The translations under genes and the position numbers were made by a program. A stretch of DNA of 64,000 bases from Bugula neritina (Eukaryota > Animalia > Bryozoa): assembly GCA_964035545.1 (NCBI GenBank), contig OZ037767.1:9868581-9932580 (forward strand). Reading direction: 5' to 3'. How positions within the stretch are numbered: position 1 is the first letter of the stretch; each line of letters opens with the position of its first letter. The notes beneath the pieces were generated by a model. That model had not been told where the DNA came from. It saw only the letters and a program-made list of their open reading frames with translations, and did no database searches. This document shows positions 1-64,000 of this stretch, piece after piece.

Positions 1-1595
1 GCAAATCATAAATTATGACTTCACCAAAAAGCTCTCTAAAAACAGCACAGGTGTTGTGACAAGCCATTGCAGAGCTTTTGTTGTTGGCAGGAAAGAAGCA
101 TAAACTTATTTTTTGATTAAAGTGTTCTGCCTTTTTAACAGTTAAACGACAATTTTGTAGTTACTTCAGGTACTTTTAAGTTAGAAATCTTACTTTTGTT
201 TAGAAAGATGCAATAAAGAGAAGATTAGATAGAAGTTTTAAATGAAATATTTTCTGATTTCTTAATGTGAATCTGATAAATTAGTTATCAACAGCAAAAG
301 TTTTGTACTGAAAAACTACACAACACCTTACTTTTAACCAAACTTTAATGGTAAATTAACATAAATTACTTCTCAAACTGTTATTGGTTAAGTAAAACTC
401 AAAGGAAATCTTAAGACAGCTGGGATGATTGATTGATAGGAGGGAAACCTTACAAGTAATAAATGATCACGTGACAAAGAACAACACACGCGGCTGCCTT
501 ACTTTTGTCAACATGCAGGTTGATGCATTGATGAAAGAGCCGTATGTACTTGTTCGCCTATGTAACGCCACACGATCACATATTATATATATCATTATTC
601 TATTCCACTGTAGTAGCGAGGGTAAACAAACTAATCACTAACATCACCTGCATTCATCTCAGCCAATCAGAGACCTTTGTTGCTGCTCTAACATCAAGAA
701 GTGTGCCAAGGGCATGCAAATGTTGAGTCTTTTATCTTCGATGACAATAAAAAGCTTCACTACTGAGAAATTAAGCTACTTCTACTGAAATCATGAGCTT
801 GATTGGCTTATTGTTCATATATTCGAAATTGACATGCTGAAGCTCATTAGATATGCATTCAGTCGTTCACAGTTACTCATCTGTCCAACGCTGGCTGTCT
901 AACTAACATATGGCTTATAAAATCTGCTATAAAATTCATCGAAAACTCACTTAATAATTCAGCATGATTTGTCAAACAAATTGAAGTTTTTCTTTCAAAA
1001 CCCAATTTTCCTTCAACTTTAGCTCTACATGCAAGCTCTAAATGAATAAGTAAGATATATAACATAAATTCACAGTTTATAATTAGGGTTTAATTTCTAC
1101 CAAGTGTATGTTTATAATGAGTTAAAATTCGCCATATAAAATATTGTAATTTATATTATACTTTAAAAGTTGAAAATAATTCAGTTGTAGAGAATTTAAT
1201 AGGGTTATGCTAAGCATTAAACAATTTTGGCCATACCGTATTATTCAGCTTGAATAAAGACAGGTATATTGCCACTTCCACTGCCTGCAATGTATTTTAT
1301 ATTCATGTTTAATGCAACACTAGGAAAACCTAAGTTAAAGGAATTAAACATGTTTTTTTAAAAAAAGAAGCAGCAATAACTAATTATTGCACCCGATACT
1401 TAGTAGAAAAAGAAAAAGTCTTTCTTTTTTGTGATTTACAGAGTCTTTGTTTCCATGCTAATTATTGTATCTAAAAATTCTTTGTCCCCTGCAACTATCT
1501 CACATGTCAACAGTTACCACCTGTCCTCTCTTTATCTACTTATACTTGAACACAGCATAAAAGATATATCAGCAGAAGTTGTTTGTTGTGCTTTG

Positions 1596-1665
1596 ATTGG
1601 TTAATTACCTTGAATATCTGAAGCCCTTTATAAGCAGTGGTCAGTCCTCGTTGAGCTCATAGTTT
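1596..1665 (+). promoter_or_regulatory. Possible core promoter for the CELF exon at 1814
   Basis: Inverted CCAAT (ATTGG, 1596-1600), TATA-like TTTATAAG near 1627-1634 and an Inr-like TCATAGTT about 30 nt downstream. Motif match only, in AT-rich DNA. Confidence 0.25.
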
Positions 1666-1813
1666 GTGTTATATCTACGTTGTGACGCTATTGTAATGCT
1701 AGACATATTTTCTAGTTGTGTGACAAATCTCTAGTCCTTAGGCAAGCATCTAAATCGCAAGAAATCACAAAATAATTGTTTTTAAAAATTTTTGAGAGTT
1801 GACCAAACAGAAC

Positions 1814-4800
1814 ATGGTGTACGCCTGCATGACATCGTGTGAGGATTTTTCGCCAATACCTGGGCCAGGTGAGTTTGTACTCTATTGAGAGAAAATCAGA
1901 CGTATTTATTCTATCACAGGTTTTAAATATTCATGTCTGATTTTATAATTTTTTTGTAATAATTTATATAAAACTTGACTCATTAGAATAAAGAGCTAAA
2001 GTAAAGCAGAAAATGATTGTTTTATTATTTTCAACAGCAAATTTATCTTTCGAGTTCAACAAGAAGAACAACAAAACCGCCATTTTCAGCCTAAATCTGC
2101 TTTATTTAGAATGACATATCCAACATGTATATATCACAATCTCACAAAGGGTTTACAGTCACTATCATTGTGAGAAACCTTGATGTAAAGGGCTTTTAAG
2201 CAGGTTAAGAACTTTTTATTTATGGTGGCAAGCGAGCAATTATGATTTATGACTGAATGCCCATTCTAACATTACTAATGGCCTTTACTTGAGTTTGAAC
2301 CGCTGACCTTGTGTTTACTAAGTCAGTGCTTTGACCACTAGACTAGGCTGTTTCGTAACTATATCTATCGAATATATCACATTACAATATACTATGTATA
2401 ACTATCTTACTATATATATTAAATATATCACATTACAATATACTATATATAACTATCTTGCTATATACTATATTAAATACATTATAGTTTTATATAGCCT
2501 ACTATGTATAACTATATTACTATTGTATTCTTGCATCCACTAAACTACTGCTGCTGTATAACAAATATCAATCCCGAAAAGTTTGCGCTTTACTATTATT
2601 GTATTCTGGTATGGAATTACAAAATTGAAAAATTAATTTCTTAAATGGTGCAGTAAACACCACTTGTTTAGATGTTGTGAGATAAGGTTATATCTTAGAA
2701 CTAGTATATTTAAGCATTTTATACTATTTGGATTTCAGAACCAGCCATAAGTGGTTTATGATATGCTCGATTTTGTTAATACAAACATAACATAAGTTAT
2801 AGCGAACCACTACTAAAACTTTATCTCTTTGTGCAGAATATGGGAACGAAACTGATTAAAACGATTAATTTCATGGGCAATTTTCGATGTTGAAGATATA
2901 TGAATCAATGTGAATATGTTATAAAAGTGTAATGACAATGGACATCCGAAGAGCTGGAATTTATCTTTCCCACACATTAATCTCTATTATTTAGTAAACC
3001 ACATATACAAGTATATACAATGTTATAGCCACTACACTATGAATAGAGCCACCTGCCCAACTATGATTCTATGGTCCTGAAGGCAAAGAAAGGCTTCCAT
3101 TAACACAATTAATAAATAATTTCCCCATCTGCTTAGTCTAAACTGTCACATACAATCAAGTGCAGCCATATGTTGAGTATGAAAGCACGAAATGTGTTTA
3201 TATGATCACAACATTGCATAGACATAGTGTATAAATCTCATGCACTCCACTCATCTAACTTCCTATTCAAAACAACTTGAAGCTTTTAGCAAGTCTAACA
3301 ATTAGTTTATGAGTAAAAGAGTTGCATATGTTTTGTAGAAGATAGGAAGCTGTTTGTGGGCATGCTCAGCAAAACTCAGACTGAGAAAGATGCAAGAATG
3401 TTATTTGAACAGTTTGGGACGATTGAAGAATGCACCATCTTGAGGGACCAGAACAGCTTGAGTAAAGGTTTGACAATTAGACTAAGTCATTGGTGTGCAC
3501 ACGATACGCACACAGTAGCTGGTGTTCTGTTATTTAAGTCGTCTAACTGTGGTATCTCAGACTGAGAGCACGCTGTATACACCAACTTTCGCTGCCTCAA
3601 GGTCGCTGCAAATCTACGCAGTTTTTAAACGCCGTGATTGGCTACAGTGGCCTTGGTGCACAGGAAGACAGTGATAGACTACAGCTGCTCTCATAAATAT
3701 ATATAATTTGTTGATAAATGTGCCTCGAGTGGTTATAGTTGCTGCATATAGTCGTACTGACTGTTAACTGTTACACGGAGTGTATCTTTTCATTATTTCA
3801 TACTTTGAACTGTACTTTGAATGCTTACAATATAAGCAGTTATAGTAAATTACTGCTCATTACATTAGCTCTAGTAAATCTGTCAATAGTAATCTTGTAT
3901 AACCTCCCCTGCACATATTATTTGAAGTCCATCATAGCTAAAGTGAACTTATTGCTGTGTACATTCTGTAAACTTATTGTTTCCTGAAAGTATGCAATAG
4001 ATATGGCAATTTCCTGTTAGCAAAGCACAGCCCTGCACACCACCACCATCTAGTGTTTTACAAACCAGATTTATTGACTTGAAGAAAAATGATGAACAAA
4101 AAGTGGATAAAATACACTTTCTATTATGAAGGGTAATTAACAAATGTGAACAAAAGCAGGTCATATATTTAGACTGTGCTGAGAGGTGGTGGTTATTGTA
4201 TTAGGCTGTGCTCTGTGGTTTGTCTCTTGTTATAGTCCAATATTGTCTGTCAAGATAAGTGCAAGAGCCGAATGCTTCATTGTAGGCTGTGCATTTATCA
4301 AGTTCAGCAGTCATAATGAAGCCGTGGCTGCTTGTTCGCTCCATGGATCACAGACTATGCCTGTGAGTGTCCAGTTTAATCATTGCCTCAGTTCCATGTT
4401 TTTCCTGAAAAGAGACAAGTTTTTAATAGTGTGAATGCAATTTGGACTTGCCTTCTCTATCTTAATAGAAGAATACGTATTGATACCTAAACTCCTTTCA
4501 AAATTGAATATATCAAATCTTATACAAAATTAAAATCTATGAAATGAATATGCCTCTAGTAAATGTCTTTGTGTCATTATATTGTATTAGTCAGAATGCA
4601 CTTACATGTATGTACATCACTAATTGTACTATATTATGTACATCAAATATGTTCTATATGCATATCATGCAGTGTATTATAATACTACATTATAATTATT
4701 ATACATGCCATGTAACATATGTGATAATATTATGTTATACAATATAATATAGTTTGATATTATGCATATTATTATAAAAATATATATTATATACTATGCA

Positions 4801-7656
4801 CGTCATGGAATATATAATGATATTATATTAAGTACTTCACGTAGCTTTGTTCTACTTTGGCCTTCTTAGTACTGCTTTAACTAATAAATTATTTCCATAA
4901 ATCCCCAAAGGAACATGCTTAAAGCAATGCACTTTGCCAGCAGTATACATTGTACAAAGCCAACCTAAATTATGCACATATGTATTCTTATATACAAATC
5001 TACTGTCAGCTGTTCCATTAAATATTCAATGTGACGATATACGCGCAATGTCAAAGTTGTGAACTCGTCATTTCATCACCAGACCCATAGCTAGATACTA
5101 ACCTTTTAGTATAAGTACTACATGAATTACGTGAAATTTTCTTAGGGAGCCACCTCTAGCCTCGTTGTTAAGTTTGCCGACACTGAGAAGGAACGGCAGC
5201 TACGGAGAATGCAGCAGATGACCAGTCAGCTGGGCATCGTAGCTCCGCCTACTCCTGTTGGTTTCCCCAACTCGACGACCATTGGCGGGATTCCCCTCGC
5301 TGCGAGTCAAAGCCCAGCTGTAAGTTCTATTACTTATAAATTATATTAAATACATCTAAAAGATATATTATGTGTTACAATACAGCTACTGGCGTTATAT
5401 GTCTACGAGTTAGAACTAGATATTATACTGTGTGTATAATACAGCTATAGGATATGCTATGCTTTATAATACATTTACTACAAGATATAATAATATACAG
5501 CTACAATTAAAGAATAATGTATTTATATGCATTAAATTATGTTAAAACACAGTGTATATGTATAACAGTATAAGAAATATTTTATGTACAATAGTTAATG
5601 CATTAGTAGATGTGTCATATGGAATTTTACATAGAAATGACAATTATAACCTATGTAACAATAAAATAGAGATATAATCAATGATGTATACGCTCTGTTT
5701 GCACACCAATCCTTAATTGCCTATTGCAGTTGATGCAACCACCCCTCATGGGACAAGCACCTGCTGGGTACGTGCCAAATCCTGCTCTCGTTTCCTCCCA
5801 TCTGCCTCAACTTAGCGCAGCCCTGTCAGCAGTACCAGCCTCGCAGCAAATAACAACCAACAGTGAGTCCAACTAATATTTTTCTAGTATAAATATTGCG
5901 CTGTTACCAGTTTTTAAATTCAACTGTGTACTAACTTTATTTACATCAATATCTACTAACTAACAATTTTCTCAAACAAGTTTGAGCCTGGAAAATCTTG
6001 GAAGAATAGTCCATTGCAGTTGTCTCATTATAGTTTGTATAAATTGCTTTATAAAAGTTCTTGTTAGAATCCAGGTTTATAATCAGCTGTTTGAAATTTA
6101 ACGCTAAATCTGTGCCCAGGTTTGACTAATGGAGTCATGTCACCAGGAGTTATCTCTCCTAGTCTCAATGGCTTTCCCCTCGTAACTACGCAGAATGGAA
6201 TGGGATCAGAAATCTACAGCAATGGAATAATATACAGCATGGCTGAGCCTCAACTCCAACCCGGGCTAACTGTTTCGCCATACGGTGGACTGAGTAGGTG
6301 TCCTACACTTATCAAGTGTACACATTCAGACTAGCCTAAGGCTCTAGCTTTGGCAGCATGTTTTAGGGCAGACAAATTCTTACACTATAGATATTTCTTG
6401 AGCCATGTGAACATTGTCTCTTTGTCTGCAAATGCTTTTTTTAAATCTGATTTATGGCTAAATGTAGGCATGTCTAAAGTAGCATACTATGTTATTAATA
6501 AGATGACTGACTGACAAAACATCACCTTTTTAAACTAATTTATTATTGTTCAAACAGCAGATCATCGTTCAAAAAATTAAAAAGAGTGGTTATGTAGTTA
6601 GATGGTAGTTTGTAGACAGTAGTTTGAAATCAACATATCATTTATTTGATAATTTGTTGCAGCATACCCCAACCCTTACCTCGGAAGTGTGGCACCTCAG
6701 GCTATATTTCCTGTAGTGACTCCAACTGGCCAAAAGGAAGGACCCGACGGCTGCAATTTGTTTATTTACCACCTGCCACAGGAGTTTGGTGACCCGGAGT
6801 TAGCTCAAATGTTTATGCCGTTTGGAAGTGTCATTTCAGCTAAAGTCTACGTTGACAGGGCGACAAATCAGAGCAAGTGCTTTGGTATGTACAAGCATGT
6901 GTCTGCTAACTTGAAATTGTGCTGACTTGTAATTAAGAATGACCTCATACCCTTACTGAAAATAGCCCATGAAATATTAGGCTATACAGTGTGAAAGGTT
7001 GTCTAATTCTTCATATTAAAAGCATTTTAATATCACGTTCTTGACTAGCCAAAAAAATCTTAAATCTTTCACTTGAAAATTAGAAAATTTCGAGTAAATA
7101 TATACGCAGTCTATGTTGGGTGCAGCAGTGATTTTCACTTTCAAGTTTTCTATTAATTTCTCATTTTTACTATTTTGCCTGCTGCTAGCAAATTACTAAA
7201 AAGTATTTTGTCAAAGATTTTCCCAAAAGAACCTGCTATAACCAGTTATCGGTTCTATTTCAATTATAAATTTCTGAATCCAAAGCGTAAAGAAGGTGGA
7301 AGGAGTGATTAGTCATAGCCTATGGCCCTATGCCTTATAGTGACATTGTTTATTTTGTAGTCTAGTCTGACCTTAATTTAAGTTTCTTATTAACTTGTCT
7401 ATACCACCAATTTTTTCTCTAAACTTTTTTTCAATTGCCCAAGAGGCGATGATAAAGCTCATAGTTATATAAGGATACATATGTCAAAGAGTCTTAATGA
7501 AGTAAGTGTGAGTTTTTTTATTTTCTAGGATTTGTTAGCTTTGACAATCCAAACAGTGCCACGCACGCTATTCAAGCCATGAACGGCTTCCAAATCGGGA
7601 TGAAACGGTTGAAAGTACAGCATAAACGGCCTAAAGAAGCTGGGAAGCCTTACTAA
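1814..7656 (+). CDS. CELF: CELF/Bruno-like RNA-binding protein, CELF3-6 (bruno-3/unc-75) subfamily; RRM2, linker and RRM3
   Basis: Phase-consistent GT-AG exons: 1814-1868 (candidate first exon), 3339-3467, 4286-4362, 5146-5319, 5730-5862, 6120-6293, 6663-6884, 7529-7656. Translation includes [81 protein letters not shown] and [18 protein letters not shown]1 exons are not in the window. The 1814-1868 exon and the donor after 6293 are less certain. Confidence 0.95.
2138..2349 (-). mobile_element. tRNA-derived SINE-like element, diverged copy
   Basis: Aligns by eye with 15444-15647. tRNA-like head with A/B-box remnants on the minus strand. Confidence 0.7.
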
Positions 7657-8467
7657 GTAATCAGCTCTACTCCATACACACCATAGATGTTCTTGGATGC
7701 TAGAAATATAAAGGCTAAATCCATATCGTTGTGCAACTGACCAATTAACATTAGAGTAGACGACTCTATTTGGCTGCAGTATTTATTGCTGAGTGAATCT
7801 TCTATTCCTAAAGAATGCATTTCTTTATTGTTTACCATTTAAATTTAGAAGTTGGAAAAGTGAATCTCTATATTATACTTAAGATATATAATTTTTTTAA
7901 TTTCTTTTCCTGCCAACTGAATCTCTAGAACCAAATTCCAATTTTGTAAAGTGTTTGTGTGTCCAGGCCGGTTCATATTTGCAATACTATCAGCTGAATG
8001 CAGCTGCAATTCCAACTAATTTACTAGATTTATCTAAAAGATACTACCATTCCATGCCATCACCACTAACAACCCTCTGTATATGTACAATTCTATTTAT
8101 TTCTTATTTATTGATTTTATATAAATTATTTAATTTCTAAGAATTATTCATATTATTTTACCTTCTTTTTTCCAGAAAATTAGTGGCAAAAACTTGCCAT
8201 AATCTAAAGATATTTAATAGTAGAAAATGTGATCATTTTATTAATGGTGTACATTATTACAATAAACTTTATTATCTATAATATATTATGTGTAAATCTC
8301 ATTACAAAATCTCAAGCTGCTACTAGGAAAACTAAAAGTTAGTGCACATGCACTCCAGCTGCATGTAATTTTATCTTTTTCACAAAGCATGACCAATATA
8401 ATCTTAAGTCTAAACAAATCAATTGTTACTCATGGAGTTGTTCTCCCCAAAAACGTAGCATATAACT

Positions 8468-8631
8468 AATTGTTCTATAAGTAGCTCCGAGTTGGCGGTG
8501 ACTGAAAGCAGTAGTTTGGGGCTCCGAGTTTAGAGTTGGGGTTTATTAAACCCCCCATCTCCAAAATGAAAAACTGCAAACTACTGCACTCAGTCACCCC
8601 CAACTCGGAGCTGCTTATACATAGAACAATT
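8468..8631. mobile_element. Short foldback/MITE-like element
   Basis: About 50-bp imperfect inverted ends: AATTGTTCTAT..AGCTCCGAGTTGGCGGTGACTGA..GCAGTAGTTTG versus CAAACTACTGC..TCAGTCACCCCCAACTCGGAGCT..ATAGAACAATT. Confidence 0.6.
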
Positions 8632-9384
8632 CTCGTATAAGCGCTTACAATTTTCTGAGCAGCACTATATATTGAAATGCTGCTCCACAGAGATTGGTGT
8701 GGCGACTATCCTCTGTTAAAGGACAGAAGTGAACATCAGTTGTGTTACCCAGGTAAAAATGTTGTGTACACAGCAAACATGAACCATTATAACCAGTGGA
8801 ATCAATATATAAAATTCATCAATAATTCTATAGTAGCACTACCCAATGTATTTTAATGTGTTGTAATGGAAGCTGCAGGTTAACAAAATGGCCGAAAACA
8901 ATTATTATAGCATAATATGGCTACACGACACGATATTGTGGCTACCAAGAGGATTAACTTACACACTACACAACTTAGTGATGATTATGAGCTTTCAACA
9001 CTTTAGGGATAACCATGAACCCGGTTTTCCACATTGCATTGACTTATGAGTATTTTAGTACAATGCATCTGATGACACCTGCCACCATATAGGATTACGC
9101 TGAAGACAAATATATTTATTAAGTATAATACTCGTTATATTGATATTTAGTAGAGAGAGAAGGCAAAAGAAGCATCAGGTATTTAATAGAAAAGTTTCAT
9201 AGCTTCATCTCTAACATCGTACTAACAGTATTAAAGCAACAACATTTGAGAGATCATAACAGGTTTATTTACATTTTATGGCTAAAAGTTATAATTCAGT
9301 CATAAATAGAATGGAGTAGCATAAAAACAAAGAAAAACACAGCAATACTTATAGTATTTCAGTACTAAGTAGAACATAACTGTG

Positions 9385-11618
9385 TTATTTGTCTTTTTTC
9401 TCTGCAGTATTTGCCATCTGTTGGCTTTCTTGACACACCAGAAAGAGAATCCCGGAGAACAACAGCGATGATACAGCTATGAGTATGATGAGTCCATATT
9501 CAGAGGTCTAGAAATGTCAGCAGAAAAGATTAGACAGTCAATGTATGTGTGAATACATGTAATACCGATTTAATAAAAAACTCACAGGTGTTTTTAAAGT
9601 CGCCCTCCCTGTAAGAAACCCTGAAAGACTTTCTTTTAAAATTACGCTGAGGTCTGTTTCTAATGTGACACAGGGGAAATTAGACTAAAAGCCCTTCCTA
9701 ACATCGCCAATGGCCTTTACTGGGATTCGAACCATCACCCTTGTGTTTACTAAGTCAGTGCTCTAACCCCTAAGGCCTAAACCACGACTGCTGGCACAGA
9801 TTTACTAACATGAGCCTATAATTGTACAATGCCTTCTGAAGGACAATCACAATTATAAGGAGCTGATTTGGCTGAACTGATAACTTGATGACAAAACATC
9901 CTTTTAAATACTACAAGTTACTAAGCAATGATAAGCTAGTATCAAATCGACAATAATTTATAGCAGCAGTACTAACAACACCATTACCGAGTGTTACAAC
10001 CTCCCCCTACATGGAGGTCCAGTTTAGCTACCAGCAATAAAATAACTTAAAAGCTAGAAAAGAATATTTAACAGCAAAGATTACCATCTATATGTCTAGT
10101 ATACACACCTTAAGCCAATTAGTCAGCTGTTCAACTTTTTCATCACTACAAGAAAAGAGTATCACCATAAAGTTAACAGCATAAAATTTGACACAAAATG
10201 AAAAATATGGATAATTTCAAATTATATAAATTTCATTTGCCGTTATATGATATTTCAGATTGTATCGCAGTAAGTGACAGTTGCTATAAACTAAATGCAA
10301 TGTATTTCACTGGGCTAGTTTCCCCAAAAAACTTCTCTTGGAATTTGAATTTAAAGAGGGTACATAACTCCAAGATTATAGCTGACGCACAGAGCATGAA
10401 AGATAAACAGATGCTAATGACATAGTATAAAAAAAGAAAACCATTTGGCATTAACATTATAATATAAGTATAAACTTGTTTATAATAATGCAATTAACTT
10501 AATATACAGTTACTTAAATCATTTTACAAGTTTTTGCTAATACAATTAATAAAGTGCATTTAGTTGATACAAGCATTAATTTGAGACTATTACTGCAGGC
10601 AAATGTTTAAAGTTACTACAAATGAAAGGGAAAATGAGTAGTAGCCCTAGGCATTTAAATTAGCGCACACAGCCACTACTTACAAAGGAGATAAAGGTGG
10701 CTTCACTATTTTATATTCAAAATTCTTGTACGAAACTTCAGCAAAATTGGCCAAAGCATGAACATCAAAAGCATCTCCCGTGTAGGTATACCGCTTTCCG
10801 TGTCTAAATCTACAATTTATATGGCAGGTAAAATTTATACTACTACCACGAAAAGAAGTAACATACAGAACTACTAGAGAGTATTAAGAAAACATGTATT
10901 AAACACTATAGAAAGATAGCAACAGCTACTGCAGCCATGTAACCACTCTGGTGTGAATTATAGAGCGAGACCAGTCCAATATAATAAATTCATAATTAAG
11001 AGCTTAGCTTTGGAATAAAATTTATACTCACAATAGTATGGATTGGCATTCAGTCAAACTAAACCTTTCAGCTGTCTTTGGATTCAGCGTGATGTCCACT
11101 TCTCCAACTACTTTAGAGTATTTTAATCTACAGTATAGAGGTTGATGATGGAAACAGCAAAATGAGCAGACAACTCTATATATACACATATAAAGATAAT
11201 ATATATATATATAAATAAATATATATATAAAGATAATATAAATATATAAATAAATATATATATAAAGATAATATAAATATATAAATAAATATATATATAA
11301 ATATATATATTATTGAGGAAAAGAGCAATTTAATTATATAGATGTTGTTTTATTGTACTACTAATAGTTTCATGCCTCTTCGGCACTCCTCAGGCACAAT
11401 ATTGACAAATTTAAATTTTTACAATGTAAAAATTTAAATTTGTCAATATTGTGCCTGAGGAGTGCCGAAGAGGCATGAAACTATTAGTAGTACAATAAAA
11501 CAACATCTATATAATTAAATTGCTCTTTTCCTCAATAATATAATTGCTCATTATTATACACATAATAATTTGAGCACTTTTTTATCGCTGTTTTTTAAAA
11601 ATCTCACGATACAATTAT

Positions 11619-11656
<38 letters not shown>

Positions 11657-14600
11657 TGGATGCCAGGGCCTCCCACACTGCAGTCAGGTCTGAGCAGGTA
11701 CTCTTATGGCTAAAAGTAACCACAAGTGAAATAATACATTCATATGTTTTAAAATCTCCGATGGAGCTAAACTCAACTGTGAATAAACCCACAAAACGCA
11801 GTTCACACATTTATTAAACCAACACTAGCTTTTGAATCTAGCAGTAACGTACTTTTATTTTAGAAACTATGAAAATACAAGTACAAATAATGTTATAAAA
11901 ACTAAAGACCTTCCAGGTTGGTCTGTTCTCACACAATGTTACTAGAATGATATAACTCTAGAACGACAAGCTGATATATCATTTTATGTTATCATGATAT
12001 AGTAGTATGCTCGCAACACAAATTACAGCTCATAGTAACATCTTTATACACAAATCATAGCCAAGATAAAAGATGAAGGTAAAACCCTGCGACACAAATC
12101 ATAGCCCGAGTTAAAGGTGAAGGTAACAAACATACAACCAGATCATCCAGTCACCAGTGGTGGAGCCAGTAGAGGCCTGAGTGAGGTGTTCAAATGTTTC
12201 ATCAGATAAATGCTCGACGTGGGACTTCAAGTTAGACGATATCCAGTGGCCAATATCTTCTCTGTTGAATCTCAAGTGTAGGTTATCTATCACATATCAT
12301 ATCATATCATATCATATGACATCATATACAATATACATGTACAGCAAACAGCAACAAGAACTTAAGAGTAATAAGTAAATATTAAACACTGAGATATCAG
12401 GTATAATCAAGACAGCTTAGATGTAGTTCCTAAACATTATGCAACAGAGTAGTGGTTGAAGACTCTTCCTGGTTTGTTGTGTGTAAACTCAAGGCAGAGT
12501 TTTACGATTTCAGTTTTTCCCACACAAAATTAAAGAGAATAATCAATTAAACTCACTGAATGATTTCTCTATACAACAGTGATACTAATGCTGATAATAA
12601 CACCTTCAGTGATTGTACTAACGACTGCGATAATTTTGTAATCATATCAAATAAATTAATGTTTATAAGCTGTCAAACTGATATAGCAAATACTTAAAGA
12701 ATGTGTTTTAAAATGCAAAAGGTGTTAATGTGACAATTTGTGATCATATTAGGATATAATATTGCTTCCTATTAAACTTTAGTGTCTGAAGGTGGTGATT
12801 GAAGCGATACTTGCAGTCAAGAAATTGTGGAACTTCTCTCTAATTGCCAACAAAGAAGCCACCTTATAATGAAGTCAGAATGATTACAAACTATTCAGTC
12901 TAGTAGACTGCATAAACGCCCACAAAATTAGATGAAAGTTCAGAGAAAGAGCAGAAATTTCATGAGCAAAAACTGGTCTGTAAATTCTAAAATCTGTTGG
13001 CATTGAACTTTAAAATCTGTTTTTGTTTTTTGCAGTTTTCAACGAATTTTAGTGCTGAGCGCTAAAAGCAAGCCTATTTATATTAATATTCATTTCATAT
13101 TTATATAAGCAAGCCTACTTATAATAAAATATAATAACACCATGATACTATCTTGATAAGTTACATGTAACATATTTATATGTAAGTTTTACTCATAGTT
13201 GAAATTAATTGTATACTTCCACAGTTTTTCAACTCAAAAATTTAATGCCCTAAAGAAATTTTTCAAATAAAAATAAATTGAAAAATAGAATGCATACATA
13301 CAAATGTTGTGAGTTGCTAGGAAAAATTGAAAAACGCGCATTTATCATAACATTGTAGAAGATAATATATTAAATCTATGTAATACCTCCATCATAGACT
13401 ATAGGTCTCCCGTTTCTGTATAGGATGAGGTTAGGACAATGTTTCAAACTGTGGGATTTACCAAAATCTTTGTCTTTAAGAAATGCAGCAGCTAAACCTG
13501 AAATGTATCAACAAGCGAGGCTAATATCAACTAACATATACCATTCTCTCTACATGCTAGTGTTTCTAGATAGTGTAGGTTGGCTGGCAAGATAAATCAA
13601 AGTATAACGCAATCTGTGTAGAGCATCTGTTTTAGGGCAAAGTGAGGACAAAGTGTATAAATGTGCACTAATGGCGAATACTACTAATTAACTGAAGGTG
13701 AGTACTAACAGTTAACTGCAAGTGAGTACTAACAGTTAACTGCAGGTGAGTACTATGAGTTAACTGCAGGTGAGTACTATGAGTTAACTGAAGGTGAGTA
13801 CCATGAGTTAACTGCAGGTGAGTACTATGAGTTAACTAAAGGTGAGTACTAACAGTTAACTGCAAGTGAGTACTAACAGTTAACTGCAGGTGAGTACTAT
13901 GAGTTAACTGCAGGTGAGTACTATGAGTTAACTGAAGGTGAGTACCATGAGTTAACTGCAGGTGAGTACTATGAGTTAACTGAAGGTGAGTACCATGAGT
14001 TAACTGCAGGTGAGTACTATTAGTTACCTGTCACACCAAACTCCTCCTCACTGTGAGTAACCATCTCAAACACGACTTGTCTCATTCCCATACTCTCCAC
14101 ATGCTTTTCACATTTATCGTTACCATCTAAAACATAAAATTGCTGTACTAACATATGGGCAATGCGTGTGGACAGATATTTTAGTATTTCACAGGAACAT
14201 TCATTAGTTGACTATAGAGTTTACATTTCATATGATGAGAATCACTAAAGTGAACAATTAGTATGCAACTTCAAAAAGGTGAAAACCATTAGCTTTACTA
14301 CTTACATAGGAAATTTAGTTTCCATTTAAACAGTGAGCATAATATTGAGGCTTTAGAACATTCTAGTATTTTTTTATTATTATATAGTTATTACTCATGT
14401 TAAGTTTTACATATACAGAAAAGATGGAAAATGACATACAGAGCAGTTAGAGACTAGCTGAACTGCACCTGATCTAACACAGCCTTAGCATAGGAGACCA
14501 ATAGTCTATCATAGCTAAAACAATGGCTACGTTTCATTGCATACTACTCACATGCAAGCACAATTATTGTTTTCACTTGATTTGCATCTTCTGCAGTAAC

Positions 14601-14720
14601 TGCGTTCATTGTTTCTATCATCTCAGCTTTTGAAGTGAAGATGGGAATACCATTTTCATCTGTTTGGTATGCAACGCAATGCCATATCAAAGTGAGGAAA
14701 ACTCCCAACCTGAGTTTCAT
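9385..14720 (-). CDS. Type I ER membrane thioredoxin-domain (PDI-like) protein without CxxC, 321 aa
   Basis: Nine phase-consistent exons: 14552-14720, 14028-14126, 13387-13497, 12136-12286, 11656-11709, 11032-11127, 10684-10809, 10109-10145, 9385-9507 (966 nt). Signal peptide [17 protein letters not shown]; Trx-like [16 protein letters not shown]; [25 protein letters not shown]; AVWEALA; [16 protein letters not shown]; TM helix [20 protein letters not shown]; C-terminal KKDK (KKxx). An acceptor just upstream of the ATG implies a non-coding first exon. Confidence 0.9.
9571..9790 (-). mobile_element. tRNA-derived SINE-like element (intronic copy)
   Basis: Same family as 15444-15647 (CTTCCTAACATCGCCAATGGCCTTTACTGGGATTCGAACC). 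Confidence 0.75.
11351..11401 (-). ncRNA. Minimal type I hammerhead ribozyme motif, family B (mirror copy)
   Basis: Exact reverse complement of 11447-11497. Confidence 0.8.
11447..11497 (+). ncRNA. Minimal type I hammerhead ribozyme motif, family B
   Basis: TATTGTGC-CTGAGGA-GTGCC(gaaga)GGCAT-GAAAC(tatta)GTA-GTACAATA. Conserved core, stems I and II pair, stem III is very short. Confidence 0.8.
13688..14027. repeat. 24-bp minisatellite, 14 units, with a 144-bp higher-order period
   Basis: Unit TTAACTGCAGGTGAGTACTATGAG. The pattern of variant units recurs at 13688 and 13832. Abuts the exon 2 donor of the thioredoxin gene. Confidence 0.95.
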
Positions 14721-15147
14721 TAGTATGCTAAAGAAAATAAAAGTTTGACATGCGTTCGATGTTTAAAGTACAAATTGTAATATAGCAATTAAAAACAACT
14801 TGATTGTCCAAGTAGCTATTATGAGTGTTAAGGTATTCTTTAATACCAAAGATTAAAGCAAGTAGTCAAGGAGGACTGAAACAAATTCAATCAAATTGAG
14901 AAAAGTATCACCGAAATTACTACTGAGTGACTTGAACCTTTTTTTATCTAGATCATGATTTGGTTAGCTTCTATGACTAATAAGTATAACTAACTGTTGA
15001 TTGTATTTAGCAACCAATTCAGAGCTAGTCCTACACTTGTAGTTACAGTCATGACGACAATAAGGTGCTTAATTAATTATTATTATGACTAGAATAAACG
15101 ATTTGAGTAATGATAAAATACTATCAATTGTTGTTAAAAAGCCCAAC

Positions 15148-15227
15148 GCCCCTGTGGAGTGTGGTGTAATTGGTTAACGCGCCTGCTTGCAAGCCGGAGG
15201 TCTGTGGTTCGAGTCTCGGTGGGGGCA
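15148..15227 (+). pseudogene. tRNA-like sequence (pseudo-tRNA or SINE head); a second, more degenerate module lies at about 15339-15411
   Basis: A-box TGGTGTAATTGG, B-box GGTTCGAGTC, acceptor-like GCCCCTG/TGGGGGC and downstream T-runs. The anticodon arm and T stem are irregular. Confidence 0.55.
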
Positions 15228-15443
15228 ATTATTTTACAAGCTTTTTTTAGCCTTGTGTTGTGGAATTACTTTCAGGGAGTTGAGTGGCGAGTGACCTGGA
15301 GTTCCGGAGAACTATGTAATGTTGAGATTATTTAGTAGCCATGTAGTGTGAGAGTCAGCAGCTAGCAGGCTAACTTGCAAGTTAGAAGATGTTCGATCCC
15401 TGGTGAGGGCAGAAGTTTTTACAATAAGACTGTCATAGTAATA

Positions 15444-15647
15444 AAAAACTCACGCAAGTTTATAGTCGCTATCCCTGTGAGAAACCCCTGATGGTAAGGG
15501 TTTTTGTTAGAACGGGCTAAGGACTTGTTTAAATGAAGCACAGGAGCAATTATGACTGGATGCTCTTCCTAACATCACCAATGGCCTTTGTCGGGGTTCG
15601 AACCCACAACTTCGTGTTCACAAAGCAAACGCTTTAACCCCTAGACC
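15444..15647 (-). mobile_element. tRNA-derived SINE with 15-bp target-site duplication
   Basis: Minus-strand head GTGGTCTAGGGGTTAAAGCG...GGGTTCGAACCCC. Direct repeat ACTGTCATAGTAATA at 15429-15443 and 15648-15662. Four other copies in the window. Confidence 0.85.
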
Positions 15648-18315
15648 ACTGTCATAGTAATAGTTAAAGTTAAATTAAAATTATTACTGGTAGCAATAGT
15701 AAAACTAATAACAACACTAATATAACTTTAAATTTAATTCTATAACTATAAGGCTATGTACTGATAATAAGAGCATCAATAGGTTTAAATCTTAATCAGT
15801 AAATGGCACAATTCAAGTAAAACTAGGTGCAACTGTAACAGTTAAGCCTAATCACAATTACGGGCTAATGCTAGCACAGGTAAGGCTTGGAGTTACAAAC
15901 TAAACTTTACAGTTCAGTGAACTCTAAAAGTAAATCCGTAAAAATAAAATAATTCAAATTGAATATTAATATTATCATTATCATTATGATTATGTTAATT
16001 TTCATCAGTCTACGGTTAAGTTTATGTTGGTTAAACTTTGACAATGACCAAGATATGAATATTCTTATTTTTAATTTTATTCATACTCCGACATCATAAG
16101 GCTAACCGCTAAGCACACTCAGTGACACTGACTCACACTGATAGTGATACTCATACTGATAGTCATACTCATAGTGATAGTGTCAGTGAATGTGATACTC
16201 GTACCGACTCACTCAAGTTTTAGAGCTTAGCCGGCTAGGAGTAGGTAGTACTAGTACTTTTACTAGAACTACCTAAAGTTACTAGCCCTATGCCTAGTAG
16301 TAATCAGTGAGAAAATGTATTTATCGAATATTAAAACGACAATATCACAATTCTATATTTTAAGAATTCAACGCGTGGTAAAGCCAAAGGCAGCGTGAAA
16401 GTGCAAGTTTCTATATAAAGTGACACATAGTCAAGCATGGCTTTGTTTACGAAAAGTTAATCTGAATAAACCCCCTTTAATAATTCCGATGACACCCGAC
16501 TTTTATCTAGATTCACGCTGGTTATAGTGGTGACAACTCTAAAAAATAAATATGTTGTTTATATTAAATGGATGAATAATTTAAGCCACAGTAAAGTGAA
16601 AATTTCTTAATTGCTTGTTAAGTTTGAATGAGTCAGATACATAAATTTTTTGCTCGAGCATATATATTTTATAAATACTTATGTCTTAGTATAGTTTGCT
16701 GGCCAAGCTATACTGATTTTTAAAGCCATATATTAAAATGCCATAAAAGCCATAAAGTTAAAATGAAGCATAATTCAACACTGCGAGATAGTTTGAAAAT
16801 GAGGTGTCTTATACAGCAGCTAAGCTTTAAGGTATATGTGGCTATGGTTTATTGTGCAACAGTCTGTAGCCATGCAATCATATTTTGAGCCAGTCAAGGG
16901 AAAATAAGCTCTATGGAGTTTGCAAATAGAAAAATGTTTTGGGCAAAACAGCTCTTCCTGCACGTTACTTTGGAATGAGTTTATATAGTTATATGTAATA
17001 TTAGATCAAACAAATTTATATATTTATAAAAGAATAAAAACAAAACTGTGTTTAGGTGAGACAATTACTATAGAATCGTTTATTACATAGTATGTTATAT
17101 AATATAATTATATAACATATACTAATATATGTGATATATAATAATGTTTTATCATTCTAAATATATGTATTATGATACATAGTTATTATGTATTGTATTT
17201 AGCTAAAGGCAGCAAAAACTATTTTTGTCTGCTGTAAATTGATGTTATCTCATAACTATAGTAACAGTCCTTAATTATAGTATTTACTAGCTTTTATTAT
17301 GTTTACCAACTAAACATTGGTATAGTAGCATACTGACAGTACCATAAAATATGGCTTGATAATTTATTTTTGAACAAATAAAACAGTGCACATATAATAA
17401 GAGAAAGGAGTTTGATTAATACATAGTATTTTTCAAAGCTTATTATATGAGTATGAAAACTATATGTGAAAAACAAGCTTAAAACTTGGTTGAGTAAATC
17501 AATCATAGAACATGTATGATGTACTTGTATATTTTCAGTTCAGATAATAATTATTATCTGTACAGTACTTAATATTGGAGTTTTCTTACATTATATCCTG
17601 TTTATTTAAATTGCAATATTTAAGTATGTTTAAATTTACTTGTCTTTAAAAATGAACAATATTTTATGTTAAAGTAAATAGGCACATAATACTGCCAACT
17701 AATAGCCCATAATATATTAATAACATACAAAGTGCCAATTTAGGTCTTCTATTTTATGATTAGAGTATATAAATATAATACTAAGAATATTCATAGTTAG
17801 CTTCCTCATATTTTAGGACAACTCCTGATAATTTTAAATAATAACTTAGCAACTGGCAGTGTGGGCAGGGCATCTTATCCATGAACATTGTGTGTGATGC
17901 ATTTGATTGGCTATAGAATACATTGCTGAGTAATACAAGCTCCGCCTACTGTAGTTCAAACGCATTTCTTTCAAGTAGCATGAATAAATAGGCTTATGAG
18001 ATGAGGTATTACACCACATCTGTGCAAAGATATAAACTATCTACTCTTTATACCATATAATTTATGAAATTATAATCTGCAGACAATAGCCAGCTTGTCT
18101 ATAAATAGTACTAAGCAATAAAAATAATACCTGCCATTATGTAATCATGGAGCAAAACTAAGCAGATACTGGGTAGTAATTCATTTATATACAGAGTGTT
18201 GTTATACAAAGAAATCAGTGAAAAATATCAAGAACCTGTCAAACAGTATATTAGCAATCTATCAGAAATATATTATTAATGTATCAACCATATGTGAGCA
18301 ATATATCAGCAATAT

Positions 18316-19539
18316 TGATTTTGATTCTCACTCCATAAGTTTAATCCAAAACTACTTGACCAATCGAACACAGCATGTTATAATAGAGAACAGTATACCC
18401 AATTCCTTGCATATCACCTGTGGAGTTCCCCAGGGCTCTATCTTGGGCCCTGTGCTCTTTCTGCTGTACATAAATGATTTAGCTACCCATTGTCCTTTAC
18501 TTGATACTATTCTGTTTGCCGACGACACAAATCTTTTTTGGAAGAGCAAAGATTTAAATGCTGATATTGGAAATATAAACTCCTCATTAAATAAAGTTAA
18601 TAACTGGTGCATTGCAAACAAACTAACTCTAAACTTAACGAAAACAAACTATATCATTGTTAAAAACTACCAAAAGAATTTTGTACTTAACAGTACCATC
18701 CATATTGACAATATACCTCTCTCACCTAGCTCAGAAATAAAATTTTTAGGTGTAGTCATTGACATTAACTTAAACTGGTGTGCTCATATAAATTCTTTAA
18801 GGACTCAGCTCAACAAAGTAACTGGTATGATATACTTAGCTTCAAAGTTTTTACCATACAAAGCTTTGATTTTATTATATAACAGTCTGATAAACAGCAA
18901 ACTTACATATTGCTTAGAAGCCTGGGGAAATGCCCCTAAAACCCATCTGAACAAGTTGCTTTTAATCCAAAAACGCATTATTCGCATTATTTTCCACAAA
19001 TCACCTACTGAACACACGTCACTTCTATTTATCAAAGCAGAAATTCTTCCTATTGATCTCTTATATATCTACCGCCTATGTCTTCTTGATCATTCAGCTT
19101 ATTATACTCCATCTCACACCAAACAACCACCAACTTACCTCACCAGACATTCTGAACTTTCCTTACCCTTACCTCTCTCTACCTCCGCAGCAGGTCATCG
19201 TCAAGTGTCCTACCAGATGTCTAGCAATTGGAATAAGCTACCTCTGACTAAGACATCATCAAAGCTTTGCCACATTTAAAATATTGTTGAAAAAGCACCT
19301 ACTAAAATCTTTAACTTAATCTGAATAAATAGTTCCCACTATTTTTTCAACTGCCACTTGGGCCCCGCTCCTTGAATAGCTATGCTACTGAGCACATGGG
19401 CCCCCATCTTGACTTCAATTGATATTATATATAAATTGAATTTAGCTCCTTTTGTGTTACTGTTGTATATTTGTATTTTTTTTTGTCCTTTTGTTTTTTT
19501 TTTGATGGAAATAAAGAAAACAAACAAACAAACAAACAA
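18316..19539 (+). mobile_element. 5'-truncated non-LTR retrotransposon (CR1/L2 group), C-terminal half of RT
   Basis: YLTNRTQHV, GVPQGSILGPVLFLLYINDL, LFADDT, KFLGVVID, QKRIIRII. Ends in AATAAA plus an (AAAC)n tail. AATAT is duplicated at 18311-18315 and 19540-19544. Empty site in units 2-4. Confidence 0.92.
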
Positions 19540-20433
19540 AATATGCCATCAATATTGATCTGAACATTAACTGTAATTATTGAATCAACATCCATATTAA
19601 GCTATTATTATCACTGATACTTTTACAAAATTACAACAGATCGAAACAAAATGTTATAATTACTTCCAAGTATCAAAGATGCTTGCACAACAATATGTTG
19701 GACCAACAGTGAGAATAAGATTATGCTAAAACCAAAGCCAAATATAATCAATGTTTAAATTTAAATTTTCTACATGATAGGAACAGGTGACTTTTTCAAC
19801 AATGACTTCTCAATGTTTATTTATTAAATGTTGGTTGCTAATAACTAGCTTTACTATTTTTAGTTCTTTAAAACTTGGTACAAAATAAAGACAACTCCAA
19901 AAGTAGAGGTGGAAGCATCAAGAAACTGGGTTGGAAATTTTGTGTCCAACTATCTAGGCAGTGTCAACATAATATCAATGCTTGTCTTTATTTAAACAAC
20001 CCTGGTGCTGATAAATTTTGACGTCAGAAAGTCTATTCACCAAAGATTATTCATTGTACAAATAAACGTCTGTTCTATCTTAATCTTTATTTTACCGTTA
20101 TCTAGAATACAATATAAAATGGCAGCAAGCGGATTTGCTTTATAGGTAAATAGTCAGACTCCCAGGCAGCTAAATAAAGATAACCATTGAATTTTGTGAC
20201 AAGAAGTTTGACCCATACTACCTTAGGATTTTAAGTATTGCTAGTAATAATATAGTTTGAATAAATTCTAATTACCAATTAGTAACTTCATCAGGAAAGA
20301 ATAAAAAGTAGCATTTTATTTCATATTTGATTTGTTTTAAAATAAAGCAAATTTATGCAAAGCATTTATCTTTAAAGTTTGAATGAAAATTAATAGGTAG
20401 AATTTCAAGTAAAATATAATTATGTAATGTAGG

Positions 20434-20534
<101 letters not shown>

Positions 20535-20535
20535 C

Positions 20536-20584
20536 ATTGCTACTCTGAAGATGGGTACAGTGGTACCCGAAATATCAGTGTAAT
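20536..20584 (+). ncRNA. Minimal hammerhead ribozyme motif, family A, in a PLE terminal fragment within (TA)n
   Basis: TACT-CTGAAGA-T-GGGTAC(agtg)GTACCC-GAAATATC-AGTG. Stem III is reduced to palindromic ATAT. Fragment ~20531-20660 matches the PLE end at 37834-37952. Confidence 0.65.
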
Positions 20585-22909
20585 TACTTTACCTAATAAA
20601 GTAATAAATAACAATGTTTCTCGTATACCTATTTATAATCAAATTGCTAGCTCGTAAAGATATATTTAAAAATATATATATATATATATCATTATTATCA
20701 CGTGTTCATCATTCACATAATGTGAAGGATGGAAACGCAGTGATAATAATGCTTTCATGTTTATTGTCAGTAATAACATAATATACTTGTTATTACTATT
20801 AAGGTGTCATTATTTTATAAATCATCAAAAAGCAAAAATTGTCTCGTATGGTTTTGTCACTATTGTACTGTGGACTGTAGCTAGTGCTAGTATGCATGTC
20901 CATGGCTCATGTAAAGCTTTTATACTGTCAATAGATATTATTTCATGATTTATAGTTGTCAAAATATGTTGGTATGTTTCAAATTTGTGTGGTTACAATC
21001 TCAGCCGATCTTATATTTCTAGTTTATTTATTTAATAATATAGTATTCTTGCAGTTGTTATCTTTTTTGTTAAATTGAATAAGTTGTAGAAAATCGTCAC
21101 ATGGTTTACTAAATTGTTTATGTAACATATAGCTGGTTTTATATAATAATATGCATTATGATAAAAAAGCATCAATTATATGGTAGATATTCTGTCTTTA
21201 AAAATTATATCAACAAAAACCATGCTCATTCACAAACCAACATTTTATATAAATAATTATTTTACTCTTTCCCGTAAAGCACGGTTATCTTCTATATACA
21301 AAACATCTAAGAAGTTTTCTAAACAAAGAGATTAAAAGTTTGCTAATTTTACAACAATGTTGCAATTTTTATTTAGTTTGAAGTTGTTTTTTACCCTCAT
21401 CAATTTTCCGTAGTAATTAGCTTTTTCTTGTTCTAATTTTGTGTGTGTTAATTTTAAAATTGTCTTATGTCAAGGAAGTAGTTTCCTTAGTTTTCTTTTG
21501 TAGGCAGTCAGTCTGAACAACATCTCAGGCTGCTCGAGCAGTCTAATATTAATTTGTTCTGGCCACTCGTTGACAATTGATTGTTTTTAATATTCGTCTG
21601 GACGAAGCTTTCCTGCTGTGGCGGTTGGTCTGTAACATAAATAATAAGCAAATAATTACATACGTGCTATCTAAAAATTTATTTGTGCAAATTTATAATT
21701 TGTATATGATGTCAATAAAATATAAACACTGTGAAATACACACTGTTAGGACCAGCAAATATATATAATTGTAGTAGGTTTGGGGATCTACTCATGCTTC
21801 AACTATTTTCTTTGTGTGAATGCCCTAACTGTTTTATTTACGTGAATGCCCAAGTTTTATTTGTCTGTTGTGAGTTCGATTTTAGAAGGTTCTGGGAGTC
21901 CCAGTGGAGATTCCGTCTACTACTGGAGCTCGAGGACTATACTACTATTTTCAACTACTAAGGCAATCTATCAGAAATTTATTATTAATGTATCAACCAT
22001 ATGTGAGCAATATATCAGCAATATGCCATCAATATTGATCTGAACATTAACTGTAATTATTGAATCAACATCCATATTAAGCTATTATTATCACTGATAC
22101 TTTTACAAAATTACAACAGAAACAAAATGTTATAATTACTTCCAAGTATCAAAGATGCTTGCATAACAATATGTTGGACCAACAGTGAGAATAAGATTAT
22201 GCTAAAACCAAAGCCAAATATAATAAATGTTTAAATTTAAATTTTCTACATGATAGGAACAGGTGACTTTTTCAACAATAACTTCTCAATGTTTATCTAT
22301 TAAATGTTGGTTGCTAATAACTAGCTTTACTATTTTTAATTCTTTAAAACTTGGTACAAAATAAAGACAACTCCAAAAGTAGAGGTGGAAGCATCAAGAA
22401 ACTGGGTTGGAAATTTTGTGTCCAACTATCTAGGCAGTGTCAGCATAATATCAATGCTTGTCTTTATTTAAACAACCCTGGTGCTGATAAATTTTGACGT
22501 CAGAAAGTCTATTCACCAAAGATTATTCATTGTACAAATAAACGTCTGTTCTATCTTAATCTTTATCTTATCGTTATCTAGAATACAATCTAAAATGGCA
22601 GCAAGCGGATTTGCTTTATAGGTAAATAGTCAGACTCCCAGGCAGCTAAATAAAGATAACCATTGAATTTTGTGACAAGAAGTTTGACCCATACTACCTT
22701 AGGATTTTAAGTATTGCTAGTAATAATATAGTTTGAATAAATTCTAATTACCAATTAGTAACTTCATCAGGAAAGAATAAAAAGTAGCATTTTATTTCAT
22801 ATTTGATTTGTTTTAAAATAAAGCAAATTTATGCAAAGCATTTATCTTCAAAGTTTGAATGAAAATTAATAGGTAGAATTTCAAGTAAAATATAATTATG
22901 TAATGTAGG

Positions 22910-22982
<73 letters not shown>

Positions 22983-22983
22983 C

Positions 22984-23032
22984 ATTGCTACTCTGAAGAT
23001 GGGTACAGTGGTACCCGAAATATCAGTGTAAT
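22984..23032 (+). ncRNA. Minimal hammerhead ribozyme motif, family A (tandem unit 2)
   Basis: Identical to 20536-20584. Confidence 0.65.
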
Positions 23033-23116
23033 TACTTTACCTAATAAAGTAATAAATAACAATGTTTCTCGTATACCTATTTATAATCAAATTGCTAGCT
23101 CGTAAAGATATATTTA

Positions 23117-23147
<31 letters not shown>

Positions 23148-25403
23148 CATTATTATCACGTGTTCATCATTCACATAATGTGAAGGATGGAAACGCAGTG
23201 ATAATAATGCTTTCATGTTTATTGTCAGTAATAACATAATATACTTGTTATTACTATTAAGGTGTCATTATTTTATAAATCATCAAAAAGCAAAAATTGT
23301 CTCGTATGGTTTTGTCACTATTGTACTGTGGACTGTAGCTAGTGCTAGTATGCATGTCCATGGCTCATGTAAAGCTTTTATACTGTCAATAGATATGATT
23401 TCATGATTTATAGTTGTCAAAATATGTTGGTATATGTTTCAAATTTGTGTGGTTACAATCTTATATTTCTAGTTTATTTATTTAATAATAATATAGTATT
23501 CTTGCAGGTATTATCTTTTTTGTTAAATTGAATAGGTTGTAGAAAATCGTCACATGGTTTACTAAATTGTTTATGTAACATATAGCTGGTTTTATATAAT
23601 AATATGCATTATGATAAAAAAGCATCAATTATATGCTAGATATTCTGTCTTTAAAAATTATATCAACAAAAACCATGCTCATTCACAAACCAACATTTTA
23701 TATAAATAACTATTTTACTCTTTCCCGTAAAGCCCGGTTATCTTCTATATACAAAACATCTAAGAAGTTTTCTAAACAAAGAGATTAAAAGTTTGCTAAT
23801 TTTACAACAATGTTGCAATTTTTATTTAGTTTGAAGTTGTTTTTTACCCTTATCAATTTTCCGTAGTAATTAGCTTTTTCTTGTTCTAATTTTGTGTGTG
23901 TTAATTTTAGAATTGTCTTATGTCAAGGAAGTAGTTTCCTTAGTTTTCTTTTGTAGGCAATCAGTCTGAACAACATCTCAGGCTGCTCGAGCAGTCTAAT
24001 ATTAATTTGTTGTGGCCACTCGTTGACAATTGATTGTTGTTTTTAATATTCGTCTGGACAAAGCTTTCCTGCTGTGGCGGTTGGTCTGTAACATAATAAT
24101 AAGCAAATAATTACATACGTGCTATCTAAAAATTTATTCGTGCAAATTTATAATTTGTATATGATGTCAATAAAATATAAACACTGTGAAATAAACACTG
24201 TCAGGGCCAGCAAATATATATAATTGTAGTAGGTTTGGGGATCTACTCATGCTTCAACTATTTTCTTTGTGTGAATGCCCTAACTGTTTTATTTACGTGA
24301 ATGCCCAAGTTTTATTTGTCTGTTGTGAGTTCGATTTTAGAAGGTTCTGGGAGTCCCAGTGGAGATTCCGTCTACTACTGGAGCTCGAGGACTATACTAC
24401 TATTTTCAACTACTAAGGCAATCTATCAGAAATTTATTATTAATGTATCAACCATATGTGAGCAATATATCAGCAATATGCCATCAATATTGATCTGAAC
24501 ATTAACTGTAATTATTGAATCAACATCCATATTAAGCTATTATTATCACTGATACTTTTACAAAATTACAACAGAAACAAAATGTTATAATTACTTCCAA
24601 GTATCAAAGATGCTTGCATAACAATATGTTGGACCAACAGTGAGAATAAGATTATGCTAAAACCAAAGCCAAATATAATCAATGTTTAAATTTAAATTTT
24701 CTACATGATAGGAACAGGTGACTTTTTCAACAATAACTTCTCAATGTTTATCTATTAAATGTTGGTTGCTAATAACTAGCTTTACTATTTTTAATTCTTT
24801 AAAACTTGGTACAAAATAAAGACAACTCCAAAAGTAGAGGTGGAAGCGTCAAGAAACTGGGTTGGAAATTTTGTGTCCAACTATCTAGGCAGTGTCAGCA
24901 TAATATCAATGCTTGTCTTTATTTAAACAACCCTGGTGCTGATAAATTTTGACGTTAGAAAGTCTATTCACCAAAGATTATTGATTGTACAAATAAACGT
25001 CTGTTCTATCTTAATCTTTATCTTATCGTTATCTAGAATACAATCTAAAATGGCAGCAAGCGGATTTGCTTTATAGGTAAATAGTCAGACTCCCAGGCAG
25101 CTAAATAAAAATAACCATTGAATTTTGTGACAAGAAGTTTGACCCATACTACCTTACGATTTTAAGTATTGCTAGTAATAATATAGTTTGAATAAATTCT
25201 AATTACCAATTAGTAACTTCATCAGGAAAGAATAAAAAGTAGCATTTTATTTGTTTTAAAATAAAGCAAATTTATGCAAAGCATTTATCTTCAGAGTTTG
25301 AATGAAAATTAATAGTTAGAATTTCAAGTAAAATATAATTATGTAATGTAGGCCTAAATATATATATATATATATATATTTAGGCCTACATTACATAATT
25401 ATA

Positions 25404-26217
25404 CTAGTAATAAATGCCATTATATTAATCAAATCTCATTTTACTTCTTCTAATGTTTATGCTCTAGATTTATTTCTATAGAGCACTCTAGTAACGTTTT
25501 GTGTACGAAACTACTAGTAATAAATGCCATTATATTAATCAAATCTCATTTTACTTCTTCTAATGTTTATGCTCTAGATTTATTTCTATAGAGCACTCTA
25601 GTAACGTTTTGTGTACGAAACTATTAGTAATAAATGCCATTATATTAATCAAATCTCATTTTACTTCTTCTAATGTTTATGCTCTAGATTTATTTCTATA
25701 GAGCACTCTAGTAACGTTTTGTGTACGAAACTACTAGTAATAAATGCCATTATATTTATCAAATCTCATTTTACTTCTTCTAATGTTTATGCTCTAGATT
25801 TATTTCTATAGAGCACTCTAGTAACGTTTTGTGTACGAAACTACTAGTAATAAATGCCATTATATTAATCAAATCTCATTTTACTTCTTCTAATGTTTAT
25901 GCTCTAGATTTATTTCTATAGAGCACTCTAGTAACGTTTTGTGTACGAAACTACTAGTAATAAATGCCATTATATTTATCAAATCTCATTTTACTTCTTC
26001 TAATGTTTATGCTCTAGATTTATTTCTATAGAGCACTCTAGTAACGTTTTGTGTACGAAACTACTAGTAATAAATGCCATTATATTAATCAAATCTCATT
26101 TTACTTCTTCTAATGTTTATGCTCTAGATTTATTTCTATAGAGCACTCTAGTAACGTTTTGTGTACGAAACTACTAGTAATAAATGCCATTATATTAATC
26201 AAATCTCATTTTACTTC

Positions 26218-26224
<7 letters not shown>
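25404..26224. repeat. 110-bp tandem array (~7.5 near-identical units) inserted in (TA)n of tandem unit 3
   Basis: Units recur at 25511, 25621, 25731, 25841, 25951, 26061 and 26171. Preceded by an inverted duplication of flanking sequence and followed by (TA)n. Confidence 0.95.
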
Positions 26225-26264
<40 letters not shown>

Positions 26265-28014
26265 TTATTATTATCACGTGTTCATCATTCACATAATGTG
26301 AAGGATGGAAACACAGTGATAATAATGCTTTCATGTTTATTGTCAGTAATAACATAATATACTTGTTATTACTATTAAGGTTTCATTATTTTATAAATCA
26401 TCAAAAAGCAAAAATTGTCTCGCATGGTTTTGTCACTATTGCACTGTGGACTGTAGCTAGTGCTAGTATGCATGTCCATGGCCCATGTAAAGCTTTTATA
26501 CTGTCAATAGATATGATTTCATGATTTATAGTTGTCAAAATATGTTGGTATGTTTCAAATTTGTGTGGTTACAATCTCAGCCGATCTTATATTTCTAGTT
26601 TATTTATTTAATAATATAGTATTCTTGCAGTTGTTATCTTTTTTGTTAAATTGAATAAGTTGTAGAAAATCGTCACATGGTTTACTAAATTGTTTATGTA
26701 ACATATAGCTGGTTTTATATAATAATATGCATTATGATAAAAAAGCATCAATTATATGGTAGATATTCTGTCTTTAAAAATTATATCAACAAAAACCATG
26801 CTCATTCACAAACCAACATTTTATATAAATAATTATTTTACTCTTTCCCGTAAAGCACGGTTATCTTCTATATACAAAACATCTAAGAAGTTTCCTAAAC
26901 AAAGAGATTAAAAGTTTGCTAATTTTACAACAATGTTGCAATTTTTATTTAGTTTGAAGTTGTTTTTTACCCTCATCAATTTTCCGTAGTAATTAGCTTT
27001 TTCTTGTTCTAATTTTGTGTGTGTTAATTTTAAAATTGTCTTATGTCAAGGGAGTAGTTTCCTTAGTTTTCTTTTGTAGGCAGTCAGTCTGAACAACATT
27101 TCAGGCTGCTCGAGCAGTTTAATATTAATTTGTTGTGGCCACTCGTTGACAATTGATTATTGTTTTTAATATTCGTCTGGACGAAGCTTTCCTGCTGTGG
27201 CGGTTGGTCTGTAACATAAATAATAAGCAAATAATTACATATGTGCTATCTAAAAATTTATTCGTGCAAATTTATAATTTGTATATGATGTCAATAAAAT
27301 ATAAACACTGTGAAATACACACTGTCAGGGCCAGCAAATATATATAATTGTAGTAGGTTTGGGGATCTACTCATGCTTCAACTATTTTCTTTGTGTGAAT
27401 GCCCTAACTGTTTTATTTACGTGAATGCCCAAGTTTTATTTGTCTGTTGTGAGTTCGATTTTAGAAGGTTCTGGGAGTCCCAGTGGAGATTCCGTCTACT
27501 ACTGGAGCTCGAGGACTATACTACTATTTTCAACTACTAAGGCAATTTATCAGAAATTTATTATTAATGTATCAACCATATGTGAGCAATATATCAGCAA
27601 TATGTCATCAATATTGATCTAAACATTAACTGTAATTATTGAATCAACATCCATATTAAGCTATTATTATCACTGATACTTTTACAAAATTACAACAGAA
27701 ACAAAATGTTATAATTACTTCCAAGTATCAAAGATGCTTGCATAACAATATGTTGGACCAACAGTGAGAATAAGATTATGCTAAAACCAAAGCCAAATAT
27801 AATCAATGTTTAAATTTAAATTTTCTACATGATAGGAACAGGTGACTTTTTCAACAATAACTTCTCAATGTTTATCTATTAAATGTTGGTTGCTAATAAC
27901 TAGCTTTACTATTTTTAATTCTTTAAAACTTGGTACAAAATAAAGACAACTCCAAAAGTAGAGGTGGAAGCATCAAGAAACTGGGTTGGAAATTTTGTGT
28001 CCAACTATCTAGGC

Positions 28015-29733
28015 CAGGGCTGTCCAAAAGGCGGCCCGGGGTCCGGATCCGGCCCTCCAGCTATATTTGTGTGGCCCCCCAAGGTATAGCAAGTTACAAA
28101 TTTTTTGTTTAAATCAAATTTGCTAACTAGCCTGAAACAGCAGCACAATTTCTATTAAAATGTAGTTTAGTTTCTTGTACAATATTGTTCTGTGGGTGGC
28201 ATGCGTGTTACCTACTTATTATTGTTTAGCCTGAGATCAAACTACAACCAATAACAGCAAGCTAGTCATTATAGCCTGTTAGCTAGCAAGCTTGTGACTT
28301 ACAATATGTAGACCCCTCTATTATATGCTCATCTCTACGCGTTTACTGAAGCGTGAAGTGATCCACAGTGCTTACTACTTAAAAAGAAATATACCATTTC
28401 CAGTATATAAATCCATAATTTACATAAAATCTAAGTCATTGCTTTTTTATTCAGATATCATGCTTTCTTGCTAAGTTATTTTACTGGTACTAAACAATCA
28501 ACTTTTCAGGCAAAATTAGCCGAAAATGTGCAGTTTTTTTTCTACAACTTTGCAAAAGAATGAAAAAATTCCAAAAAAGTTGCACTGGAAAAAAATAAGA
28601 TTCACACCATAGTTTTTAAATTTTGATTCTAGTAGCATACAATTAAATGAGATTTTTTTTACTGGTACTAAATTTTTACACAGTTACAATGCAAACCTGA
28701 GCAAGGCAGTTGCAGCTAAAAAGTTGCCCTTAGCTATCTTGTGCAGACAGATATTTCAAAGACATTTAATCAGGACAGGCCATATAGAGACAAGACTTTT
28801 TTGAAAGTATAACTGAGATCTCACTTTTATTGACTGTATTGTGAAAGATAAGTAGTTGAAGAATCTCTGGCACACTTCACTTATGCAGTACTAAAATATT
28901 CTTATGTATATTAGTTTTCATTTACATACTGTTTTAAGGTTAGGTGCCTAAACAATTTTGTTTTATAATGAATTTTGTACGAGTATGTACTGAAATGATT
29001 TGAGATTTCTGATCCCTTGACCTTTGACATTTGACCTTTGACTGTTAGGTACTATAAAACTTATACTATTTATAGCTAACTTTCATAGCATACTATTGTT
29101 AGATGCTGCACTGCACAGCACTATCACTGAGATGGCTTGAAGGTTTGAACTTTCAATTTTTAGTCAAATGAAATACACAAAAATAAATATCACACTTCAC
29201 TCACTAGTCAGCACTTAGTCCAGCAACTAAGGGTTATATGTTCTGATACGAAACCAGATATTAACAGAATTGTTCAAGGCAAACAATACTCACTGTGTAC
29301 TCACAAGTGTCTCACTGATTGTTGTAAAATATAACTATACCGCTATGAGTACAGACTCTTAGCACTGGCATATCTTGTTTAAATTTTGCATGAATATCAT
29401 GAATATTTACTTTGTATGTATATATGTATAATTTGGGTTTGGTTACAATTTTGTATTTATGTTTCTTGTTTACCTATTTTAATTAAATGCGTATACACAC
29501 ACATACACACACATACACACACATACACACACACATAAATATCGATTTAAATGTGTTATGGTTTTATTAAAAATGCAAAGCCTAACCATTGCTTATAATT
29601 ACAATACATATAGCCTGCAGATGCTCAATGAATCTTGAAAATTGATTTTTAAAAACAGAAAAAATGTTGTGGCCCTCGGCTCAAGCTGAAACTTGCAGAG
29701 TGGCCCTCGGTCTGAAAAGGTTGGACACCCCTG
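28015..29733. mobile_element. Non-autonomous hAT (Buster/Charlie-type) DNA transposon
   Basis: TIRs CAGGGCTGTCCAA / TTGGACACCCCTG, subterminal GGCCC motifs, 8-bp TSD ATCTAGGC. Empty site in the other units. No transposase ORF. Confidence 0.92.
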
Positions 29734-30209
29734 ATCTAGGCAGTGTCAGCATAATATCAATGCTTGTCTTTATTTAAACAACTGATAAATTTTGACGTTA
29801 GAAAGTCTATACACCAAAGATTATTGATTGTACAAATAAACGTCTGTTCTATCTTAATCTTTATCTTATCGTTATCTAGAATACAATCTAAAATGGCAGC
29901 AAGCGGATTTGCTTTATAGGTAAATAGTCAGACTCCCAGGCAGCTAAATAAAGATAACCATTGAATTTTTTGTGACAAGAAGTTTGACCCATACTACCTT
30001 AGGATTTTAAGTATTGCTAGTAATAATATAGTTTGAATAAATTCTAATTACCAATTAGTAACTTCATCAGGAAAGAATAAAAAGTAGCATTTTATTTCAT
30101 ATTTGATTTGTTTTAAAATAAAGCAAATTTATGCAAAGCATTTATCTTCAAAGTTTGAATGAAAATTAATAGATAGAATTTCAAGTAAAATATAATTATG
30201 TAATGTAGG

Positions 30210-30276
<67 letters not shown>

Positions 30277-30277
30277 C

Positions 30278-30326
30278 ATTGCTACTCTGAAGATGGGTAC
30301 AGTGGTACCCGAAATATCAGTGTAAT
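30278..30326 (+). ncRNA. Minimal hammerhead ribozyme motif, family A (tandem unit 4)
   Basis: Identical to 20536-20584. Confidence 0.65.
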
Positions 30327-30384
30327 TACTTTACCTAACAATGTTTCTCATATATCTATTTATAATCAAATTGCTAGCTCGTAA

Positions 30385-30500
<116 letters not shown>

Positions 30501-31311
30501 TTATTATCACGTGTTCATCATTCACATAATGTGAAGGATGGAAACGCAGTGATAATAATGCTTTCATGTTTATTGTCAGTAATAACATAATATACTTGTT
30601 ATTACTATTAAGGTGTCATTATTTTATAAATCATCAAAAAGCAAAAATTGTCTCGTATGGTTTTGTCACTATTGTACTGTGGACTGTAGCTAGTGCTAGT
30701 ATGCATGTCCATGGCTCATGTAAAGCTTTTATACTGTCAATAGATATGATTTCATGATTTATAGTTGTCAAAATATGTTGGTATATGTTTCAAATTTGTG
30801 TGGTTACAATCTTATATTTCTAGTTTAATTATTTAATAATAATATAGTATTCTTGCAGTTGTTATCTTTTTTGTTAAATTGAATAGGTTGTAGAAAATCG
30901 TCACATGGTTTACTAAATTGTTTATGTAACATATAGCTGGTTTTATATAATAATATGCATTATGATAAAAAAGCATCAATTATATGGTAGATATTCTGTC
31001 TTTAAAAATTATATCAACAAAAACCATGCTCATTCACAAACCAACATTTTATATAAATAATTATTTTACTCTTTCCCGTAAAGCACGGTTATCTTCTATA
31101 TACAAAACATCTAAGAAGTTTTCTAAACAAAGAGATTAAAAGTTTGCTAATTTTACAACAATGTTGCAATTTTTATTTAGTTTGAAGTTGTTTTTTACCC
31201 TCATCAATTTTCCGTAGTAATTAGCTTTTTCTTGTTCTAATTTTGTGTGTGTTAATTTTAGAATTGGCTTATGTCAAGAAAGTAGTTTCCTTAGTTTTCT
31301 TTTGTAGGCAG

Positions 31312-33301
31312 TCAGTCTGAACAACGTTTCAGGCTGCTCGAGCAGTTTAATATTAATTTGTTGTGGCCACTCGTTGACAATTGATTATTGTTTTTAATAT
31401 TCGTCTGGACGAAGCTTTCCTGCTGTGGCGGTTGGTCTGTAACATAATAATAAGCAAATAATTACATACGTGCTATTTAAAAATTTATTCGTGCAAATTT
31501 GTAATTTGTATGCGATGTCAATAAAATATAAACACTGTGAAATACACACTGTCAGGGCCAGCAAATATATATAATTGTAGTAGGTTTGGGGATCTAGTCA
31601 TGCTTCAACTATTTTCTTTGTGTGAATGCCCTAACTGTTTTATTTACACGAATGCCCAAGTTTTATTTGTCTGTTGTGAGTTCGATTTTAGAAGGTTCTG
31701 GGAGTCCCAGTGGAGATTCCGTCTACCACTGGAGCTCGAGGACTATACTACTATCTTCAACTACTAAGGCTGATTGTGCAAGACTACACTTGTCTCTCTT
31801 TTACTACAGGTGGACAAAAAGATATCAGCAACTGAAAATTCTTCTTCTCTCTAAATACAAAGAGGTTATGTTCTCCTAGCTAGGTTCCAATAACAGCCAG
31901 CAAGATCATCACAATAATATCAAGTAGTTCACAATCACAGTGTGAAACTCAACTTTGAGTTTAAAATCAAAGGCATTAATACAACCTTCGCTCTAACATA
32001 TATATATTACTTTAACAAAATTTTGACGTCAAATGAACAATCTGTTGTTGCCTGTACACGGGTAAGACATGTTTGAGCAACAAGGCAGCAGGGCGTACAG
32101 AAGCTAAGCTCCTTGTTGGTCACTGCTATATAAAACACTTGATACTTTGAAACAAAATAAATTGTAAATACCATTCACCATCTGCTGCTTGACGAGTTTT
32201 TGCGATTTCCTTAATCATTGCCCTGAGTTCTGCCATTTCTCCTTTGTGCTTGGCCTCCAGGTTTTCCATTTTTGTCTCCAATTTAAGCGTCACATCCCCT
32301 AGCTCTTGGCGATGTTGCAATTTAAGTTGCTGAACTTCTGCAGTCCATTTCATCATCTCAGTCTCGTGTTCATCTTTTAACTCTGCACGAACTTCGTCTT
32401 TCACAGCTTCTTTTTTACACATCCTTTGGTATTGGTATGGAGTTACATCTGCTGGGGCCTCTGCAAATTAAATTATTTAAATCTTATATAAAAGTTAAGC
32501 AATACAATTCATTTTTGTTGAAATCATGTAATGAGTTTTACATTTTTATTAAAACATAAATAGATTCATTTCATAGATGGCCTCGAAAGAAATATTACCA
32601 GGATTTATTGTTGCTAGGACATAATTACAAATCAAAAATTCTCTCATTGCATGCTAAAATATCATTGTTAACTGTTGAGGCATCAAAATTGTACCTGCAA
32701 AAGCATTTGTCCAAGTTTCAAAGGTTTTTGTAACTTTATTATTTGCTGCCAGGTTTACTGGATGTCGGTTCTTATTATTAGGAATACATAACAGCTCATT
32801 CAGCTGTTGAATAGCAAGACATTGAGATGTGAGGATGTATTCAATGAAATCAAAATGGCCATTAGCTGAAGCCAAATGGAGAGCTGTATAGCCTCCTGAA
32901 GTTGTTTTCTGTTTTAAGAGCTCAAACACCACACACCCGTCAGACACACCATCTATCAAAGCTCTTGCAGTGTATACGTCTCCCCTCTCTGCCATTATAT
33001 GAAAGAGAGACAGACCTTTGCTGTTTCGAATTATTAAGGCTTCAAGATGATTTCCAGGTGGGATACGGGCTATCATTTTCTTAACTGCATGAGCATTGCC
33101 AAGCCGTACTGTAATGTGCAGTAGAGTGTTACCATTTTTCCATTCACTTGTTAAAGTTTTAAAGACGTCGTTTGAATCAATTAAATCAATACGTTCAGTA
33201 AATTGCTCAAAGTCTCCTCTTAGCAGTGACCGAATTGGTTTCGGAAACCTTTGATCATTTAAATGAGAAACCAATCTTTCTCCTGGAGTAATAAGCTCCA
33301 T
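31312..33301 (-). CDS. Ankyrin-repeat protein with C-terminal coiled coil (~337 aa)
   Basis: Exon 32695-33301 has ANK motifs GNTLLHITVRLGN, GLSLFHIMAERGD and GYTALHLASANGHFDFIEYIL. Exon 32179-32460 is an E/K/Q-rich heptad region. Candidate last exon 31312-31436 is phase compatible but less certain. Confidence 0.8.
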
Positions 33302-33777
33302 CTTCTATAAAAAAAATTAATCATTCAAAAATTATCTAGAATCATAAAAGAAACATACTTTTATGAACAAATAAGCGGAAATTTGTCCACTTTATGCTTT
33401 GAGCTACAATACAATTGAAAATATGCAGTAAAATGCAAACTTAAATGAGCCACATGTTAAATAAATTAAATAATGAGAGGATATTAAATAAATTTATGTT
33501 AAAATGCTGTTTTCAAGCATTATAGTAAGTGTTTAAAGTAAGGTATATACTCATTCATAGCTTTTTTGTGGCAATAATTTAACATACCTGATTACTGATC
33601 TTTGCTAAAGATACTGCACTGCAAAGCAGAATACCTCAAAACTAGAGTGGGATCGGTTTTATATATATTATTGTTAGAGCATATTGTAGTTGCCTCCCTT
33701 ATACTGCCATCCTATTGGTTAGTTAACTTAGCATAACTATAGGTACCACCCATCAGATAGTTGAAATATAGCACTAT

Positions 33778-33934
33778 CACTGCGTTTCCATTATCGCATT
33801 ATGCGAATGGATTTTTTCATTCGGCTAATGGAAACAGTTACATCGGATGAAACCGCAACTATAAGGTAATGCAAACCACAAATAATCCGTACGAAGCATT
33901 CATTCGCATTATGCGCAGTCATGGAAACGCAGTG
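33778..33934. mobile_element. 157-bp MITE, possibly PIF/Harbinger-like
   Basis: 14-bp perfect TIR CACTGCGTTTCCAT / ATGGAAACGCAGTG, with TAT on both sides. Confidence 0.65.
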
Positions 33935-34707
33935 TATATAGTCTATATTATTATATACTCTATCATTATAATGCATTTTACGATTATAATACATATTATT
34001 TTGTTAAGCTCAAATCTAATTTTGATGCAATTTTCACCAGATAATAATGTTAGTGACAACACACGTAAATGTTTGTATTAAATTATCTGAGATATATTCA
34101 TTTAACATTGCATGAGAAAAGTAGAGTTGGAAAAAGTTGTTTGTCAATTTTGCTACTTCTTTAGTTCAAATAATATAGGCTATGGGTCATTTTACTATGC
34201 AGATATTGCTAGTTTATGTATGTTTATCACAATTTACCTGCATGTATATGATGTTTTTTGCTAAACTAATAAAATATTAACAAATAAAACTAAATATTCA
34301 AGATTCTTTTTCTAATTTTGCTTGATTTTCTATGTTTTTTTTTGTAACTTGTTTTGTAAAAAAAGCATTTTTGTGATGTTCTTTTCATCACAGTTGTATA
34401 ATATATAATATGTTTAGCTCATATAACAATGACGTTTTGATTTAATGTTGCAGGACCCTCTCTCAGTTTCTTATGCTATACATATTTAGAATGAGCACAC
34501 AAAACTACCCCATATAGTAACGTTTCGTAACTTTTAACCATGCAATGCAACTTTAAATTTTAGTCCTAAAGTGCTGGTCTGTACTAAATGAAGCAAAATT
34601 ACCAGATATATCACAGTTCATCAAAAATTTCTTCAGGCTCAGCTTATTATATACAACTAAAACCATTTAATTTAAAATATTACTTCCTGCAAAGAACATA
34701 CGATCTT

Positions 34708-35020
34708 CAGCCTAATCACTGAGATGGCTTAAAAGTTTAAACTTTGAGCTTTAAAGCTATCTGAGTGATTAGGCTGTGCGATGCAGCAGCTAAAAGTAGC
34801 TTATAATAAAAGTTAAATACGATCAGTATAAGTTTTATATAGTAGCAGTAAGGCCAAAGGCGACAGGAACCACCATATCTGCAAACGATAGAAACTCCAA
34901 ATTAATTATGCACACATGACGCAATATTCATTATAAAACATAATTGTTTAGGCATACAAACTTATGTAGATGAAAGCCAATATATATAAGGATATTTCAA
35001 CACTGCATAAATGTCAGAGA
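34708..35020 (-). repeat. Old dispersed repeat with a terminal palindrome; related sequence at ~58987-59300 and inside both hAT copies
   Basis: Palindrome CAGCCTAATCAC...GTGATTAGGCTG (34708-34776). The shared block CACTTATGCAGT...TTTTATAAT is seen at ~28878, ~52551 and ~58996. Confidence 0.55.
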
Positions 35021-35678
35021 TTCTTTAAGGAGAATGCAAGTATCAAAATATTTTGTCTTTTAACATTACAGAATGCATTTTCACATTGCACAAATGGCAA
35101 TCCTTCTTTTGGACCTTTTTAATTATTTAATTAGTTTGAATAAAAAAAGCATTGTGGGTGGGGAGAATATTTTAACTTTCTTGTAAATCTAAATGTAGGT
35201 TGGTTGATTAATCTAACCTGTATGACATAGATACACATTGTCATATCACTATGTTCTAACACAACCATGACAATGCTGACTATGTATCAAAATGGTCAAA
35301 CTTTTAATTTTGTCTTTTCAAAATTTCAAAAATTTTGTTTTTTAAATCATACTTAAATTGCAAATTTTTATTTATACATAAATAAGTAAATAGAAATTGA
35401 TAGACTGCCTAAAAAATCATTAAAAACTAGTTTAGGTAAAACAAAATTTCAGTTGCTAATGGTTTTATTATTTAAAAAACATGCTTCCAATGATAGGCTG
35501 TAACTGATTTAAAACACAAAACACTAAATTTGAATTTTTTATAGGAAAAGTGGCTTTCAAAGATTATAGGTAGTGCTCTATGCTGGGATTATAAAAATAA
35601 TCCTACAAATAAACTCCCCTAATTCATCTCTAAGTTGATAGATTTTTTTCTGATGATGAAAGATTTATTTTAGATACC

Positions 35679-36034
<356 letters not shown>

Positions 36035-36549
36035 ATGTTGCTTTTTATTTATGGCATTGAACCTATATGAACTATTGATACAATAACATTCATAAAATAC
36101 ATAAAGAGCAGTTTGGGAGATATTAAAAGCTTTATCTGCTTCTGACTCCCATCAATTGTGATGAATTGACTTTATATACATTTTTCCTCATTATATAATA
36201 TTGTAGAAGCATATTTTATTACTTACAGCAGCGTTTTCTTTAAAGTCTAGACAATTGGTACTTCTTACAAAACTTTTTTGCATATTGCAATTATAATAGT
36301 GGGATTGGTCATGCACCTTAAATCAGTAACATTACAGAAAAAAATTTGATTGCACAATAATAATATTATGATACAGTAGAATTATTGGCCTAGCATTGAT
36401 TACCCTCTTGGTCATTAAATACGGTAACGTAACATTTTCAAGTAGTAGATATATGGCTACTAACAAGTGAGGTACGTCTTTTTGTGTATTTCTACAGCTT
36501 TTCAACAAGGAATTTATTCTAGTTATTGCTTGTAGACCACAGATTCAAT

Positions 36550-36601
36550 ATGAAGTTTTCTACTTTGCTAACAACTGCTGTCATCATCATTAATTTAGCA
36601 G
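36550..36601 (+). CDS. Probable signal-peptide exon of a small secreted-protein gene
   Basis: ATG then MKFSTLLTTAVIIINLA, ending at a consensus phase-1 donor CAG|GTAAGT. Upstream acceptor TTTCTACAG at 36497. Candidate next exon starts at 51224 (GSITLLALPIHKIK). Confidence 0.45.
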
Positions 36602-36730
36602 GTAAGTATAATGCTGTTCTATATTTTATCAATAATGAGTAAAAACTCATTTATTTTACAAACTCTGCTCTAATTTTTGAGTATGATATACTCAATACAA
36701 ATAAGAGCTATATATATATGGGTCATGGTA

Positions 36731-36788
36731 CTCTGTTCTGTGCTGATGAGGGGACAAACCCCGAAACAGCTGCTGTCCACAGATTGAG
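36731..36788 (+). ncRNA. Canonical type I hammerhead ribozyme, family C
   Basis: CTGTG-CTGATGA-GGGG(acaaa)CCCC-GAAACAG(ctg)CTGTC-CACAG. All core bases, three stems and a GUC cleavage triplet. Lies between TA tracts. Confidence 0.88.
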
Positions 36789-36815
36789 TTATATATATAT
36801 ATATATATATATACA

Positions 36816-38040
<1,225 letters not shown>

Positions 38041-38069
38041 CTGTATATATATATATATATATTTATATA

Positions 38070-38162
<93 letters not shown>

Positions 38163-39325
38163 TGTATATATATATTATTGAGGAAAAGAGCAATTTAATT
38201 ATATAGATGTTGTTTTATTGCACTACTAATAGTTTCATGCCTCTTCGGCACTCCTCAGGCACAATATTGACGAATTTAAATTTTTACATCAAGAAAATCA
38301 AAATGCTAAACACAAGGTGAAACGTAACGAAGACATAGCAGTGGCTGTATTGTTATATAGGTTTGTAGGTGTAAATTAATATATAAAAAAACCATAATGT
38401 AATGTAAAAACACAATTTATAGCAGATGCATGAAGTTTTTGTTAGGTGACTATTCTCTCTGGGTATTTGGATATTATTTACTATAGCACATAAAATATAA
38501 ATAGGCTACAGAGTTTCTAGGTTTTGTGGTTGCACAGTAAGAATTTTTTGAGTGTCGGCAGGTTGATAAGATTTTTTTTCGCTTGTTTAAAGTACACATG
38601 TTAGGTTTGTATAAAATAAAGAAACATTCCCATAGGCATAAATTACACCTTTTGGTAGTTGTGTTGTATGGTTTCGCTTTTCTTAATATTTTCCAGCTTA
38701 TGTTGTGCTTAATGTTTTTGTTAGTTAGTTGCCAAATGTGTTTGCTAAGTTCTGTTTGATTTGCTTTCTCCTTGTTTTTAAATGATGATCTGTGGTTTGC
38801 GTATCTTAGTTTGAACGGTCCTTCACTTAGGCCAATGTATGTTGCAGGCTCGTTTTCGGTAGTTTCCACAGTTGCTTGGTATATAACTCTGCTCTCCTGA
38901 CAGTTTCCTTTCAGCGGACAACTTTCTTTTTCTCTACAGTTGCAGTTTTTTCTGGGGGTTTTGTTTTGTTGCTTCTGTTTCTCTAATAGTCTGTTATTGT
39001 GGCCATTTATGGTCTGTTTTATGTTTGGCATGCAGCTGTAGCTAACCTTTATATTGTTTTTGTTGATTATTTTATAGAGTGGGTGTTGTTTTGGAAATTC
39101 CTCATTCATGATTTTAAAGAAGATTTTTGCAATTCTTGTGGGTACATGTTGGCTGTATGGTGGATTGTACCAAACAACTTTTCTTTTTCGGTTTCGAGAC
39201 TTCTGTTGTGTGTTGTTTGTTTGGGTTCTTGGCAGGAATTGTAATTGATGTTTGTAGCCACTTTGGTTTAGGAGGTTTTGGTGGTTGTAGGTGGATTGTG
39301 TGAAAATTTTCTCGTTAGATGATAT

Positions 39326-39734
39326 TGTAGTGAATTTTGCCAGTTCACTATTATTATTTGTGGGTCTACTTAATCAAAGCCACTGCGACAGGTTGTTTAC
39401 AATAAGATACTTTATTATTTACACAAATACAAGAAGGTTATTTACTGCTAGCATGAATAGAAAACGATTACATAATTAGTGAGCTTTAATACACAACTGT
39501 TCTAAATGAAGTCCCAAGCTGCTCTGCCGGCTAGCTACTCAGCGCACTGCAACTACGAGTAGCTAGCTCCACCTGCTATCAATTAGTGTCACTGTCCTGA
39601 TTGGTGGCTACTAATGGTGCCACTACTGTCCATAGTTACACTCCGACAGTGTCGAACTCGCAAGATACATAAACAATATAGAGTAAACCTTTTCGATTAA
39701 CATAATAGGAATTGCACTACTAAAATCTATCACA
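39326..39734 (-). repeat. Gypsy 3' LTR
   Basis: Direct repeat of 46786-47194. Preceded on the minus strand by the polypurine tract AGGTGAGGAGAG (39735-39746). Confidence 0.96.
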
Positions 39735-39978
39735 CTCTCCTCACCTATCGAAAAGTACTCTCTAGACTTAATATTTACATGACAGTAACACACGAATACT
39801 AATGAAGGTAACATAGTGCTTTACAAAACTAGGGGTACAATTGAACAAGAGAAAATATATATACAGAGTAGATAGCATAAGTATAATAAATGAGTCTTCA
39901 CGCCGTAGTCCATAACACCTATTTACACTGCTTGACTAGCCAGGAGGGGGGGGGGTACATGTGTAGGTGGCCGCACCT

Positions 39979-41174
39979 CTAGCACTTCTTCGCCAGCCGT
40001 TTCTCTAGTCGGGTCTGCAACTTAGCCAGCTCGGTGGTTGCTCGCTTCTGTTCCTTACTGAGGCGAGCCATACGCCGTTGCACTTTCCTAATGTCGGCTA
40101 GTAGGGATTGGTCGGGGTCGCTGTCATCTCGGGGTGTGTTGCTAGCACCCCTCTTCTTCTTATGGGTGTGTCGGGGTACGTAGGAAATTGTCGTCGTTGG
40201 GGGTTGTGAGTCCTTCGTCACAGCGCGTCCAGCACGGGTTACTACGACGCGTAGAGGTTGGGTGGTTACGTCTGGAGGGTAGGTAGTCGTTGTTTCGGAG
40301 GGTTGGGGGTCTGCATCAGAGTCACTCTCCACTGTAGGTCGGGTAGCGGGGAAGTGGTCCAGGAGAGTCTGTCGTCGGTCCGGATCAGTCATGTGGGGTA
40401 GTATTAGGTCCCGGAACTCCGTGTAAGAGTCTGCGTCGACTTCATACAAGTGTCCTACGTAACAGTCTCTAGTCCGTTGGTGTCTCAGTATCGTGTCCCT
40501 GCAGAAGTGGTGGACTCCGCAGGGACAGAAAGTCACAGTAAAGTGTTGTGGAACGTGTATTCTCAGTCTCCTAGTAGTCGATAGTATTCTTCTACATTCA
40601 GTGCATTGTCTATTGTCGTCCGTCCCTACTATTGCTTCTATCAATGTTCGAGTCCGTCGAGTCGTCCAGTTAGTCCGTCCCAGTAAGGCCCTTGGTAGTG
40701 CTAGAGTAGTGTCCTTGGCTACAGTCAAGTCATCAGTCAAGTCGTTGGTATCAATTTGCATCGCAGTGTGTGTCGGGGAGTCCGTAAATGTTGCTAAATG
40801 TATGTCGGACAGCATGTCTACCCCTGCTTCTGACATGCTGTCCCAGTTAGTCGTAGGCGTGTCAAGTAATGCCTGTATCTCGTCGGATACAGGCTCAGTC
40901 TCACCTGCAATAGAGTATTAAATTTAATTACACTCTATGCGTGGGACTCCCGTTCCAAACAATATTAAATAATCGAGTCTCACTGTCACTCACTGATCGT
41001 GTAATCAGCTGAGTCGACTGTCCCACTCTAATTATCAATATCATTCGCTGTCAGGAGTTTCAACTTTATCATTATGACAAAGTGAGACTGCTGTCGCTAC
41101 CAGAATAAATTCTAATTAATTATTATAGAATTTCTAGTAGACTTACCCCCCAAAACAGTTGCTGCATTAGACAT
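39979..41174 (-). CDS. Gypsy ORF3: predicted two-exon protein (~317 aa) with two Cys/His finger-like motifs and a basic coiled-coil tail
   Basis: Main exon 39979-40904 is open, behind acceptor CTCTATTGCAG. Candidate exon 41147-41174 (MSNAATVLG) ends in G|GTAAGT in matching phase. CTEC-x12-HVPQH and CPC...HQR motifs; LLADIRKVQRRMARLSKEQKRATTELAKLQTRLEKRL. Confidence 0.7.
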
Positions 41175-41414
41175 AATGATGCTGCTGCTTTCTTAGGGCT
41201 CGTAGATAGCCAAATTATTTATTGCAAAAGACGTGCTGCCTGTTTGCTAGCTGTAATTGAAAAGAGCGCTCACAGCTAGAGTGCTTATGTAACACCCTAT
41301 ACGCTGTGATTTGGCTACGCTCTGCTGACCCCCGGCTGACCTATTCAATCCGCCACTGGGTCGCCTGCTATCAATTACCTCGCTCCCCCAGACTCCTTTG
41401 TGAATGTCGCCATG

Positions 41415-44400
41415 CTACAGAATACTGTGCATGTCGACCAAGTCACACAAGAAGTCTTTTAAATAAGATGGTGGCGCCCTGGTACGTTGGCTACGGTCCA
41501 ACGGTACCGGGGAGTTTGCTGCGACTGGCGACTCTTCCACCACGGGTGGTGTCGCCAGTACGGGGGGGTCCACCAGTACGGGTGGCCCTCCCCCAGCTGC
41601 CTCTCCCTCAGTATCTTGAGGAATTTCCATCTCATCCGGAACGATGGGCCTGTCGACCGGCTCCACAGGTGGTGGGGCCGGCTCCGACAGGTCTTCAGGT
41701 GTGTCGACCTCTTCTTCCTGGGGTGGAGGAGGTTGGGGCTGGTCGGCTGGCGCATCAGCCGCCCCGTCCTGGTCTGGCAGTATCTCCTCAATATCTCTAT
41801 ATGCCATGGGTCGCCCCCTCATAGGAGGGCGCCTAGCTGGCTCTAAGAGAGGAGGTGCTTGACCTGCCGCATCAGGACTTGCCCAGTGAGGTTTTAGCCG
41901 TGCCTCGTTCTGGACCGACACTTGTCCAGACCGTTCCACTTTGTATGTATGATTTGGCATTACCTCAATTACGCAGTAGGGACCTACGAACTTCGGCTGC
42001 AACTTGGCTGCCTGTCCGCGCCTGCGGCGATGACTGGTCATCCAGACCCAGTCCCCCACCTTGTATAAAGGTGGGTCGTCAGAGTCACCACTCCTGACCT
42101 GCCACTGCTGCTCACGTAGCACCTCGTGAGCCGTCCCCATGCGTTTTACGAGCTTGTCCACGTAGTCGTGGACATTGCTCTCTGGATTCGGAACATGATA
42201 GGTTACGTGCTCAGGAACCCTTGTTTCTCTCCCCGGCATGAGAAAATTAGGGGTCTCCAGTGTACTGGAGTGAGGGGTACTACGGTACGCTCGCATGATC
42301 TGCGGCAACACCAAGTCCCACTCTTCCTGGCTCCTACCGATAAGCAGGCTTCTCAGAAAGTCCCCTAGCATTCGGTTGTTCCGCTCCACGACCCCGTTCC
42401 CTTGCGGGTGATACGGGGTCGTCCGACTCTGGTTTACCCCCCACATTCTACAGAGATCGCTCATAAGTTGCGACTGAAACTGGGCGCCCTGGTCAGAGTG
42501 TATCTGCTCCGGCAAGCCGAAATAGCAGAACACCTGTTGATCCAGAGCTCTGGCCACCGAGGGGGCCGACGCATCTGGAATAGCCAGTGCATCAGCCCAC
42601 CGCGTGAAATGGTCAGTTAATACCAGTATCCAGTTATTACCTCTCGCTGTAGTGGGCATGGGGCCTACCAGATCGACAGCAACCACCTGCCACGGACGAC
42701 CGGCATGGAGGCGACGCCTCCCTGCGGTCTCAGTGGGGCGGCCATGCTTGCTAGCTTGGCACACCTCGCACTTCCGCACCCGGAGTCGGACATCCCGGGT
42801 CATACCGGGCCAAAACCACTGGAGTTGAAGACACCTGGTCACCCGGCTAGCTCCTGCGTGAGCTTGCTTATGGGTGTCCCAGATCAACTCCCGCCGCAGA
42901 GCTGACGGGCAGACTACCCTCTCTCGTTCACTGCGATTGGTGCCGACTGCCAACGTGATCGTTAGCAGCCCATCGCTGTTGAACCTTAGGGAGTCCCAGC
43001 GGTCACAGAAGTACTTAAACTCAGTACTCTTCACTCGCTGTTCGGCCTCACCTGGCCGCCGTCCCTCCTTCTTGGCCCGGACTAGGTCAGCTACCACTCC
43101 TGGTAGCGTGGACTGGAGCCGACATAGCTCCCTGACGTTCCGAAGCAACGTGGGGTTTGCGTGAAGGTTGTTAACAGCTTTGTTGGGTGATTCGGACAGG
43201 AGTTGCCCTTCTTCCCAGCTGTACACACCCGCTTTCCCCAACTGCGCTTCGACGCCCGAGCGAGGGGGTCCACCGTCCATGCGCTCGATATTCTGGCATT
43301 GCTTACACCCATCTGCCTGGCGGCGGCTGAGTCCATCTGCATTACCGTGTTTCTTACCGGGTCGATGTTCGATCCGATAAGAAAACTCTGCCAGGATCTT
43401 TAGCCAGCGCGCCACTTGGCTGGATGGTTCTGCCCGTCGACACAGCCATATCAGGGACGCATGATCCGTCCGAAGCCGGAATGTGCGCCCATATAGATAT
43501 GGTCTAAAGTGTTTGACCGCCTTGACTACTGCCAAGAGTTCCCTCCTGGTTGCACAGTAGTTCTTCTCAGGCGCCGACAGGGCCTTGCTATAGTAAGCTA
43601 CCACCACCTCGCGACCATCTTGGACCTGCGATAGCACAGCCCCCACATTATGGTTACTGGCATCAGTATCCAAAATGTACTCCTTCGCAGGGTCAGGATA
43701 CGCCAAGATGGGTGCCTCCACCAGGCGATCCTTCAGGTGGTCAAATGCCTTCTGCTCAGCCTGCGTCCACTGCCATCGCACCCCCTTTGCGGTCAGCCGA
43801 TTTAACGGCTGTGCAATTCCTGCGAAGTCTGGTATGTACTGACGATAGTACCCAACCAGCCCCAGGAATGCCCGCAATTCAGAGAGGTCGACAGGAACGG
43901 CCCAGTCCTTCACGGCCCGTACCTTCTCAGGGTCGGTGGCGACCCCGTCTCGACCAACTACATGGCCCAGGTACTTGACCTCGCGTTGCAGTAATGCACA
44001 CTTCGAGGGCTTCAGCTTCAGGTTAGCAGCTCGGAGTCTGTCGAACACCTCCCTGAGTCGACTGACATGTGTGTCGAAGTCGGGGGAGATGACGATGACA
44101 TCATCGAGATATATGAGCAAGGTCTTCCAGTGCAGTCCACTCAGGACCTGCTCCATGAGTCGCTGGAAGGCGGCTGGTGCGGACGTAAGTCCGAATGGCA
44201 ACACCTTCCATTTCCAGAGCCCATCCCGCGTTATAAACGCGGCCTTGTCCTGTGCTTCAGGACTCAGGGGCACCTGCCAATACCCGCTTAACAAGTCCAA
44301 CGTGCTGAAGAACTTGCTACCAGCTAAGGCATCGATCCTCGAGAGAAGGTAAGCGTCCTGGATGGTCACGCTGTTCAGCCTGCGATAATCAACGCAAAAC

Positions 44401-45860
44401 CTCCAGCTACCATCCTTTTTCCGAACCAGGACGACTGGAGAACTCCAGGCCCCATGGCCTGGCTCAATCAGGTCCCGGTTCAGAAGGTCTTGCACCTGAC
44501 GGCTCACTTCTCTCTCCTTCTCAGGACCTAACCGGCGGGTCGGCTGCCGAATCGGCACCGTCCCCGCCGCCAGGGGTATCTCATGACGAACCGTCTCAGT
44601 CAGACCCATGTCATGGTCGCCGCAACTGAACACATCCTTGTACTCAGAGAGTAGCCGCGCCATCTCCAGGCGTTCTCGCTTGCTCTCACAGCCATCACAG
44701 GCATCCTCGTACAACTCTGCTACGTGTTCAGGCACCGGCCCCCTGCCGTCTCTAGTGGGTACTCCCCGGGCACCGTCCGCTGTTTCCAGCGCGGGCCCTA
44801 CATCCTCCTCTTGCACGGAGTGGAACTTCCCTACTAGAGACCCAGCCGGTAATTCTACCGGCTCCGTGAAAGGGTTTACGCACTGGACCAGGAACTCCCT
44901 CCGCTCATCCAGTCTATTCAGACTGTTAGCGAGCTGGACGCCCCCCAGTGCACCTTCCACCACTCCGAGTTCGAAGATCTCCCTACAGTTCACTCTGCAG
45001 CGAACTGTAGCCCGGGAGCGCCCAGGTACAGTACAGCGCTGTACCACCTGCACTCCCCCCACCAAGGGTCGGCCAAATCGGTCGACACAGGCCAGCTCAC
45101 GCCCCGCCATCACTACTGCCGACTTGCTAAAGTCGATGTAGCACCTGTGTCGCTTCAGAAATGGCATGCCCAAGATGGCATCCTCCTTGAGTTGACTGAC
45201 GATGAAGGTCTCACTGATCATCTGATCACGGACTCTACCAGTCAACTGGATTACCCCATAGAAAGGAATACACGACCCGTCCGCCAACGTGCCGTGTTCC
45301 CCCTCATATGGTTCTAGGCTAGCCCTGTCCTTGGCACTGAGAGTGTCGAAGAGACGTCGACTCAGTAGATTTGTGGTACACCTAGTATCCAACAGGAATG
45401 TGGCAGCTTTACCAGCAATTTTGCCGGGGAGGAAATAGCTGCTTCCATATGGCTGGGCGCTCACTGAGTGATTTGTCTCTTGAGGCGACACCTCATGTGC
45501 ATGGAATTGGGGATGCACCTGTGCTTTTCGGTTGCGAGGGGGTCGTCGACGTTGCATGGGCGGGCAGGGTACGTCTCGGTCTCGCTCACACACGGACGGC
45601 CGAGTGAATTCTCGGACTGATGCTCGTGTGGGCAACCGAGGAAAATCCCTGTTGTGCTCCCATTCGTCGTTCACTCCCTCATCAAGCAAACCTTCAAAGC
45701 GGTTTTTGAGTGCCCAAGCCGGAGGTATTGGTGGGCCTTGCGGCCGACTCACTCTCCTTGGGGCTTGCCACTCTGGCGAAGGCGGCCTCCTCACCCGATG
45801 GGGTGGGGGCCGTAGCCTTTGTCTTGGGGGGGTTAAACTGGGGCCCACGGTAGGCGGAAG
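41415..45860 (-). CDS. pol: Gypsy Pol (protease, RT, RNase H, integrase), with lesions
   Basis: LLDTRC (protease site), WRFCVDYRRLN, LPFGLTSAP, YLDD, LDTDAS, TDHASL, HKQAH..CEVC, DLVGP, HSDQG, VERNNR, KFVGPY. Confidence 0.96.
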   Translation of the reverse strand, partial: LPPTVGPSLTPPRQRLRPPPHRVRRPPSPEWQAPRRVSRPQGPPIPPAWALKNRFEGLLDEGVNDEWEHNRDFPRLPTRASVREFTRPSVCERDRDVPCPPMQRRRPPRNRKAQVHPQFHAHEVSPQETNHSVSAQPYGSSYFLPGKIAGKAATFLLDTRCTTNLLSRRLFDTLSAKDRASLEPYEGEHGTLADGSCIPFYGVIQLTGRVRDQMISETFIVSQLKEDAILGMPFLKRHRCYIDFSKSAVVMAGRELACVDRFGRPLVGGVQVVQRCTVPGRSRATVRCRVNCREIFELGVVEGALGGVQLANSLNRLDERREFLVQCVNPFTEPVELPAGSLVGKFHSVQEEDVGPALETADGARGVPTRDGRGPVPEHVAELYEDACDGCESKRERLEMARLLSEYKDVFSCGDHDMGLTETVRHEIPLAAGTVPIRQPTRRLGPEKEREVSRQVQDLLNRDLIEPGHGAWSSPVVLVRKKDGSWRFCVDYRRLNSVTIQDAYLLSRIDALAGSKFFSTLDLLSGYWQVPLSPEAQDKAAFITRDGLWKWKVLPFGLTSAPAAFQRLMEQVLSGLHWKTLLIYLDDVIVISPDFDTHVSRLREVFDRLRAANLKLKPSKCALLQREVKYLGHVVGRDGVATDPEKVRAVKDWAVPVDLSELRAFLGLVGYYRQYIPDFAGIAQPLNRLTAKGVRWQWTQAEQKAFDHLKDRLVEAPILAYPDPAKEYILDTDASNHNVGAVLSQVQDGREVVVAYYSKALSAPEKNYCATRRELLAVVKAVKHFRPYLYGRTFRLRTDHASLIWLCRRAEPSSQVARWLKILAEFSYRIEHRPGKKHGNADGLSRRQADGCKQCQNIERMDGGPPRSGVEAQLGKAGVYSWEEGQLLSESPNKAVNNLHANPTLLRNVRELCRLQSTLPGVVADLVRAKKEGRRPGEAEQRVKSTEFKYFCDRWDSLRFNSDGLLTITLAVGTNRSERERVVCPSALRRELIWDTHKQAHAGASRVTRCLQLQWFWPGMTRDVRLRVRKCEVCQASKHGRPTETAGRRRLHAGRPWQVVAVDLVGPMPTTARGNNWILVLTDHFTRWADALAIPDASAPSVARALDQQVFCYFGLPEQIHSDQGAQFQSQLMSDLCRMWGVNQSRTTPYHPQGNGVVERNNRMLGDFLRSLLIGRSQEEWDLVLPQIMRAYRSTPHSSTLETPNFLMPGRETRVPEHVTYHVPNPESNVHDYVDKLVKRMGTAHEVLREQQWQVRSGDSDDPPLYKVGDWVWMTSHRRRRGQAAKLQPKFVGPYCVIEVMPNHTYKVERSGQVSVQNEARLKPHWASPDAAGQAPPLLEPARRPPMRGRPMAYRDIEEILPDQDGAADAPADQPQPPPPQEEEVDTPEDLSEPAPPPVEPVDRPIVPDEMEIPQDTEGEAAGGGPPVLVDPPVLATPPVVEESPVAANSPVPLDRSQRTRAPPSYLKDFLCDLVDMHSIL

Positions 45861-46730
45861 TTACCGTGGGCCGTCGCTGTTTAACCGCCTCCCACTGCCG
45901 CGGGGGCAACTTCGTAGGAAGTGCCCACCACTACCACAGCCCCAGCATACGGGGCCGCGCCTGTCGGCGACAGCTACCGACGACCTCTTGGGTCTCTCGG
46001 CTGTCGCCTGCTGGCGCAGTTGCCTGAACTCGGCGAGCAGTTCTCGAATCAAGCTCGTGGTTAAGCTAGATTCGTCTGCTGCTGCCGCTGCGACTTGTAC
46101 AGCTGTCTTCGTTGACGACGTCGACACGTCGTCTGCCCCGACTTGCTGTACTGTCGCGCCAGGTCGACTTGCACTGTCGGCTTGGAAATAGGCATTCCCA
46201 AGCCTTAGAGCTCTCTCCATAGTCTCAACTTTGGCCACCAGCAGATGCTGTTTAAGACCGAGGTTGTTAATAGACTGGAGGAATGCATCCAGTGCTAGGC
46301 TCTGTCGACCATCGGCAGGCAAGTCGCTGTAAGCAACTTGTGCCAGTCGTTCGACTACGGTAGCGTGCTCTCGCAGATTGGTCTTAGGATTTCTCCTAAG
46401 ACTCTGCAGTTGCACGCGAGCATCTCGAGCGGTTAATCCAAACCTAGCTCGTATTGCTTCAAATATGTCACCGACATTCTGGCTTAACCCATAGGGTTTA
46501 GCCGGCCCTGTCAGACACAACCGCAGCTGGATCAGAGTAACCCTGTTCGGCCATCCGCAAATGTCCGCCACATCACTGAACTCAGTGATGAATTGCTCCA
46601 CATCTTCTTCTCCAGAGAAGGTGGGAGCCCGCAAGTGGTACCTGTCCATAGGCAGCGCTTGGCCGCCTATGTGATCCTCCTCCATTGCTGCTGGCTCCTG
46701 TCGGGGCGCGTCGACGACTTCGTCGGCCAT
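45861..46730 (-). CDS. gag: Gypsy Gag with CCHC zinc knuckle
   Basis: 289 aa ORF just after the PBS; PTFSGEEDVEQFI; CWGCGSGGHFLRSC. Confidence 0.92.
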   Translation of the reverse strand: MADEVVDAPRQEPAAMEEDHIGGQALPMDRYHLRAPTFSGEEDVEQFITEFSDVADICGWPNRVTLIQLRLCLTGPAKPYGLSQNVGDIFEAIRARFGLTARDARVQLQSLRRNPKTNLREHATVVERLAQVAYSDLPADGRQSLALDAFLQSINNLGLKQHLLVAKVETMERALRLGNAYFQADSASRPGATVQQVGADDVSTSSTKTAVQVAAAAADESSLTTSLIRELLAEFRQLRQQATAERPKRSSVAVADRRGPVCWGCGSGGHFLRSCPRGSGRRLNSDGPR

Positions 46731-46766
46731 CTTACTTCCTGACTAGGGGCATTTGTATTAAGTGAG

Positions 46767-46784
46767 ATCCCACCGCTGCCACCA
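46767..46784 (-). other. Primer-binding site, tRNA-Leu type
   Basis: TGGTGGCAGCGGTGGGAT, 1 nt inside the 5' LTR boundary. Complementary to the ..ATCCCACCGCTGCCACCA 3' end of metazoan tRNA-Leu. Confidence 0.85.
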
Positions 46785-46785
46785 G

Positions 46786-47194
46786 TGTAGTGAATTTTGC
46801 CAGTTCACTATTATTATTTGTGGGTCTACTTAATCAAAGCCACTGCGACAGGTTGTTTACGATAAGATACTTTATTATTTACACAAATACAAGAAGGTTA
46901 TTTACTGCTAGCATGAATAGAAAACGATTACATAATTAGTGAGCTTTAATACACAACTGTTCTAAATGAAGTCCCAAGCTGCTCTGCCGGCTAGCTACTC
47001 AGCGCACTGCAACTACGAGTAGCTAGCTCCACCTGCTATCAATTAGTGTCACTGTCCTGATTGGTGGCTACTAATGGTGCCACTACTGTCCATAGTTACA
47101 CTCCGACAGTGTCGAACTCGCAAGATACATAAACAATATAGAGTAAACCTTTTCGATTAACATAATAGGAATTGCACTACTAAAATCTATCACA
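46786..47194 (-). repeat. Gypsy 5' LTR
   Basis: Direct repeat of 39326-39734. Followed on the minus strand by the PBS. Confidence 0.96.
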
Positions 47195-48208
47195 ATATTG
47201 ACAACAGTCGTTTATTAACGGACGAGGGTAGGTTGGAGATTATGCTTGCTGGGTGGTTGGATTTGTTATGAATATATTTAGTAGAATTGTTTGGCTTAGT
47301 GTATGGTGTGTAGGTTTTATTGTTTAGGTTGAGCGTGGTGTCTAAGAAGTTAATAATTTTTTTATTTGCTTCGATTGTTATTTTTAATCCATTTTCAGAA
47401 AATATTTTGCAGATGTCCGTTTTTATGTTCTCTATTTCTCTGGGTGTTTTGTCGGAGACTCCTAAGCCGTCATCCCTGTACAGGCCGAAGTTTTTGCCAT
47501 GTTTAAATGTTATTGAGTTTAAAATGTACGCCCCAACAAGTTCGCATGTTTCTGTGCCGTCGTATCCTCCCATTGTAACGTCGAAGAGGTTGTGGTTATG
47601 TTTTCTCCATGCCTTTCCAGAGTTGAAGAGTAGTGAATTTTTGGCATGTATAATTATTTCTCTTTCATCTTCGCTAATTGTATCAAATTCCGATGCAAAA
47701 GTTAGAGCGTTTTCAAGTAGGTTTTTTGAAATTGAAGGGTAAAAGTTTATGACGTCAAATGAAATAAATGTCTGTTGATGTTTGTTGTTAATTCCTTCAA
47801 ACCATTTTATTACATCAGTGGTGTTTTTCCATTGGTTTAGGTGTGTGTTTGTGAGAATTTTGTTATTTATTCGGTCTAATATTTTCTTACTAATCTTTCC
47901 TATCTCTGGTTTGCAGGGGTTTATGAGGCGGCAACTTGGTTTATTTGTAAAATTGTCCTTGTGATCTTTCAGTGTGATGAAAGCTTCTTGCTCACTAGTT
48001 GTAGTGACTCTGTCCATAAGGTCTAGTTTGTTGACAATTTGGTTTGTTTTAGTTTTGATTTTGTCTATTGTGTGTTTGCTTACCTTTTTGTATGTCTTGG
48101 TGATGCTGTCTTGGAGCATTTTGTTGTACAGGTGTGTATCCATTTTGTAGAAGTTGTTAGTTTTATCGGATGGTACTAAAAGAGTAGTTGAGTTTTTAAT
48201 TTTGTTTC

Positions 48209-48270
<62 letters not shown>

Positions 48271-48278
<8 letters not shown>

Positions 48279-49539
48279 GTATACGAGAAACATTGTTATT
48301 TATTACTTTATTAGGTAAATCAACATCAAGTATCTGAAGATAAGCTTGAAGTAATTAAAGGTAAACTCTTAGACACGTACTCCAAATTTATAAAGATTAA
48401 GATGCCAAAATATTTTGATGATGCTCTAAAGAAATTGAAAAATAATAAGGATATCTCATTAATTAAACAAGACAAAGGAAAAGGTACTGTTGTCATGAAT
48501 AAGAAGGATTACATCAACAAATGTTTAGAAATACTAAATACACCAAAATTTTCAATATGTTCCACAGATCCAACAAAAACTATTGAAAATCGAATACAAT
48601 TAGAATTGCGTAGTATCAAAAAACATTTTTCTGACACTGACTATAAAAGGATATATCCAACAGGTTCAGCACCTGGGAAATTTTACGGGATGGCCAAAAT
48701 ACACAAACTCAAACAAGGAGATGGTATAGAGAAGCTACAAATGCGACCAATAATTTCTAACATAGGGACTGCATCATACCAACTTGCGAAATACCTGACC
48801 AAAATGCTATAACCACTTAGTGAATCTGAAAGTAATATCGAATCAACCGATAGTTTTCTTACATATATACGGCAACTTCATATTCCAGCAAACCATCAAC
48901 TGATATCATTCGATGTTGTTTCCCTCTTTACTTCTGTACCACTTGACTACACGATTTCAGCAATCATAAATGATATTTATGAGAAACAACGAATCCAAAC
49001 AACTATACCAAAGAAGAAAATGATAAACTTACTCAACCTTTGTACAAAACAAGTTCACTTTACTTTCAACGACATCATTTATACACAGACGGATGGTGTT
49101 GCTATGGGATCTCCTCTAGGACCAATAATTGCGAATATATTCATGACAAAACTAGAACAGAAAGTAATACCAAAGTTGAATTCAATGTCACCTTGGGTGA
49201 GATACATAGATGACACATTTGCAACAATAGACCCTGAGTATATTAACACAACACTCAACACACTTAATAATTTTCATCCTAACATAAAATTTACTCACGA
49301 ACTAGAAACCAATAAATCACTTTCTTTTCTGGATGTTACTGTTTTGCGACACAATAGCTCAGTGGAAACCACAGTATTCTGCAAACCAACACATAACGAT
49401 ACATACTTACATTGGAACTCTTTCTCACTAAAAACGTGGAAGCTAAGCACACTCAAGTCACTAGTATTAAGGGCTAATAAAATCTGTTCTACTCCAGCAC
49501 TTAAGACCCAAGAACTAAACTATATTCGAAATGTTTTTG

Positions 49540-49543
<4 letters not shown>
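48271..49543 (+). mobile_element. PLE RT fragment (Penelope/Poseidon-type) preceded by an inverted family A pLTR piece
   Basis: QDKGKGTVVM, FYGMAKIHK, MRPIISNIGT, SFDVVSLFTSVP, QTDGVAMGSPLGP, RYIDDT, LSFLDV. One frame with a single premature TAA at 48810-48812. 48271-48319 is the reverse complement of the family A end. Cut off at (TA)n. Confidence 0.92.
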
Positions 49544-49609
<66 letters not shown>

Positions 49610-49614
49610 CTATA

Positions 49615-50988
49615 GGAGTAACGGGGGGGGGGGGGGGACACAACGGGCAGAATTTTGAATTTTTTGCTCTCATTTGTCTGTTTTTCAAGTTACTAGTTCA
49701 ATAATCATCTAGTCTGAACGCTGCTTCTGTTGTCTATTACAGGTACCAATTTGTTGTTTCTATCTTTCTCACAACTTTCAGAATAATGAAATTTTTATGA
49801 CGAAAAAATCGACCCATTGTGCCCCGGTATACCGGGGTACAATGGGCCACTAGGTGGGACACAACAAATATATGGAAACTTTGCTAATTTTGTTGCATCT
49901 GATCTTCATTTATTTAATTTTACAAATAAATAAACAAATTCTTTCAGATCTACAGCGAAATTCATGTTTTAGCTGTACAGTTTGTGCCACCACCGCGGAT
50001 AATAGGGGAAGGCAAAATGAAACATACATCACTCATTTCTACAGTACCATTTTCATTACTGTTTAGAACTAAAAATGTTCTTCTATTTTCACTTTACAGG
50101 AACTTTCATCAGAAAAGACTTTAGTAACATGTACTACTTAAAATTCCGAGTGAACTTTTTTCTATGAACTGTAGTTAAGGTGCATGGCTGCTGTTTGTAA
50201 CTGGAGTACGGAAGGGAGAGAGGGAGGAAATGGGCAAATCGCAATTTAGTTTAGTCAAATACATGTATATTCCATCAATGATATAATATATAATTATTAT
50301 CATGACTATCCACTAGTAGCAACAGCGGAGTGTTTTGTATTATATATAAAATGGCAATTAGCTATAACCTCACCAGATGTATATATTAGGGGAGCTTCAC
50401 CTTGTAGTTTTGTAGTCTTACCATGATGTCTTTGATATTTTACGAAAAGGTCATAAATAGCTATATCTATAGACTTTAGTAACATTTTAACCAACTTTTT
50501 GGGCAAGCAAACTAATAAAAGTGATCAAGGTGCAAAAATCAAATGGCCCATTGTGCCCCGGTCAGCGTGGCTCATTGTGCCCCGGTCAGCGTGGCCCATT
50601 GTGCCCCGTGTGGCCAAATTGAACATAAATGTGACTCAAGGAAAACTAATTTTAGAGTTTGCTGTTATACTAGTTAGGCAACGTAGAGACAAGCAAAGGC
50701 AACAATATCAGTAAAATCTAGGCTTGTTACTTTTGAGTGTAAAAAGTTATAAAGCTTTAACAATATCTTAAAATATTTACTAAAAGTAGGAAAAAACAGT
50801 TTTTACTCGCCTCTTCAACATGTATGCTCCGCAAGTGTTGAAACTACAATGGCTGAATAATTATGTCAATACCTTTTTATTAAAAAAAAAAATCACAATT
50901 TTAAGTCAATAAGTTCTGTCACAGTTTTGCCGGCTTTTTTGTACCCCTATGACCGTTGTGCCCCCCCCCCCCCCCCCCCCGTTACCCC
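49615..50988. mobile_element. Non-autonomous TIR DNA transposon flanked by TA (Tc1/mariner-pogo-like)
   Basis: Ends GGAGTAAC(G)nACACAACGG and CCGTTGTG(C)nGTTACCCC. Internal repeats of CCCATTGTGCCCCG at ~49813 and three times at 50547-50609. No transposase. Confidence 0.8.
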
Positions 50989-51000
50989 TATATATATAGG

Positions 51001-51078
<78 letters not shown>

Positions 51079-51080
51079 CC

Positions 51081-51155
<75 letters not shown>

Positions 51156-51730
51156 GCCTATATATATAGGCTATATCAAGATTCAACTGTATAGTCAAAA
51201 GTAATTGCCTTGGCCTTTGATAGGATCAATAACGTTACTAGCACTTCCTATTCATAAGATAAAAGTACATTTAGTTGTTGTGAGATTCAGTAAACTTTTC
51301 AATAAATTTAGTGACAGAAGGCATCAACCGATGGGCCACAAAACCATCAAAGTGCAAAAAAATCTGTCTCTAGAAAGGCTACAATGGACATAGACTGGTT
51401 CTAGGGCTTTGCCATTGCATAAGGCAATATTAAGATAATTTTTGGCTTGAGACCTGCTTTCACTCATCCCATAACTTTTGTTTGAGAATTTCTAGTAATT
51501 GATTTATATTTTAATTCTGCAGATTACAAATGCTGCAACTTTTCACATATTTAAAAAGTATTACCTGTTTCTTAGACAATAAAACAGCTGATAGGTTTAA
51601 AAATATCATGTTGGTTGTTTCACTTGATACTGAAAATTATGACATTGTCTTACAAAATATTTTATTACATTTTGTTTTGTAATAAAGTTCCAATAAACAG
51701 AAATTTTTACACCAAAGACATGTTCTACAT

Positions 51731-53326
51731 CAGGGCTGTCCAACAGGCGGCCCGCGGGCCGGATCCGGCCCTCCAGCTATATTTGTGTGGCCCCCCAAGG
51801 TATAGCAAGTTACAAATTTTTGTTTATCAAATTTGCTAACTAGCCTGTAACAGCTGCACGTGGTATAGTTGAAAGCATCCCACTAAGAATTTCTATTAAA
51901 ATGTAGTTTAAGTTCTTCTACAATATTGTTCTGTGGGTGGCATACGTGTTGCCTACTTGTCATTGTTTAGCCTGAGATTAAACTACAACTAATAACAGCA
52001 AGCTAGTCATTATAGTCTGTTAGCTAGCAAGCCTGTGACTTATAGTAATGTAGACTTCTATATTATATTCTCATCTCTACGCGTTCACTGAAGTGTGAAC
52101 TGATGCACAGTGCTTACTACTTAAAAAGAAATATACCATTTCCAGTATATAAATCCATAATTTATATAAAATCTAAAAGTCATTGCTTTTTTTCAGATAT
52201 CATGTTTTCCTGCTAAGATATTTTACTGGTGCTAAAAATCAACTTTTGAGGCATAATTAACCAAAAGTGTGCAGTTTTTTTTCTATAACTTTGCAAAAGA
52301 ATGAAAAAATTCCAAAAATGTTGCACTGAAAAAAAAAAGATTCACAACATAGTTTTTAAATTTTAATTCTAGTGGCCTACAATCAAATGAGATTGTTTTT
52401 ACTGGTACTGAATTTGTACAGATATTTTTAAGACATTTAACCAGGACTGGCTATATAGAGACAAGACTTTTTTGAAAGTATAACTATGATCTCTTATTTT
52501 TATTGATTTTAATGTGAAAGATAAGTAGTTGAAGAATCTCTGACACACTTCACTTATGCAGTACTAAAATATTATTGTTTATTTGTTCGTTTTCATTTAC
52601 ATTCTCTTTTAAGGTTAGATGCCTAAACAATTTTGTTTTCTAATGAATTTTGTGCGAGTATGTACTGAAATGATTTGCGATTTGTAATCCCCTTGACCTT
52701 TGACTGCTTGTTAGATGCTGCACTGCACAGCATTATCACTGAGACAGCTTGAAGGTTTGAACTTCCAACTTTCAGTCAAATGAAATACACTAATCAGCAC
52801 TTAGTCCAGCAACTAAGGGTTGCATGTTCTGATACGAAACTAGATATTAACAGAGTTGTTCAAAGCAAACAGTACTCACTGTGTACTCACAAGTGTTTCA
52901 CTGATGGTTGTAAACTGTAACTATACTGGTATGAGTACAGACTCTTAGCATTGGCGCATCTTGTTTAAATTTGCATGAGCAATCATGAATATATACTTTG
53001 TATGTATATATGTATAATTTTTTATGCACAAACATAAATGCATATATATAATTATTGATTATTAAAGTAATAAAAATGAAATGTTTCTTGTTTACCTATT
53101 TTAATTAAATGCATATATACGCACATACACACACATAAGTAATATATGTTATGATTTTAATAAACATGCAAAGCCTAGCCATCGCTTATAATTATAATAC
53201 ATATAGCCTGCAGATGTTTAATGAATCTTGAAAATTGATTTTAAAAACAACAAAACATTTTGTGGCCCTCGGCCCAAGCTGAAACTTGCAGACTGGCCCT
53301 CGGTCTGAAAAGGTTGGACACCCCTG
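51731..53326. mobile_element. Second copy of the non-autonomous hAT element
   Basis: Same TIRs as 28015-29733; 8-bp TSD TTCTACAT; internally diverged with indels. Confidence 0.92.
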
Positions 53327-54701
53327 TTCTACATGGTTAAATTGAAAGCAACTTTAAATGTAAAAATAATTATATTTTGTAATTGCTGTTGATATGAAAA
53401 AAGGCTGTAAATATTATTCAACACTTATTAACATAATAATTTTACATGTTTTTCGCTTCTTGTTTGAACAGATATTTTGTTAATGAGTATTCATTAATTA
53501 AAGATGTTTATTATTAATATATTACTGTTTTTTGTCCCACACAAATTTATGAAAATTAGAATATTATTTCAGATAATTCATGTTAGTTATTGTAGCTATT
53601 AGCATTTTAGCAATCAATGCAACAGTTATATAGGTATATATAAGTATATTACTATATAATTATATGGCACCAAAATAGAAAACCTTTTGTATTGCATTAT
53701 ATTATTACATATGCAAGTTTTGTCCTCTTGAAAATTTATACTGTTGTAACTTTAATGTAAATAATGATATTTCTTGTATTTATGTTTTTTATTACCCTCA
53801 GTTGGTCATGTATTATATAGTCAACACTGTTTAATATAGGTTTCATGGTTGGTAAGCAAGATTGGTCGCTGATTGATTCCTGGTTTAAATGTTAGAAATA
53901 ATGATGAAATCCAACCTGTGCGCATCTCCGGCCTAGTGGTTTGTTCAGTGGTAAATAAGCATCAGACTCTACTTATGCACCAGAAATCACAACTGGTCAT
54001 AAGTCTTGAGAACGTGAAGTGAATATGACATAGATACCATTTTATATTTTTAACTAAACTAGCTCTTTTGAATTACAAGTATCTTTTTTCTCAGTTGGTA
54101 GGTATTTGGAAGATTAAAAGGAAATAATATTCTATAAATCTGCCAATTATATTCATTCATAGTTATTGTGTACAGATAACTCCAGCTGGCTGCCAACCAG
54201 GGTAGTGCTTCAAAGTAATCAACTTTGTATAGAAGTCATCTGGCTAAATCAAACTGAGTTATTTGTATGGAGTCTTAGATGAATGCAGTCCAAATGGAGA
54301 TATAGTAGTAAGAGGTGATATTATATAAGTAGCAAACATAAAGCTAGAGCTTTACGAATAATTTTCAGCTTTAAGTGTTGCGATGAGCACTCGCCATACA
54401 AATAAATATCCACAAAATACAACAATATATATTATATTATTAAATACCAAGTTTCAAAAGAAAGTTTGCTGATTGGGAAAATATAATTCTACTGTAGCTA
54501 CAATATCTTGGCAATCACTATGTTAGCTAGGATTTCAGCTGTCAACTCAAAGTAAAAGGTAAATAAAAAACTGAACTATCAAAAGCAAAACAATAATATC
54601 TACAAAAAAGCTAAAAGCAAATAATGCATAAACTGATGGGCAGCTAAAAAGCTCAGAAATAATCAACTTTGCTGAAAAAAATCAAAGCAATTGAAAAAAA
54701 G

Positions 54702-57700
54702 TTAAGTTCGCAGATTTGAAGGGTTTGATCTGAAGAGAAAAAGTTCATTCTCTAAAGCTGCTATCTTTTTATCTTTGAGTTTACATTCTTGTCTCAATAC
54801 TTTTAGCTCTTCACATTGTTTGAAGTATGCTATGTGCAGCTGAAATTATACAAGTATATAAACATTTACAGTCATTTTTACTAAATATTTCAGTAAACTT
54901 TAGTTAGAAGAGTAATAAATAATGTACCCAGGTATAACAACATTACTGTCAATATTCTGTTGTGATACAAAGCTTAATGCCTAAGTAGAGCTCCTTATCA
55001 CTGATGAAACATAATAATAAAATAATAATACAAATAATACCATTATTCAGCACTCAATTATCCGCACATTTATTTGTGGAATAGAATTACTAAATTCTTT
55101 TAATTTTTTGTATCAAATAAGTGGCACCATTTGCTGTCTAAACCAATTAATCAGTAACATTGTTGTACTAAAAATAATAGTCAAGTTAAATCATTATTAA
55201 TAATTTAAATATTCAAAGTTTCTGTTTGGTGGTTTATGCCAGATTCTTGTCTAAACTTCCTGTAGTGTTTCTGGAAGTATTAATTAATATTCCCAGAAGG
55301 CTACAAATCAATCTGACTCTCTCATTGCACTATAAAATGTACATTAATCTAAATTATCACTCACAAGTTTGCAGCTTTACTCAAAGAATATAGAACACAC
55401 ATCAACAACTACCCAAAAGTAGTAGAATTATTATAGAAGATTGATAAATACATATTTATTTGAATTAGAACTGATTGATGACTCACCTGTTCATTGGAAA
55501 GTGACGGATTTTGTGAGGAGCTGTTGTTACCTGATGCATGGGGTGCTACTTGTGCAACTACCGCAGTGGCAGTCTAAAACATCAAACTTTCAACATAAAA
55601 ACCTACAAACTGGGAAACCTGCATGAGTAATGTGTACATGAAAATGACATTGTTATCTAATTTTATAAACTCTAAACAACAGATTTTAATGTCCAGAGCC
55701 TAATTGGACCCACAATTAATTATACCTCAAATGTAAATTCGGGTCAAAAGAAAGATTTGCTAAAAAGTGATATATTTACAAGATACTAGGTATATATGTT
55801 GATTTTTAATTGAAAAATGTCAACATGAAAGGATTGTCTTCTCTAATGATTATAAAACGAGAATACTTTGCAAAAGCTCCGAGTTGTTTAAAAAACAATT
55901 TCCAAAAACTTTGATGTGTGCAAACAGTTTTTTGAAATTACATTAACATGACAAATCCCTTCGTGCGGAAATTTAAACAAAAACTCAAAGTGCTAGAAAA
56001 CCAACTGCAGGCCGAACTTAATTAAAAAGGTCCTGCATAGTGCACATCTAAGCTTAGGTTTGATAGTGAACCAACATTTTTAGAATGTTTGACTCCCTTA
56101 ACGGAAAGGTAGCAGTAATATCTGAGTCATACCAAAAAAATATTAAAACAAAATTCACTGTACATTATTACATAATTTTAACAAAAGATCAGCACAGATA
56201 ACAGCTAAACTTACAGATTTACTGTCTTTGATTGTCTGACCAAGTCCTGGTTGACCAATTTTGCTGCTCCTCATAATATGATCACGCCTGAAGGTCGTAT
56301 GATGGTCACCATCAGCACCTCTGACATTCCCAACTGACGCTGACAGCTGTTGTGTCTTGCTGCTTTGTGAGGACGGCTGAAGTCTAACCGGAAAGATAGG
56401 CTCTATAGTGTCAGCTACTAGCGTCAGATTAACGTTTAAAAATAACTAGGTTTTCTAATTAATAGACTGCAGGCACGAACTAAAGTAATGAAAAGTAAGT
56501 CTGGCTCAACAGACCACCCCACCAAAAGCACTGCGTTTCAATAACTCCGAATTATATGAATGAATGCTTTTAAGGATAAATTTGTGGTTGGTTGTGATTT
56601 CATTGGATACAACTGTTTCCAAACGTGGAATTAAAAAATCATTGGCGTAATCCGAAGCTTGGAAATATAATGCTTGTGTCATACCTAATTGAAGATAGCT
56701 GTCCATGGAGTGACTGATGGCGTGGACGCATGTATTCGTCTGCAGATTCATTGTGTAGATTTTCTTGTAAGTTTGCTGAATTTGTGTGTTCCTGCGCAGC
56801 ATATTCTTTTGAAGGGAAAACATTGCTTTTTAGTTGAGAAAATTGATGTGAATGCTCTGATTTCTAAAAAGAAACAATGTATACTGCATTAACAGTAATA
56901 CAGAAAATACTAGATAATTACAAACAACAAGTCAGGTGCAAACAGTACTGTGTCCAACTGAAGCTTATACCTGACAGACATGATAGAAAAATCAGTTAAA
57001 AAAACCCATTAAAAACAAGTGAAATAAACTGCATTAGCAGTTAGATAAACAAACATAAAAAACCATAATTCTGGGAACTACGCTGCTTATACACAGCAAC
57101 AGTTACTAAAAAACTAACATTAAATGTTGAGTAAAGTTTGCTGTTGGTTCAGACAAGATAGATAGTACAGTTTAATAAAGTAATTTAATTTGAAAAACAC
57201 CATAAGTAGACATTAAGACTGCAGTTCATAGTAACATGCAATTGAAACAGTCATAATAGTTTGGACAAATAATTAATGTATTTCATCAATGTGACAAAAG
57301 CCTATCATCTGTCAAAGTATGGGACAAAACTAAAACTTGGTCATATTTATGGCTAATAAATAATAAATATCTAGACTTTGGTTTATTAGTTACAAAAACA
57401 AATAACAAATGTAAAAAATGCATTGGCAAGCTTTTCAATTGGTAGTCACTATTCAATAAGCTAACCACTAACCTGCTTAGGAGAGTTTGGAATCATGACT
57501 TTACCAGTGTCAGTACAGAGTTTATGAATATTATACAGAGAAGATGGAACGTTCTTCACATTAGGTTCTACTTGCAACTTCTGAACAGGCCTCACCTGCA
57601 GAAAATCATCAACACACTTATGCAAGCCCAAAGTAAAATCCGTCGTTTAGAAAGAAATTCATCATGTTTTAAAGCCTGGCAGTCCACAGACAATAACAGT

Positions 57701-60700
57701 ACATGTAAAACACTACCAAAACATCCCCTTAGCACACATTTAATCTTAAGCAATGCAATTAAATTTTAATCACAGCAACTTAGTTTTGTTTTATTCTTTG
57801 AAGCAGAACTGCTGTTAGAAAGCAAAGATATGGTTCCAGAAAAACAGTAAATAAACTACACAATGGCTGTTGTAATAGTAATAGAAAAAGATAAATAATA
57901 GATAGCAACAGAAAAGAATTATTATTTATTATAAAATACTTCTCTTTGATATTATTGGCTATATTTACTGGATAGTTCATTAAGAATACTAGTTCAACAA
58001 CATAGCTAGATGAGAAAATAGGGATACCAACCACTTGAGTACGCTGAAGAGATTTAGTGAAAGTACGAAGGACACCAACTCGTGACACACTACCACTCCG
58101 TCTCTTCTCGATCAACTCCTGAAAAAACAAACAGCTATTTGGTTGGTTGGTTTATTATCTACCAAGTTGGGCATAACACGGCATTTATTTTTAAGCCTAC
58201 GTTAAATTACAGAGTAGAACCTATCTAATATAAACCAAACCAAAAACTATTAAAGCATAAATAAGTTACTAGATTTAGCCAAACCTGAGAAGATAAAGCC
58301 CATTTTAGTGCAATGATTTGAGTTTAAGTTAAAGGGAGCAGACGTGGTCTAATGGTTGAAGCACCGACTTAGTAATCACAAGGTCAGTGGTTCGATACCC
58401 AGTAAAGGTCATTGATAATGTCAGGAAGAGTATTCAGTCATAATTGTTCTTTGCATTAATAGAGAAAAAGTTCTTAACAAAAACTCTTTCAACCAGAAGT
58501 TCTTACAGGGATGACTAGTTATTATAAACATGAGTTTTGTTTAAGTTAATTATTATTATTACCAGCTAAATAACAGATAACTGACCATTGACAATGATAT
58601 TTGTTTGTTTCAAGCAGTATATGCATGCAAAGAAAAAATAATTTATTAATGTTATTTAACTGATAATGCAAAACTCAAACTAAATGAAGCAAGTTTACAG
58701 ATGTTTACCTCTTTTCTTATAATATATACCAAGCAGTGAACATAAACTGAACAAGAGCATACCTTAACAGAGATGGTCACAGGGTCCTTGTCTATCCCAG
58801 AACTCCACTCAGTTGAGCTGAGAGCAGGATTTATATCTAAAGTGGGTGGATAAACATCCTCACAAAACTCTCCTGTCTACAAAGTGTTACATATTGACCA
58901 CCTGTTTGTTACACCATGATGCATATACAAGTTGCACTAGATGTATTTTGCTATCGGCTATCATTTACTATTATAAAGAATCCCTGACACGCTTCACTTA
59001 TGCAGTATTAAAATACTCATATATACTATCTTAACTATCATCTACTGACTGTTGCATGCCCAAAAAATGTTGTTTTATAATAAAAATTTTGCCAAAGTGT
59101 CTTAAAATTAATTTGGGATCCGGATTGCTTGCTGGTGCTATTTCCAGTTAGTTTTAAAGCCTGTGGTATCATAAAACTAATATAAATTATTGCTAACTTT
59201 CATTGCATGCTATGCTTAGCTGCTAAAACACACAGCCTCATCGAATGCTGGCTCAAAATTTCAAAGTTCAAACTTTTAAGCTAGCTGAGTGATTAAGGTG
59301 TTAGACGCTGGAAGACTTTCACTGAATCAGGTAACTCACCCTTCTTGGTACTATCATAGGCAAAGGCTCAATCAATCTCTTAGCAGTGTGCAACTTGTAA
59401 AACCTGGCAACTTCAAATTTAGAGAAATTTATTCCTCTTTTTGGCATCTGGCCAAGTCCTCTCTGAGGGTCTGAGGACATGTATTGGTTAAGAAATACAG
59501 GAGCAGTTCCAGACACATCATAGTATCGTATGTTACCATCACCCTGTAAGAATATCATTAGTACACAACTATTCACAATACACCGTTGTGACAACGCTAC
59601 ATTAGTTGTAAGCATTGAAGTTGTGAGCATAAAATTGTAATAATGGTAAGAGTAAAGCAGTTGTAGGAGTGATAGTGACAGCTTTTTTAAAATCATAGGT
59701 GTGGATATGGAAACTCTATAAAACAGCATTTCTTACATGTTAGCAGGTACAAATTATTTCAGTACTTTTTCATAAAAGAAATACAGTTGTTTTGGTTTAA
59801 ATCATTAAAATTATGTTACTCTTTCAATACTCTAGTACTAGGATTTATTGCTATTAGCTATTCCATGCTACCATTTGGTTATCAGCAATGTGAAAGTTGA
59901 ATAGTAAAAAAACCGTCTCTTTTGTCATCATAAAAACTGAGCCTAAAATAGTGACAGCATTTCTACTCTCCGAATAAAGTTACATCTCTAGCACTACATT
60001 ACAGGATAGCTTCTAAAATAACCTTAAACCTAAGACAAAAACACTTCACAGTTCTTAGAATCTTAGTTACTATCCATTATAGAACTCTGGGAGTTATGGA
60101 TTTTTATTGGCTCAAAACAAGAACAATAAGTATAGTTTAAAAACTTTAAGCTCACCAAATGGTAGAAAAAAATTCAAATACATGTAACATGTACAGAATA
60201 GTTGAAGTTTACCAACAGCACATACCTTTCCGGCTATATATATTAAGTTTATATCCGGGTCATAGTATGGCAAAAGAACCCCACAAGACTGGTCAACTGT
60301 GTCTCTATATGTTGGCTTTGACAAATCTGCCTACAAGTAGAAGCTACAACTTAACATCCTACAGGATTATATATTATTTTAGTTAACAAAAACTAGAAAA
60401 CTAGTTGTTATAATATATTAATAACACAAGCATAATTTCTTCTAAGAAAATTTCCACTTGGCGATTTTCTGGATCACGAAATAATTGGAGTTTTTTTGCT
60501 GATTTCTGGGAAAATATATTTATAAACACCATAACTACATAACACATTCAGGGAAGACCCATTTGCTCTGGGACTGTGGTTACATATTGCTCAGCCAACA
60601 GGTGAATATCTAAGAAGTAATATTTTAATAAAACACAAAATAAGAGAAAGAAAATTTAAATCTTAAAATTATAAGCAAATAGTAATTGGTTTTACAGGGA

Positions 60701-63700
60701 GAAGCCATTGTGTAGGAGTTAGAGAGCTGGCTAAGTAAGCATAATATCTGTGGTTCTATCCCCAGTAAAAGTCATTAGTGATGTTAGGAAGAGTATTCAG
60801 TCATTTTCTATTCTAACTTTCGGGTGGTTTTTAGAATTTTCAAGATCAGCTTCACTTGTTCAGACTCTCAACTGTTTAACTTCTTATAATATTATGTTTA
60901 CATCTAATTTAGGAAATTAAACAACAGTCTGAACTACTCAAGTTGAACTTTACCTTTACATCAGCTACTCAACAAAGACTGTTGCCAACACTTGAGGTTT
61001 CAGCGACACCCAAATCAATAATTATAATAGTAGTTGTTCTAATGACATTTACCATATACTACATGATGTTTCATAATTTATCAATCTTCCACTTTTAGGT
61101 CATTACCTCTTTATAATAACTAGTTTCAGGAGCAAAGCAAAATTCCAATTCACAAGTAAACATTGTTGATACAGTCTACTGTTGACATTGTTTATATAAT
61201 ATGACAAATATTATTATTATTTTAAATTAAAACTGTATTCAATACCAGCAATATGTAAGTATTCATTTTCATTTATACCAAGATTGATAGTCCATTATTA
61301 TTATTATGAATCATGAAGACTGAGTTTTACTTTAAGTTAGTATAATGATCTAAAAATGATCTAAAGAGAATTTTTAACAACTTTTAAGTATTACTAATCA
61401 TGCATTATATATCATTCTTTTAATTAACTTATATTGGAGTTATTTAAGAGTACTATAATTCCAGTAAAATTATTATTGATTAACAAAATTATTATCACCA
61501 TCAATTACTTATATTAATTCCAAAACGAAGTTGATTATTTTAACCCATCAAATGGTGAAGTATTATTAATCATTAAAATGACATAAATAATGATATTTAT
61601 GATTACTGCAATGCATAACATAACTGTAAAAACTTCTGCTTTCTTTCCAATAAAATGATTGAATACTGTAAACAGAAAGTTTAACTAAAAATTAAACTTG
61701 AAAAAAATCATAATAAAACTTACTGCATTCCACATAGCAATTTCCCGGCTACCAGTGTTAGAGAATCCAGTTGAAAATATGCGATTATTTTTCAAAAAAA
61801 CAACTTTGCATGACTTCATCCCATGGTGACTGAACCCTTCCTAAAATAGTATGCATTTAATTACAGGCTAACCCAAAACTTATCTAATATTTATTATACT
61901 TTACTTTACATATCTCTTCGTTTTATTCACTTAGGAGCAGTAGTAGAAAAATTGAGATAGCCAAGCTCTTTAATTTTATTATTAAATTTTGGGTTGAGAC
62001 GCTGGTTGAAATTCTTTTGAGAATATAACTTCTTTTGCTAGATTTTTAATCTAGAACACAGGCTTTTCCCAATTTCTCAATCACTGCACCTACCTAATTT
62101 TATTATGGGTACCTCAAACAGATGCTTATAAAAAAATTGTGCAAAAACTAATTACAAAGAGGTCCTAAGACCAAAATGATTAATAGTAGATATTAGGACT
62201 TCCACAGTCTACAACTATTGAAATAAATACTACATATTAGTTGTAATATGAAACTTTTAAAGTATTTGGAACAGTCAAACCTAAAGATAGTATGATATAA
62301 CATTTGACAGATAGTTATTTGACCTTTTCAACTTGGGACCTGCAGATTTTACTTGGCACTTTCATTGAGGTAAGTTTAGAGTTGTAGAAATTTGAAACTA
62401 GCCATTAGTAAAATCTTGAAGATAAAGTGCAAGCTAGGAATCAGTTTAGCTCAGTAATAAAACGTCTCAACTGTGTGTTCTGTGTGTTTCAACTGAATCA
62501 CTACAAGCTTTTGCTCCAAGAAACTGCAAGCTGCTAATGAGATACTCTTTGTACATGGAGGTAGTTTGTGAGGTCACATGATCTAGTACCTGTAGAACTG
62601 CACCAGATCTGGGGTTTATGACTCGGAGTTTTCTGTCCTTACAGCTAGTGGCAAACAGACTTCCGTTGTAGTTCCAAGATATGGAAAAGACTGTATTACT
62701 GTGGCAGGAGATGACGTTTAGTGGTTGACTCAAACCCACGTCCCAAACAATACACTGAAATAAAAAAAATTCAACTAAACTATTTCCAGGCTTGACTTTC
62801 AACGGAACCGCTTCCATTATAAGCAGATATTCCACATAAGGTGCAGTAGTAGAGAAATTTCAATAGCCTAAGTTCTTTAATTTCGGTTTTGCACACATTT
62901 TTATTTCAAAACACAGGCTTTTCTCTGTCTCCATTACTGCACCTACTCCATAATTATTCCAATGGTTTTAGTTTAACAATCTAGTAGTCAAAGTTAGGGA
63001 GTATGCAGGGGCGCCCTGTACCCCACCGTGTATTGCTTGTTAGCTGAATGGTGCCGTGGTTGTGCATAGAATAGTCCAAAACTACTGCTAGTCTTTTCTT
63101 TAAAGCTAACGAATTTGAAGAAAGTTTTTCAATAATAGCATTGATTTTGAGGGCGTGTTTTGGTGAGAACTTTTGATATTCCATTCAACTGATTGTACAT
63201 TGCATACGAAAGGGCTACTAGTATACTCAAAAACCTACATAATACAAAAATACAGCTGGCAACTCTTGTTGTTTTCAGAAATATGAAAATGGTAGCATGT
63301 TTGTTCTACACACTACAGTAAGAGTTCTAGTTACAAATGCAGGAGTATGATAAAGACAAGACGAAACTCTGAATAAGATATCACGCTAGAATATTCTAGA
63401 AGATTTTAATATATCACATGTTGTTGTGGAAGTACAAACCAACTGCCGTACTCAACACTAACCCTGTAATCAAAGGCACAGCTAAGTAGTACATTCTCAG
63501 CACTTGGATGCCACTCGATATAGGTCACTTTTCTAGCATGACCTCGCAGTTCAAACACACATCTAGTCATGTTAGTACACAATCCTATCTCAGGAATTTC
63601 CCATACTTTGATCTGCAAGCAAAACAAACAAAGAGTTCTGCAAAAAACAGTACATAACGAAGTAGTCGACAATTACTAAAAACCAATCAGTGTATAGTTT

Positions 63701-63909
63701 GCAATCTCCTCAATAGTTAAAAATATAATCCACAGATTTGGAGATACCAGGAATGACAGAATTTTAGAATGAGTATATTTTATACTGCATACTGTCATAT
63801 CATCTGAGGCAGAAGCAATAACATGGTCGTCAAACGGGTTCCACTTGAGATCATTGATGGGTCCAGTGTGTCCACAGATCTTTGGTGCATTGACATCAAC
63901 TCTTCCAAG
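54702..63909 (-). CDS. CORO: Coronin (WD40 propeller, unique region, coiled coil; type II/CORO2-like); 5' end outside window
   Basis: Exons 63793-63909, 63463-63612, 62590-62754, 61724-61840, 60226-60330, 59340-59543, 58763-58876, 58032-58118, 57473-57595, 56685-56863, 56215-56383, 55487-55573, 54702-54839. Motifs KWNPFDDHVIASASDD, GHARKVTYIEWHPSAENVL, ATSCKDRKLRVINPR, LLPYYDPD..AGKGDGNIRYY, PQRGLGQMPKR, EVARFYKL, MIVPRR, DVYPPT. Unique-region exons are less certain. Confidence 0.95.
58338..58540 (+). mobile_element. tRNA-derived SINE-like element
   Basis: GTGGTCTAATGG A-box, GGTTCGATACC B-box, then GATAATGTCAGGAAGAGTATTCAGTC as in the other copies. Confidence 0.78.
60715..60803 (+). mobile_element. 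Partial, diverged SINE copy
   Basis: GGTTCTATCCCCAGTAAAAGTCATTAGTGATGTTAGGAAGAGTATTCAGTCA. Confidence 0.6.
61934..62090. repeat. Small foldback repeat in a coronin intron; related copy at 62840-62944
   Basis: GGWGCAGTAGTAGA..AACACAGGCTTTT..ACTGCACC, with inverted ends in both copies. Confidence 0.55.
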
Positions 63910-64000
63910 CTGAAACAACACTCAAATACATCAGGGAATGATTCTGGCAGACAAAGTAACACTGAAAGCAGAATTGCTACTAAATTTTAATAAAAGCAAT

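Follow-up and report, generated by a model that had tools for sequence, protein, structure and literature searches.

A Ty3/Gypsy retrotransposon of the bryozoan Bugula neritina carries, besides gag and pol, a real, selected and spliced accessory gene from a zinc-finger family that we did not find described. We analyzed a 64,000-nucleotide stretch of contig OZ037767.1 (the window), and we refer to the additional gene as ORF3. It lies between pol and the polypurine tract on the sense strand of the element, and its spliced product has 317 amino acids. The initial annotation had proposed a selected, spliced, non-env third gene at this place, and this proposal is supported by intron-less sister copies, by purifying selection, and by links to Gypsy pol in two relatives. 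From its architecture, we infer that ORF3 is a nuclear accessory factor.

The Gypsy element and the ORF3 gene model

The element (39326-47194, minus strand, as are all of its parts) is complete and young. It has the features of a Ty3/Gypsy element: paired LTRs of 409 nucleotides that start with TG and end with CA (the 5' LTR at 46786..47194 and the 3' LTR at 39326..39734, identical at 408 of 409 positions), a short target duplication (ATAT), a primer binding site at 46767..46784 (which we take to be of the tRNA-Leu type), a polypurine tract at 39735..39746, and gag followed by pol. The gag gene is at 45861..46730, with a CCHC zinc knuckle at the gag end, and in the pol ORF (41415..45860) the protease domain comes first, followed by reverse transcriptase (RT), RNase H, and finally integrase. 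The empty insertion site is present in contigs of the sequencing run X1, which looks like a DNA run, as judged by its size and by this empty-site joint. Among the listed differences that are nearly fixed between pol of this copy and pol of its sisters, 19 of 24 are non-synonymous, so pol of this copy is probably defective. The frame of its gag-pol junction is also unlike that of some sisters. That pol (41415-45860) diverges mainly non-synonymously from most sisters despite the near-identical LTRs suggests a defective lineage that was copied in trans.

The Gypsy element is nested in another element, which we take to be Penelope-like from its motifs (it has no Pfam match). The RT part of the disrupted element lies upstream (47195-48299) and an endonuclease-like part lies downstream (38474-39325, minus strand). 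Elsewhere, the window contains a unit of ~2.5 kb in four tandem copies that are 97-100% identical (19643-31745), a 110-nt minisatellite within that region (25292-26361), an ankyrin-repeat exon (32654-33304, minus strand), a GIY-YIG fragment between 251-nt inverted repeats (36888-38012), and a second Penelope-type RT fragment (48813-49658, plus strand).

The ORF3 gene model consists of a 28-nt exon with the ATG (41147..41174, supported by the sequence and by intron-less joins), a 242-nt GT-AG intron (40905..41146, GTAAGT...TTGCAG), and a 926-nt second exon (39979..40904). Every coordinate in the initial annotation was correct, as were the AT-rich intron and the in-phase join: the GC content is 35.5% in the intron versus 53% in exon 2. 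Scored with an approximate splice matrix, the donor is 3rd among the 487 GT sites in the element and the acceptor is 5th among the 631 AG sites. None of 2,000 base shuffles of exon 2 yielded an ORF of 307 codons. We rejected the idea that ORF3 is an env gene: the highest mean hydropathy over 19 residues is 0.74, which agrees with the initial judgment that a transmembrane helix is absent, a search against Pfam found no family, and there was no viral fold match at E ≤ 0.001.

Selection on ORF3 and removal of its intron

ORF3 is under purifying selection among element copies. Among sisters, 27 listed differences fall in the 5' part of exon 2; 16 of these are synonymous, versus 24.6% expected (pN/pS ~0.22, P = 1e-4; the listing gave 40 of the 66 differences over the stretch). 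Also, of the 11 indels listed among sisters, seven are in the intron, four are in the spacer that precedes exon 1, and none are in the 373 coding bases (P = 0.002). In the initial annotation, a ratio near 1 across copies was to tell against the gene, and the ratio among the listed sister differences speaks for it.

The evidence for splicing comes from DNA. Among the 155 X1 contigs that aligned to 40560-41440, two depart from the window's sequence exactly at the ORF3 donor. Where they continue past the donor, they agree with the start of exon 2 in 24 of 30 positions with no gaps (counted by eye; chance ~2e-8). Independently, a relative (P0014) has an N terminus in which the peptides of exon 1 and exon 2 are fused in frame; this is the one such case among the relatives' proteins that we examined. 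These precise intron-less DNA copies show indirectly that the intron is removed at the predicted sites, and precise loss is what would be expected of the reverse transcription of a spliced RNA. Three other relatives (P0008, P0010, and P0023) extend back into sequence that resembles the acceptor flank of the window. In a tree of the clade, P0023 branches earliest and P0014 is nested beside P0008, so the intron appears to be ancestral in the ORF3 clade and to have been lost precisely in some copies. Intron-bearing sister copies dominate, as the depth of X1 contigs over the intron is about that over the exons. The separate unspliced and spliced RNAs that the initial annotation had envisaged are thus implied, but the separation would be leaky, with intron-less DNA copies beside the more common intron-bearing ones.

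Exon 1 begins 240 nt behind the stop codon of pol, so the ORF3 RNA would have to be spliced from the LTR leader or else start internally. Upstream there is a single good acceptor, a candidate at 41251 that ranks 3rd of the 631 AG sites, and it is altered in 13 sister contigs that make up over half of the sister depth. We rejected an HIV-like double splice from a donor in the LTR leader (46735) to this acceptor because its AG is altered in those contigs, and the alteration favors an internal start. The non-coding spacer (41175..41414) would then be a candidate internal promoter or 5' leader of ORF3. It contains a 14-nt word (41364..41377) that is identical to a word in U3 of the LTRs (47032-47045 and 39572-39585); a shared word was found in 2 of 1,000 shuffles and in 0 of 119 other tiles. 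This would fit shared promoter elements. That reading is weakened by two minority sister variants inside the 14-mer, and the 14-mer includes homeodomain- and GATA-like words, so it may presumably serve host factors.

The intron is predicted to form several hairpins, one of which is over the acceptor region. Compared to shuffled sequences, it folds with a z score of -8.1 on the sense strand and -4.7 on the antisense strand, and the fold includes 10 G-U pairs. The fold is not unique within the element: against same-size tiles, the intron ranks just 7th of 63 (z = -5.8), and gag and the end of pol fold equally well. A search of Rfam with the intron gave no match at a meaningful score. More broadly, strong predicted structure is found in gag, the end of pol, the spacer, and the intron (40905-41630 and 45745-46591, minus strand; tile z scores down to -6.5) and is missing from exon 2, the 3' UTR, and the LTR (39326-40780; z of about -1.4 to +2.9). 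In other words, the folded parts are specific to the unspliced RNA and the unfolded part is the shared 3' part. Another observation is that exon 2 (39982-40902, minus strand) contains 22 copies of GACT versus 10.6 ± 2.3 in codon shuffles that preserve the protein (0/500), and its density of DRACH words is 40 per kb versus 18 in gag and pol (14/500). These excesses could possibly reflect m6A sites or a hidden repeat.

The ORF3 protein and its family

From the N terminus, the protein has an acidic and poorly ordered region (40696..40904, net charge -14), tandem fingers (40462..40605) of which the first is C2H2 and the second is CxC-x12-H-x5-C, a basic patch that is a candidate nuclear localization signal (40147..40167, limits approximate), and a C-terminal coiled-coil helix in the structural model (39982..40116). 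The elements of the protein that had been noticed initially are all present: CTEC-x12-H-x3-H, the HKKKR patch, the terminal helix or coil (pLDDT of about 97), and the second motif, which reads CPC-x12-H and is completed by a cysteine five residues on. With an acidic N terminus, two fingers, a basic patch, and a coiled coil, the sequence is arranged like that of a dimeric transcription factor, and we predict that the product is a nuclear, DNA-binding, and likely dimeric zinc-finger protein.

Much of this layout is conserved. The N-terminal region is net acidic in all 40 relatives in which it comprises 39 residues or more, as well as in 20 of 27 distant relatives, and most of the full-length relatives carry the basic patch and the terminal coil. 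By sequence rules for activation domains, 5 of 40 N termini pass a strict rule and 18 of 40 pass a looser one; ORF3 of the window passes the looser rule only. A leucine-rich pattern that resembles a nuclear export signal (NES) is present in the acidic N terminus of the window's ORF3 and of many relatives, but the pattern is loose.

Finger 1 fits the C-x2-C-x12-H-x3-H pattern of classical C2H2 fingers and its ligands are conserved. Finger 2 (CxC-x12-H-x5-C/H) is unlike classical C2H2, and the pair is not a tandem of one finger type. In 48 of 48 distant matches, the linker between the fingers has a fixed length of five residues and is non-canonical (relative to the consensus of classical linkers). 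In classical fingers, positions +2 and +6 of the helix contact bases. Finger 2 retains aspartate at +2 in 42 of 45 sequences and arginine or lysine at +6 in 41 of 45, and the residue at +6 of finger 1 is hydrophobic.

The structural model of full-length ORF3 was poor (pLDDT 62), and Foldseek found nothing at E ≤ 0.001 with it. A model of the ORF3 core reached a pLDDT of 79 (two of five models) and also gave no Foldseek match at E ≤ 0.001 (E ≥ 0.67). When the finger pair of the core was overlaid on known structures, it matched consecutive fingers of DNA-bound C2H2 proteins, and the top 11 rows were all such complexes. These overlays are weak (rmsd 2.3-4.0 Å over 50-57 residues, Z of 3.0-3.6), and any tandem finger would match these structures. 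The best match in sequence between the ORF3 profile and PDB was to the fingers of SALL3 (E = 0.0015).

Our first search identified 33 relatives of ORF3 and a profile search identified 68. At E ≤ 0.001 there were 285 representatives, whose tail takes in ordinary multi-finger proteins, and at 1e-10 there were 132. Of 67 relatives, 45 span all eight ligand positions and 36 of those keep all eight; the scattered losses are as in decaying copies. Among 19 distant relatives, the zinc ligands are 97% conserved versus 41% for the other columns of the fingers, and the tandem motif with the five-residue linker is found in 48 of 135 new profile matches. Matches of the relatives to zf-C2H2_4 are mostly below the curated cutoff; P0092 is above it. 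A search of the protein-cluster Atlas with ORF3 returned unnamed clusters and C2H2 leads only. Within the clade of ORF3 itself, identities range over 50-70%, and P0008, P0010, and P0023 share its acceptor flank.

In two relatives, the ORF3 module seems to be tied to Gypsy pol independently, although one of these ties is weak. In the first (P0204/P0208), the module shares an ORF with a Gypsy protease that is 36-38% identical to the window's (E = 4e-39). This ORF has 1,145-1,208 amino acids and no RT, RNase H, or integrase, and the finger module is near its end; it is perhaps a non-autonomous element with a protease and a regulator. In the second (P0044), a motif like the tail of an integrase lies upstream of the ORF3 homolog and in the same frame (weak; pairwise E = 0.025). 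A word search for long fused forms (987-2,815 amino acids) found none among 1,934 candidates, which is weak evidence. Also, we did not find ORF3 loci in collections of metagenomes, viruses, or prokaryotes. With the integrase as the query, we found two distant loci, which gave no match to ORF3 (they had no usable downstream DNA), and none in viral contigs.

Where a relative of ORF3 has a name, it is from a bryozoan (4 of 20 clusters looked up in one set and 0 of 7 in another). Of five proteins with one or two copies of the module (P0072, P0092, P0176, P0215, and P0218), one is unnamed and the others are gene models from Watersipora subatra or Bugula neritina. Three of these (P0176, P0215, and P0218) have a further N-terminal segment in common (by eye), and by locus tag, two of the gene models are adjacent in the Bugula assembly. 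Because of these gene models, their shared N-terminal part, and the adjacent pair, a host family with the ORF3 module seems to exist. A tree of the finger modules fits transfer in either direction between elements and host genes.

Possible functions of ORF3

Our preferred reading, which we hold tentatively and rate a little short of evenly balanced, is that ORF3 is a DNA-binding transactivator expressed from an internal promoter, as is Tas of foamy viruses. Selection on ORF3, which sits within an intact element, is purifying, and the intron-less DNA copies are indirect evidence that splicing takes out its 242-nt intron at the predicted positions. Beyond this, ORF3 would be expressed from a short spliced RNA that begins at an internal promoter downstream of pol. 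The full-length RNA would usually retain the intron, aided by the hairpins that cover the acceptor, and the occasional splicing of packaged RNA would give rise to the intron-less copies. The two fingers would read a DNA site, the coiled coil would dimerize the protein, and the basic patch would import it into the nucleus. The acidic N terminus would bring the transcription machinery of the host to both the LTR and the internal promoter, which would form a feed-forward switch like that of Tas. This reading is suggested by the family-wide conservation of the architecture, the conserved ligands, the overlays of the core model on DNA-bound C2H2 fingers, the residues kept at +2 and +6 of finger 2, the 14-mer shared with the LTR, and the altered acceptor at 41251. 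It is weakened because the structural overlays are weak (Z of 3-3.6) and because C2H2 fingers also bind RNA and proteins, as well as by the 5 of 40 N termini that pass the strict activation-domain rule, the hydrophobic residue at +6 of finger 1, and the non-canonical linker.

Tas (Bel1) is described as being expressed from an internal promoter and as activating both that promoter and the LTR (PMC13220597). In both systems, the accessory gene follows the structural genes and precedes the 3' LTR. The likeness also includes an internal promoter (which we propose for ORF3), DNA-binding and acidic activation domains (candidates only in ORF3), and splicing within the accessory region. On the other hand, the foamy virus is a retrovirus with env, the activation domain of Tas is C-terminal, and the unspliced form of Tas is the activator (PMC13220597). 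The likeness is in layout only, with no sequence relationship shown.

The main alternative, and rather an unlikely one in our judgment, is that ORF3 acts on RNA like Rev or like CERV of Cer1: it would bind a structured element of the intron-containing genomic RNA and either license its nuclear export or block its splicing. The element must export RNA that retains a functional intron, and this intron folds far beyond its shuffles and more strongly in the sense direction. The folded intron would be missing from ORF3's own mRNA, and the RRE of HIV is likewise absent from the rev mRNA. The NES-like pattern would also suit an exporter, but it is loose and the same motif suits an acidic activation domain. 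Other regions of the element fold as well as the intron does, Rfam gave no meaningful match, and the long acidic N terminus and the host-gene relatives with the same module better suit a transcription factor. The closest precedent for an exporter is CERV, a nuclear protein of Cer1, which is a Ty3/Gypsy element of C. elegans; CERV is translated from a spliced RNA and is required for the export of the genomic RNA (PMC10309623). Both are extra proteins made from spliced RNAs of an animal Gypsy element, both are nuclear (predicted for ORF3), and both have a cysteine-rich finger, a candidate basic nuclear localization signal (KRKK in CERV), and a coiled coil (a leucine zipper in CERV); furthermore, in both elements the genomic RNA keeps usable splice sites. 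However, CERV has 517 amino acids, five exons (including exons shared with gag), a C4-type loop, and a G-protein-like domain, and it is reported there to have no homologs outside nematodes (PMC10309623). ORF3 lies behind pol, has its own ATG exon and tandem C2H2/CCHC fingers, and shares no exons with gag, and its model has no H, M, or G-protein-like domain.

We also consider it unlikely that ORF3 works in chromatin without classical transactivation, with its fingers binding the DNA of the element or the host so as to shield the element from silencing or to steer its integration. The integrase-tail-like motif in frame with the P0044 homolog (at the weak pairwise E of 0.025) would fit such a role, as would the module in one ORF with a Gypsy protease in P0204/P0208, since it may travel in a polyprotein as a targeting domain would. 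But the word search turned up no fused form of 987-2,815 amino acids (weak), P0204 has no RT, RNase H, or integrase, and in the window's lineage ORF3 is separate and spliced. It is quite improbable that ORF3 is a zinc-finger gene captured from the host and carried as a passenger, with any function either benefiting the host or being incidental for the element. The bryozoan gene models with this module, of which three have an N-terminal part in common and two are neighbors in Bugula, do point to a host family, and the normal spliceosomal intron suggests an origin as a gene. However, selection among the element copies is purifying, with none of the 11 indels in coding sequence, and the same acceptor flank is found across a clade with 50-70% identity; the gene was therefore apparently retained over many cycles of reverse transcription, in which an unneeded intron would have been lost. 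Finally, it is extremely improbable that only the long exon is real, with the short exon and the intron unused and translation starting at an internal methionine of exon 2. Gene callers do place the starts of most of the relatives at an internal methionine or valine, but the precise joins of exon 1 to exon 2 in two X1 contigs and in P0014, and the sparing of exon 1 by indels, argue against this.

That a Gypsy element has a non-env third ORF is less unusual than the initial annotation had held, given the ORF3s of rotifer elements (PMC5408684) and the regulator of Cer1 (PMC10309623). In bdelloid rotifers, ORF3s are described that are likewise on the sense strand, between pol and the 3' LTR, family-specific, and non-env, but these are of GDSL esterase, DEDDy exonuclease, transmembrane, or coiled-coil types, and neither "zinc" nor "intron" is mentioned in the paper (PMC5408684). 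The MDG1 group in Drosophila has sORF1 and sORF2, which are also non-env accessory ORFs of an animal Gypsy (sORF1 is predicted to be helix-turn-helix), but they are short and mostly upstream of gag, and sORF2 is a transmembrane, fusogen-like protein (PMC11952523). Accessory domains are described for the Burro elements of planarians (PMC6431247). "Zinc finger" and "spliced" do not occur in the available text of a survey of env-carrying invertebrate Gypsy elements (PMC13524379), and the available parts of PMC6338049 and PMC8556966 contain nothing relevant to a zinc-finger ORF3. Overall, full-text searches of the open literature gave no sense-strand, intron-containing zinc-finger ORF3; subscription journals, Repbase entries, and supplements may describe one.

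Complex retroviruses are typified by regulators of transcription or RNA export that they encode themselves. In the literature that we searched, there is one worked-out case from an animal LTR retrotransposon, CERV, and ORF3, with its transcription-factor-like protein, would be a second and unrelated solution. The double zinc-finger module, which has no name and is common to the elements and to bryozoan gene models, would be a case of capture or domestication. Because the sense intron of ORF3 survives reverse transcription in most copies and is lost in some, the element offers a testable system for how LTR elements regulate their expression and select the RNA that they package. More speculatively, and with rather more doubt than confidence, this clade of invertebrate Gypsy elements may be "complex" in the retroviral sense, with its own sequence-specific zinc-finger transcription factor, an internal promoter, a regulated spliced RNA, a sense intron that is kept by folding, and a module that has been exchanged with host genes.
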